Of a DNA stretch of 64,000 bases, positions 1 to 64,000 are shown in pieces. The position numbers and the translations under genes are program-made. Origin of the DNA: Chlorokybus atmophyticus (lineage: Eukaryota; Plantae; Mesostigma and Chlorokybus algae); the NCBI GenBank assembly GCA_009103225.1, contig RHPI01002714.1, positions 4,793 to 68,792 of the forward strand, read 5' to 3'. The notes under the pieces are model-generated. The model was not told where the DNA came from and did no database searches. It worked only from the letters and a program-made list of their open reading frames with translations. How positions within the stretch are numbered: position 1 is the stretch's first letter; each line of letters begins with the position of its first letter.

Positions 1-61
<61 letters not shown>

Positions 62-3000
62 ACCCACCTAGAGTGGCTGCCTGTGAAGCCGGGTGGCTCC
101 CGGGTGTGAGGGATACAGTGGCGCTCACGTTGGCGACAGCCGCAACAACAAGGAGAAGGAGGAGAGAGCGCATGGCAGCCATTGTTGGTTGGAGACAAAG
201 GGTGTGAGAGTGTGGGAGAGAATGTGGGAGAAGAAGAAGAGAAGAGACTACGAGGTTCTATTTGGAGCGGTGAGATGGGAGCTTATATAGTGTGGGCAGC
301 GCTAGTTTGGGCCGCTAAATATGGTAACGACAAAATCACCACTACGCCTGCACACACGTAGTTTGGAAGCACGTGTTGCCCCTTGTGCAACAACACAACC
401 TTTGTGTGGGGGTAACGGTAAAGACACGCACATGCACCGTGCCTGTTTTCGGCAATAACTCATATGTCGATAACCGGAAGTGCTTTGGCATGCATAACAC
501 ATGTGGGGCCCCCACCCACTTGCCTTATATGTACATGTCCAGCGTAAGGGTATATGATGCTCATTCCAATAAACCTTTGTGTGCAGCCTACTACTGCACA
601 CACTGGATTCCTTTGACTGTAGGCTACGCTACACAATGTCCGTGTGGGTGGGAAACTGTCAACTCATAACCACACACAAACATGGTAAACATTTTGTCCT
701 TTTCCCAACAAGCGTCAGATGATGCTGACTTGGTGACACAGACTAGGCAGCATTTGCAGTGAGTGTGTGCATCTGTCGCCACACACCTAGGCTATAGAGA
801 CATGTTGCATCGTTCGGAGACAGGCGAGTTCGTTCAACGGTGCATGCACCAGGCATGTCCTTCAATAGCCAATTCCAGTCCTGTGCTTTACCAAAGTCAG
901 TACGTGCAGCACAACGCATACGCATGCCTGTCACGTCACCCGCGGCTCCTCTGTCTTACCATATGCAGCATGTCCTTATTGAGTAAGATTCCTTGAAGCG
1001 GAGGAGGGTGAAAGTTGTACCGTGAAACCCAGGCTATAAGGCGGCTGTGGTACTGTCTATCATGTGCCATCTCATGCGCTTTGGCGGGGTTCCTCATTGG
1101 CGTACGAGAACAGTATGCTCTCCAACGTTAAAAGCAGGAATTATAGTAGTGCGATGTTTTACACATTGACATGCATCCAATTGACAATCTGAGGTGTTAA
1201 TGTTAATATTGTGTTGACTTGCATGCAACGTCAGATGCACGCTGAACGCACCTGCATAAACCAACATGCGGAGTAAATACATGCTTATATAAAATTACAT
1301 AACATGCATATCAGCATTATCGTGTCCCCGTTGTCTTAAGGTTGATATAAAACGCCACACCTTGATTAACATGATTGGTTTGTGGGCTGCATGAAAGGGC
1401 GTTCATTAGATTGCAAGCGCCATATGCATGCATCCATCTACACCCCCTCCCTCCCAAAATTACGCCTACACGCACATACACGATATACTATATGACACCA
1501 AAGGGACTTGTAAGTTGCATGCACCTATCATCAAGTTTTTACAACCCGTCATCAACCATTAAATAACCCTTAATTGCATGTAATGCTTTTTTAAGTTCAA
1601 TAGTTAACACAGTGCATATCGCACGCAACCAGCACCGGGTGCTGCGTGTCATGCCATGAGCACTTGACATGAGCAGTATTACAACGAACCATTTGCTGAG
1701 GAGCGCATGCATACATATACATACACACTTGTAACAGCCAAAACCATTCTGTACAAGTGAAGGATGTTCTACGCATGCAATGCAACCACTGCACTGCTTG
1801 CAGCCAGTAGGACTAAACAACTACACCATTGTATACAGCAAAGAAGGTCGTGCTATCTGCTGGTCTCAACTCTACTAGCGACTCCCGGTAGATCCCCTTA
1901 TCGATCCAGAGATCAAGGTGGGCAGGCGACCCAATGCATTTCGTCATATTCACGTACACCCGCTCTGCGAGGGCAGCTGGAGTGTATACCCCAACTGGAG
2001 TGTATACCCCAGCCCCATGTTACTCAGTGTGACCTTCGAGGAGAAGGCGTGCGCAAACGTCACCATCGCTGTTCAGCAACCCTAACCCACCCACCCAGAC
2101 CATAGGCTCGCAGGAGGAGTAGCGCCCCCAACTAGAGCTATGGTCACGAACATGGTTTTGTCGCCGTTCATGCCCATGCTTGCGGAGGGGAGTCCAGTAC
2201 ATTGGAAGGGGAGGGTCATCCTCGCTTGCCTCTGGTAGCCCCACGCTCATAGGGACGTCATAGCACTGAGGGTTTACCGCCGCCATGCTGGCAATAAGAT
2301 CAGCACTCACAGCAATAGCCTCCGTGGCCCTGCTTGGTCGCACATAACGCTTAGGCATTAGCATTGCCTTAGCATCCATCGCCGCCGCCATCATGCATCA
2401 TCACATGCATGCAATAAAGGCAGCCTTGTCTCAAGATTGCCACCACGGCTATGAGGATGTCGCGTTTGAACCGAATTCCTATTTAGTTTCCTATTCCCGT
2501 GCGAATCCACCAGACCGGATGTAAGGAGACAGATGGTCACGGCAGTTACAATTGTTGTGACTGAATAGTTGTAGTAGTACTTGACTAACATTCTCATGTA
2601 GTCAGTTAGTAATGCAAGCTCTTTCTTTCTCGCTCACTGGCGATACATTGTTGACTTTTAGCTTCTCCCGTACCTTGTGGTTAGCTGCTTGAAGTTGACA
2701 TAACTTGCTTGACTCTGTTGCAACAGCAAGTTGTTCCAAAATGAAAGAGTGTGAGCGTTGAGAAAGTGTGTTGATGTAGTGAGCATAATGCATGCCTTCG
2801 CGAAGCCTGCCGTCATCTCACATACATTGCGGCCACCCCAATGCTACTACGCCAGCGAGAGCCGACCGTGTTCTCTCCACACTTGTAACATGTACGGTTT
2901 GTGCACTGCATGCTCTCAATACTACAGTTAAGTTGCATGCAGAAAGCATTAAGAGTGACTTAGCACCAACTCCGAGTGATTCGTTCTGTACACCTTCACA

Positions 3001-3365
3001 GGATCACCGTATTGTGATTGCATGATATGCATTAAGTGTTTCTAGTTTGTAAGCTTTACAACTACCAGTGGAACAACCGTTGCGCCTAACTTCATCATTG
3101 CTGTTTCGCACACTTTCTCACCATCTTAGAAAGAAGGGGAGCGAGCTGTGCTAGGCAAGATTCACTTACATTACCAACTGCACAGTGTGACATTTGCTGG
3201 TTGTTGTAATCTTTTGTGTCTGTCCTCTCAGAGGACTGATGCAGCTCAAATAGGTGACCTGTTGGAGCAGGTATAAATTATATTGCGGTCTGAAGGCAAG
3301 ATTAGCAACGATAACTAGTGGCCGGAGCTTCCATCCATAAGGTGGAAGAAGCGCAAGAGCGGTGC
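1..3365 (+). repeat. Segmental direct repeat, copy 1 (copy 2 at 60650-64000)
   Basis: Sequence and small ORFs are collinear and near-identical at an offset of about 60.6 kb (ORF 93..290 = ORF 60709..60906; 743..934 vs 61363..61554). Confidence 0.95.
2..58. repeat. (CA)n microsatellite
   Basis: Pure CA run at the window start; a shorter CA run occupies the homologous position at about 60650-60673. Confidence 0.95.
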
Positions 3366-3552
3366 GTGGCAGCAGAAAGAAGCTAAAGAACCTACCCACA
3401 CTCAAGCTGCATCATCCGGATGTGAACCTGAGGACGACAGCACGCTCACCATGGCTGCCACGTCGTCAACCCTGAAAACACTCAATGGCCAGTGCAAAGG
3501 TCAGAAGTTTGATTATTGGAGGGACTCTTTTGTTGAAAAAGCTAGCAACACA

Positions 3553-3963
3553 TGTAGCAAAGGCTGATGCTGAACATGAACACACACAAGAGCAACACTT
3601 TCACTTGACTACAACTCAGTCATGGGTTTTATACCCGCTGGAAGTACACCTGTCTACTCTATAAGCAACTGTGTACGGTATACGTCATATTTCATCATGA
3701 ACTTAACTGCATGACGTAGCTAACATCAAGACCTTGTAAACAAGCTAAGCCACGCGCCAAACGGTGACCTAGCTACCAAGTTATGAGTCTTCTTTTGCGC
3801 GCCTGAAAGTCGCGCCCGGAACCTTCTCTTCAACTGAAGTCTCCGCGTAGAACCTTCTCGAATGGTGTCCGCGCCCGGAATCTTCTGGCGGTCAAACCTT
3901 CGGAATTAAGGCATGTGCCTATATGAAGGGCAAGGCTGACCGCATATAGAAATATCCTCAACA
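3553..3963 (-). repeat. Copia 3' LTR (411 bp, TG...CA)
   Basis: TGTAG...CTCAACA; same length as, and similar to, the LTR at 40563-40973 (shared GGGTTTTATACCCGC and AATATCCTCAACA). The left boundary is inferred from that alignment. Confidence 0.7.
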
Positions 3964-4007
3964 CTCCCACGCAGGCAGCTTATCCTTAAGTCTCTGCTCC
4001 TGCATGA

Positions 4008-5496
4008 TCACATGCAAATATCAAGTCCCGAACAACACGCATGTAACTTGAGCGGTGAGAACGCCTTTATGAAGTCCGCAAGCATGGCCTCGGTGTTGCA
4101 GTTGCACCGGAACTCGACCTCCTTTCTTGCGACTCTGTCACGGACAAAGTGATGCATGACATCAATGTGCTTTGTCCTTGCTGAGGCGATGGGATGCTTC
4201 AGCAACTTGATGGCGCTTGGGGGGGGNNNNNNNNNNNNNNNNNNNNNNNNNNNNNNNNNNNNNNNNNNNNNNNNNNNNNNNNNNNNNNNNNNNNNNNNNN
4301 NNNNNNNNNNNNNNNNNNNNNNNNNNNNNNNNNNNNNNNNNNNNNNNNNNNNNNNNNNNNNNNNNNNNNNNNNNNNNNNNNNNNNNNNNNNNNNNNNNNN
4401 NNNNNNNNNNNNNNNNNNNNNNNNNNNNNNNNNNNNNNNNNNNNNNNNNNNNNNNNNNNNNNNNNNNNNNNNNNNNNNNNNNNNNNNNNNNNNNNNNNNN
4501 NNNNNNNNNNNNNNNNNNNNNNNNNNNNNNNNNNNNNNNNNNNNNNNNNNNNNNNNNNNNNNNNNNNNNNNNNNNNNNNNNNNNNNNNNNNNNNNNNNNN
4601 NNNNNNNNNNNNNNNNNNNNNNNNNNGCTGGCAAGGTCGCTTGCAAAGTCTGAACTGCAGTAGCCTTCCAACTGTGAGCTCCCCCTCACAAACCTGATGT
4701 CAATAGTTGCACTCCCAGCAACCGACCAAAGTACACCCTTTGCAGCCATCAAATGCTCCATGCTCGGTGCAAACATGTAACGAGCAAAGACTCCAACAGC
4801 ATGTGCAATGTCTGGACGTGTGCACATTGCTAGATAGAGCATGCTGCATACCAATTTACCGTAGGGGTACTTGGCCTTGTCAAGAACCTCCTCATCATTT
4901 GCCTTGACGAGATGGGTGCCGAGTGCGAGTGGAGTAGACTTGGTCGTTGCATCCTTGAGCCCGAATTTGATGAAAAGTCTCTTCACCATCTGCTCCTGAC
5001 GGATCTCAATGGTGCGCGCCGCTCTGTCGCGTTCAATCACCATGCCAAGGAACCACTTGGCCCCTCCAAGATCACGCACTAAGAACGCTTGCTGCAGTGC
5101 CTTCTTTGTGTCCTCTAAGTCCTTCATGTGCTTGGCGGTTATAATGATGTCATCTACGTACACCAACAGGTACACCATCTTCTCAGGGTGGAAGAAGAGT
5201 CCACGGTCTGCTGAGGACGCCAAAAAGCTTTGTGCCTTCAACTCCTTTATAAGGCGGATGTGCCACATGCGTGGTGCTTGTCTTGTCAGCCCATGCAACG
5301 CCTTTATGAATTTGCAAACAGTGCCTAGCTCCCCTTCTTCATATCCTAGTGGTTGCTGGATGTAGATCTCTTCCTCACGCTCTCCGTATATGAAGGCAAT
5401 CTTCACGTCAAGGTGGTGAAGCGCCAAGTCTTCAGCCGCAATCAGGGCAAGCAGTGTGCGGAATGTTGCAGGCGTGAAGACCTCATTGAAGTCCAC
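4008..5496 (-). pseudogene. pol: Copia reverse transcriptase / RNase H, degenerate and spanning an N gap
   Basis: LHHLDVKIAF, LLVYVDDII, DLGGAKWFLGM, CTRPDIAHAV, YCSSDFASD, RTKHIDVMHHFVRD; frameshifts present. Confidence 0.9.
4227..4626. other. Assembly gap (N run)
   Basis: Run of N. Confidence 0.99.
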
Positions 5497-5784
5497 GCCC
5501 TCTTATCGCAAGAAGCCCTTTGCAACCAGCCTTTCCTTGTTACGCTCCATGTTGTCTTGACCGTCTTTCTTCACCTTGAAGACCGTTCCTCTTCACCTTG
5601 AGGACTCACTGGACAGGGATTGGTTTCTCGCCTGAAGGTAGCTTCTATAATACCCAGGTTTTGTGAGCATTGAGTAACACGATTCCCTCGTCTATGGCTT
5701 GCTGCCACTGCTCTGCATCAAGTGCTTACAGTGCCTCCTGGTATGTACTTGGCTCCTTTGTGCTGTCTCCCTTTTAACACACGC

Positions 5785-6847
5785 CTAAAAGTGCCTTATG
5801 GTAGAAGTCAGGACCTTATCTCTCCCTCTCAAGATAGCGACGAACAGACGCCTGCTGTTGCTCGCCTGAACACCTTTCAGGCGGCATTTGAAAGTCCTCT
5901 GTAATGATGTCTGCCTTGCATGAAGCCTCCACTCTCTCACGAACGGCTTGTGGTTGTGCCTCATCTTCATCCATTGGAAAAGAAGCCCGCTTCTGTTAGT
6001 AAAGCCTCGGAACACTACCTCTCTGCTGATCATGATCTTGTGGCTCTCTTCAAGCAAAGTCATGTACGCATTTGAGCCTGGTTCGTAGCCAACGAAGACT
6101 CCCTTCTTGCTAACTGGCTCCAACCTGTGCCGTAGCTGCTTTGGTACTAGTGCTTATGCTGTGCAACCAAACAAAAGCATACCACTTACATCTGGTGCAG
6201 CTTCATAGAAGAACTCCCACCGTGTCTTTTTATCAAAGCTCATAGGTGACCGATTGCGGATGTGATAGGCTGTGAGGAGCCTCCTTCCACATTGAGTCCT
6301 CCAACTTGCAGTTGTCTAGCATAGCCCGCACATCATGCTCCAACAGGGTCCGGTTCAGGCGTTCAGCCGCTCCGTTTTGCTGTGGAGTGTAGGGCGATGT
6401 TGTCTCATGCTTTATGCCTTTACTGGCGAAGAAGTCCCAAAGCTGGGCGTTGATGTACTCCCCTTCTCGATTACTGCGCATTGCCTTCATTTTCTTGCTT
6501 CATTGTGTCTCCAGCAATGTCACGACGTTGCGCACAGCTCCTTCAACTTCCAATTTCGGGGATAGAGGGTAGATGATGGACAGCTTACCGTAGTCGTCGA
6601 GGAAAGTTGCAAAGTACCTTACCCCTCGCTTCGCCACAAAGCGCACGGGCCCGCAAACATCCATGTGTACCAGCTCGCTTAGATGTTGACTGCTAGAAGA
6701 AGATGCCGGGAACAGCATTCTATGCTGCTTGGCCATGATATAGGGTTCACGCAGCACGCCTAAAGAAGCCTGAAAGTCTTCCTTGCTGACGTGGGTGCCG
6801 TTGACCATGTCTTCAGCTACCAGGCGTGTGAGGTTGTTGTAGCCAAA
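5785..6847 (-). pseudogene. Copia GAG-pre-integrase / integrase, frameshifted into three ORFs
   Basis: FGYNNL, LVHMDVCGP, YFATFLDDY, RSNREGEY, TSPYTPQQNGAAERLNRTL, KKGVFVGYEP. Confidence 0.9.
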
Positions 6848-7500
6848 CACCGGTAATTTTGAGCCCCCCCGATTCCTGAATTTTCAGACTGTTTGGTCTG
6901 AATAGTCAACAAAAACAGGGGTGAATAGCCTAGAATATGACGTCCCTGGCTCCTGCATGTCGAGGTGAATATTCAGACCGTTTGGTCTGAAAGGTTTTAA
7001 AGCCTGTTCAATGTAATTGTCGGTGAATATCCCTGTGGCAATTAAATTGCACACTAGTCCTATATGTGGGGCATTTATTCACTTGCAGTGGAGCTATACA
7101 TTCAACCTGTATGGTGTAGTGCTGTGACCATCACATGTATTACACCACTGAATATTCAAGCAGGAATCGTTTGAATACTTGTAGTTAGGCAAGATAGACT
7201 CTTGCAACAGCGTTGAACATTCACAGGCAGGGTTCGTTTGAATACCTGTAGTATTCCATATGGCAGCTGCAACAGACTTGAATATGCATGCAGGGATTGT
7301 TTGAACACTTACAGTCACCCAAAACTTTCACTTGCAGTAGAGTTGAATATTCACCCTGTATGGTGTGGTGCTGCAACCATCACTTGTACTACACCACTGA
7401 ATATGCACGCATGTATTGTTTGAATACTCATAATAATCTAGGCTGCACACCAAGTCCTACATGTGAGTAGTTATTTAGTGGCAATGAAGTTGAACAATGG
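6848..7500. repeat. E1 left TIR (about 56 bp) and subterminal repeats
   Basis: caccggtaattttgagcccccccgattcctga...gtctgaata aligns to the reverse complement of 39718-39775; repeated TGAATAT(T/G)CA motifs; an ~85-bp direct repeat at about 7080 and 7330. Confidence 0.85.
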
Positions 7501-7849
7501 TAAGCTGCTGTTTTACGACCGTCAATGTTACTATGAATGTTCAAGTGATATTGAGTAGAACAAGACCGATATATGCAGTGCTAATGATAATATTCACAGC
7601 AGTCCGTCCAGCCAGCCCAGCAATGTCAGCTGAATGGCAGCCGACTTACAACAACACATTCAATGCTGTCTACAATGTATGTCTGCTACCCAGAGCTGCA
7701 CTTGCAGGTGGAAATCTCCTGCGGCAATATCTACTTGCTGCTGCTTCGCCCCCGACCACCCCGACCACCCCTACCACCCCGACTCCCCTTCCCACGGCCT
7801 CTCCCCCGCGGTGTGGATGTGCCTTTCTTTGCTGGCAGCTCCCTCACCT

Positions 7850-10400
7850 TGATGGTCTTCATCAACCTAGTAGGCCAAAGTAGCAACAACCCCGCCTCGC
7901 ACTATTCACATGCATCAACCACACATGAATACGTCAGACGCAGTGTGTTGTCATAACGCACGCACAGTCAGCACGCAATCATCGTTCACCTCTCAAGTGG
8001 GTCACTTGCACTCCAACCCCATCACGCTTGAAGCTGATTGGCAAAGGCACAACCTCTTCTTCCCCTGCACCAGGACGTCTGGTCCTAGTGATGTAAAGAC
8101 TGCGGCTGAACTGGACCACCATGTTACCCTCTCCAATCTTCTTGCCATAAAACTTGTTGACGGGCTTGATGTCGCTTACGTGCGCCTCCCCTACTGGCTC
8201 CTTGCGCCCATCGATGAACAACTTGACTTCATCACCAACCTTCATCGTCGGTGTAGTGTCATCCTTGTCGCTCAAGTCTTCCTGCGCATGCAAGTGACAA
8301 ACACATCAACTGGCAAACACATACACAGATGCACTCTCCTATATAGCGCTTACAAAAAAACCTGCCTTTTGGGAGTCGTTGTCGCTGTCGTTGGGGCTGT
8401 TCGCATCGTCCTTGGCGCTATCTTCATTATTGTCCTCGCTTTTGTCTGTCTTGGATACTTCTGAACACGATGGCTCATCATGTGCAACCAGGTGGCACGC
8501 CGTGTTATCAAGCTTACAATTGATAGGCATGCATGCGAGTCTGCTGCAGTGACAGTTTTTTTGCAACCAGAAGGACCCAAGAAGCCTATAAGCGCACATA
8601 GATGGTCCTTCATACCTCCTTTTGCTTGCCCCTCTTTTTATCCAACATCTTCTCCTGCTTGCTAGTCGAGGGGCCTGCCTCCTTAGACTTGTAGGGAGCC
8701 GAAATTGAGCGAACAGTCTTTGCTTTCTTTTGGGGGCTTGACACCTCAGTCTCCTGCCAACAGCATACACATCAGATTGTGAGCCACAACGTAATGCTAT
8801 GCCATTCGTTGTGAAGCAGAGTGGTGCGTACATCACCAGACACTTTGCGCTTCCCTTGCCCTCTGCCTTCCTTTTCTTTAATGAGCTCCATAATATTCGC
8901 GGCGTCCTGTGTCTACATGTGGTGCGATTTCGGTTGCAAAAACTGATATGCTTGTTAAATACTTGCTCCAGTCGTTGTTGCATACTTTGAGAGCTGAGCT
9001 GGTATCACGCACATCAGCATCCTGTTTGGCAGGTGCCTGAACACAACAATCATGAACGGTCATGATGACATGTACAGGGGAGTACAAGCATTTAGCTGCT
9101 CGTGTAATGATGACAGACATCTAACCTGTGAACCAGTAGCGGGTGCCCTTGTGGGTTGTGGCGCAGTGCCTTCCTTGTTACCTATCGCACGCACAAGGCA
9201 CCGATCAGGACAGTGTATACACAGTACCTCCCGCAGCGGCCCGCGCGCGCAAAACATGGCTCACGCTGTGAGGTGACATTTCGGTCGTCGCTGGCGTTGC
9301 TGGCGGGAGGTGAACGCGTGGGCGCCGTGCATGCACAAGGGACTATCATACACACCTCACACCCTACATTCATAAGGCACCATCAAACACAAAGCGTTTC
9401 GTTCTCAACATAGTCATTTACCAAACCGTAGCTCACCCTGTGAGGTGGCATTCTCGGCGTCGCTGGCAGAGTGGTGCAGCGAGGAGCTGTCTCTTGCCTT
9501 TGACTTGTCTTTCACCTGCAATTATGCACATGGCAAAGGCACTTAAGACATGCAAACATTGCACAGACAACTCAGTCACTGCATGGCACACACCTTGTTG
9601 TTCTTGTCCTTGGGCGCTCCCTTGTGCTTTCGCTCAAACCCCCTTGCTTCAGCGCGCTCTATCATCTCCTTGTAACGTTCCCTACTCTTCTGTCTCTGCC
9701 TTTCTTTGTGCTTGGCGTTGGTATATGCCTTTTTGTTGGTAAGAAAGTCCTGAATTATCGTTTTTGCCTGCACCAGGCCCAGAGTGGTGACTGCCACCGA
9801 ATGCAAAATCCTTTAAGCTTGAACAATGTTGCATGACAGCTGGTGACACTCTCACAACCTTGCCAACCTTTTTAGGACGGAACTCTGGATGAAGCAGTTG
9901 CCAGCATGTAATTGCAAGAGCAAACTTAAGTGGGTCCTGCTTCGTCTGGGTCTTCCCCGGTAGCAAACGACAGTACTCATAGCAAACCCGGCCCTTGTCC
10001 GCCAGCTTTGTGATATCGCGGCGATCACTGGTATGATGCTGACCACGCCAATGAAGGACCTTTAGTGCCTGCACAGTGCAAGTATTGCATACTAGAGCGC
10101 TGTTACAACAATATCGACAGTGTGAGTTGCTTGTGCAAACCTCAGAAATCGAGACAGACTCCGTCAGCACATGCTGATATCGACAGTGGTTGCTTGCACA
10201 TCATTGTAAGCTCACTTTCAAGGGCATTATTGCTGTGGTCTCAAGGTCGCGGAGGTGAGCCGTCTCCTCAGATTTTTCCCACTCACGCTGGAGCTGCTCA
10301 TCTGATGGTGCACCAGCACTTTTGCCCCAGATCTCATCGTCCAAGTTTTCCCAGCCTCCACTCAGGTCGCTAGACCGCCCACTAGACGTCGTGCCTAACA
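7850..10400 (-). pseudogene. TnpA-like multi-exon gene with a C-terminal Tnp1/En-Spm-like domain
   Basis: VGDEVKLF..VGEAHV..P..KFYGKKIGEGNMVVQF..VPLP then AGLLLLWPTRLM resembles the CACTA TnpA C-terminal domain; upstream acidic and basic coiled-coil pieces; in-frame stops; 5' extent uncertain. Confidence 0.5.
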
Positions 10401-11267
10401 TGACCACTGCTCCACCTGTGTATTGAGTAGGTCAAACTAGTAGGTCAAACTGCTTGTCAAGCTGTGCACAACCGCAACAATGTTCAACCAGAAACCTCAG
10501 TTAACTGCCTCAGTTGACTGCAGCTGCTTGGCCATGTGCATGTGCTTCACACATCAAGCAAACCGTACTTTACCTTGCCGAAGCACGTCGTTCAGCTCCC
10601 TGCCAGCTGCTAACATGACTTAGTCCATCTGAACAGCAAGCTAGCAGGCAAATGCCAGTGCATGCACAAACCTTGCCTGCATGTCTACAAGAAAGCTGTG
10701 CTTTATGGTCATGAGGAATTGAGCATGAAACCGATAGCAGCAAAGTGAGACAGACAAGTGTGCCGCTAGCAGCCGCTCACCTACCGCCGCCGTCGCCGCC
10801 GCCAACACCACGAGCAACAAGCACTGCGTAGGGTACTGCCGTGCATATGGAATCAATTGTGCATTCTGCTCGACACGTCAGCAAATGTGCTTATCGGACA
10901 CCAGTCGCGACTCACGACTCTGTCTCCGACCTACACCAGTCACGACTCACGACTCTCGACTCTGTCTCCGACCTACCACAATAAATGCCGCCTGTCACAA
11001 GCATAAAGATGACAATGAACAATGTTGCACTCGTGTACTATAGTGTACCAAATTGCTTATGTGATAATAAAGAATAAATAACTCGAACATCTGTTTAGGC
11101 GGAGCTACAACCCGTAGTTGTCAACTACTACTGCCTGTGTGGCTCACGAATTCCAAACTGGTGTGGATGTTGGGAGCCCCACTGGTAGTAGTAGCAGCAT
11201 CTCACCCACAACCATCACAACTGCAGACGCATTTACAAGAAGAATGCAACCATGCAACCTAGACACC

Positions 11268-12622
11268 GAGGCCTTACGCACGAGGCTGCCCCAGCGTTCT
11301 TCGCCAACCAACTTGTGCAAGGGCACAGGGAAGGACACCGAGGCCTTACGCACGAGGCTGCCCCAGCACATACACCAACACATGTCGGGGAATGCAATCT
11401 GTGACGGACATCAGCAGATGTACACAGCCCAAGTTGTAATCCCACCATTGCATTCTTTGATGCAGTGCTGCAGACTGATCGCACACATGCATCTACACAT
11501 ACTTACATGCAAGGATATATATACATGGGCCAAGGTCACTGCTCGCCAATGTCACTGGCCAAGGTCACTGCTGAACTTGGTAAATGGCTCAGACAGCACC
11601 ACTACGACAGCCTGAACTTGCACAAAACTGTACACGCATTGCATGTGCACAGAGTCACTGGGCCTCGGGTAGCTGCATGGGCCAAGGTCCATCCACGATA
11701 GGTATGATCGGCCCTGCGCGCAGCACATCCCCCACAACTAATCCCGATGCAAGGCTCCAGCCAACTGGAGTCTGGTTGACGGTCTCGATGGTGAGACGCA
11801 CAGCAGTGTAGCCAATGACGCCAACATCGAAGGACGTGAGCAGTGGCATGGGAGCGGGCTCATGGTCGGGCACAGGGTCGGGCGGCGCCGCCGGGCTGGT
11901 GGCTCTCTCATGCTGCGATACATTGCACGTCACTTGACTCTTCACCACGGTTCGAATAGCCAAAGGGCCAGTGTCCTCGTAGCCATGCGTGGATACCGCC
12001 CAATCATCAAGCTTGCACTGCTTGTATCCGTCACCGATGCTAACCTTCCCCAACCAGCGCTGCACCTTCCCCGGGCGCTTGCCCACCTGGAGAAGTTTGT
12101 CAGTCAATTCTGGACTCATGTATGGCAATGGCTGAGGCGTCTTTGAATGCGTCTTGGGACGCTTTGCCAGGCTTCCGCTCGCGGATGCTTTCATGACCTG
12201 CATGTACATGCACGCAGGTATGACTGAGTTCACGGGCTTGCAATTGAAGGAAACTTACACACCACGACAAGCAACGACACAAGCCCAAGCCCCCACCCCC
12301 CAACCACCACACACACACACAGACACCAGCACACGCACATATGTGAAGGCAAGCACGTAAACCATCCAAGCAATTGCACCCAAGCGCAGGTGACCACCGC
12401 AAAACCATTGAAACTGAAAACCACACGCATAATGCAAGCATGCAACCTGGACACCGAGGCCTTACGCACGAGGCTGCCCCAGCGTTTTCCCCCAACTTGT
12501 GCAAGGGCGCAGGGAAGGTCACCGAGGCCTTACGCACAAGGCTGCCCCAGCGTTTTCCCCAAACCAACTTGTGCAAGGGCGCAGGGAAGGTCACCGAGGC
12601 CTTACGCACGAGGCTGCCCCAG
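11268..12622 (-). repeat. Five copies of GGGGCAGCCTCGTGCGTAAGGCC (minus orientation) within two paralogous blocks
   Basis: Copies at about 11270, 11341, 12456, 12525 and 12596; block 11250-11370 is paralogous to 12440-12620. Confidence 0.9.
11655..12233 (-). CDS. Hypothetical E1 cargo exon, no family recognised
   Basis: 192-aa ORF with globular-looking composition (QRWLGKVSIGDGYKQCKLDDW) and a Pro-rich linker; N-terminus looks intronic. Confidence 0.35.
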   Translation of the reverse strand: MNSVIPACMYMQVMKASASGSLAKRPKTHSKTPQPLPYMSPELTDKLLQVGKRPGKVQRWLGKVSIGDGYKQCKLDDWAVSTHGYEDTGPLAIRTVVKSQVTCNVSQHERATSPAAPPDPVPDHEPAPMPLLTSFDVGVIGYTAVRLTIETVNQTPVGWSLASGLVVGDVLRAGPIIPIVDGPWPMQLPEAQ

Positions 12623-13350
12623 CGTTGTGCCCCAACCACGAGAAGTAACAACACAAGCCCAACCCACCCACACACACACACATGCACCCACCCACACACA
12701 CCGGCACACGCACAAATGTTCAGGCAAGCAAACAAACCAAGCAAGCAAGCGCAGGTGACCATCAGCTGCTTACCGGCGAGGGCGGCGGCACAGGACTTCC
12801 TCAACAAAGACTAGCACCGGCGGCGGCAGGGGAATTCCCCACAAGAACATGGGCTCTATCATGGCTAGCCATGGCTATGGCGGCGTGGGTGACAGCGACA
12901 TGATACCCATCAGGGCTACCCATCAACTTTGGCTTGTCAGACTCACCGCCACAATCAGCAGAAGTTGCAGCCTATTTGCACCGAGTTGAGCAAACAGCCG
13001 TTTGGCCAGCTGTTACACCCCTCACATGCCTCTCAATTTGAGAGGCGGGTGTCAGGTAGTAGAATATCGCTCAACAGGACCGATCAGGTACGAATTAGGG
13101 TTTGGAGTTGCGGGCGGCGTGGTCGGCGGCAGTATCAGCGGAGTGGGCGGCAGCGTCGGGGGTGACTTTGCGACTGTCAATTCTCAGTCTTCTGCTGACG
13201 CACTAGGCTTTCAGCAATGGGCTGAGACTTGACAGGGTGCCACATTATGAAACCCTCGTCCACGCCGGTTGTGTGCATGTGGGCGTCAAGGTTGTTGCAG
13301 TTGTAGTCTTGTTTCCGAAGGCGCCGCCGCCGTCTCTCTTCCCACAGTGC

Positions 13351-16300
13351 TTCTTCCCTCGCCGCCACGCCCTTTGATCTGGTATTCCACCTCACTGTGT
13401 GTAAACCTTCTTGTTGTGCAGGCTTGCTCTGGGTTGTGTATGCACAAAGTTGAGATGCTTCATTGTCTGTGCATGTGTGTGTGCATATGTGTTTGTGTGT
13501 TGACCAAGTTAGTCAACGCACGGCCAGCCTCTTCTTGCTCAGTCTCTGTTGGCATGCGCCGTCGCCTTCTTCCCTCGCCGCCACGCCCTTTGATCTGGTA
13601 TTCCACCTCACTGTGTGTAAACCTTCTTGTTGTGCAGGCTTGCTCTGGTTTGTGTATGCACAAAGTTGAGATGCTTCATTGTCTGTGCATGTGTGTGTGC
13701 ATATGTGTTTGTGTGTTGACCAAGTTAGTCAACGCACGGCCAGCCTCTTCTTGCTCAGTCTCTGTTGGCATGCGCCGTCGCCTTCTTCCCTCGCCGCCAC
13801 GCCCTTTGATCTGGTATTCCACCTCACTGTGTGTAAACCTTCTTGTTGTGCAGGCTTGCTCTGGTTTGTGTATGCACAAAGTTGAGATGCTTCATTGTCT
13901 GTGCATGTGTGTGTGCATATGTGTTTGTGTGTTGACCAAGTTAGTCAACGCACGGCCAGCCTCTTCTTGCCCAGTCTCTGTTGGCATGCGCCGTCGCCTT
14001 CTTCCCTCGCCGCCACGCCCTTTGATCTGGTATTCCACCTCACTGTGTGTAAACCTTCTTGTTGTGCAGGCTTGCTCTGGTTTGTGTATGCACAAAGTTG
14101 AGATGCTTCATTGTCTGTGCATGTGTGTGTGCATATGTGTTTGTGTGTTGACCAAGTTGGTCAACGCACGGCCAGCCTCTTCTTGCCCAGTCTCTGTTGG
14201 CATGCGCCGTCGCCTTCTTCCCTCGCCGCCACGCCCTTTGATCTGGTATTCCACCTCACTGTGTGTAAACCTTCTTGTTGTGCAGGCTTGCTCTGGTTTG
14301 TGTATGCACAAAGTTGAGATGCTTCATTGTCTGTGCATGTGTGTGTGCATATGTGTTTGTGTGTTGACCAAGTTAGTCAACGCACGGCCAGCCTCTTCTT
14401 GCTCAGTCTCTGTTGGCATGCGCCGTCGCCTTCTTCCCTCGCCGCCACGCCCTTTGATCTGGTATTCCACCTCACTGTGTGTAAACCTTCTTGTTGTGCA
14501 GGCTTGCTCTGGTTTGTGTATGCACAAAGTTGAGATGCTTCATTGTCTGTGCATGTGTGTGTGCATATGTGTTTGTGTGTTGACCAAGTTAGTCAACGCA
14601 CGGCCAGCCTCTTCTTGCTCAGTCTCTGTTGGCATGCGCCGTCGCCTTCTTCCCTCGCCGCCACGCCCTTTGATCTGGTATTCCACCTCACTGTGTGTAA
14701 ACCTTCTTGTTGTGCAGGCTTGCTCTGGTTTGTGTATGCACAAAGTTGAGATGCTTCATTGTCTGTGCATGTGTGTGTGCATATGTGTTTGTGTGTTGAC
14801 CAAGTTAGTCAACGCACGGCCAGCCTCTTCTTGCTCAGTCTCTGTTGGCATGCGCCGTCGCCTTCTTCCCTCGCCGCCACGCCCTTTGATCTGGTATTCC
14901 ACCTCACTGTGTGTAAACCTTCTTGTTGTGCAGGCTTGCTCTGGTTTGTGTATGCACAAAGTTGAGATGCTTCATTGTCTGTGCATGTGTGTGTGCATAT
15001 GTGTTTGTGTGTTGACCAAGTTAGTCAACGCACGGCCAGCCTCTTCTTGCTCAGTCTCTGTTGGCATGCGCCGTCGCCTTCTTCCCTCGCCGCCACGCCC
15101 TTTGATCTGGTATTCCACCTCACTGTGTGTAAACCTTCTTGTTGTGCAGGCTTGCTCTGGTTTGTGTATGCACAAAGTTGAGATGCTTCATTGTCTGTGC
15201 ATGTGTGTGTGCATATGTGTTTGTGTGTTGACCAAGTTAGTCAACGCACGGCCAGCCTCTTCTTGCTCAGTCTCTGTTGGCATGCGCCGTCGCCTTCTTC
15301 CCTCGCCGCCACGCCCTTTGATCTGGTATTCCACCTCACTGTGTGTAAACCTTCTTGTTGTGCAGGCTTGCTCTGGTTTGTGTATGCACAAAGTTGAGAT
15401 GCTTCATTGTCTGTGCATGTGTGTGTGCATATGTGTTTGTGTGTTGACCAAGTTAGTCAACGCACGGCCAGCCTCTTCTTGCTCAGTCTCTGTTGGCATG
15501 CGCCGTCGCCTTCTTCCCTCGCCGCCACGCCCTTTGATCTGGTATTCCACCTCACTGTGTGTAAACCTTCTTGTTGTGCAGGCTTGCTCTGGTTTGTGTA
15601 TGCACAAAGTTGAGATGCTTCATTGTCTGTGCATGTGTGTGTGCATATGTGTTTGTGTGTTGACCAAGTTAGTCAACGCACGGCCAGCCTCTTCTTGCTC
15701 AGTCTCTGTTGGCATGCGCCGTCGCCTTCTTCCCTCGCCGCCACGCCCTTTGATCTGGTATTCCACCTCACTGTGTGTAAACCTTCTTGTTGTGCAGGCT
15801 TGCTCTGGTTTGTGTATGCACAAAGTTGAGATGCTTCATTGTCTGTGCATGTGTGTGTGCATATGTGTTTGTGTGTTGACCAAGTTAGTCAACGCACGGC
15901 CAGCCTCTTCTTGCTCAGTCTCTGTTGGCATGCGCCGTCGCCTTCTTCCCTCGCCGCCACGCCCTTTGATCTGGTATTCCACCTCACTGTGTGTAAACCT
16001 TCTTGTTGTGCAGGCTTGCTCTGGTTTGTGTATGCACAAAGTTGAGATGCTTCATTGTCTGTGCATGTGTGTGTGCATATGTGTTTGTGTGTTGACCAAG
16101 TTAGTCAACGCACGGCCAGCCTCTTCTTGCTCAGTCTCTGTTGGCATGCGCCGTCGCCTTCTTCCCTCGCCGCCACGCCCTTTGATCTGGTATTCCACCT
16201 CACTGTGTGTAAACCTTCTTGTTGTGCAGGCTTGCTCTGGTTTGTGTATGCACAAAGTTGAGATGCTTCATTGTCTGTGCATGTGTGTGTGCATATGTGT

Positions 16301-18842
16301 TTGTGTGTTGACCAAGTTAGTCAACGCACGGCCAGCCTCTTCTTGCTCAGTCTCTGTTGGCATGCGCCGTCGCCTTCTTCCCTCGCCGCCACGCCCTTTG
16401 ATCTGGTATTCCACCTCACTGTGTGTAAACCTTCTTGTTGTGCAGGCTTGCTCTGGTTTGTGTATGCACAAAGTTGAGATGCTTCATTGTCTGTGCATGT
16501 GTGTGTGCATATGTGTTTGTGTGTTGACCAAGTTAGTCAACGCACGGCCAGCCTCTTCTTGCTCAGTCTCTGTTGGCATGCGCCGTCGCCTTCTTCCCTC
16601 GCCGCCACGCCCTTTGATCTGGTATTCCACCTCACTGTGTGTAAACCTTCTTGTTGTGCAGGCTTGCTCTGGTTTGTGTATGCACAAAGTTGAGATGCTT
16701 CATTGTCTGTGCATGTGTGTGTGCATATGTGTTTGTGTGTTGACCAAGTTAGTCAACGCACGGCCAGCCTCTTCTTGCTCAGTCTCTGTTGGCATGCGCC
16801 GTCGCCTTCTTCCCTCGCCGCCACGCCCTTTGATCTGGTATTCCACCTCACTGTGTGTAAACCTTCTTGTTGTGCAGGCTTGCTCTGGTTTGTGTATGCA
16901 CAAAGTTGAGATGCTTCATTGTCTGTGCATGTGTGTGTGCATATGTGTTTGTGTGTTGACCAAGTTAGTCAACGCACGGCCAGCCTCTTCTTGCTCAGTC
17001 TCTGTTGGCATGCGCCGTCGCCTTCTTCCCTCGCCGCCACGCCCTTTGATCTGGTATTCCACCTCACTGTGTGTAAACCTTCTTGTTGTGCAGGCTTGCT
17101 CTGGTTTGTGTATGCACAAAGTTGAGATGCTTCATTGTCTGTGCATGTGTGTGTGCATATGTGTTTGTGTGTTGACCAAGTTAGTCAACGCACGGCCAGC
17201 CTCTTCTTGCTCAGTCTCTGTTGGCATGCGCCGTCGCCTTCTTCCCTCGCCGCCACGCCCTTTGATCTGGTATTCCACCTCACTGTGTGTAAACCTTCTT
17301 GTTGTGCAGGCTTGCTCTGGTTTGTGTATGCACAAAGTTGAGATGCTTCATTGTCTGTGCATGTGTGTGTGCATATGTGTTTGTGTGTTGACCAAGTTAG
17401 TCAACGCACGGCCAGCCTCTTCTTGCTCAGTCTCTGTTGGCATGCGCCGTCGCCTTCTTCCCTCGCCGCCACGCCCTTTGATCTGGTATTCCACCTCACT
17501 GTGTGTAAACCTTCTTGTTGTGCAGGCTTGCTCTGGTTTGTGTATGCACAAAGTTGAGATGCTTCATTGTCTGTGCATGTGTGTGTGCATATGTGTTTGT
17601 GTGTTGACCAAGTTAGTCAACGCACGGCCAGCCTCTTCTTGCTCAGTCTCTGTTGGCATGCGCCGTCGCCTTCTTCCCTCGCCGCCACGCCCTTTGATCT
17701 GGTATTCCACCTCACTGTGTGTAAACCTTCTTGTTGTGCAGGCTTGCTCTGGTTTGTGTATGCACAAAGTTGAGATGCTTCATTGTCTGTGCATGTGTGT
17801 GTGCATATGTGTTTGTGTGTTGACCAAGTTAGTCAACGCACGGCCAGCCTCTTCTTGCTCAGTCTCTGTTGGCATGCGCCGTCGCCTTCTTCCCTCGCCG
17901 CCACGCCCTTTGATCTGGTATTCCACCTCACTGTGTGTAAACCTTCTTGTTGTGCAGGCTTGCTCTGGTTTGTGTATGCACAAAGTTGAGATGCTTCATT
18001 GTCTGTGCATGTGTGTGTGCATATGTGTTTGTGTGTTGACCAAGTTAGTCAACGCACGGCCAGCCTCTTCTTGCTCAGTCTCTGTTGGCATGCGCCGTCG
18101 CCTTCTTCCCTCGCCGCCACGCCCTTTGATCTGGTATTCCACCTCACTGTGTGTAAACCTTCTTGTTGTGCAGGCTTGCTCTGGTTTGTGTATGCACAAA
18201 GTTGAGATGCTTCATTGTCTGTGCATGTGTGTGTGCATATGTGTTTGTGTGTTGACCAAGTTAGTCAACGCACGGCCAGCCTCTTCTTGCTCAGTCTCTG
18301 TTGGCATGCGCCGTCGCCTTCTTCCCTCGCCGCCACGCCCTTTGATCTGGTATTCCACCTCACTGTGTGTAAACCTTCTTGTTGTGCAGGCTTGCTCTGG
18401 TTTGTGTATGCACAAAGTTGAGATGCTTCATTGTCTGTGCATGTGTGTGTGCATATGTGTTTGTGTGTTGACCAAGTTAGTCAACGCACGGCCAGCCTCT
18501 TCTTGCTCAGTCTCTGTTGGCATGCGCCGTCGCCTTCTTCCCTCGCCGCCACGCCCTTTGATCTGGTACTCCACCTCACTGTGTGTAAACCTTCTTGTTG
18601 TGCAGGCTTGCTCTGGTTTATGTATGCACAAAGTTGAGATGCTTCATTGTCTGTGCATGTGTGTGTGCATATGTGTTTGTGTGTTGACCAAGTTAGTCAA
18701 CGCACGGCCAGCCTCTTCTTGCTCAGTCTCTGTTGGCATGCGCCGTCGCCTTCTTCCCTCGCCGCCACGCCCTTTGATCTGGTACTCCACCTCACTGTGT
18801 GTAAACCTTCTTGTTGTGCAGGCTTGCTCTGGTTTGTGTATG
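13351..18842. repeat. 216-bp tandem array, 25 full units plus a partial unit
   Basis: Unit starts at 13351+216k (13567 ... 18751); units almost identical, with the few variants near the array edges. Confidence 0.97.
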
Positions 18843-18874
18843 TCTCTGTTGGCATGCATGCTTGTGCATATCAG

Positions 18875-19277
18875 CTTGGCTGCGCCACGACGTGAGAGAG
18901 CTGCGGCAAACCGTTGCCGACTTGCGCAGGAAGGTATGACTTGCACTATCTATAAGCTGCTGATATCTGTTGGTAGCATGCATTGTGACCAAACTCTAGC
19001 AACGCAGGTGTCTGCACAGCGTCAAGAGATAGACAGGCTTGGTGTAGAACTGGAGGATGTTATAGCGGAGAATGTACGTGCCGCCCGCTACAAGTACAAG
19101 TTCCATTGCATGCGCTATCGCGTCCGGAGGGTGCCCAATCTCCCCGATAACGTGAGGGAGGAGATTTACAACCTCTTCCTGACACTCGCTGCATCCGATA
19201 GCGAGCCGTCGGAGTATACCGAGGCCACCATGGGAGACTACGACAGCGATGGTCACGGCTATGACTACTCTAATTGA
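18875..19277 (+). CDS. Last two exons (18875-18933, 19008-19277) of a small coiled-coil protein with an acidic tail
   Basis: cag|..aag|gtatga and aacgcag| splice sites join WLRHDVRELRQTVADLRRK to VSAQRQEIDRLGVELEDVIAEN in frame. Confidence 0.5.
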
Positions 19278-20298
19278 GTCAGCAGCAGTTTTCACCTTGT
19301 ACATAGCTGCTCTATTAATGTCTTGCTGTTGAGGTTCCAGTAGGCCCCTAGCTGCTCGATCAGTGGGCCATAAGACCAGTTCCAATAGGCCAGTGGCGTT
19401 GTATACATGTGCTTCCTGCCTGCCTGCAATGAGAACCTGCTGTTATAGCGGCTGCTGTCTGTGCATACGGGGTACTCCATCACACGCATGTCTTGCGTTT
19501 TCTGTACGCAACATGCTTACATGCGCAGTCTGTTACATGTCTAATGCATGCGCATATGCACGCCACATTGTATACAATGTGGCGTGCATATGCGTGCAAT
19601 AGCGGCGCCCCAAATCAACACACACCGTGCACCAGCCGTCACATTAACCAGCAACACCAGGCACAACCACAAAAACTACAGCTAGGGGGGCTGGTCTAGT
19701 GCAAGTGCTGGAATTGTATGTGCACTTGTATCACGCACAAAATTACACAACCTTCACATGTGCAACTACTGTCTTTGTTTCTATGTGGTTGTTCTATAGT
19801 GACGGCCTATACCTGGTTGCTGCATATAGGACTACCTGGTGCAATTCATACCCTCTACATGCATTTTCACAGATGGATCGATTGCACCCAATTTGCAATA
19901 CATCATTCAATGACCCTTGCCCAGTACAGCGCCGCCTGACGCGCGGTACAGAGTTGCTTCAATGAATAGTGCACGGTTGTAGGGTTTAGAGTTGAGCACC
20001 TGCAGTAGTGCAACATTTCTTGCGTGACGTGGTCTGAGGCGGCGGTTGTGGCGGCGGTGGTGGCGGCGGGTGGTGGCGGCGATGTGAGCGGGAGGCGGTG
20101 TGGTTGCTATGGTGGTGTACTGCAAGCCTTTTCGCATCGGTGCTCCAACCGCTTTGTGTAGATCTCTTGCAGCTTCATAGGCAGCTTGGTAGGGTTTGAA
20201 GAATTCGCAAGCCAGGTGTAGTGCATGCCGCGCTCCTCTTTGTTTGCGCTTGTTTTGCTGACCGCTCTCAAGGCCCATTCTTGCTCATGCTGATCGTA

Positions 20299-20622
20299 GG
20301 GGGCAGCCTCGTGCGTAAGGCCCCTGCATGCTCAGGCTATGTTGCAGCCAATTTTGTCTTGCATGTCGTCGTTTTTACGCCTCTGTTCATGCTGACCTCA
20401 TGGGGCAGCCTCGTGCGTAAGGCCCCTACATGCTCATGCTAACCTCATGGGGCAGCCTCGTGCGAAAGGCCCCTGCATGCTCATGCTGACCTCATGGGGC
20501 AGCCTCGTGCGTAAGGCCCCTGCATGCACATGCTGACCTCAAGCAAACCTTGTCTTGCATGTTGTCAATTCACGCCTCTGTTCATGCTGACCTCATGGGG
20601 CAGCCTCGTGCGTAAGGCCCCT
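20299..20622 (+). repeat. Five copies of GGGGCAGCCTCGTGCGTAAGGCC (plus orientation); three are in a ~48-bp minisatellite
   Basis: Copies at about 20300, 20402, 20449, 20497 and 20597. Confidence 0.9.
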
Positions 20623-21013
20623 GCTTGCTCAGTTCCAAACTTGGCTCACTTGATCACTTCGTGTATGCTTGTAAGTTTCTATGTGTGTGTCGACACAGGT
20701 TGTTCATATTGGCACCAAAGCAGAAGGTCTTGCCAAGTTGTCAGCAGCAGCGTGCAGGTACTCTTGGAATGTGTAAACTTTCTCACACCAACACGTGCTC
20801 ATACCGGTCATTGCAACCAGGAAAAGAGGTGAAGAAGCCGCAGATCCGGGCAAACAAGACCGACGAAGAGGTTTTTACTGATTTCAAGGCCCTTTGCGTA
20901 TGTTATGCAAAAGTATGGAGAGAGGAAAAGGAAGACTGCCCTATATGGGAACAGCTGGTGGTCAAATACAAGCAGCGGTTGGAGAAAGCTGATTTGCTCG
21001 CCCTCTCGCATGA

Positions 21014-23317
21014 ATGGAGAGTCAAGTTGGATCAATTCTGCGGCGGCAGCTCAGCAAGCTGTGTGACAAGCAGGCAGCAGCTGCGAGTATTGACCTTGGG
21101 AACTTTGTCGGAGAACCTGAAGCTGAAGTGGGCACATCAACGGGTCGTGCATCTACTGGTGGTCGTTGGGAGTCTGGTCTACCTCCTCCACAACCGGGCG
21201 ATGAGGCGGAGCTGATTGGGCTGCTGCTGCATGAGACAAAGCTGCGGCTCTTTGACGCCTATGCTGATGGCAACTGCTTCTACTCTTGCATTGCCCAGTC
21301 GCGCCCTCCCGTCAACGCTGCGTGCCTGGAACGCGTGGGCGCAATCAAGAACGAGGCTTTCTGGCGAAGCATCGTGCTGGACAACGGCAACGAGCTACAT
21401 ACGAGAGATCAAGCTGCCAAATTGCGCAAGATGTGTGCTGACCAGGTCACCGTTCGTTGGTTACGGACGTATCGCAATTACGGGGCCTCTGGTGACATGG
21501 GCGAGGACTACGAGAAGGCCGCCAAGAAATTCCGGGTAACAACGGTTCTCGATGGAAAAGATGAAGGTGATGCAGCTAATGTTGCTCTGAAGAAAGTGAT
21601 CGGTCATGAGGGTGTTTATGCGGACCAACTGCAATTGGCGCTGCTGGCGCACACACTGGGCATTCGCATTGGCACCGTGCAGCTCAAGGAGGTTGGTGAC
21701 TGCAAGTACATCCTAGAAGCGGAGGACAAGGGGGTACTCAGCAAAGGGGATGGCGGGAGGTATTATAAACCTGATGACAAAGGAAAGCTGCAGTATATTA
21801 AGCTTGTGGTGCTGATCGGCGAGGATGTTCAGAAAGTGGCTGGCCATGTGATTATTGGCAACACAGACGCGAGCAAGGCCTGCGCGCATTACATGTCTCT
21901 CTTGGCGATGCGAGTGGTAGGCTCTCATGTCAGCTCTGTGACATGCCACCAGAAGTCTTGCGCTACCTGTACCTTGATGGTCCTCCACAATCAGCACCCA
22001 GTGCCAAATCGGCGCCACTCCAGGCCTACATTTTCAAGTAGACCCCCTGTGCAATCGCAAGCTGTGTGTGTGCAAGAGGCTGAGGCCCAGGCCAAGGGAG
22101 AAGGCAAGGTTGAGACCCAGGCAATCGCGAAGGTCCAAAAGCCGAAGCTAAGGATGGGTCCAGAGTGCATGAAGAAGGTCGAGGCCAGCTTGAAGCAGCA
22201 AGCACAGGCCAAGGCCAAGCAGGCGGGCGAGGCGAAGACCAAGGCTGATGCTGAAGCCAAGGCCAGGCAGGAGCAGGCTGAGACTGAAGCCAGGGCCAGG
22301 CAGGAGCAGGCTGAGGCCAAGGCCAGGCAGGCGAGCGAGGCGAAGACCAAGGCTAATGCTGAAGCCAAGGCCAGGCAGGAGCAGGCTGAGACTGAAGCCA
22401 GGGCCAGGCAGGAGCAGGCTGAGACTAAAGCCAGGGCTAGGCAGAAGCAGGCTTTGGCTGAAGCCAAGGCCAGGCAGGAGCAGCTTGAGGCCAAGGCTAA
22501 GCAGGCACAGGTCAACCAAGAGGTTGAGGTGGAAGTCCAGAATCAGGCAGAACCCATGAGCCCAGCTGATGGACAGGTAAGCACTGTCATGCTGTCTGCG
22601 TGCAAGAGCAAGTGTGGAGTTGCACAATGTGGCACCGAGCTTGATGTTATGCAGGGCAATGAGAGCTTTTCTGATGAATCTGGCACATCAACCAGTAGTC
22701 TTTCCTCTGGTGTTCCTCGTCGTGCCACCACAAGCAAGAAGCGCAAACGCCGTCGTACTCGCAGCCGAGCTCCTGCGCAGATAGACAACACCCCTGCCGA
22801 CGCTTTTAAGAAGCTGCGCCATCTGCGGCAGGCAGGTCGCAAAGTGGAGGAGTTTTACGCGCAGTTCGAACATCTGTGTATGGTTGCCAACGCGACAGCG
22901 CTGCAGGTGGATGATGCCCTCAAACTACAGCTTTTTTTCAAGGGGCTTAGGAAAGGAGTGCGCAATTGCGTCGCGAAGGGTCCTTTGAACCAGGATTGGC
23001 GGGATGACCAGATCAACGAGCTTGTGCGCACTTGCAAGCAAAACGAAATCGAGCTGAATGAGACTTTGCAAAAGCACCATCTCAATCGAGAGAATTTTTC
23101 CGCATGCAAAGCAAACCCCATGGAGATGTTAAAGTTGCAAAAACGCGAACACATTGATGATCGGCGGCAAAGCAAGAAACTGGCCAAGAAGCGTCAACAT
23201 GAGCGTGAGCGAGCAGTGATAGGTCAGCAGCCAACACTCGAGCAGCAGGAGCAGCTGAAGCAGCAACTCTTTCAGGAGCGTGAGCAGAAGCGGCAGCAAC
23301 GGAAGCAACAGTGCTAG
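21014..23317 (+). CDS. OTU-like cysteine protease + A/E/Q/K repeat coil + retrotransposon Gag-like domain
   Basis: YADGNCFYSCI (Cys box), YADQLQL, AHYMSL (His box); EAKARQEQAE repeats; AFKKLRHLRQAGRKVEEFYAQF..LFFKGL Gag-like segment. The true start and introns are unresolved. Confidence 0.75.
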   Translation: MESQVGSILRRQLSKLCDKQAAAASIDLGNFVGEPEAEVGTSTGRASTGGRWESGLPPPQPGDEAELIGLLLHETKLRLFDAYADGNCFYSCIAQSRPPVNAACLERVGAIKNEAFWRSIVLDNGNELHTRDQAAKLRKMCADQVTVRWLRTYRNYGASGDMGEDYEKAAKKFRVTTVLDGKDEGDAANVALKKVIGHEGVYADQLQLALLAHTLGIRIGTVQLKEVGDCKYILEAEDKGVLSKGDGGRYYKPDDKGKLQYIKLVVLIGEDVQKVAGHVIIGNTDASKACAHYMSLLAMRVVGSHVSSVTCHQKSCATCTLMVLHNQHPVPNRRHSRPTFSSRPPVQSQAVCVQEAEAQAKGEGKVETQAIAKVQKPKLRMGPECMKKVEASLKQQAQAKAKQAGEAKTKADAEAKARQEQAETEARARQEQAEAKARQASEAKTKANAEAKARQEQAETEARARQEQAETKARARQKQALAEAKARQEQLEAKAKQAQVNQEVEVEVQNQAEPMSPADGQVSTVMLSACKSKCGVAQCGTELDVMQGNESFSDESGTSTSSLSSGVPRRATTSKKRKRRRTRSRAPAQIDNTPADAFKKLRHLRQAGRKVEEFYAQFEHLCMVANATALQVDDALKLQLFFKGLRKGVRNCVAKGPLNQDWRDDQINELVRTCKQNEIELNETLQKHHLNRENFSACKANPMEMLKLQKREHIDDRRQSKKLAKKRQHERERAVIGQQPTLEQQEQLKQQLFQEREQKRQQRKQQC

Positions 23318-23465
23318 GAGAAGGAGCAGCGGAAGCAGCGGCGAGAGCACAAAGAGCAGCAGCAGCGGCAACCTCAGTGAAACCTTACCATTCTGCAGGT
23401 GTGATCACAAATGAGACCTCTATGGCAATCAAGAGAGCTTACAACTGCAAAGTCCTCTACGTGTC

Positions 23466-24278
23466 TCAGTAAAAAGGAGGGTAATCGACATTTAAACCTA
23501 TCGCTTCCAGCAACAGCCTGCCTACATGTTCAGAGTAAGTAGGTGGAATAGCATTCTTGATTTCCGATTCTGCATCCATCCACTCCACCTGCATGGCAGA
23601 CTGCCACCCTGCAATCGTACCACGGCAAGATGCTTGGCCGTATACCGGGTAAATTTGCCTCTCCCCAGGTAGCAACTGCCGGCGCTGCTCCGGGTGGGTG
23701 GCCAGCTCTCCAAGTGCAGAACCAGTGTGGTTGCATTCTAAGTCTGAGCGCATTGGAGGGTTTGTCTCGAAGATGCGATGGCGATACACATCCAACTTGA
23801 ACATGCTGCCACACAGCTTCAGGTGAGTTGTCATGTGTCTTGACGCGCCTGCGACATTCTCTATCACCCATGCCTTGCCGCTTAACTGCAACTTGGCTCT
23901 TATGGGGTCAATCAGGTTGACGTGATCCCATCGATATCCGTATGCGGACCGTTGTGTCGTGGGAATGGCTCCACTAAGAGCTTGGCATGGAGGACTTGCC
24001 CACACTGCATCGTATGCTGACAGGTCAGCGTCCATTGCATCCATCTGGCAGATGTTGAATGGGTATGCCGGCTGTGGCTTAATGTCTATACCCTCAACAT
24101 CAAACCCAGCCCTGTATAGACCCGTAGCAACGCCACCGGCACCACAAAAGAGATCCAATGCGCGTGGCCTGTAATGTCTACCGCTTGAGTCGCATGGTGT
24201 GCGAGTTACGAGAAGGGGTGGTGGCCTGGGCCAACGATCGAGCTCGCGACCAGGCAAGTCTTGCAGTCTTATACATCT
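23466..24278 (-). CDS. Compact DNA (cytosine-5)-methyltransferase, bacterial/phage-like (E1 copy)
   Basis: Motif I LDLFCGAGG, GIDI, motif IV SPPCQ, motif VI ENV, motif VIII RHRIF, motif X NAIPP..EHVG; no intron inside the domain. Confidence 0.9.
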   Translation of the reverse strand, partial: RCIRLQDLPGRELDRWPRPPPLLVTRTPCDSSGRHYRPRALDLFCGAGGVATGLYRAGFDVEGIDIKPQPAYPFNICQMDAMDADLSAYDAVWASPPCQALSGAIPTTQRSAYGYRWDHVNLIDPIRAKLQLSGKAWVIENVAGASRHMTTHLKLCGSMFKLDVYRHRIFETNPPMRSDLECNHTGSALGELATHPEQRRQLLPGERQIYPVYGQASCRGTIAGWQSAMQVEWMDAESEIKNAIPPTYSEHVGRLLLEAIGLNVDYPPFY

Positions 24279-24684
24279 TTAACCACCAACTCGAACCATC
24301 ACTGCAACGACATCTTGCATGTTGTAACCCTCACGCACAGCTGCGATGTTCCAGTTTTTCAACAAGATGTGGTGCAGCCGCGGATCCTCATCGTAATCGT
24401 CGTACTTGATGGTATGTTTTCCCAAGCCACATGTTTTACTGAGCCAGTGCTTGCGTGAACACGCACATACATCACATACTCTGCATTATTTAGACACATG
24501 TACCTGTGTTGGCATTGAAAGTGATCATGCGGCCTGCATACCAGGTGCTCATTCCAGGCCAGTATACCACGACGCGGCTTGCTACCAAAGACTGCCCCTC
24601 ATCAACAATCTCCTTTCGCCACGCAGTTATTATCGCGGTATCGTTAACTGCGTCAACTACTGCTACATTCCCCTTCAACATCAA
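24279..24684 (-). CDS. Tudor/Agenet-like domain split by an intron (E1 copy)
   Basis: RVVVYWPGMSTWYAGRMITFNANT|G...KHTIKYDD; cag|gtacat donor at about 24503; the second exon is in the same frame as the methyltransferase, separated by one TAA (24281-24279). Confidence 0.7.
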
Positions 24685-24737
24685 AGAGTGAGTTGCTTAC
24701 GTATGAGAGCGCTGTTTGTGCGCCAGGACAGGACAGT

Positions 24738-25160
24738 TCAACTCACTTTGTTGTTGTGATCATCTTGGACTGTGGACTTGCCGCGACCGTTGCGCGCGAG
24801 CTGACGTCGCACCACATCACACTCCTGCCCATCCTTATATGCTCTAGGCCGGGCCCAAGGCAGGTGATCCATGGGCTCGCCGTCCCACTCAAACTTGGAA
24901 AGCGAGCATTGCAGGCAAGTGCATTCCTCGACAAAGAAGTTTGGCTTCATGCATTTTGCTAGAAGCCTGCACTGCCTCACATTATCTCCCCGGGCCTTAT
25001 GGTGCCAGCAGGCTTCATAGAAGCCATACTGCTCACTGTACAGCTTGCACTTCTCTTCATGCTGTTGCAGCCGTTTCAAGTTGCCGATTTCTATCCAAGT
25101 ATGCTCTGCAGAAACTGCACACCTTGACGCCGCGCATATTGCCGCCACGCAACTTACCAT
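24738..25160 (-). CDS. Unrecognised Cys/His-rich domain (E1 copy)
   Basis: ACWHH-x8-CRL..C..PNFF..CTCLQCS..FEWDGEPM..PW; clear homologue at 49838-50413. Confidence 0.7.
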   Translation of the reverse strand: MVSCVAAICAASRCAVSAEHTWIEIGNLKRLQQHEEKCKLYSEQYGFYEACWHHKARGDNVRQCRLLAKCMKPNFFVEECTCLQCSLSKFEWDGEPMDHLPWARPRAYKDGQECDVVRRQLARNGRGKSTVQDDHNNKVS

Positions 25161-25426
25161 TCAAACCCTAGTAGCTGATGCACTTCACGGAAGAAAAACT
25201 GGAGCACGTACGAAAATTACGGAGCACATCCGGACTGAAGCCGCGGCTTATACTGGATCTAGGTTTCAATAGGATTGACGGTTCCAAACCCCAGTTCTAC
25301 AACAGCGTTGCTAGAGCAGCGGCGAAGGCGGCGGTATCAGCGGCGGCGGCGGCGGTATCAGGTCAGGGCTCTAGATAGTTTGGTGGTTGTATGCCAGGAT
25401 AATAGTTGACTAAACATCTTTGTAGC

Positions 25427-28400
25427 ATGAGCTACAATCGCAGGTGTTTCTGCGATGATTGCCAAGGGAGCAAAGTGTTCACACACAAGCACATCACTAG
25501 GGCCAAAAACCATGAGTACCATGGCACAAGGATGTGGATGGGCACTTCTAAAGCTGTTGAACCGCAATACCGTGATCTTCTCGAACCCGATGAACTTGAA
25601 GAAGCTGACGCTGTTATTGCTGCTGCATCCTCGCACATGCTGTCAGGTACAAGAGTAATGTTCCTGAGTTGGTGTACTTCATCAACAGGCTGTCTGATTA
25701 CCAAGCTTGTCTGCTTCAGATGATGCTGTCCATCACACTGAAACACTTCATGCATGGAACTACGCTGCTGAACAACTGCACCCAGCCACGCCATTGCAAA
25801 CGAGTGTTGCATCCCATGTCAATGTTGCACATCACATGCGCCCAGCAGGTACGACGTATTCTAATTGCAAGTTGATTGCTTACGTCATTGTCCATGTGCC
25901 AGTGCATTTATTCGCGTTGGCAGGATGTCATCCGTGTAATCATGAGGAACAGAGCGAATTGCACCCAGCATTCTCTGGAAGTGAGCATCCTGTATTGCGA
26001 GGACATCAAGGTGCCAGAACTTCAAAATACACAGTTCCGAACGAGCATGATATGCCAGCGCACTCCCCCTCAACCGCTGATCAAGTACATGCGGAGCAAG
26101 TTGATGGTGATGGCGTAGAACAAGACTCCGATACCTCTGTGGAGTCGCAGCAGTATGACACTCATGGTGATGACGATGCAATGCTGCTTGACAAGGTGAA
26201 TGCTGCGCTGTTGGACAATGCAAGCAACCCTATCGTTGCCGGCTCTCGTACAACCCCCTTGGGCATTTCCATGCTGCTATTGGTTCTCGCTCAGCTACAT
26301 CGAATACCCTTCAACTTCATGAACAAACTGCTAAGGTTGGTGGACAAGAGGTTTGCAAAATTATACAAAACACATTCTGCAAAGACATCAATGTCCAATT
26401 TCCAATTGAGCTTGACTTTGTGTGCCAGGTTGGTGCGTGATGTTGTTTTGCCCAAGGAGAATCAGATGCCAGGCAGCATGCAAGAGCTACTGAAATGCGT
26501 TGCAAGCCTCAACATGGGCTTCCACGCGTATGACGCCTGTTGGTGTGACCAGATGGTGTATTATGGCCGACATGCCAACAGGAAATTCTGCAAAGGTCAG
26601 CTATTGCAGCATTTCTTGTGTGATTGAGTTGTCATGGGATCACCTGTCAGCATGCAAACTTCCTATGGCCTGCAGTCTGCAAGGCTCCTCGCCACCGCAA
26701 TATTGGAGGTCGACAAGTTCCTTGGAAGATTGCACGTTACTTTGACGTGCCTGCTGCTTTGAGGTCTCTTTACCTTAAGCCTAGTGTCGCTTTGGAGATT
26801 ACAGAGCACACCAATCGCAGTGAGGATGGGGTTATACGATCCATACACGGTATGTATATGGCAGTGTGGATTGACAAGTTGATGCCCAATGTAGCCTGAA
26901 TTCTTATATGTTTATTATTATTCATGTGGTTGCTGCTGTCAGACTCGCCAATGTTCAAGCATACAGAAGAACGCTACATCCGGTTTATTAAAGAACCGCG
27001 TAATGTGCGGCTGGCAATGTTTATTAACGGGATGAGCCTTTTCAAAGATCCGCACAAAGGTAGTGATTGTGCCTTTTACCTGTGCTGTCATTGCAGTGTG
27101 GAAATTCACAGTTGGCATTGATTGAGGTGTTTGTGGACTTGCAGGGACTTATGAATTTTGGCTTGTCACAATCTCTGTGCTGAACCTGCCCATTGCCAGA
27201 ATGCACAAAACCGACACTACCTTTCTAGCTGCGGTGATACCTGGTCCCAAACAGCCAGAGAATCTACAGGCCTATCTCAAGCCAATCATTGACCAATTGG
27301 GAACCCTTTGGGAAGGTATGGTTTCAATATAGTTTGAATAAGCCAGCTCTCAAAAAATTGGACATGCTCTCAAACTGCTCTGGATTGGAATGTGTAGGGC
27401 ATCTCAGCTGCTGATGTTTGTTGTAAGCATCGACATATATGACAGCCACCGCGACGAAGTTTTCCGGTGCAGATCTATCTTGGAGATTGTAATCCATGAT
27501 TACCCAGGTACGCAAGCAGCAAGTGTTGGCCATCAGTGTCCATGAATGTACTATCTGACTGGTATGGCAACCATGTTTGCCTTCTCTGAAACATGTAATG
27601 ATGGTTGCGCAGCTCTGGCAAAAGCAGCTATGTAGATGAGATGGCTCATGGAGCCAGCTTTGGCTGTTCCAAATGCGAGTGCAGTGGAGAACATGTTGAA
27701 CTCCTTAAAAAGGTGATTTATCAAGGCTACCGCCGGTACTTACCAGATGACCATCCCTACCGAGTTGATGAGCGTTGGCCCCAACCAGAACACAGACCTC
27801 CACCTCCCATGCGAACTGCAGAAAGTGTGTACCGGTGAGCAATCAATCAATTGACATAGCTGAACGTAGCTATGTCAATCAAGCATCACCAATGGATGCC
27901 ATGTGATCAGGTACGCCATGACATCCCGCAACAGCAGCGACCACTTCATTCCAAGAAACATCCTTCAAAGTCCTCCAGAATCCTTGGCCTAAGCTGTTTT
28001 CACGACCTTCCCTATTGGATGCCTTTACAAAAATCTATAAAAGGTCATGTGATTGGCCCTATGCACATTTTTGCCAATCTCGCAACCAATTTGGCCAATC
28101 TGCTTGCTGGATTGCGCGACAGCAATGAGACTTGAGAAGATCTGCAGCAGCAAGGTCGTATGCCAGAACTCTGGCTACAGGTATTGCAGGCTTATGCGAC
28201 ACTTGATGACTGCCTGCCAACTCGTGTGACTTTGTGATGATGCGTTGCAGACAGAGATGATGGCGAAAGACGGAAAGGAAGTTGCAGTTAAGGTCAAACC
28301 TCAGGCTCCATGGGCAATCACGGATGCAGGGCTGGTTGAGCAATTACTCTCAGGCGTGAGGGTTCCAAGCATTTTACACACACAACTCTAAGCTGCAATC

Positions 28401-29950
28401 TTTCACCAAGCATTTAGGTGAGACAACCACCATGGTTCTCAACTGCGAGCAAATCAACTCAGTGTCCTTGCATTGCACATTGTGTCTACTTAACAATCTG
28501 ATGTAGTGAGCACACAGGCTCGATGAAATCGCACGACAAGCACATCTTGTGGTCCGTGATTTTCCAGTACGTGCTGTGCTCTGCTCATGACATTGGAGAA
28601 GATCAGAAGAAAACAATCCTCAAACTTTGCGACATCTATCAGCGGCTGACTGCATTGGAAGTGAAGCAGTCACACCTTGAAGAACTGCAGGTTAGGGCTT
28701 TAACTATACCTTCCATGTGTATGCTTAGCTTCTACAGGTTGCATGACTTGCGTTATTCATCGCAGGTGCTGGTGCATGAGGCACAGTCTGAGGTGGAGCT
28801 GCTCTTCCCGCGGACTTCACTCACAATGATGCTGCACCTCCTTGGCCATCTACCAGAGCAATGCATGTGGCTTGGTCCGGTGCGCGATCACTGGGAGTGG
28901 GCCGACGAACGATTTATGCAGTGGGTGAAGCGCATGATTTTTGCCAAGCAGCATGTGGAAGCAAGCATCTGCAAAAGGCAAGTCTGGGCCAACTAAAAGT
29001 TGCATGCAACCTTTTTTCGTACTCTCGTTCTTTGACTTGTGTTAAATGCAAGTTATGTCTGCAGATACTCCATCCATCTCATGTTGAACACTTACATGGA
29101 CACCTTGAAGAGGCTTTTCGTCGGCATCAGTTTGCGATCGGGCAAGGAGCGAGATGATGATGACTATGTCCTCTGCGGGCGCAGACACCGTGTTGAGTGT
29201 GAGAAAGATAGCAAGATCAGGCAGGAGCTGGAGTGGTGGTTGGCCGAAAATGACGATGAGTACAGGCAGCTAAAAGAGTAAGTTGCTTTAGCAATCGTTG
29301 TTTGGTACGCAATGTCCCCTGCATATTATGAGTCCACAATCGGTTGGTAAACAGAGAATTCAGTTGGGCTGTTCAAAAACGGCGGAAGACACGCGAAAAG
29401 GCCCAAGCACAAGGGAATCTCGTGACCAGTGACATGGAGCACATGATTGAGCTGCATCATTGGCGTGGACCTGATAGGGAGCTTACATAACACGAGATGG
29501 AGTTGTTGAGTGGTCCCATTTTTCCAAAGTACATCATGAGGTACTACAGAGCGCGCTACAAGGACATTGGCCAGTTCAGAGCAGAGGACACTGAGAAGAA
29601 GCTCCGCACTATGGACTGCGGAGTGTTTACCGTTGGGCGTGACTCAAATGACCCAACCAAGAAGATCCACTCGTATGGCAGGGTGCAGTCTTTTTATGTT
29701 GTCGTGGTAGCCGGTTGGGAGTACCAACTCCTCAGAGCGAGGTGGTACATGAGCAACCAGGTGCAGCACATGGGAGGCTTTGCAATTATGAGAAAAGACA
29801 AGCCCCGCTTTGCAGAACAAACCTACCTTGATTGCAACCTAGTTAGTAGGTGTGTTGCAGCAGTTTTTGCGAATTGATGACTGAGTGAGATTGGGTGATA
29901 CATGTCCTTGCTGGCAGGTCAAGGGCCAGTGGTTTGAGGGTATTAACCCG
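25427..29950 (+). pseudogene. CACTA/EnSpm Tnp2-family transposase, multi-exon (CxCxxC N-terminus, Tnp2 core, DUF4218-like and DUF4216-like regions), inactivated
   Basis: CFCDDC; HAYDAC; RYFDVPAALRSLY; PRNVRLAMF; LNLP..AVIPGPKQPENLQAYLKPIIDQLGTLWEG; HDYP; YRRYLPDDHPYR; MKSHD; MLHLLGHLPEQ..GPV..W..ER; YGRVQSFY..LRARWY. Stops and a frameshift are present. Confidence 0.9.
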
Positions 29951-30284
29951 TATTACACCAAAATAATAGTAGCGCTTGTCAAAGACAGGCGAAGCCTCAT
30001 GCGCCAAGGTGTGCACCGCGACACTCCCGTGAGAGCAGATTTGTTTGTGAGAATCTGAGTGTCCTCATAGTTCCCGGGTCTTGGCATCACATACAACCAT
30101 CTTGTGTACATGCACATGGTGCAGGGTGACCATAGCGAAACCAACAGCGCTTCGAGCGAGGTGTCATGGACCACACGCCGTGACTAGCATTTTGAGTACA
30201 TGAGGTACTCTTTGCTATTGTGATGCTGCATATACCTACTGTTGTGTGACTGCAGATCTGGGCACCTGACCTTGGTTTGCAGGA

Positions 30285-30640
30285 TGAGACCGGGGCTAGA
30301 GCTGGATGCATTGGAGAAGCGTGAACACGAAGACTATTGCTTTGTCTGCAAGGATGGCGGTAGCATATTCGGCTGTGATGCAGAAGGCTGCTGGAAGAGC
30401 TACCACGCACACTGCGTCACTGTACCACCTGTGGAAGATGACCATTGGGAATGCCCAAGGCACAAGTAAGCTTTAGTATCCAGTGAATGCATGGTGTCTG
30501 AAGTCGACAAGTTCTAAAATGATCACTGGAACGCAGGTGCCATGTGCACAGATGCAATGAACCAGCTCGACAAGTATGCGCGACATGCCCAAACAGCCTC
30601 TGCCAACGTCATGCTGTTGGTAACATCTTTTCGGTCACAT
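30285..30640 (+). CDS. NSD-type PHD finger plus C5HCH module (two exons)
   Basis: HEDYCFVCKDGGSIFGCDAEGCWKSYHAHC...WECPRHK|CHVHRCNEPARQVCATCPNSLCQRH. Confidence 0.8.
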
Positions 30641-30978
30641 GCTCGCAATGCGCTGCGTACGAAGAAGGTGGGGCTCCGGCACAGCTTTCAAAGGATAGCC
30701 TCGCGCGTCGTTCTCTGCCCGGCAGCAGCGGTAGGGTTTCACAACCATCGACTGAGAGCGTGGGTAAAAGCTTTGTTCAAGAGTGCGGGGATGAGGATAT
30801 GAGTGGTAAGCAGCAACGTGCTGGCGCTTCTTAGTTTGCGTTGCGGCGCTTATTGCATAATCCTACCTTTTTACGCTGCAGAGCCAGTCCCGATGGAACT
30901 TGATGATGAGGATGCCAACGGGGAACGTCGCTAGCACCCAATCAGGGAACCACGACGGCTGCAGCAGTCGTTGACCTC

Positions 30979-33900
30979 GTGGACATCGATGATGACATCA
31001 TGGTGCTGGACGGGTCAGGTGCTAAAGTTGAGGCGTCAACACTTGTGCCTCTGTTCATTTACCCTAGTGCAAATGCACGTGATGCGGTGCCACTGTTTGA
31101 AGCGGACAGAAAGTTGCTGGACGGCAGACAGGAGCTCAACGACACCGTGCTCCACTTCTTTTGCAGGTATGAGCCTTGCGTTGTTGGTGTTGTGCAGCTG
31201 TGTCATGTATGTGTCACGCACGCGCAGATATAAGGAAGAAGAGGTCGTGGGCAGAGCTGACGGCATTCACGTGAGGCTGTTCAACCCGCACTTCTACACC
31301 AAGATTGTGCATTGCCATGAACAACATAACTGGCACAATGGCAATCACAGGATAGATAGGTGGGCGAAAGATCCGTTTTCCAAGAACTTGCTGGCAGCAA
31401 TTGTCAACCCACACAGCCGGTGAGAGTGAAGCCAAGTTCTCGCACTGCAGTGCTGCTGTACTTGCTCGCATGGACTCACTTTGAAGTCTGCATGCCACAG
31501 GACTCACTGGAGTCTGCTGCTGGTGTGCAATCCTGGAGGGAAACTTGAAAGCAACACGCCGCCCTTGATCGTCCATCTCGACTCCCTTGGTCTACATCGC
31601 AACGTCGACGGACCAATGCGCGCGTATCTAAACTATATGTGGGGCAGGAAGCATGGAAGTGAGTCGCAACAGCGCTTCTCTCCCGCAAACGTCCCGTTAC
31701 TTGATCCACAGGTAGGACATATTGTTTTGGCCTGGTGATGAGGTCACGCCCTGTAACGGGAGCAATAATAATAGGGGTATTATTGCTACCTAAATAACAC
31801 ATTTTGTATGAATAAGTATTTAAATATGCTTATTTATACCTCTTTTCTACGGTTCCTCGCTTATTAAAGGCTATGATGCTTTATCATAGCTTAAATAAGT
31901 CCCAATGGGTGTAGAACCGCTTATTCAAGCCTATTTAGTGTCACATTTGATATAATGTGATCACTATCTCGTTAGGTACCTTACGATAGGTATCTTTGGA
32001 TAGGTACCTTATCGATAGGTACCTTATCTGAGCTGTGATTGGCTCACGCTAGATTTCCTAACTACCCTATCTGTAGGGTCGATGTCTAGTTGTGAGTTAA
32101 TTATCGAGAGGTATATAATTGATATACTCTTGATATAAACGGTCACATCAATCTGATGTGGGGACTTTTCAGTTCTCTGCTCAGGGGCGGCCACGCCGTC
32201 GAAAGGCTTGTCATAGGCGGTGTGGGTGTTGGGGTAGAGGATTGAAGGGGCATCACCGGCGACGGTGGTGCTGTTACATTGGTATCGGAGCTGGGGGGTG
32301 ACGTGGGTACTTATAGGGGGCGGCGACCTGCTTTCGGCCAATCAGAAGCGTCGGCGGCGGCCTCCTATTCGTCCACGCAGCCCAAGCTTCAAGTTCGCTT
32401 CCCTGCGCTACCTCCACGTTGAAGCCACCTATTAAAGAGGCGGCCTCTCCACGTGTGAGGTACCATCACACGTCGGTGACTTGCCTGCTTGCCTGCTTGT
32501 CAGCTGCTTGCCAGGTGCTTGCCAGGTGCACGTGTGTACTTTCATGCACATCACACAGTGGCTTGCCAGTGCACTATCATTACTTGCAGTGATTGCCTGT
32601 CATTGCTTGCAGTGATTGCCTGTCATTGCATGCGGTGATTGCTTGTCATTGTGCTTGCCAGTGCATGTCACAGTTGGTCACCGTGCGGCTTGCCTGTTGC
32701 ATGCCTGTGGCTTGCCTGTTGCATGCCTGTGACGTACCTGTGACCTGCCAGCGGCTTTGCCGGGTCGTTTGACCCGGGTCCGTAAGTTCCAAACCAAACT
32801 GTTCCCAAACCCTCCCCCTCTGGCTTCGGCCTGGAGATCGGGACTTGGTTAGGACAGTTGTGGGGAGGTTCTAGGACAATCTGTTCCCAAACCCTGTTAG
32901 TCTGAAACCCTCCCCCTCTGGCTTCGGCCTGGAGATTGGGACTTGGTTGAGGACAACACAGGGTTAGGACATTCTGGTCCCACTCAGACTTGTTCTGTTT
33001 GGTGACACTCCAGATTCAACCTTTCCTATTTTGGGACTGGTTTGGACTCTGTTTGGGACTTTTACAACTTGGGGTCATTTTGATCCTCTCGTTGAACCTG
33101 GTCCATTGGTGAGGTTCTCACCATCCCATTCTGCCTGTTTTGCAGGCAAATGGAAGAAAACTCGGTGCCCACCTCAAAAGGGGAGAGCTCGGAAAAAGAG
33201 CAACCTTCCCGTGAGGAGGAATTTCCATCCATGGAAGATATTCCGAATCCGGATGATGCACCTGATGAGTCTCAAGCTGCTAAAGCTGCGGAAGCTTCAG
33301 TGGATGATAGATCACCTTCTATATTCCCTGAGTTTTCTATTCGCATGACACAGCAGGACTTGATGGAGCATTTCCTTAGCACCTATGATCAGGACCCTCG
33401 TGAGGCAATTGTCTCATTCGTGAACTTTCTCTTCCTATTGGCAGAAAAAGTTTCAAAGCTCACCACCTTTATGGGGCGAGATTGGGAGGGGCAGATGGGT
33501 GAAGGCAAACGTGTTCTGAATATGATCGAGCGTCTGCAGCGTGCTGACGGTGGTCCACCTGTTCAAGCACTTGCTCGTCCTGCCGAGTTTGTTCCCAACA
33601 AGCAAGCGGCCATCTTCGACTGGCTTGTGAAGTTGCGACACTATGTCAACTCCCTTCACATTTCTGAGGAGGGGAAATTGCGTGTAGCTGAGTTGCTGAT
33701 CCCAAACGATGCTTTGGCAGAGTGGTACCGCCGTAAGCAACGGGATACCAACCTCGGGCGGGAAGTAAATCAGTTGTGCTTTTTCATGGAGCAGCGCTAT
33801 GGTGGCGCAGATCCTGCCCAGGTTGCTCGCAACCAGCTGCACAACCTGCGTCAGAACGGGCGTCCGGTTCAGCAGTATATCCAGGATTTTCAGTCGTTTG

Positions 33901-36900
33901 TCAGCAAGATCAATGCTGGCAAACTACCTATCAGTGATGCTGATCAGCTGGATATGTTCAGGCGTGGCTTGGACACAGATCTCGTGCAGCATGTGGCCGT
34001 CAACCCCGCGAGTTTGCAAGAGTGGGCCTCGACGGATTTACCAATGCTGATGCAGATGGTTGCTGCTGTGGACAGTGTAAAACGCTCTCACGCCAACATG
34101 CAAACCACGGCAAAAGAGGCAGCCCCGGTTTCAGCTGCAAAGCGCCCGGCCACTGGCAACAAACCTTTTGTGAAAAAGGCGAAACCATCTCATCCTGCTG
34201 GCCCCTACAATGCGGCCAAATCCATCATCACTTGCAGTTTCTGCAAGAAGACAGGTCATGGGGAGGCTACGTGCTATGCAAAACAGAATGCACAGAAGGC
34301 CAAGCAGCAGAGAGAAAAGAAATAGGAATTGTCCGTGGTTGGTAGCTTAGTCGAGCAGAACGACTTTAAAAACTCTGTACTTCTTGATAAAGTTTCCTCT
34401 CTTTGCGATGTATCAGATGTATGGACTGATATGAGCACACCACCTGTGTTGAGAAATGCAAACGGTTGTGTTTTAATCAATGTTCCATTCTCTGAATTAG
34501 TAACTGCTGTTAAGCACTTACACGAGTTGCAATTACAACATGCTGTCACTGCATGTGTAGTTATCCCTCGATATCATGGCCCGTGGTCGCGATTGTTGAA
34601 AGGGGGAGAAGTAATCATGCAACTCTCACGCAAAGATACAGGAGCTTCACCGTTGCAAGTGATCTTTATCAAGTCTGCTACCAATCACGGCACTCCGACA
34701 TTAGCTACATTTGATGGTCACTCAGTGCCACTCAAATGGAGATTTGAGAGTCAACTTATGGGTACACCATGTACAGCATTGATTGATACTGGTGCAAACC
34801 ATAACTTTGTTGAACATGCTTGGGTGAAACGTAATAACATTCCTTTCACACCAGTCACGTCATATGTACGTGCTGCTGGTTCCACTCTCAATGCAATGGG
34901 AGAGGTAAAAGGGCGTTTTGTTATTAATGGCCATATAACCCGACCAGCCTTCATCGTGGTGGATATTGGTATCCCCGGGGTGGATGTTGTTTTAGGGGAA
35001 CAATGGCACACTGAAGCAGGTTTACAATCAGACTCTCGAGCCAATACGTGCACCCTTCGTAAAGGGAAACGTAGGATGACTTTAACAGCATCTGTACTCG
35101 CACGTATACCTCGCGATAATGTTCCGCTCCTCTCTGCTATGCAATTGAAACGTTGCATGCGTAAACGTGAGGAAGTATACTTACTGCACTTACGACAGGT
35201 GGAAACACCTGCTGAACAGGCTATCAGTGACCCTGTGGTGCAGTCACTTACGGAACAATACGCAGATGTATTTCAGGATGAACTCCCAGAGTTGCCTCCC
35301 GATCGAAACATACATCATACCATTCCGTTAGAGGAGGGGGCAAAGCCACCTTGGCGGCCTATATACAGGCTAAGTCCCTTAGAACACGCGGAGATGGAAA
35401 AACAGCTCAAAGAGTTATTGGACAAAGGTTTAATAACAAAGAGCATATCTCCTTTTGGTGCACCAATTTTGTTTGTGCCCAAAAAGAATGGCAAGCTACG
35501 CATGTGTATTGATTACCGTGCGTTGAACAAGGTCACTGTGAAAAACAGATACCCTTTGCCTCGGATTGATGATTTGTTTGATAAGCTGTCAGGTGCAACA
35601 GTGTTCAGCACGCTGGATTTGACCAGTGGTTATCATCAAATCAAAATCCACCCGTCGGATATACAAAAAACTGCATTTCGCACCCCACTAGGACACTTTG
35701 AGTATAAAGTGTTACCATTTGGGTTAACAAATGCACCGGCTACATTTCAGACAGCAATGAACGCGGTATTTGCTGATGAATTGTACAAGTTTGTACTGGT
35801 ATATCTAGACGACATTATTGTGTTCAGCAAAACCCGGGAGGACCACCACAAACATGTGGAATTGGTTCTAGCTAGATTACGTGAACACAAATTCTATGCC
35901 AACCTGTCCAAATGCAACTTTGCAAAGGATGAACTACCCTTTTTAGGGCATGTGATTGGCAAAGAAGGATTGAAACCAGATCCTCAAAAGGTGTGTGCGG
36001 TAAAGGATTGGCCACCACCCAAGGATGTACATCAGTTACGTGCTTTCTTGGGGCTAGCCAATTATTTCCGCAAGTTCATGCGAGCATATTCTGGCATGGC
36101 AAATCCTTTAACATCTTTACTAAGAAAAGATGTTAAATTTGTGTGGACGGAGGCACACGAGGTTGCTTTTACACGCATTAAAGATGCATTAACACAAGCC
36201 CCTGTGTTAGCCTTCCCCGACCACACCAAGCCTTTTGTGGTGATCAGTGATGCTTCCACCATTGGGTGTGGAGCAGTCCTTCTACAAGATGACAGACCAT
36301 GTGCATATGAAAGCAGAAAGTTCATTCCTGCTGAACGTAATTACACAACCACTGAGCAGGAATTGCTCGGGGTGGTGCACGCGCTGCGCACATGGCGTTG
36401 CTACTTGGAAGGGGTGGAGTTTTCAGTGATTACTGATCACAACCCGCTCACATTCTTTCATACGCAACAAAATCTGTCGAGGCGGCAAGCTAGGTGGAAT
36501 GAATTCATTTCTCGTTTCACTTTCACTTGGCAATACCGTCCGGGTCGCACCAATGTGGCGGATCCACTAAGTCGCAGCCCTGCTCTTTTGGCACTTACGC
36601 GCTCTCGAAGTACGCGTAATGTACAACAGCCTGAAGATCCTTTCTTAAAGGAAGTGTCCACAGGTTATAACTCAGATGATTGGTTTAGCAGTCAAACCAA
36701 CTTGCAACAGCTTACTGCTGTTAGCAATCTGTGGTATAAAGGGGAGCAGTTGGCAATTCCCAACTCGGGCGACTTGCGTAAGCAATGCTTACATTCAGTG
36801 CATGACCCGCCGTATGCTGGGCATTTGGGGAAACACAAAACACTCAAATCTGCGCAACAGTTATACTGGTGGCCGTCAATGTCAGCTGACGTGGATCAAT

Positions 36901-38926
36901 ATGTTCGCACATGTGACGTGTGTCAACGTAATAAGCCACTACGACAAAAACAAGCGGGATTGCTTAAACCATTGGCAATTCCAGAACAAAAGTGGGATAG
37001 TGTCAGTATGGATTTGATTACTGACCTACCTGAAACAGCAGCTAAATACACTGCTATTGTGGTTTTTGTCGACCGTTTGACTAAAATGGTGCATTTTGCC
37101 CCGTGTTGCACAACTGTAAGTGCACGGGACTTGGCACACTTATTTGTGTCCACGGTCTTTCGCGTTCACGGTATACCGCGTGAACTTGTCACAGATCGTG
37201 ATCCTCGTTTTGTCTCCAAGTTTTGGCGAGAAGTCTGTGAATTGTTGGGGGTAAAACAAAGCATGTCGACTGCTTTCCACCCGCAAACGGACGGTCAAAC
37301 TGAGCGAGCAAATCAAATACTGGAAGAAATGCTTCGCCACTATGTGGCTCCTAATCATGCTGATTGGGACAGGTACTTGCCAATGGCAGAGTTCGCTGTG
37401 AACAACGCGTGGCAAGAAAGTGTAAAGGAAACCCCATTTTTCTTGAATTATGGGATTCGCCCAAACACACCAGCGTCATTGCGTGTACCTCGCCATGCCG
37501 TGACTGTGCCAGCGGCAAAGGAATTTGCCACTAATATGCAAGAAAATTTGGCTCGAGCCAAGCTGTGTCTGTCAGAAGCACAGGACAGGCAAAAAGCTTA
37601 TGCTGATACACATCGAAAAATGGCCACTTTCGATGTCGGCGATAAAGTTTTGCTTAATGCAAAAAACATAACCATCAAAGGTACGGGTGCTCGCAAGTTG
37701 CTGCCCCGATGGTTAGGTCCTTTCTCTATCACTGATAGAGTTGGTACGCACGCTTATCGACTGCAATTGCCCCCAAGTGTGCGTATACACAACGTGTTTC
37801 ATGTAAACTTGTTGAAACCTTACCGCTCAGACGGTAGAACACAGCCTCCACCACCGCCAATTGAGGTGGACAGCGAGCTCGAATACGAGGTGGAAGCTAT
37901 ATTGAACCATAAGCTAAATGGTCGAGGACGCGCAACTCGCTATTTGGTGAAATGGAAAGGGTATGGCCCGGAACATAACAGTTGGGAGCCCGACAGGCAT
38001 CTTACGCACTGCCGCGAGTTGCTTCGAGCTTATTGGGATTCATGTCCTGTCCCATAAACTGTGGGCTTGGTTTTATGACAGACTGGCAGTGCAGTTTCAT
38101 TACCACCCTGTCATTTCCTGCTATCTCACTGGTTACAATCACTCGAAATCAAGCCTGATCAACTTGAGTTCAACGAGGACGTTGAAAACTTAAGTGGGGG
38201 GGAATGTAACGGGAGCAATAATAATAGGGGTATTATTGCTACCTAAATAACACATTTTGTATGAATAAGTATTTAAATATGCTTATTTATACCTCTTTTC
38301 TACGGTTCCTCGCTTATTAAAGGCTATGATGCTTTATCATAGCTTAAATAAGTCCCAATGGGTGTAGAACCGCTTATTCAAGCCTATTTAATGTCACATT
38401 TGATATAATGTGATCACTATCTCGTTAGGTACCTTACGATAGGTATCTTTGGATAGGTACCTTATCGATAGGTACCTTATCTGAGCTGTGATTGGCTCAC
38501 GCTAGATTTCCTAACTACCCTATCTGTAGGGTCGATGTCTAGTTGTGAGTTAATTATCGAGAGGTATATAATTGATATACTCTTGATATAAAAGGTCACA
38601 TCAATCTGATGTGGGGACTTTTCAGTTCTCTGCTCAGGGGCGGCCACGCCGTCGAAAGGCTTGTCATAGGCGGTGTGGGTGTTGGGGTAGAGGATTGAAG
38701 GGGCATCACCGGCGACGGTGGTGCTGTTACACGCCCTCTCCTGGCACAATCCCTATGTAGATGCACATATGTTTGGTTCGCCCGCATTGACATAGCGTGT
38801 TCGTGCAGGTGCCTCAGCATAGGGATGGAGGTGCGTGCGGGCTGTTTGTCATGGTTTACCTTGACAAGTTTATAGATGGGATACAAGCTGGTCCAATCGA
38901 GCAAAACGCCGATATTTTAGCAGGTA
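30979..38926 (+). CDS. Ulp1/SENP (C48) protease exons; the gypsy element lies in intron 31712-38808
   Basis: ELNDTVLHFF, LFNPHFYTKI, RWAK, HWSLLLVCNPG, IVHLDSL, then after the intron VPQHRDGGACGLFV: His, Asp and Cys of the triad are present. Confidence 0.8.
31752..32278 (+). repeat. Gypsy 5' LTR
   Basis: Matches 38205-38731. Confidence 0.97.
32280..32291 (+). promoter_or_regulatory. Primer-binding site (initiator tRNA-Met type)
   Basis: TGGTATCGGAGC immediately after the 5' LTR; the canonical plant iMet site is TGGTATCAGAGC. Confidence 0.85.
33150..34325 (+). CDS. gag: Gag (capsid + CCHC zinc knuckle)
   Basis: ARNQLHNLRQNGRPVQQYIQDF..FRRGL; CSFCKKTGHGEATC; ends in TAG. Confidence 0.92.
   Translation: MEENSVPTSKGESSEKEQPSREEEFPSMEDIPNPDDAPDESQAAKAAEASVDDRSPSIFPEFSIRMTQQDLMEHFLSTYDQDPREAIVSFVNFLFLLAEKVSKLTTFMGRDWEGQMGEGKRVLNMIERLQRADGGPPVQALARPAEFVPNKQAAIFDWLVKLRHYVNSLHISEEGKLRVAELLIPNDALAEWYRRKQRDTNLGREVNQLCFFMEQRYGGADPAQVARNQLHNLRQNGRPVQQYIQDFQSFVSKINAGKLPISDADQLDMFRRGLDTDLVQHVAVNPASLQEWASTDLPMLMQMVAAVDSVKRSHANMQTTAKEAAPVSAAKRPATGNKPFVKKAKPSHPAGPYNAAKSIITCSFCKKTGHGEATCYAKQNAQKAKQQREKK
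34329..38057 (+). CDS. pol: Pol: extra N-terminal segment, protease, RT, RNase H, integrase, chromodomain
   Basis: LIDTGA; RMCIDYRALN; YLDD; ISDAS; H..H..C..C; SMDLIT / TDRD / TERAN; WLGPF; YEVEAIL..YLVKWKGYGPEHNSWEP. Same frame as gag; no ATG at the start. Confidence 0.95.
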   Translation: MSVVGSLVEQNDFKNSVLLDKVSSLCDVSDVWTDMSTPPVLRNANGCVLINVPFSELVTAVKHLHELQLQHAVTACVVIPRYHGPWSRLLKGGEVIMQLSRKDTGASPLQVIFIKSATNHGTPTLATFDGHSVPLKWRFESQLMGTPCTALIDTGANHNFVEHAWVKRNNIPFTPVTSYVRAAGSTLNAMGEVKGRFVINGHITRPAFIVVDIGIPGVDVVLGEQWHTEAGLQSDSRANTCTLRKGKRRMTLTASVLARIPRDNVPLLSAMQLKRCMRKREEVYLLHLRQVETPAEQAISDPVVQSLTEQYADVFQDELPELPPDRNIHHTIPLEEGAKPPWRPIYRLSPLEHAEMEKQLKELLDKGLITKSISPFGAPILFVPKKNGKLRMCIDYRALNKVTVKNRYPLPRIDDLFDKLSGATVFSTLDLTSGYHQIKIHPSDIQKTAFRTPLGHFEYKVLPFGLTNAPATFQTAMNAVFADELYKFVLVYLDDIIVFSKTREDHHKHVELVLARLREHKFYANLSKCNFAKDELPFLGHVIGKEGLKPDPQKVCAVKDWPPPKDVHQLRAFLGLANYFRKFMRAYSGMANPLTSLLRKDVKFVWTEAHEVAFTRIKDALTQAPVLAFPDHTKPFVVISDASTIGCGAVLLQDDRPCAYESRKFIPAERNYTTTEQELLGVVHALRTWRCYLEGVEFSVITDHNPLTFFHTQQNLSRRQARWNEFISRFTFTWQYRPGRTNVADPLSRSPALLALTRSRSTRNVQQPEDPFLKEVSTGYNSDDWFSSQTNLQQLTAVSNLWYKGEQLAIPNSGDLRKQCLHSVHDPPYAGHLGKHKTLKSAQQLYWWPSMSADVDQYVRTCDVCQRNKPLRQKQAGLLKPLAIPEQKWDSVSMDLITDLPETAAKYTAIVVFVDRLTKMVHFAPCCTTVSARDLAHLFVSTVFRVHGIPRELVTDRDPRFVSKFWREVCELLGVKQSMSTAFHPQTDGQTERANQILEEMLRHYVAPNHADWDRYLPMAEFAVNNAWQESVKETPFFLNYGIRPNTPASLRVPRHAVTVPAAKEFATNMQENLARAKLCLSEAQDRQKAYADTHRKMATFDVGDKVLLNAKNITIKGTGARKLLPRWLGPFSITDRVGTHAYRLQLPPSVRIHNVFHVNLLKPYRSDGRTQPPPPPIEVDSELEYEVEAILNHKLNGRGRATRYLVKWKGYGPEHNSWEPDRHLTHCRELLRAYWDSCPVP
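38192..38204 (+). promoter_or_regulatory. Polypurine tract
   Basis: AAGTGGGGGGGAA directly before the 3' LTR. Confidence 0.85.
38205..38731 (+). repeat. Gypsy 3' LTR
   Basis: Matches 31752-32278. Confidence 0.97.
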
Positions 38927-39199
38927 CAGCTCATGCATTGGAATGTCTCCATATGGCAGCTGCCTTAGTGCAAAGTCGTGTAGGGTGACATGTGTTGAGC
39001 AACCAGATGGTGTGGGTGTGTGCAACGCAGATGCAAAAGGATTGGTTTCGTCCAAAAGAGGCAGACAGCTTAAGGAGACGACTGCGAACACTCATGGACA
39101 GCATGCCAGCACAGCAAACGTCACGGCGGATGTGAAGTAGCAGGCGGTTGGTACATAGCTAAATTGTAGTCAAAAGCACAGGTTCATTGGCCAGCTGTG

Positions 39200-39775
39200 T
39201 AATAGTAGCCCAAGCTAACTTTGTGCTTAATAGAATTTAGAATGCAAGAAATTAGCATGCTTGCCTTTTCAATGGCACTTGGGACTTGGTGTAATATCAC
39301 AGCGGCAGTTTTGCCAAGTGGTGTTGAACATTCAATGGCACTTGGGACTTGGTGTTTTTCATGCTATATGTTCCCTGAATATGACGGTGACTATGCAATG
39401 GTATTTAGGACTCAGGGTTTTCGCGGCAAGCCGTAGCCAGCACCACACACGCTGGGTGATTATTCTGCTGTTTGGGCACTGACAATTCATTGTACCATAT
39501 CGTTCATCAAGTACAACTTGACTGACCTTGAATATGCACGAAATACTCATTTTGAAATTCAAAGTGTACGGGTTGAAACGAGGTTCAGTGGTATGTACGT
39601 TGAATATGAATGCGTCTTGCGGGTTAAGAACGCTGTTCCTTTTGGCAGGGATGGGACAGAAAGTACAATAACCATTGGATATTCACGGACAAAAGGCGTG
39701 AAACGGATCAAGTCATTAATATTCAGACGAAATGGCGTGTTTAATCAGGACTCGGGGGGTCCCAAAATTCTGGTG
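39200..39775. repeat. E1 right subterminal repeats and TIR (39718-39775)
   Basis: TGAATAT motifs; AATGGCACTTGGGACTTGGTGT occurs twice; end ...GGGGGGTCCCAAAATTCTGGTG followed by AAA. Confidence 0.85.
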
Positions 39776-39778
39776 AAA

Positions 39779-40562
39779 TACCCACTGACATCAGCAGGCT
39801 CAGATCATTCTTCGGGCTTGTAAACTACTATCGTCGGTTTGTGAAAGACTTTAGCAAGTTGAACAAACCTTCAAATGACTTGTTGAAGGAAAAAACCCAT
39901 AGGCAATGATGTAAAAATTGCCAGCAAGCATTGAGCTGATTAAGGAGAGAAACTCGGCGAAGCACCAGGACTGAGAACATCTGACTACAACTAGCAGTTC
40001 ATCTTCCATATAACTTGGAGCAAGTTGGGCATCGGTGCTGTGGTATGCCAGAAAAATAAGTGACGGAGCAGAATATGTGGTTGCATTTGCTAGCGAAAGC
40101 AACAACAAAGCTAAAGGCAATTACAGCTCCTATAAAGGGGAATGTTTGGTAGCAGCATGGGCATTTGTACCATTCAGGCCTCTCGCCTTCGGAAGGCGTT
40201 TCAAGCTGTTAACTGACCATCAACCTTTCGAGTAGTTGCTTACCAACAGCCACCTAATCGAAAAGCATGCTCGCTGAGCATTAATCCTACAAGAGTATAC
40301 TTCATCATATAGCACCCGGCAGGGTCGGCCAACATGGACACAAACGGATTGACCAAAATCCTGTTCCTGACATCAAAGATGAGAGTGAGGCTCGGCATGA
40401 TTACGAGCCAGATACCCGTGTTGCTGCAAATATGGCAGCACTACTCGTCGTTGCGGGGTGTGCAATGATTGAGTACGAGCAAGTGGTGGACACCCCCACG
40501 AACAGTGAGGAGACAATCCGCTGTGCAGTTGAGGCTGAGGGGGTCACCCCCGTTGAGGACGA
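39779..40562 (+). pseudogene. Old Ty3/gypsy relic, part 1 (RT end and RNase H)
   Basis: RLRSFFGLVNYYRRFVKDFSKL; YVVAFAS..NYSSYKGECL..RFKLLTDHQPF; many stops. Confidence 0.85.
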
Positions 40563-43140
40563 TGTTGGAATGGACGATGACAAGCACACACATGCACAAG
40601 AGCACGCCACAACACCAACGTCAGGAGACCATACAAGACCATCTATTGCCATCATGTCCACGGGTTTTATACCCGCCAGCTATACATGCTTCTACTCCAA
40701 AACTACAGCATCTAGCACACTCAACCATAACTTGCGTTCGGATTTGCTCCATGTAGCTAGCTTCAAGAGCTTTCCAACAAGCTGCAGCACACGCCAAATA
40801 GTCAAGTAACCACCGATATTCAATTATTCTACTACAGCGCCTGAAAGTCTCCAGACACTAGACTCGCTGACGCGCCTGGACCTTTCGACTTGAGTCGCTG
40901 GAACCGTCTAGCGCCTATTCCTATGCAAAAGGCAAGCTGACCGATTGACCTAGATGTAGGAATATCCTCAACACTCCCACGCGGGCATCTTAGCCTTCAC
41001 ACCTTCACCTTTGTAGCTCATGTGCCGCTAGCTCTCGTACTAGCCTTGCTCCTCTTCTTGTTTGCAATTGCCAAGAAGCCTTTCACCTTCCCTTCTTGCT
41101 CCACCTCTTCCACCATGCTTCCCATAAGCGCTGAGAATCGGTTCGCCTTGAAGTAGTTATCCTCCACATCACCTTGAGCCTCCCGGTAGACCTTCAACCC
41201 CTCGCTCTTTTGCTGCACATGCTCGCTGCCGCCCTGCGCCTGCTGCACCTCTCTTTTTGAGATAGCAACTCCAACCCTAGTAATAGCTCTTGGCTCTTCC
41301 TTAGCCACCTTGCTTTCCACCACTTGCTTGGAGCTCCTTGGAGCTCCTAAGGGCTCCGAGCTCGTCCGCTTCACAACAATCTTCAGTGCCTCCTTATTGC
41401 CTTGACCTTGTGGTGTCTTGAATGCTCCCTTCTTAACTACCTTTATCGCTGCAACATCCTTGTGCGTCTTGTCCTCCTCTACGTAGTAGAGTCCGGGCTT
41501 GTTAATGCCTACTACATGTGTAACGCCCCCAAGTACTATCCTAGCCTTGTCCGCATCGATCACAACTCTAGCACCAACCCTCGTGGCTACACGTACTGAG
41601 AACAAACTAGCTGATGCGCCTGGCACATACAGTACATCTCCAAGCACAACCTTCTTAACTACACCACCAACCTTGCACCTGAGGTTGGCATCTCCCTTTG
41701 CAACAGCGTCCACCATCTTCTTGTTCCCAAAATCCACCGTGACTGGCTTGGACAAACGAGTGAGGTTGATGAGCTTGCTCCTGTCGCTTGTGAGATGCTT
41801 GCTTGCTCCCGTATTCAGCACCCACCCAGGATACTCCGCTCCTTCATCAGATGCATGAAAAGCACATACCGCTCCGCACCACCAGCCGTCATTCTCTTCC
41901 ACTTGGGACACTTGCTCACATGATTACGCTCCGCGCAATGCCAACACTCCTCGTTGCTGCCTCGAGCGCTCTTCTTCTCATGTGCATGCCTCGATGAAGT
42001 CTCGAATGCCACACCACCGGGTTGAGCTCCGTTCTCTATTTCATCCTCTTTCCTCAAGCGTTGCTCCTTTTGAAGAAGCCGTGGTGTCACCCCATCAAAC
42101 GTCAAGACCTCCGCTGACGATTCCAAAATTGTGACAACAATCGTATACTCTTTGGACGAACCTGAGAGCACAGCCTTAACAAACTCCACCTCTTTAAGCT
42201 CATGGCCAACGCAAGCAAATCTCTCCACAACGCGCGCGCCATGAACTTGACAATGGCCTCTCCGCTCTTATTGCGCAACGAGTTGAGCTCCTCCCTCAGC
42301 TGCAGTCACCTCACCATGTTACGCGTCTTGGAGTGGTTTTCAAGCTTCTTTAGAAGCTCCCTTGCATCCTTGCACTCCCTCACTAGCACCAAGTGATGAT
42401 TCGCCATGTGCAAGCCAATGAGCGCCAAAGCCTTCCTCCCTTGACGCCCAAACACTCGCCTCACCAACGGGAGCATTCTTCTTCGGGTCTATATACTTCC
42501 ACAACTCTTTGTGGGCTAGTAGCAGCTCCATCTTCACGCTCCAGGTATTGTAGTTGTCAATGTTTAGTGAGTCGATCGCAAACTTGATGCCGTCCATGCT
42601 TGTGACCTTCGTTGCCCCTCTCCTACTCGCAGACCTTGCAACCTACTACTCTCACAGCATCCACACCTACTCACACAATTCAACTCAGGACAACCTACAC
42701 AAGCATGTGTGGGCCCATAACCTGTTGAGATGGACGATGACAAGCATACACAAGTGCACGCCACAACACCATCATCGGGAAACTATATAAGACCATCTAT
42801 TGCCATCATGTCCACGGGTTTTATAACCGCCAGCTACACATGCTTCTACTCTAGAAGCTACTGCATCTAGCACACGCAGCTATAACCTGCGCTCTAATTT
42901 GCTCCACGTAGCTAGCTTCATGAGCTTTTCAACAAGCTATGGCACGCCAAATAGTCACGTAACCACCGAGATACAAGCAATCCACCACAGCGCCTGGAAG
43001 TCTCTCTCCGGACTCGCCAACGTGCCGCTTGAACCTTCTCGCGCCTGGACCTCTCGACCGAGTCGCCTGGAACCTTTTAGCGGCTATTCCTATGCAGAGG
43101 GCAAGCTGACCGGCTGACCTAAATGTAGGAATCCCCAACA
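40563..43140 (-). mobile_element. Ty1/copia element 2, internally deleted (gag-protease only)
   Basis: LTRs 40563-40973 and 42723-43140 (TGTTG...CAACA, clearly diverged from each other); TSD gacga/cacga; primer-binding site GGTTATGGGCCC; polypurine tract GCGTGGGAGT. Confidence 0.88.
41018..42597 (-). pseudogene. gag: Copia gag and protease, frameshifted
   Basis: LNIDNYNTWSVKME; FVKAVLSGSSKEY; CWHC..RNHV; WVLNTGASKHLT (catalytic D replaced by N); DVLYVPG..SLFSV. Confidence 0.88.
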
Positions 43141-43145
43141 CACGA

Positions 43146-43401
43146 TACCATCAAGGGCGATATCTGACTGGATCCGGAAGCCCTGATGTATCTAAAGACC
43201 GGAAATTACCCACCAGCTGCAAGTTTGCTAACAAAGGACCGCGTTTGACGCCGGTCTCAGTGCTACGATTGGAATCAAGACAAGGTACAAGATAATACAA
43301 GACGGCACCATAAAAATGGTGCCACCACTATTCGACAGAGAGGCGGTTGTGCGCAAGCTGTATTATTGGGACATTTTGGGGTGAAGCGCACACTGGCGCT
43401 A
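43146..43401 (+). pseudogene. Old gypsy relic, part 2 (start of the integrase zinc-binding region)
   Basis: Ends GHFGVKRTLAL exactly at the E2 insertion site. Confidence 0.75.
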
Positions 43402-43899
43402 CGTCGCAAATTTTACACGGTGACTGACTAAGGACTGAGGGACTGACTGGTGCCTGAGCCTGCCTGAGCCTGCCTGTTGCTGCCTGAAATATTACTTTTG
43501 GACTGTTGGGTTTGCCGTTGGCTTAAGTGGACTGACGCAGACGGCCGCGGGCCGAAAGTGGTTGTCAGTGGCACTAACCGGCCGAGCGTTGTCAACCAGT
43601 TACCCTTTGGTGGATATGCACAGACGGCCGTTACCCGGTAGTTACGGACAGCTGACAGCAATAGCCGGCAGTTTCTTTGCCGTTACACTGCTGGTAATAT
43701 GTGACCCTTGCCGTTTGACAAAAGTTGGCAATTCTTGCCGTAAGCCAACACTAACATGCCATGCAGCTTGTACAAACCTTGGACTGATTATTTGGTCTTG
43801 CACCTAAAAGCCCACAATATAAACAATGTACGGGCAGTGGTGAGAGTATGTCCACTTACAACTGAGCAGCCGACTTGCGCATGAAACTACCCTATAACA

Positions 43900-44920
43900 T
43901 TGAGTCTAGCTGTCGAACTCATGCGCAGCTTGTCAACCCGTGGTGCCTGCCTCAGAACTCCTCCTCAAACCCCCTCCTCCTGTTCCTCCTCCGACGAGTC
44001 TTCTGCTTCAACGCCGGAGTCATCTTCATCCGTTGCCTCGCTCGCTGACAGTACAGCGGCTACTTCATCCTTCAGCTTGAATGTTAGCGCCTCGCCGTGC
44101 ACGCGCATGCGCTTGATGGTCGCTTTGAGAGTGACCACCTGCATTTGGTAATGCTGTAAGAGTGGCGTGCTGCCAGAGGACTAGCCCATCAGCATACACA
44201 CGCTTACCTCGTCTTCCGCTTTGTTGCACTCCGCCAGGCAGACAGTCAGCCTGCCGCGCTGCTCTTGGTTCACTCTGACCAACATGGCAATCTGCAAGCA
44301 TACTGCTTAATTACCGCTGGAAACATTAAACTAGGTCATAGATTACCCGTTCGTTTGACTCCGCAGCTTCTCTTTTGCGACTTGTGAGCTCCCGCAAGTA
44401 GAAATAGGCTGTGCATTTGCGAGATTGGTCATGCTGTTCATGTGCATGACACTGGAGGTTGTGCATGAGGGTGTGCATGTCGTATTGACAATGTATGTCA
44501 AGTGCAAGATACTTGAGGCTGTGCATGTGCAAGATAAAAGAACCCTAGCATGTGGCATTGACAGTGCATCGTAACCCACCTTGGTTATGCCAGTCTTGTT
44601 TGGTCCCTTCAATCATGTTGCCGTGGTCGCAATTGCTGGTGGGTCGGATTTTCTTAGAGGCAGTATTGTGGTGTGCCTTTGCCCACTCGCAGGGGGAGCC
44701 CTGTAAGATATCGCCCGAGTCACTGTTGTCATTGGATGTGCCCTTAGTAGTCTTGGTGGGGTTTGACACCGAGGACACCCCTCCGGCACCCTGCCCGCAC
44801 TGTGCGAACATGGAATTCATCCCGGACCTCGACCACAATGCCCACTACGCCCCTGGCAGCGCCGCCAACGATCCACCAAATGCCACATACTCTCGGCATC
44901 ACGCCCATGTAAGGGCATAG
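43900..44920 (-). pseudogene. Hypothetical E2 cargo gene with an acidic region, divergent from the transposase
   Basis: Coding-like fragments (QVVTLKATIKRMRVHGEALTFKLKDEVAAVLSASEATDEDDSGVEAEDSSEEEQEE) with intron-like gaps and stops. Confidence 0.3.
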
Positions 44921-44974
44921 CTTGGTGGAGCTATCAATGGTGTTTTCATGCGCAGGGGGACTGACATTGCCAGA

Positions 44975-45200
44975 GTTGTCAATGGTACGAATTGCCATTG
45001 CCATTGTACAAAGGTACCATTTCAATGGTACCTTTCAATGGTACCTTTCAATGGTACCTTTGTACAATGCCTATACCTTTTGGCAAAGGCATCTTCGTAC
45101 CATTGAAACGGTTCAATCAGAATATATATGTATATAAAAATATCCAGAGACTCACCCTGGACGTGCAATGGCTCGATCGTACCATTATAATGGTACGACG
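44975..45200. promoter_or_regulatory. GTAC-rich cluster with GTACCAT-N4-ATGGTAC dyads and a TATA-like box upstream of the transposase
   Basis: 22-bp perfect palindrome TCGTACCATTATAATGGTACGA at 45177-45198; tandem TTTCAATGGTACC copies; TATATAAAA at about 45131. Confidence 0.55.
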
Positions 45201-45358
45201 GAGCCAGTGACTGGCGGCCAAGTTTCCCGCCTCTGGCATGCAGCGGTAGCGGTAGCGGTGGCGGTGGCGGTGGCGGCGGCGGCGGCGGCGGGTGTGCGTG
45301 TTGCTGGATATGATGCAGGTTACATTGGCGACACCTGTGTCGACGTTAGTAGTGAGAT

Positions 45359-48300
45359 ATGGGAGTCCTTTGTCCGTATTGCCACATGCGCTTCGCCACA
45401 CGCAGCTCGGTCTACATGCACATTATTAGCAGCAGGGTGTGCAAGCAGATCAAGCTGTATGTCGGCCAGCGTCCATTACAGTACGATGCGGGTCATGTTG
45501 AACCGGGGAGTTCGATCCAGGATGCTCACATGCTTGATGCTGAAGGACACACGCACAGCAGCAACAGGAGGAGGAGGAAGTGAACGAGGGCTTTCGATGT
45601 GTGCATGTGCCTGAGAAACCTGTGGCACGCCAACATGGAAGTGGAGGCGTCCCTTCGCACGCGTCGGAATCCAGGTGGTATGGCTCGGAGCATGCTCTTG
45701 CAGTGGCATTCGTGCAGTGCAACAACGGCCAAGGCCTGTCGGCCTCCGACATGGGGCGGATCATCAAGTGCATCCGAAATGCACACTTCCTGACGGAAGA
45801 GCTCCAGTGGGAGACCGGTGTGCATGTGGCCAGCTACCTCCGGACCACGATTGCTTTCTCTCAGTCTGAGGTGTGTTCACGGTGTGCGGTGCATGTGCTT
45901 CAACCATCAGAGCCATGTCACATATGCACATGCGAGTGTGCTGCCGTATCAGAACTACGTGACGGCTGACCTGCGCAAGCCTGGAGACCCTGAGGATCAG
46001 GACATCTGCGTCACATATATGCCGGCCAAGGTCTGTGAAATGCAGTACCTAATGCAGTATCAATGCGGTATCTATTCTGAGGCCAGCATAGTAAGTAATG
46101 CTCTTGGTCGGAGCAGGTATGGCTCGCGCGGTTGTATGGCAATCCACATGCCGCCAATGGCTTCATTTTCAAGTACACTGATGACGAGCACAGCTTTGGC
46201 CATCCTTCCACGGGCGATTGGTGGAAGGATGTGGAGGTGGATTTGAGGAGAGAGGTGGGGGAAGCGTCCTACTTGGCGCCTGCCATTCTGTACAGTGACA
46301 AGACCACGCTGGACAGCGCGGGCAAGCGCTCTGGCTACCCTCTGATGGCATCGCTTGCCAACTACAGTTGGGACATGTATGCTAGCAACATGGGGGTTGT
46401 TATGATAGCGCTTCTGCCGGTGGTTCACGCAGTGGCCGGGCATCCCACCTGGGCGCAGGGCAAGGAGTCGTTCTCCATTCGAAAACGTGAGAGTTTTCAT
46501 AACGCTTTGAATGTAGTGTTAGGGGATGTGAAGCGGGCGAGTTGGGAAGGTCTGCAGCTCATCGACCCGAATGGCATCGAGTGTCGTGTGTTTCCCGCGC
46601 TTGCCAACTACATCAGCGATTTGCAGGTAGTGGGCATGAATGGTTGTAACCGGATGCAGCCTGCCAGCAAACAGTGCATGGAGGATGTTGTCAGTAGAAC
46701 ATCTGAGTTTGTCGTGTTATAGGAGACTGCCACACTCGCACGCACTGTGTCGGGCAACCAAACACGACATCCTTGCGATGTTTGTCTCGTCACCAAATCA
46801 GATCTGTTGGAGATGGATGAGGACCGGGAATTCAGAACCGAGGCCTTCTACACATCAGCAATACGTCAGATGCGGGCGGACCTGCATAGCGGTGTTACGA
46901 ATGCACGCCAGACAGCCAAGGCTTTCAAAGAGCAGCACTCCATGCATGTCGACGAGGTAATGGTCAAATTATCGGCATTCGTGAGGATGAATGGCTTTTC
47001 GTGAAACCAGGCAATGTGGTTTGGCAACAGAATGCACTGTGGGGTTGGCGACAGTCGCGCGTGCCGGGAGCTGATTGCTACTCTCGTCTTGCCCCTGACG
47101 CAATGCATGTGCTGGGAGGCATCATTGACCACCTGCTTGTGTACGACGCCGCGCAAGAACGAATGCGTCCATCCACGAGACAGATTCTGCAGGCCAGGCA
47201 CGTCTTTGGTGTTGCTTTTGTGTTGAACACAAAAGCCAACAACACGTGCTCACGAGCAGATGTGCACAGGCTGAATGCATGCAAGGCGACTCTGCGGGTT
47301 TCGCACTTCAAGGCACCCACAAGCACAGTAGATTTCTTCCTGTCCGACCACTCCTTTCAGGTGGTGGAGAAAGTGGCGGTGCTGCAGCTGCTGCCGGTCC
47401 TCGCAGACGGTTTGCTGCTCGACAGTGAGGGCAACGATTTCTTTACCATTGCTGCCGCATCGCTTGCCCAGTGGAACAAGAAGTTGCTCAAGGCGCATGA
47501 ACACACAAGAGAGACCCTGACCACAGCCGACAACGAGCTGGCTGCCTTCAAAGCTGCAGTGTTGCATCCGCTACTGTCGTCATATTCTGCACAGAAGTCA
47601 GGTTGGAAGATCGAGAAGATGCATCAGCTCACTCATTTTGGGCTGGCAGTTGTCAGCAGTGGACACCCAGATTGGTTCAGCGCCAACCGCATGGAGCAGA
47701 CGCACGCCCAAAATATCAAACGGTGGGCGCGTGGTGGCAACAACCGGGACTACCAGGCACGTATCCTGAAGGCATGGAGCTGTGCGGAATATGTGAGAGA
47801 GGATGGCATGGTCGTGGATCCCGAGATGCGCTCGGTCATGGCGCAGGCGCGGCAGCAGTGCTGTAATGTCATGGAGAAGACGGACAAGTTGCTACGGATG
47901 GATGTGCTGACAAGGAGGGAGTCCAGCCCGTACTGGAGCGGATCTGCGCGTAGTTGCCAAGTCGCCTTGAAGACTCCATTCGTCGACAAGCTGCCTGCCA
48001 CCCTGGACAGCTGGTTGAGGAGGGAACAACTGGAGTTGGCCGACGGGTGGCGTGCTGTTCGCGTGGTGAACGGAGGCGCAGCGGTGTACACGACATCAGG
48101 AGTCAGCATGGCGCGCGCAACTGGGATGTTCCATGGGCGGCCTTGGTTCTCTACACTTGAGTTGGAAGGTGATGAGGACGGTGTGAACGTGACGTGGTGG
48201 GCTCAGGCACTCCTTTTTCTGCGCGTGGTGGTGTGGGGTGGTAGCGGCAAGCGCGTGTGGAAGGAGGTCGTGTTTGTCCGCTGGTACACGAAGCTGGATG

Positions 48301-48482
48301 TGACGAGCGACACAAGGTGCATCGCTCTGGAATGGGAAAAGCGTCGAGGCGGTCCACATTTTGATGTCGTGACTCTGGAGCAAGTAAAAGGCATTGTCCA
48401 GATGCTCCCCATGTTTGACAAGGACAGCGCCCGTGTACAAGAGGGCAAGTATTGGGTGAATGTTCACTGCACTTCCACATGA
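45359..48482 (+). CDS. Plavaka-family transposase, multi-exon
   Basis: N-terminal CPYC..F..H..C finger; HPSTGDWW; ILYSDKTTL..GYPLMASLAN; YISDLQ|E; CDVCLV; PDAMHVL; KMHQLTH..G..MEQTH..IKRWARGGN; C-terminal HGRPWFS..VFVRWY domain. Expected acidic residues look intact. Confidence 0.88.
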
Positions 48483-48685
48483 CATATGTACTTGTCTTAC
48501 TACTCTGAGTTTGGAGCATATCAGTCAGTTAGGCATTGCTAATCGTATGCTAAGACTTTTGCATGTGGACGTGTACAATACCGGGCAGCTGTCACTGCAC
48601 AACTGTCACCACAATCGAATGATCCATGCAACATTCAACAATCAGTCCGCCGTGTGGCATTAAGCATCAATACAGTGCACCACAC

Positions 48686-49520
48686 TCAAGCCTCATAGTT
48701 CCATGACACAGGAGGGTAGTCACAGCGCATATCCATTGTTTCAAGCATGAGACGCCCTATGCACTCCGCCATTGCGGGAGGAACTGCATTCGCTATGGAA
48801 ACGGCCGAGGTCATCCATGGCACTCCCAGCGCTGTTTGCCACGCAACAATGCCGCCCCTGGTGCTTGGAAGGCCATAGACCGGGTACATCTGCTGTGGCG
48901 CGTTTGATGTCACAATTGTCTTCTTCGCGCTAGCGGGCAGGTGCGGCGATAGCATTCCAACTGCCTTGCCCTCGTGCGAGCAGCGTGCTAGTGGGGTAGC
49001 TACCACTGGCTGTGTCTCAAACAGACGGTGTCGGAAAGTTGATAGGCCAAACATCGTGCCACAAAGGGACAGATTGGGTCTGAATGAGGAAGCTGCTCCT
49101 GGCACATTCTCAATCACAAACTTGACCTGGCTTGCAAGCAGCAGACGTCGGACGAGCGGTATCATATCCTGGTGTCTCCAGGATGTGCCATGTGCCGCCC
49201 GTTGAGGTGCCGGGATAGCACCTGAATAGGCCTGGCATGGTGGACTGGCCCAGATGAGCTCGTACTCGCTCAGCTCTCCTGCACTCAGGGTGCATTCATC
49301 GCGGTGTATGAAGGGTAGCGGGTACTCAGAGGAGGGACTTATGTCCATCTCGGTCACGTCAAAGCTTGCGTGGTATAGACCGACACTGGCATCGCCACCG
49401 CCGCAGAATAGGTCGAGTGCCCTTGGTCTGCGTGTGCGTCCCAGCTTGTTGTCAAATGGCGTGTATGTGGTCAAGGCTGGCCGTGGTGCTGGCCAGGGAC
49501 TAACAATGATGCCGTCCGGC
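48686..49520 (-). pseudogene. Compact DNA (cytosine-5)-methyltransferase (E2 copy), motif I altered
   Basis: LDLFCGGGD, SPPCQ, ENV, RHRLF, NAVPP..ECIG; the frame extends upstream to SPWPAPRPAL, homologous to E1 RWPRPPPLL. Confidence 0.85.
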
Positions 49521-49524
49521 TTAC

Positions 49525-49860
49525 TTTGCGACTGACGTTCTCCCCTCCAGCGCGCAGAACATGGCGTGCCCCGTCAACTGATGTGTACGCGAATGCGTTG
49601 TGCCCTTTGAAGTTGATGGTTTGTGGTCGATCACCGTCATCGAATACTATACGGTGCTGCCCTGCAAAGACATTTTCCATTGCACCATGCATATATGATG
49701 CGTCCTCAATCTCGCACGCCACGAAGCAATGCTGACCTGACGCTTGCTTTAATGATTCCACAACGCTCGCATACCATTCCCCATCCAGCGGCCAATGCAC
49801 CATGACATTCACACCGATCAGCTGCTCGCATCCCAACTTAACTGCGTTCCGCAGCCGATG
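49525..49860 (-). CDS. Tudor/Agenet-like domain (E2 copy) with a probable in-frame intron
   Basis: VNVMVHWPLDGEWYASVVESLKQAS|G-QHRIVFDDGD; cag|gtcagc...tttgcag| at the same position as the E1 intron. Confidence 0.7.
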
Positions 49861-49949
49861 CAGTGCGCTGTCCAACAGTCGATGGTCTGCCTCCTCTACA
49901 GCGGCCAGGGGATGGAACTGCCCACGCCCACACCGTGCAAGACTGCTCT

Positions 49950-50413
49950 GAATGCGACAACAGCTTCAACATGCATGAAATAAGCATACGCCCAACATAA
50001 CATGCAGTGATACGTCGCGGTCCACTCTTGTGGATTACCTCCACAGCATCCACCACCTGTCCACTAACCACATGTCCCGGTGTTGTCCATGTGAAGAAGC
50101 GCATGGGTTCCCCTCGCCACTCGAAGCATGAGCGCGAGCACGATTCGCACACGCACTGCACGCAATGGAAAAACTCGGGTTCCTTGCACAGCACTTGGCC
50201 GAGGCGGCAGCCAAACACGTCGACATTGTGTGTGGTGTGATGCCAGCAAGCAGCACTAATACCGTGGCACACTGTCTGCACTCGCTGGCATTCGGTCAAG
50301 TGTGCTCGCATTTGCTGCCTACGGCCATTGGCACATACGTACGCATTGCGTTGTGGGCACACCAAGCATGGTCTTCTAGGTGAGGGTGATTCAACTGCTG
50401 CCGCCGACATCAT
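49950..50413 (-). CDS. Unrecognised Cys/His-rich domain (E2 copy)
   Basis: ACWHH-x8-CRL..C..PEFF..CVCESCS..FEWRGEPM..TW. Confidence 0.7.
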
Positions 50414-50529
50414 GCAAAATAGGAATCGGCACGGCTGCCCACCAACTGAGCGAGACTTTAGGGTACGGGCATCAATTTAGGGTTGCCAGCTTACGAACCC
50501 TAAATGGGTCAAACTTCACGTGAAGCACG

Positions 50530-50650
50530 ACTGTACCTTATACGCTATTGCAGTACCATGCATGGTACTGCATCAAAATGAATGGTACTCCATCTGTTAA
50601 TGGTAGTACAGTACAAGGATACTCGCATACTACCACGATCGTAGAGACAA
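50530..50650. promoter_or_regulatory. GTAC cluster with a 24-bp perfect palindrome upstream of the methyltransferase cassette
   Basis: TGCAGTACCATGCATGGTACTGCA at 50549-50572. Confidence 0.5.
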
Positions 50651-50940
50651 TACTGTGCTGTCATGCCATGGAACCCAGAGCGCTGTCCGAGTTTGTTGCT
50701 GTCAACCACGCTCTAAACCAGCGAGGTATGCAAGCCATGCACTGACTCATGCGCCGGGCAGTCATCATACACATGTACAGCCAATGCTTCTACAACAGCA
50801 GATCTCCTGTGCAACATGCACCATGCTGCAACTATACATGTACCTACATGGTTCACAGGAAGCCAACACAAAACTACAATACATGCACAAATAGCATCAA
50901 GGCGGGGGCCAAATCACCGCCGACACGTTGGCGTCTTGCA

Positions 50941-51909
50941 TCAGGCGTGGCGACCAAAATGGGTGAGGTTGCTTGCAGAATGGACACGCTTGTAGATTCC
51001 TTGATTTATTTTTGCCACAGTCTTCTGATGTGCTATGATGCAGACATGGCACATCGCTTTCTTGCAACAGGGCGTCTCCCCATCCGCTGGGGGGGGTGGC
51101 TCTTCAATGCGACAAATCAGCACACATGGTGCACGCGGGTGTGCAAGCTGCCTCTGCCACCAAACTCTGTTATCGCGTCGCAGGCGTAGCGACTCCCATC
51201 TGAATGGCGCAGCATAACGCTCCACTGCCTGCTCGATCACCTGACGCCCATCTGCCGCCATACACCACCTGCTGGTCTTGGTGGTCTTGTCCAGCATGCG
51301 TTCATCCAGGCCCTCGACATGGCTGTCGTCACTCGTGTACTCCCCCGCATCGTCATTTTCTTCGAGCTTCCACAGAATCAGCTCGACGTGCCGTATGACA
51401 TACAGCCACTGCCAGCCAAAGCATGCCAAGTACAGCTCGAATGGTTTTACTTGCCACCCAGTATGTTTGCTCAGGTAGTGGCACACATCTCGACCCGCAT
51501 TAGTCGACATCGACAGGTACATCTGCTGCAGCAGGTCGAAGTTCTGCTCCGCAGATAGCTCTTGCACATTGCCGGGTTGCTGCGGCAGCAACAACACCAT
51601 CATATCGAGGACGGCGAGGGGCAACAACGTACTACGGATGGCCATATCGTGTATGGGTTCCAACCACGGCCAATCCCCAGAGGTCTGCTTAGACCGCATT
51701 CCCCGCGTTTGCTCCCACTTATTGCAAACTTTCGTCACCCACCTCGAGGCATGCCGCATGCGGTGATGCAGCGCGTCTTGGGCGTACTGTAGGGTGATCA
51801 ACTCCTTTGCACTACGAGTAAGCCCCCCAAAGCGTCTGCGCGTCGGTGCTTTGAGCTTAGGCAGCTCGTGCCGCACCGGCTGTCTCTCTGGACGATGCTG
51901 AGCAGCCAC
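50941..51909 (-). CDS. Hypothetical protein with a C-terminal RING-like Cys cluster; possibly a downstream exon of the OTU gene
   Basis: 322-aa ORF ending CVLIC...TPCCKKAMCHVCI. Confidence 0.5.
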   Translation of the reverse strand: MAAQHRPERQPVRHELPKLKAPTRRRFGGLTRSAKELITLQYAQDALHHRMRHASRWVTKVCNKWEQTRGMRSKQTSGDWPWLEPIHDMAIRSTLLPLAVLDMMVLLLPQQPGNVQELSAEQNFDLLQQMYLSMSTNAGRDVCHYLSKHTGWQVKPFELYLACFGWQWLYVIRHVELILWKLEENDDAGEYTSDDSHVEGLDERMLDKTTKTSRWCMAADGRQVIEQAVERYAAPFRWESLRLRRDNRVWWQRQLAHPRAPCVLICRIEEPPPPADGETPCCKKAMCHVCIIAHQKTVAKINQGIYKRVHSASNLTHFGRHA

Positions 51910-52072
51910 TTGACGCTGTAAACCCGCCTGTGCCTACTCAGGACACACAGTCAGCCCTAGTGAGGCTTCAAGGCGCTGTGCTTCCAATGTTGTAACGATG
52001 CCTCACCTTTCCTTTTTGGGTCCTGTCAGCGTCCTTTAATCCAACAACCTTCTTCTTTTTTTTTTTGTCACC

Positions 52073-53386
52073 CTACACATCCTGGCAGGCGCTCTCCGTG
52101 GCATTGTCACTCAGAGGAGGTAAGGCGTTATCTTCTTGCTCCACAGCCTTGCGCTTGTTGGTTGCCTCCCGTTCCTCCACGACCTCACGTTGCTTCATGA
52201 GGTCGAGCATGAAGCCTTTGTCTTTCAGCGCAGCTTTTAGGATACCTCGATCAATCTCTTTACCAACAAGACAGGCTGGGATCAATGTGGCAAGCTTAGA
52301 GGGAGAGGGCGAGCTACAGCTGCTTCTTGATGGAGATGCCTCCGGATGGTCAGAGTGCGGTGGCAAGTGAGTCTCCGCGGCAGGAAGGGAGGGTGCTGAA
52401 TTGGGATTGCGAGCATGTGGCTGTGGTTGAGGGGAGGCAGGATGTGCAGAACACTCGGCTACTTCTTGCCTAGCACACGAAGGCGAGGCCTTAGGCGTTG
52501 GCGCAGCACTCTGGGTCACCGCCGGTGGTAGCGGGGAATTGGCAACGCCATTTCGCCACTCTCCGATCAGGTGTGTTACCTCCGGTGGCACTTCATGCAT
52601 AGGCCACGACCACTGTTCTGTGCTTGCAGGCTTGAGCAGCCAAAAGTGTGCTTCTGGCTCATCAGAAGCAGTGATGCCCACCACCAGGACTGAGTTGGGG
52701 GCTTCTTTATTTCCAACCCAAACTGCGCTGCCGGGCCGTGGCACCCACTCCCCATGCTCGCGCTGAACGGTCATGCAGCCAATCAACAAGCCCAGCTTGT
52801 TGGCAAACATGGTCATCTGCAGGTGCTCGACGTACACATCTTTTCTCCGCACGATCTGTCGCACCTTGGCCATGGCTAGGTCAATGTTGCAGTTGATATC
52901 AGCCAACATGGTCGCAGGCAGTTTGTCGTAATACTGCGCCATCTCTCCCGCGGCACCAGTGGCTCTGCAGAGGTCTAGGATTTTGCTCGCCACGCCTGCA
53001 TCGACAGCCTTGGCGGTGATTTTGCGGAGAGTGTGCCCCCTGCCGTCGTCGTCCATGGTGTCCAGCATGGCCCAAAATCTGCTCGAGCTGGGGCACTTGT
53101 GATCATCCAGGACACTTTGCGCTATGGATGGCCTGGCGCGAAATACACAATGGTAGAAGCAGTTACCATCCGTTGGCGCATTGAAGTGGTCCCATGAGGC
53201 GAGCTGGCCACCTAGCATGACTGATGGCCGTATGCGGGTTGCGGCCAGCTCCTCTGATGACTCGCTGGCAGGTGGTGACCCCTGCTGCATGCACATACAG
53301 CACTCACATGGTGTGTCCAACTGTGGACGGCAAGAGTCACAGTGACTGATAAAGTACCTGAGTTTGGGGCAGACTGCCGGCTTCAA
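52073..53386 (-). CDS. OTU-like cysteine protease (E2 copy)
   Basis: PTDGNCFYHCV, YVEHLQM, AHFWLL; aligns with the E1 OTU domain; followed by a Pro/Ser-rich linker. Confidence 0.75.
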   Translation of the reverse strand: MKPAVCPKLRYFISHCDSCRPQLDTPCECCMCMQQGSPPASESSEELAATRIRPSVMLGGQLASWDHFNAPTDGNCFYHCVFRARPSIAQSVLDDHKCPSSSRFWAMLDTMDDDGRGHTLRKITAKAVDAGVASKILDLCRATGAAGEMAQYYDKLPATMLADINCNIDLAMAKVRQIVRRKDVYVEHLQMTMFANKLGLLIGCMTVQREHGEWVPRPGSAVWVGNKEAPNSVLVVGITASDEPEAHFWLLKPASTEQWSWPMHEVPPEVTHLIGEWRNGVANSPLPPAVTQSAAPTPKASPSCARQEVAECSAHPASPQPQPHARNPNSAPSLPAAETHLPPHSDHPEASPSRSSCSSPSPSKLATLIPACLVGKEIDRGILKAALKDKGFMLDLMKQREVVEEREATNKRKAVEQEDNALPPLSDNATESACQDV

Positions 53387-54999
53387 ACTTGCAGCGGGTG
53401 GGGTAAGGTAGGTGCATAAGCCACATCGGTTGTTGCATTGTGCTGTGGTCTCGCCGGTGGCGGCAAGAAGGATTGTTGCCCCGCAATCACCGGTGCTGCT
53501 CGCGGAGGAGATGGCAATGCATGAAGGACTGGTGCCGCGGAAGGTGGTTGCGCTCTGGCTGGGAGGGGAGCAGGAGCTGCACGTGAGACCACTTGTGCAT
53601 GCAGCAAGGGGGGCTGTATACAGGACCCAGGATAAGATGGCTCACAATGTTGCAAAGGACGAATATAAGCTTATGCAGTGCCTGACGCATTGTTACCAAG
53701 GCACGAGCATAAATGACAGCGACTTACCACAATGGCCCGTGGGCTGCATGGAGCAGGGGAAGCCATGGGGGCTGACAAGGTGGTATTTGCTGCACTCTCC
53801 CCGCCACCCTCAATGGCAGACTCGTCACGGAGCTCGTGAGCCATGGGCACAACATGCGCCACTGCCCCAATGGACATGTCGGGATTCAACAGGCCAACAT
53901 GCATGTTAAATTGATGCCGCATTGCCGCCGCGCCCATCAGCAAGTGGGATTGAAGGACCAGTTGATGGGATTGAATCCAGGCTTGCATAGAAGCTCCAAG
54001 AGGACCTAGTGCACTGTGGTGCTGTCAACCAATCACATGTGGGTTAGCTGCATGCTTGCGACACTGCAATTGCAATAGTCAACTGCGTCACACCGTCATC
54101 TGTTGGTTGCTTCGAACAGTCACCTGCGGCATTGCTGGTTGATGCACGATTAATTGCATGGACTGCGTCATTGCTGGTTGATGCACTATTGGTTGAATGC
54201 CGGACGAATGGCCACGCGCTCCTATGCTTAAACCCAGCCTACTTCATTCGGCACGCGCGCACGACTTCGCACGCTCACGCACATCCTAGCATGCAGAGGT
54301 AGGCATGCATTGGAGCCGACATTGCAGTCAACATGCACAGCGAGATTGGCAACAACAAACCGCCGCCCAGCTCTGTCTATCTGTTCTTGCTTCCGCAATG
54401 TCGGCTTGATTGTAGGGTGGGTATGGGTGAATAGTGGAGGCCTACAGCCACGCTACATATATCACATGGACTGCGCTAAAAAACAAATTGCTCTTGCCAG
54501 GAAATGCATGTGACTGTTGAGCGTACCTCTGCATTCCTTTGTGCTTGTTCCCACAGCCGCAATTGGTCCCGCATGATTCTGACAAGGGGCTCCAAGGACT
54601 GCAGCTCCTGATCCACTTCCTGTTGCAGAAAGCGAGCCACCAAGCAGCTCTCTGTGTGAAGATGGTCTTTAATGGCTTGCCTGCTGGTTTGTCCAATGTT
54701 GGTGATGCATGTTGGACAGCCCCATTGCTGACGCCTGCCATGATCCATGACGTGGCGACCGGTAGTAGCTGGCTTCGCTGCTTGAACTCTTACGACCACA
54801 ACTTCTCGCAAAATGTGCCACGCCGCCGNGCCGCCTCCTCCAACTCCTGGTCCTCCGCCTCCTAGTCAAACCCCGGCCCATCAAGCCTGACATTCGACCC
54901 GTCATCAACCTGGTGCCCATGCGTGCCATCATCCGGCCATCAATGAAGCGTGTTTGGGTGAGTGCATGCTAACTCCCATTTGGGCTGATCGAGCAATGC

Positions 55000-55160
55000 C
55001 TCTGTCCTACCATGGATGGTACGACAGAGCCATTGTACAGCAATCGCTGGGGTTGGACGAGAGATGCCTCTGTCGTACCATAAATGTTACGACACAACCA
55101 ATGTTACCAATGGTTGTACGAAGCATAGATGGCACGAATGCATAAGTCGTACCATCAACC
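55000..55160. promoter_or_regulatory. GTACCAT-N2-ATGGTAC-like dyads between divergent E2 genes
   Basis: CTCTGTCCTACCAT-GG-ATGGTACGACAGAG (55000-55029) and TGTCGTACCAT-AA-ATGTTACGACA (55071-55094). Confidence 0.5.
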
Positions 55161-55322
55161 ATGGGAGCAAGAGCGCACTACAAGTGCGACTCTAGTGCGG
55201 GACTCTAGACGTTCAAAACCGCCTCATTTTCGTTTTCGCGCCTCGTACATTCGAGCGGGCCAACCGGCGGCGGCAGCGCCACTTACAGCTAAACAGGCGG
55301 CACCCGACTATCAGTTGAAAAG

Positions 55323-57146
55323 ATGCCTCGTGGTCCATCCGTAAGTGCACCTCGTCGTGGAGGTCGGCGCCAGTTGTCCACATTGCCCCCAGTGCTCAAC
55401 CAGGCAACCGTCGCCAACCAATCGCAGCAAGACCCCGCGCTAACGCCCAGCACATCACAACAACTCCACCTGACACCGCAGTCGCAAGGGCAAGCTAGAC
55501 TGCATGCGTTCTTGATGCACTGTGCACGTTGCTTCTTGCTCAACTTCTAACTTGGATGCTTGCTTCTATCATGACTAGCACAGTGACTCACTGCATGCGT
55601 TCTGGATACACTGTGCACGTTGTTCTTTTGCAACTGTGAGGGTTGCATCTTTCATGGCTAGCAGCATGACTCATGTGGTTGTGCTTGCAGAGGGTCGATT
55701 GGAACCCCCAACCCAAACGATTTGGCCGTGACGTGGTAACCTCGGCCGTCAGCAACCCTTCCCCAAGCAAGTGGAAGATTGGCAACGAGGTAAGCACTGT
55801 GTGACACTGTGACACTGTGTGTATGTGTGTAACGGACTGTTCTTTCGTGGCCAGCATTTGCGAGATGCCGTCGTTGAAATCATAAACGGCCACTGGGTAG
55901 AGAGCCACGTTTATCCCAAGGAGGACACTATTCGTAACGTCATGTGTCAGGTGCTGTGAATGCTTCATGACCGCACTGCACCGTGACACTGACCAACCTG
56001 CTCGTGACAGGTAGTTGGCTTCGACCATGATGACGAGGCCGATGCGGCCAAGTTCTATGAGGTGTACTGGACTCCCAAGGAGTGCCCCTTCCACTGGAGT
56101 GTCGCCCTGAAGAAAGCTACGCAGGTCCGGTCTGAGAACGTCACCAAGATCAAGCATGTCCTTGAGAAGGAGTACAAGTGGACACTGTTTAACAGCAACA
56201 AGCGCAAGTGAGTTGGGTCCCTCACCACCATGTCTGCTATGCAACACTGCCTTCTTGCTCAGCCTCCATACACACGTACTCATCTCGCCTATTGTAACCG
56301 ATTCAATCAGGCACATCGACGCCCTAATGGACCCCGAGACCCAAAAAGCCCAGATGCGCAACGCGCTCCAACGTAAGTCACAAGCACTATTCTAGCCTGG
56401 TGCAGGCTCAACTTGAACTATCTATTTCGTGACTAATGCCTTGTCGGTATGACTGTCGCAGACAAGTCATGGCGGAGATTTGAGGTGACCGACACTGCAG
56501 ACCCGGAGCGGAGGAGATACATCCATGAATGGGGCAATCACATAATCTGGCAAATGATCGTGCAATGCTGGTCTTACACCGTCACTACACCTGGTCGCCG
56601 GTAGCTGACAGTCAACCACCTCGCATACCTGTTGCTTACGGTGAGCACTCTGAACTCCAGCATAGGCAATTCAGGAATGCTGTAGCCCCAAACTATAGGC
56701 TTGCAGACGCGTTGCAGTGATCAGTGGCTTTCGATGCCACTAAGACATGCCTGTAAACTACGCAGGTGGAGCGCATCAAAAAGGGCAAGGATGGAGACCC
56801 TCTCCTAGCTGCCAGCATAGACACACATGAAGAGTACCTCAGCGAAATCAACATCATGATCATGTCGATGAAGCGGAAAATGAGGCAACGGTACGCAGCC
56901 CTCCAGCCATTCACCCTTGTGAAACGCCGCACTGCATCTTGTGTCGAATACTTGAAAGATCCCAATCGGCGCCGGCCGCAAGAGACAACAACTCGTGACC
57001 CGCTCGCTGAGGCAGAAGCGGCATTTGATTGGCTGGCACAACCGTTTGAGGAGGAAGAGCAAGCTCCGGCGTCTCCTCCACAGGCCCCAGCGCGTGGTGC
57101 TTTGTTTCGTAATGACGAGCAAAGCGATGATGGAGAGGAGCTGTAG
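55323..57146 (+). pseudogene. Unknown multi-exon E2 gene
   Basis: Splice-bounded pieces: KFYEVYWTPKECPFHWSVALKK..WTLFNSNKR|, HIDALMDPETQKAQMRNALQ|, ERIKKGKDGDPLL..acidic tail; internal stops in one exon. Confidence 0.45.
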
Positions 57147-57539
57147 CGCAATTGGTAGTCCATTTAGCTGGTAGTGTACATAGCTACAAGCCTCTAGTGA
57201 CTGAGTGTTGTGCATCTTAAACCAGCTCAGTCAATCGTCATTATGCTCATGCACATCAATACTTGCATCCCTATGATATACAACAGAATACTTGCATTCG
57301 AGTCACATAATCGAAATACAAGCCTTGGCAAGTGACTGAGAGACACTGTACACATTTCAGGTACATGTACACAGCACAGGCACATAACAATGCTGGAAGT
57401 CAGTGACAGTCGCGTGTAGTCAAGCTATGCAAATACATATGACGACAGTTAGGCATTAGTCACCTTCAGTTGTTAAAGAATGCCTTATTTTGTCGATAAT
57501 TACCTAGTTGGTGCTTGTGAATTAGGCTTAGTCGCCTGC

Positions 57540-57830
57540 GCTGGACTGGTGTGTAACCTGCAGGTGCCTGTCACATAGGCTGAGTCACCTAAGTAAGACT
57601 GATGTGTAACTTACAGGTGCCCGTTGATTAGTTGTAGTCACCTAATAAGGCCTGATGTGTAACTAACAGTTGCCTGTAAATTACACAAAGTCATTTGTTA
57701 CGGCCTGGTGTGTGACTAACAGGTGCCTGTTAATTATATAAAGTCACCTGTTAAGGCCTGATAGGTAACCAACAGGCGCCTGTTAGTTAGGCATAGTCAA
57801 CTGTTAAAGACTAAATTGTAATTAAAAGGG
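57540..57830. repeat. E2 right subterminal tandem repeat, about 53 bp x 6, diverged
   Basis: Recurrent GCCTGATGTGTAACTAACAGGTGCCTGT..AGTCACCT. Confidence 0.85.
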
Positions 57831-57972
57831 CCTTACAGTAACGGAAGTTGCTATTAGGTCCCTGTATCAAGATTACAGGTGGCCTGAGCCACGACAGTCT
57901 AAATTAGTGTCCTCAGGTGCACGGCCGTTGCCAATATTTAGTCGGCCGGCAGGGAAAACATATTGCGACGTA

Positions 57973-59200
57973 GTGACCACGACATATTGCTGGGCAGGCG
58001 TGGCAGCAATGATTGCCGCCATCGTACAACGATCGTGGAGTGCGATAAGGTGAAGGCTAGCTTCAACACGAAGCATCCACAACTTCACCCACTCCTCATT
58101 TAGGGGTTGTTTTATTGTTGGAGTTAAGATCTGGCCGGAGATTTACCCGTCAACAAAAGAGGTTATTGCTACATCCTAGTAATAATCGAACATTTTAGCG
58201 AATGGGTGGAGGTAACCCCACTTGTGAACAAAGACAGCAACACTATTACATAGGCCTTCCTCAACTAAGTGTTGAGCAGATTTGGAGGATGTGCAGAGGT
58301 GCTAACAGGTAAAGGCACAGAGTTTCAGAGATCAAATGTGATAACTTGCTAAATAATTGCTTCATTGATCATTGTCACACGCATCGCAACCATCCCCAAG
58401 CTGAATAGGACTCACCGAGAGGATGGTGCACACTGTGAAAGGGGGATTGCACAACTTCTGCCGCAGCCACGACGACATCAACTGGGATCTCCAGCTGCCA
58501 TAGATTATGATGGGATACAGGTTCAGCCGACAGGCTGCATTGGGAGCATACAGCCCAAACCTCTTGCTGTATGGCCGCCATCCACATAGCTTCCAGCTGT
58601 TATTAGAAAGCCAGCAGAGGCGGTTGTAGATTTGCAAGATGAGCAAAGCTTTGCAAAAGAGCTCACTGCTAGAGCATTGTTCAAACGCGTTGTACCGATT
58701 GCAATGGACAAACTAGTCATTGCACACCACAAAGACACTCAGCGCTACGCTCGAGTGCGCAGCGAGTTCTACAAGCCCCGCATGCAAAAATTTGGAGCAG
58801 GGAATATATTTATCTCCACCGTTAAACCAAGGACACGTTGGACACTAGTGCCAGCAATATGATTCTTAGAGTCAAAGAGGTGCGCAATAGCGGCGTACTT
58901 TTACTCGAGGGCAGTGATGCCAGAACATGCGCAGAACAGATGAAAAACTATGCCCATTGCCATCTACCCAATATCGATAGGGCTGTGGACCCCAAGGCAG
59001 CTATTCCTGACGCAAGCCATTGATGCGAAGGATGCGCACGTGCTAACAGAGAAGCAATCATGCTGCCGTATGATACTTGCATGGCTAGCTGGCACATATG
59101 GTGCCTGTCGCCACCATTGGACAAGGTTCCAAAAAGAAATTGGATGTGTGAGGCCTGCCATATGCAGTTGGTCCACTTTGAAGAGTAAGAAGCCAATTAG
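57973..59200 (+). pseudogene. Old gypsy relic, part 3 (integrase and C-terminal PHD finger)
   Basis: TYCWAG..ECDKVK; EHFSEWVEV; then CEGCARANREAIMLPYDTC..WHIWCLSPPLDKVPKRNWMCEAC at about 59024-59160. Confidence 0.8.
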
Positions 59201-59229
59201 AGGGTAGGGGAGCTCGCTGTCCTGGTCAA

Positions 59230-59480
59230 CAGCGCGGGCAGCGTGGAGGCCAACGCCCATGAAGAGGCAGTCAGAGGGGAAGAAGAGCGAAGGACCCTGT
59301 GTTGGTGTGGGTATGTGGGTGGGTATGTGGGGGTGGGTGGGCGTGTTGTTTGTTTACCTGATGGCGCCTGTGGCGAGGTCTGGGTAGATGGCGTAGAGGA
59401 GTGTGCCGAATTGGATGAGCTGGGGCCTCTGTGTGCCACATCAACACAACTCAGCTCATGCACGTGCACGTGCACAAGCA

Positions 59481-59572
<92 letters not shown>

Positions 59573-60620
59573 NNNNNNNNNNNNNNNNNNNNNNNNNNNN
59601 NNNNNNNNNNNNNNNNNNNNNNNNNNNNNNNNNNNNNNNNNNNNNNNNNNNNNNNNNNNNNNNNNNNNNNNNNNNNNNNNNNNNNNNNNNNNNNNNNNNN
59701 NNNNNNNNNNNNNNNNNNNNNNNNNNNNNNNNNNNNNNNNNNNNNNNNNNNNNNNNNNNNNNNNNNNNNNNNNNNNNNNNNNNNNNNNNNNNNNNNNNNN
59801 NNNNNNNNNNNNNNNNNNNNNNNNNNNNNNNNNNNNNNNNNNNNNNNNNNNNNNNNNNNNNNNNNNNNNNNNNNNNNNNNNNNNNNNNNNNNNNNNNNNN
59901 NGCGGACCTTCTGGGCGAGAGGGAGGGTGGAGGGCAGGGTGATGTGGCCAGACCACGCTGTGCCGAGGGTGTTGCCCACCGCCACGCGGATAGCACCGGT
60001 GCTGTTAATGTTGGAGAGGGGTGAGGCTGAGTGTTGCGTGCAAGCGTGTATGTGTGTGCAAAGCATGCGCGCGCACACACATACACACACATACACACAC
60101 GTGCGTGCACAAGCTTACGTGAGTATGTATGTGGCGTAGATGGATGTGGTGGCTGAGCCGGATGGTTTGAACGTGGCAATGGAGGGATGGTCCGCCGTGA
60201 TACCCGAGTCCCCAGCGGCCTGTGACACATGTTTGCACGTGAGCATCATGCACATGTGTGCCATTCATTGGTAAGGAGGTAGAGAGTGTTGGGAGGTAGA
60301 GTGAATGTGTGCGTGTGTCCTCTCACCTCAATGTTGACGACGGCAGAGAAGGACTGGCCATCAGTAGAGGCAATGCTCTGCTGCTTGCGCACGTTGCTCA
60401 CATTGCCCTGTTGTGGTTGTTGCATACACACGCTCAGTATGCATGCTGGGCAACAACAACAACAACAAGAACAACAAAGTACTCACGGCGAAGGCGAGGA
60501 CAATCCCGCGGGGGAGTGGGAAGTTGGCCGCGTCAACCCCCTGAGCCACTGCACGCATCACACAATAGGTGAGACACCGCCACAACATGATGGTCTTGGC
60601 CAATACACATGACGCACCTC
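59230..60620 (-). CDS. Possible fragments of a multi-exon host gene
   Basis: Short coding-like blocks between CA/GA-rich introns (SNINSTGAIRVAVGNTLGTAWSGHITLP; IQFGTLLYAIYPDLATGAIR|gtaaac); product not recognised. Confidence 0.3.
59485..59572. repeat. (GA)n microsatellite running into an N gap (59573-59901)
   Basis: Pure GA run, then N. Confidence 0.97.
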
Positions 60621-60649
60621 GCTGCATGCATTAGCACAGTGACCTGCTC

Positions 60650-63600
60650 CACACACACACACACACACACACATGCTACCCACCTAGAGTGGCTGCCTGT
60701 GAAGCCGGGTGGCTCCCGGGTGTGAGGGATACAGTGGCGCTCACGTTGGCGACAGCCGCAACAACAAGGAGAAGGAGGAGAGAGCGCATGGCAGCCATTG
60801 TTGGTTGGAGACAAAGGGTGTGAGAGTGTGGGAGAGAATGTGGGAGAAGAAGAAGAGAAGAGACTACGAGGTTCTATTTGGAGCGGTGAGATGGGAGCTT
60901 ATATAGTGTGGGCAGCGCTAGTCTGGGCCGCTAAATATGGTAACGACAAAATCACCACTACGCCTGCACACACGTAGTTTGGAAGCACGTGTTGCCCCTT
61001 GTGCAACAACACAACCTTTGTGTGGGGGTAACGGTAAAGACACGCACATGCACCGTGCCTGTTTTCGGCAATAACTCATATGTCGATAACCGGAAGTGCT
61101 TTGGCATGCATGACACATGTGGGGCCCCCACCCACTTGCCTTATATGTACATGTCTGGCGTGAGGGTATATGATGCTCATTCCAATAAATCTTTCTCTTT
61201 GTGTGCAGCCTACTGCACACACTGGATTCCTGTGACTGTAGGCTACGCTACACAATGTCCGTGTGGGTGGGAAACTGTCAACTCGGATAACACACACAAA
61301 CATGGTAAACATTTTGTCCTTTTCCCAACAAGCGTCAGATGATGCTGACTTGGTGACACAGACTAGGCAGCATTTGCAGTGAGTGTGTGCATCTGTCGCC
61401 ACACACCTAGGCTATAGAGACATGTTGCATCGTTCGGAGACAGGCGAGTTCGTTCAACGGTGCATGCACCAGGCATGTCCTTCAATAGCCACTTCCAGTC
61501 CTGTGCTTTACCAAAGTCAGTACGTGCAGCACAACGCATACGCATGCCTGTCACGTCACCCGCGGCTCCTCTGTCTTACCATATGCAGCATGTCCTTATT
61601 GAGTAAGATTCCTTGAAGCGGAGGAGGGTGAAAGTTGTACCGTGAAACCCAGGCTATAAGGCGGCTGTGATACTGTCTATCATGTGCCATCTCATGCGCT
61701 TTGGCGGGGTTCCTCATTGGCGTACGAGAACAGTATGCTCTCCAACGTTAAAGCAGGAATTATAGTAGTGCGATGTTTTACAGCTTGACATGCATCCAAT
61801 TGACAATCTGAGGTGTTAATGTTAATATTGTGTTGACTTGCATGCAACGTCAGACGCACGCTGAACGCACCTGCATAAACCAACATGCGAAGTGAATACA
61901 TGCTTATATAAAATTACATAACATGCATATCAGCATTGTTGTGTCCCCGTTGTCATAAGGTTGATATAAAACGCCACACCTTGATTAACATGATTGGTTT
62001 GTGGGCTGCATGAAAAGGCGTTCATTAGATTGCAAGCGCCATATGCATGCATCCATCTACACCCCCTCCCTCCCAAAATTACGCCTACACGCACATACAC
62101 GATATACTATATGACACCAAAGGGACTTGTAAGTTGCATGCACCTATCATCAAGTTTTTACAACCCGTCATCAACCATTAAATAACCCTTAATTGCATGT
62201 AATGCTTTTTTAAGTTCAATAGTTAACACAGTGCATATCGCACGCAACCAGCACCGGGTGCTGCGTGTCATGCCATGAGCACTCATTGCCATGAGCACTT
62301 GACATGAGCAGTATTACAACGAACCATTTGCTGAGGAGCACAGGCATACATATACATACACACTTGTAACAGCCAAAACCATTCTGTACAAGTGAAGGAT
62401 GTTCTACGCATGCAATGCAACCACTGCACTGCTTGCAGCCAGTAGGACTAAACAACTACACCATTGTATACAGCAAAGAAGGTCGTGCTATCTGCTGGTC
62501 TCAACTCTACTAGCGACTCCCGGTAGATCCCCTTATCGATCCAGAGATCAAGGTGGGCAGGCGACCCAATGCATTTCGTCATATTTACGTACACCCGCTC
62601 TGCGAGGGCAGCTGGAGTGTACACCCCAGCTGGAGTGTATACCCCAGCCCCATGTTACTCGGTGTGACCTTCGAGGAGAAGGCGTGCGCAAACGTCACCA
62701 TCGCTGTTCAGCACCACCCACCCAGACTATAGGCTCGCAGGAGAAGTAGCGCCCCCAACTAGAGCTATGGTCACGAACATGGTTTTGTCGCCGTTCATGC
62801 CCATGCTTGCGGAGGGGAGTCCAGTACATTTGAAGGGGAGGGTCATCCTCGCTTGCCTCTGGTAGCCCCACGCTCACAGGGACGTCATAGCACTGAGGGT
62901 TTACCGTCGCCACGCTGGCAATAAGATCAGCACTCACAGCAATAGCCTCCGTGGCTCTGCTTGGTCGCACATAACGCTTAGGCATTGGCATTGCCTTAGC
63001 ATCATCCATCGCCGCCGCCATCATGCATCATCACATGCATGCAATAAAGGCAGCCTTGTCTCAAGATTGCCACCACGGCTATGAGGATGTCGCGTTTGAA
63101 CCGAATTCCTATTTAGTTTCCTATTCCTGTGCGAATCCACCAGACCGGATGTAAGGAGACAGATGGTCACGGCAGTTACAATTGTTGTGACTGAATAGTT
63201 GTAGTAGTACTCGACTAACATTCTCATGTAGTCAGTTAGTAACGCAAGCTCTTTCTTTCTCGCTCATTGGCGATACATTGTTGACTTTTAGCTTCTCCCG
63301 TACCTTGTGGTTAGCTGCTTGAAGTTGACATAACTTGCTTGACTCTGTTGCAACAGCAAGTTGTTCCTAAAATGAAAGAGTGTGAGCGTTGAGATAGTGT
63401 GTTGATGTTGTGAGCATAGTGCATGCCTTCGCGAAGCCTGCCGTTATCTCGCATACATTGCGGCCACCCCAATGCTACTACGCCAGCCAGAGCCGACCGT
63501 GTTCTCTCCACACTTGTAACATGTACGGTTTGTGCACTGCATGCTCTCAATACTACAGTTAAGTTGCATGCAGAGAGCATTAAGAGTGACTTAGCACCAA

Positions 63601-64000
63601 CTCCGAGTGCTTCGTTCTGTACACCTTCACAGGATCACCGTATTGTGATTGCATGATATGCATTGAGTGTTTCCAGTTTGTAAGCTTTACAACTACCAGT
63701 GGAACAACCGTTGCGCCTAACTTCATCATTGCTTTTTCGCACACTTTCTCACCATCCTAGAAAGAAGGGGAGCGAGCTGTGCTGGGCAAGATTCACTTAC
63801 ATTACCAACTGCACAGTGTTACATTTGCTGGTTGTTGTAATCTTTTGTGTCTGTCCTCTCAGAGGACTGATGCAAGCAGCTCATATAGGTGACTTGTTGG
63901 AGCAGGTATACATTATATTGCGGTCTGAAGGCAAGATTAGCAACGATAACTAGTGGCCGGAGCTTCCATCCATAAGGTGGAAGAAGCGCAAGAGCGGTGC
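60650..64000 (+). repeat. Segmental direct repeat, copy 2
   Basis: Collinear with 1-3365, with scattered substitutions and small indels. Confidence 0.95.

Follow-up and report, generated by a model that had tools for sequence, protein, structure and literature searches.

A Tudor–cytosine methyltransferase gene beside DNA transposons of two types in Chlorokybus atmophyticus

Transposons are the usual targets of DNA methylation. The stretch of Chlorokybus atmophyticus DNA analysed here (64,000 nucleotides, hereafter the window) raises the question of whether a DNA transposon may itself carry a gene that writes the mark. Coding sequences for a Cys/His-rich domain, a Tudor domain and a C5 DNA methyltransferase occur in it twice, beside a Tnp2/EnSpm-type transposase at one locus (E1) and beside a Plavaka transposase at the other (E2). 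The initial annotation described them as an ordered trio of genes, accompanied by an OTU gene and exchanged between transposon lineages. We find that the trio is one fused gene. The explanation we favour, with moderate confidence in the whole of it including the mechanism set out below, is that this spliced gene would be cargo of CACTA/EnSpm–Plavaka transposons. The features of both loci are collected in Table 1.

Table 1 Features of the E1 and E2 loci (window positions)
Feature	Position	Strand	Basis or remark
E1 gene	23466–25160	-	Adjoins Tnp2/EnSpm-type transposase
E1 methyltransferase ORF	23466–24257	-	
E1 Tudor ORF	24490–24684	-	
E1 Cys domain ORF	24738–25160	-	
E1 exon 1, Cys/His-rich domain	24747–25160	-	ORF and alignment with E2; donor GTGAGT at 24746
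E1 exon 2, Tudor first half	24504–24672	-	E1+E2 profile against 7de9_A; phase-1 donor within Gly codon
E1 exon 3, Tudor second half	24335–24421	-	Sequence reading and splice model; homologous to E2 segment HRIVFDDGD
E1 exon 4, compact C5 methyltransferase	23466–24259	-	Motifs I, IV, VI, VIII, X; exon start inferred
E1 OTU-like cysteine protease ORF, 767 aa	21014–23317	+	DGNCFY; homologous to E2 ORF
E1 Tnp2/EnSpm-type transposase gene	25707–29877	+	Many short exons, ~33–60 nt gaps between ORF pieces; end provisional
E2 gene	48686–50413	-	Adjoins Plavaka transposase
E2 methyltransferase ORF	48686–49474	-	
E2 Tudor ORF	49471–49875	-	
E2 Cys domain ORF	49838–50413	-	
E2 exon 1, Cys/His-rich domain	50039–50413	-	ORF, E1 alignment, splice model
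E2 exon 2, Tudor first half	49737–49893	-	Matches 7de9_A
E2 exon 3, Tudor second half and linker	49525–49661	-	Preceded by 75-nt GT–AG intron
E2 exon 4, compact C5 methyltransferase	48686–49444	-	phrog_363, PF00145, alignment
E2 322-aa ORF	50941–51909	-	Between cassette and OTU-like gene; no E1 counterpart
E2 OTU-like cysteine protease ORF, 437 aa	52073–53386	-	Homologous to E1 ORF
E2 Plavaka transposase	46132–48482	+	Pfam-matching exon 46132–46722; 493-aa C-terminal ORF 47001–48482
Left palindrome bracketing E2, ~45 nt	45163–45210	.	Inside cluster of eight AATGGTAC motifs, 44981–45196
Right palindrome bracketing E2	54993–55038	.	Looser cluster of one-mismatch AATGGTAC copies, 55015–55149

One four-exon gene in two diverged copies

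The ORFs of both loci had been placed correctly by the initial annotation. In the E2 splice model, three GT–AG introns (145, 75 and 80 nt) join the exons into an uninterrupted frame of 475 aa, and the E1 model gives the same architecture; the cassette is thus a single four-exon gene at each locus rather than three neighbouring genes. The splice sites of both copies were read from sequence alone, and two of the inferred acceptors are AAG and GAG, not CAG or TAG. The Tudor intron falls in phase 1 within the same aligned Gly codon in both models, confirming the shared intron position that had been noted. In E1 the acceptor of this intron (24422–24503) reads GG, not AG, and E1 is therefore probably a decaying, defective copy. 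E2 looks intact.

The two proteins are around 40% identical overall. By BLASTP the methyltransferase domains share 46% identity (E=7e-78), the Cys domains 37% (E=7e-18) and the Tudor domains 28% (E=2e-4). Both methyltransferase ORFs, of ~790 nt each, are intact. Synonymous sites are saturated, so identities at the three codon positions were used in place of dN/dS; in this comparison of two copies, both from the window, they are 0.55, 0.64 and 0.33, with positions 1 and 2 conserved. These values show that E1 and E2 were under purifying selection for most of the time since they diverged. With third codon positions only 33% identical, the view that the copies are related, well diverged and not recent holds.

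Pfam returned no match to the Tudor domain of either copy. A profile of the first Tudor exon (E1+E2) matches PDB entry 7de9_A with E=3.9e-7 (E2 alone, 5.5e-4), which bears out the original Tudor call; the Tudor domain of 53BP1 is a weak third match of the same profile. Entry 7de9_A is the Tudor domain of Arabidopsis PDS5C bound to H3K4me1. Within the Tudor fold the match runs over the first half, where the WP and Y positions seen in the 7DE9 segment are retained. E1 and E2 both conserve a WY pair and the W of the WP motif; these line up with aromatic residues in 7DE9 and are candidates for a methyl-lysine cage. PDS5C/RDM15 itself is a cohesin-associated protein and not a methyltransferase.

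The Cys/His-rich domain is conserved as H-x3-C, CWHH and four more Cys including a CxCxxC group, followed by FEWxGEPM..W..P. It is probably zinc-binding. No match was found in Pfam even at E=10, nor in the PDB with either the single sequence or the profile, and no homologue was found in a search of 5.8 billion proteins, in IMG/VR or in JGI metagenome contigs. The AlphaFold model of the domain is poor (pLDDT 51.5). A chromodomain-like reading of FEWxGEPM..W..P has as its sole basis a match to CBX7 at E=1.7, and we do not claim it.

The methyltransferase and its relatives

Motifs IV (SPPCQ), VI (IENV), VIII (RHR) and X (NAIPP/NAVPP) are present in both copies. Motif I is FCGAGG in E1 and FCGGGD in E2, in which Asp replaces the last Gly. 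The P, C, E, N, R and H of the catalytic motifs are invariant in an alignment of seven sequences. E1 scores 25.4 bits and E2 20.7 bits against PF00145 (cut-off 22, of which E2 falls just short), in a match that spans only positions 3–119 of the 324 in the profile. The match to phrog_363 is strong (4e-26 for E1, 6.8e-22 for E2). The domain consists of ~260 catalytic residues and a target-recognition region is almost absent. Database searches rank enzymes of phages, prokaryotes and giant-virus-like contigs highest; short prokaryote/phage homologues number 3431 (one in a prophage-like context), and 79 viral contigs in IMG/VR match the methyltransferase. DNMT1 appears in the PDB search at E about 0.6 only and Pfam finds none of the RFD/BAH, PWWP/ADD or SNF2 companions of DNMT1, DNMT3 and DNMT5. 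The window enzymes do not belong to these canonical families.

The reading of the domain as a compact, phage-like C5 enzyme therefore stands as far as the family is concerned; its nearest relatives had been overlooked, and these are not the phage enzymes, which stand further off. In the tree E1 and E2 pair as sisters (100/93), each other's closest relatives despite their different transposases. They are nested in a clade of enzymes with a methyl-CpG-binding insert (98/96), which a giant-virus clade neighbours (100/99). The compact phrog_363 enzymes (about 210–240 aa) share with them the catalytic core, the motif order, the near-absent target-recognition region and 43–47% identity. In spite of the strong profile match, E1 and E2 branch outside the 44 compact enzymes (100/99) and, unlike these, bear N-terminal eukaryotic domains. 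Their clade is sister to the compact one and includes both virus-like and eukaryote-like members.

The enzymes with the methyl-CpG-binding insert (P0001, P0122, P0124–P0126) and the giant-virus clade, which also bears an insert (P0012 and relatives), share with E1 and E2 a VDYPP-type C-terminal tail and motifs missing from the phage enzymes. They differ in being single-exon genes on gene-dense contigs, in the extra domain that interrupts their variable region, an insert that E1 and E2 lack, and in having neither Tudor nor Cys domain. P0124, which is sister to E1 and E2, comes from a giant-virus-like, gene-dense contig with topoisomerase II, ribonucleotide reductase, aquaporin and U-box genes, and P0012 adjoins an intein-bearing RNA polymerase and a family B DNA polymerase. 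On the contigs of the relatives with the methyl-CpG-binding insert the methyltransferase is the sole match to the window. Since word-based searching limits candidate length, full-length relatives were sought by exhaustive representative search. The long matches proved to be prokaryotic tandem double methyltransferases and not Tudor fusions. The Cys–Tudor–methyltransferase architecture was found nowhere else in this search, in the 5.8-billion-protein search, in IMG/VR or in JGI metagenome contigs.

That the nearest methyltransferases sit on giant-virus-like contigs, and that eukaryotic genomes are known to harbour DNMT-bearing insertions of giant viruses (PMC11244446), would fit a viral module rather than a cargo: the methyltransferase and OTU-like genes would be endogenised remnants of a giant virus (or other mobile element), into or beside which the two transposons inserted later. 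We consider this highly improbable. Three short introns interrupt the gene, in the size class of the gaps that separate the exon pieces of the neighbouring transposase, and its Tudor and Cys domains are of eukaryote type and absent from the viral relatives. Around neither copy is there a further gene that is shared or virus-like. Synonymous saturation together with a conserved protein also points to long residence under selection and not to decay.

A further question is whether any DNA-methylation module operates today. Both copies could be dead or non-enzymatic relics, or the enzyme could act on RNA like DNMT2; the lost splice acceptor of E1, the variant motif I and sub-threshold Pfam score of E2, and the difficulty of predicting the substrate of orphan DNMTs, as the authors of a survey state (PMC12344493), are consistent with this. 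Against it, the 475-aa frame of E2 is uninterrupted, both copies retain intact PC, ENV and RHR motifs, the codon-position identities show that purifying selection acted for most of the time since the copies diverged, and the methyl-CpG-binding domain of the sister enzymes points to DNA. On balance it seems quite unlikely.

Transposases, OTU-like genes and element ends

The transposase types had been correctly recognised. In E1 the ORF pieces at 26924–27838 give four consecutive matches to Transposase_21/Tnp2 (profile positions 8–44, 59–107, 103–138 and 142–207), of which one is above the cut-off (30.4 against 28.6 bits), and DUF4218 is matched at 28523–28996 with 41 bits (cut-off 27). The Pfam-matching exon of the E2 transposase scores 76.7 bits against PF18759 (Plavaka; cut-off 26.3, E=2.5e-21). 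Earlier exons of this gene probably start near 45580. No homologue of its 493-aa C-terminal ORF was detected. The window yielded neither tRNA nor Rfam matches, and its TGTAA and AATAAA signals were uninformative. When all stop-to-stop ORFs of E1 were compared with the rest of the window by tblastn, only the cassette and the OTU-like genes were common to E1 and E2; the transposases are therefore not alike.

In E1 the cassette and the Tnp2 gene are divergent, with 547 bp between them; in E2 the cassette is convergent with the transposase and separated by 203 bp from the Plavaka stop codon. An OTU-like gene is found within about 2 kb of the cassette at both loci. The OTU-like ORFs are 28% identical (BLASTP, E=4e-17), so the presence of homologous genes near both cassettes is upheld. 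Their identity as OTU proteases is weaker than had been supposed: the PF02338 match is below cut-off (E=0.074), and nairovirus OTU chains are matched at E about 0.02. DGNCFY is conserved in both ORFs, with a candidate AHF/AHY motif further downstream. The AlphaFold model has a pLDDT of 35. The top PDB matches, "Cake", are designed repeat proteins and were rejected as spurious. The E1 ORF also contains a Lys/Ala/Glu-rich repeat and, near its C-terminus, a weak gag-like segment (Retrotrans_gag, E=5.7e-4). The arrangement with the cassette is not fixed; in E1 the OTU-like gene is downstream and convergent, while in E2 it is upstream on the same strand with the 322-aa ORF intervening.

A pair of related palindromes encloses the transposase, cassette and OTU gene of E2 (Table 1). 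Their alignment score of 38 exceeds those of all 200 shuffles, and the associated AATGGTAC motif occurs 10 times in the window against 1.7 expected. The right side is less certain because an assembly gap starts at 54829. A second inverted pair is located at 43206–43227 and 53385–53407. Both pairs lack a target-site duplication as well as the TGT..ACA and CATCA..TGATG ends that have been published; Plavaka elements have defined termini and a 2–3 bp target-site duplication (PMC12730594). At E1, several searches of both flanks, including beyond the nested LTR element, revealed no inverted pair above chance, no CAC...GTG TIRs and no target-site duplication.

We infer cargo status from adjacency, to which the E2 palindromes add. 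Given the many transposons in the window, part of the adjacency between cassette and transposase could be due to chance. The two copies might be members of an ordinary host family, Tudor-bearing "orphan" DNMTs that serve the host itself, beside which unrelated transposons had inserted. Such a family would be in keeping with the lack of proven transposon termini around the cassette, with a region packed with repeats (two LTR elements, a satellite and a 3.3-kb duplication) and with the orphan DNMTs of foreign origin that are common in eukaryotic genomes (PMC12344493). It would also have to place two such diverged paralogues each within 203–547 bp of a transposase gene and about 2 kb of an OTU-like gene, and to set related palindromes around the entire E2 set. 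OTU domains are, moreover, a known transposon accessory (PMC2836005). We judge the host family decidedly improbable and retain the cargo reading.

A possible role and known systems

We propose that each locus specifies, from one spliced gene, a protein of roughly 480 aa comprising the Cys/His-rich domain, a PDS5C-type Tudor domain and the compact C5 methyltransferase. The catalytic domain would descend from a phage/prokaryote family by way of the lineage seen on giant-virus-like contigs. The gene, usually with one for an OTU-like protease, would be carried by DNA transposons of the CACTA/EnSpm–Plavaka group, and would have been under long protein-level selection in at least two transposon lineages. 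The Tudor domain, perhaps together with the Cys domain, may dock the enzyme on nucleosomes bearing a particular methyl-lysine mark, and the docked enzyme would then methylate nearby cytosines de novo. CpG would be the most likely target, since the sister enzymes carry a methyl-CpG-binding domain and the window is depleted in CpG (observed/expected 0.68) and enriched in TpG/CpA (1.45), values that are window-wide and not confined to E1 and E2. The transposon, and not the host, would thereby write methylation of itself or its surroundings; possible outcomes are that its own activity or cost is lowered, that transposition is timed, or that a harsher host response is pre-empted.

A bolder version, in which a giant-virus-derived cytosine methyltransferase fused to a histone-methyl reader shuttles as cargo between cut-and-paste families and is active in the host, we regard as unlikely. 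The exchange between lineages that was originally suggested is not separable from two captures of paralogous genes. Were the shuttling version true, transposons would be a source of chromatin-guided de novo methylation here and a route for the spread or re-acquisition of 5mC. A trail from phage to giant virus to transposon would inform how "orphan" DNMTs enter eukaryotic genomes. The gene would also offer an experimental handle on why a mobile element methylates DNA itself and, if active, its ~260-residue catalytic domain may serve as a small methylation tool.

On the sequence evidence, we call the Tudor–methyltransferase gene beside DNA transposons a putative new variant of transposon-borne epigenetic cargo. 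In the literature we found, the cargo of DNA transposons is TET/JBP, which erases the mark, SET, which modifies histones, and VANC, which blocks silencing; a histone reader and methyltransferase on a DNA transposon would, if true, be the writing counterpart of the first. TET/JBP genes occur in many fungal DNA-transposon lineages, namely Plavaka, EnSpm-like, Kyakuja, hAT7, Harbinger-like and Helitron (Iyer et al. 2014; Kojima 2025, PMC12730594), and the parallel drawn in the initial annotation is apt. In both cases a single DNA-modification gene stands separately beside the transposase in unrelated lineages, including Plavaka and EnSpm-like ones. They differ in that TET/JBP oxidises 5mC whereas the window enzyme is predicted to write it, and in that TET-bearing elements are known in many copies with defined termini and target-site duplications whereas the window holds two copies, with candidate end pairs at E2 only.

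The transposon-borne cytosine methyltransferases that we found in the literature are in retrotransposons only. SymbioLINE-Dnmt and SymbioDIRS-Dnmt3 of Symbiodinium and a charophyte retrotransposon lineage encode DNMTs (de Mendoza et al. 2018, PMC5890265). These enzymes methylate CG de novo, the captured genes are described as host-derived, and self-methylation has been proposed (PMC5890265). As in the window, a mobile element has its own C5 methyltransferase, with catalytic positions conserved across old families. The retrotransposon enzymes sit within the retrotransposon coding region, whereas the window gene is separate, spliced and beside DDE transposases, joins its methyltransferase to Tudor and Cys domains and originates in the phage/giant-virus lineage. 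It lies outside any retrotransposon coding region; the sole reverse-transcriptase element nearby inserted independently, as a nested element that has a 5-bp duplication of its own.

Architecture of the cassette gene

The initial annotation placed an ordered trio, encoding a Cys/His-rich domain, a Tudor domain and a compact C5 DNA methyltransferase, on two transposons, E1 and E2. The ORFs are indeed found in one order on the minus strand in both (Table). Their pieces match between the copies, and a tblastn search with every stop-to-stop ORF of E1 found no further gene common to E1 and the rest of the window, which confirms the observation. The order therefore stands, but three separate genes do not: splicing the E2 pieces at three GT–AG introns (145, 75 and 80 nt) gives a 475-residue open frame running from the Cys domain through the Tudor domain to the methyltransferase, and E1 has the same four exons (487 residues; introns of 74, 82 and 75 nt). 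The cassette thus reads as one four-exon gene in each element. All splice sites are predicted from sequence alone, and two of the predicted acceptors are AAG or GAG. The gaps separating exon pieces of the adjoining transposase, around 33–60 nt, fall in the size class of the cassette introns. The Tudor-internal intron does share its position as claimed, being of phase 1 and in the identical aligned Gly codon in E1 and E2. In E1 its 3′ end is GG instead of AG, thus E1 is probably a defective copy.

Coordinates of cassette and transposon features in the window
Feature	Positions	Remarks
E1 cassette: Cys/His-rich, Tudor-like and methyltransferase ORFs, consecutive	23466-25160	minus strand
E1 transposase, Transposase_21/Tnp2	26924-27838	exon pieces match successive profile parts
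E1 transposase, DUF4218 match	28523-28996	
Young Ty3/gypsy chromovirus	31752-38731	nested at right side of E1
E2 transposase, Plavaka match	46132-46722	E = 2.5e-21
E2 cassette: three consecutive ORFs in the order of E1	48686-50413	minus strand

The Tudor region has no Pfam match. The first Tudor exon of E2 alone matches PDB 7de9_A (E = 5.5e-4), and the match improves to 3.9e-7 when the E1 and E2 sequences are combined in a profile, with the 53BP1 Tudor domain as a further, weak match. 7DE9 is the Tudor domain of Arabidopsis PDS5C bound to H3K4me1. The (I/V)x(Y/F)DDxD strand expected of the fold is present in the second Tudor exon, and we consider this assignment, which supports the Tudor domain originally proposed, to be sound. 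The Cys/His domain conserves H-x3-C, CWHH, four more cysteines (including a CxCxxC group) and a FEWxGEPM..W..P tail. These ligands would suffice for two zinc sites, and the domain is a putative zinc binder. No relative of it was found in Pfam, PDB, a set of 5.8 billion proteins, IMG/VR or JGI metagenome contigs, and its predicted structure was too poor for use.

Identity between E1 and E2 is 46% in the methyltransferase (E = 7e-78), 37% in the Cys domain (E = 7e-18) and 28% in the Tudor domain (E = 2e-4); in the full-length proteins 184 of 454 aligned residues are identical. Both methyltransferase ORFs (around 790 nt) are still open. The fractions identical at first, second and third codon positions are 0.55, 0.64 and 0.33, and among 45 four-fold sites whose residue is the same in both copies, only 16 have an unchanged base; synonymous change has thus reached saturation, whereas the protein has been conserved. 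The pattern points to long purifying selection rather than recent duplication or neutral decay, in agreement with the view that the copies are related yet well diverged.

The methyltransferase and its relatives

The catalytic motifs are intact, with motifs I, IV (Pro-Cys), VI (ENV), VIII (RHR) and X found in both copies; the last Gly of motif I is Asp in E2. Only around 40–50 residues separate motif VIII from the C-terminal motifs, the stretch in which a target-recognition domain would be expected. The Pfam PF00145 cut-off of 22 bits is exceeded by E1 (25.4) and narrowly missed by E2 (20.7). The enzyme had been described as phage-like. This is right for its fold and ultimate family because both copies match the ‘DNA methyltransferase’ family phrog_363 of PHROG (E1, 4e-26; E2, 6.8e-22), the 3431 homologues in a large-database search are mostly 200–240 residues long (43–47% identity), one has prophage-like surroundings that include ERF and an integrase, and 79 viral contigs in IMG/VR carry such a gene. 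It does not hold for the nearest relatives, which in the tree are not phage enzymes.

The relatives were collected by exhaustive profile search and the best hits placed in an unrooted maximum-likelihood tree of 60 sequences. E1 and E2 are sisters (100/93) and nest within a clade (98/96) whose variable region holds an inserted methyl-CpG-binding domain, recognised by MBD matches. A neighbouring clade has a different large insert (100/99), and all of these are set apart from 44 compact enzymes. The E1 and E2 genes lack the methyl-CpG-binding insert and have their N-terminal domains in its stead; neither the Cys nor the Tudor extension occurs in any relative found by the search. With moderate support (87/81) the sister of E1 and E2 is P0124, from a gene-dense 29-kb metagenome contig that also encodes topoisomerase II, ribonucleotide reductase small subunit, aquaporin and a U-box gene. 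P0012, of the second-insert clade, is encoded on a 245-kb contig next to genes for a family B DNA polymerase and an RNA polymerase subunit that contains an intein. Judging by gene content, both contigs appear giant-virus-like.

The called start of P0124 (L088 9940-10000) leaves out motif I. The frame is open upstream through this motif to a stop codon after a short MNMNT peptide, so the start is either miscalled or non-ATG. The best single database match, P0001, has the methyl-CpG-binding insert and follows a 2OG-Fe(II) oxygenase-like ORF at a distance of 65 bp (L001 2-541 and 606-1568, on a 1.65-kb contig), a possible writer/oxidiser pair. In the prokaryote-like P0121, P0123, P0127 and P0131, two compact methyltransferase domains of this family are fused head-to-tail.

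Transposon context and OTU-like genes

As annotated, the transposases differ, being of Transposase_21/Tnp2 type with DUF4218 at E1 and of Plavaka type at E2. In the scheme of Kojima (2025, PMC12730594), Plavaka and EnSpm belong to a single broad group whose ends are CA..TG and whose duplications span 2–5 bp; assigning both elements to CACTA-superfamily lineages is thus reasonable. The first transposase ORF of E1 lies 547 bp from the cassette start and is divergent; in E2, 203 bp separate the cassette end from the stop codon of the convergent transposase. Inverted-repeat searches on both sides of E1 found no ends for it. E2 is bracketed by related palindromes of around 45 nt (45163-45210 and 54993-55038), which score above all 200 shuffles and enclose transposase, cassette, a 322-residue ORF and the OTU-like gene; the left one sits within a cluster of AATGGTAC motifs. 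A second, weaker inverted pair lies at 43206-43227 and 53385-53407, and no target-site duplication accompanies either pair. The right side of E2 is less certain, since the assembly has a gap (54829) that separates the OTU-like gene from the right palindrome. The cassette is thus likely, rather than certain, transposon cargo.

The gene claimed as OTU beside each copy is homologous between E1 and E2 (28% identity, E = 4e-17), and each ORF contains a DGNCFY loop followed further downstream by an AHF/AHY motif. Its identity as OTU is weakly supported, by a Pfam match at E = 0.074 and a profile match to nairovirus OTU chains at about 0.02; no usable structure was predicted. It lies downstream of the cassette and convergent in E1, upstream and on the same strand in E2, where the 322-residue ORF, without assigned function, intervenes. 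Since Ginger1 and Helitron DNA transposons are known to carry OTU domains as accessories (PMC2836005), such a gene would be ordinary here and may be unrelated to methylation. The E1 ORF (21014-23317) contains a Lys/Ala/Glu-rich tandem repeat (22206-22435, 108-bp unit) followed by a weak Retrotrans_gag-like segment (residues 594–646, E = 5.7e-4); the E2 ORF has neither.

Possible function and neighbouring repeats

The protein would methylate DNA cytosines de novo while being tethered to histone tails that bear methyl marks. Its likely target is CpG, since a methyl-CpG-binding domain is present in the sister enzymes and the window is depleted in CpG (observed/expected 0.68) and enriched in TpG/CpA (about 1.45). 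This bias is window-wide, not element-specific, and is compatible with CpG methylation in this genome, though no proof of it. Self-limitation, transposition timing and pre-empting host silencing would all be compatible reasons for carrying the enzyme. The nearest precedent is the retrotransposon DNMTs, which methylate CG de novo (PMC5890265). DNMTs within retrotransposons (PMC5890265), DNA transposons with TET/JBP (PMC12730594), SET and VANC cargo, and transposons with fused reader domains are known; orphan and giant-virus DNMTs are described as generally having no companion domains (PMC12344493). The papers searched, an incomplete set that excluded Repbase reports, do not describe a gene joining Tudor and methyltransferase domains on EnSpm or Plavaka elements, and the putative cargo seen here in two copies would be a variant on known transposon-borne epigenetic genes.

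A satellite at 13350-18842 (216-bp unit, 25.4 copies, 99% matches) has the strongest CpG depletion (0.57; TpG/CpA 1.8). It is flanked at 11270-12618 and 20302-20619 by clusters of the 21-nt motif GGCAGCCTCGTGCGTAAGGCC, five minus-strand copies to the left and five plus-strand copies to the right. The arrangement suggests subterminal inverted repeats belonging to a further element, which would contain the satellite and may be non-autonomous; sharp termini were not seen for it. Upstream of E1 lies a palindrome of 62 nt (19541-19602), perfect over its 22+22 nt core. The Ty3/gypsy chromovirus carries 527-bp LTRs that are 99.6% identical and have TG..CA ends; it is flanked by a 5-bp target duplication (CGCCC), and its gag (33150-34325) and pol (34329-38057) frames are open, with a chromodomain at the C-terminus. 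A 297-residue ORF lies between the members of an older LTR-like pair (40563-40974 and 42723-43141, 80% identical), which stops 65 bp short of one candidate left end of E2. The window extremities share a 3.3-kb direct repeat (34-3365 and 60650-64000, 97% identity), which may reflect either segmental duplication or a large repeat that is present twice.
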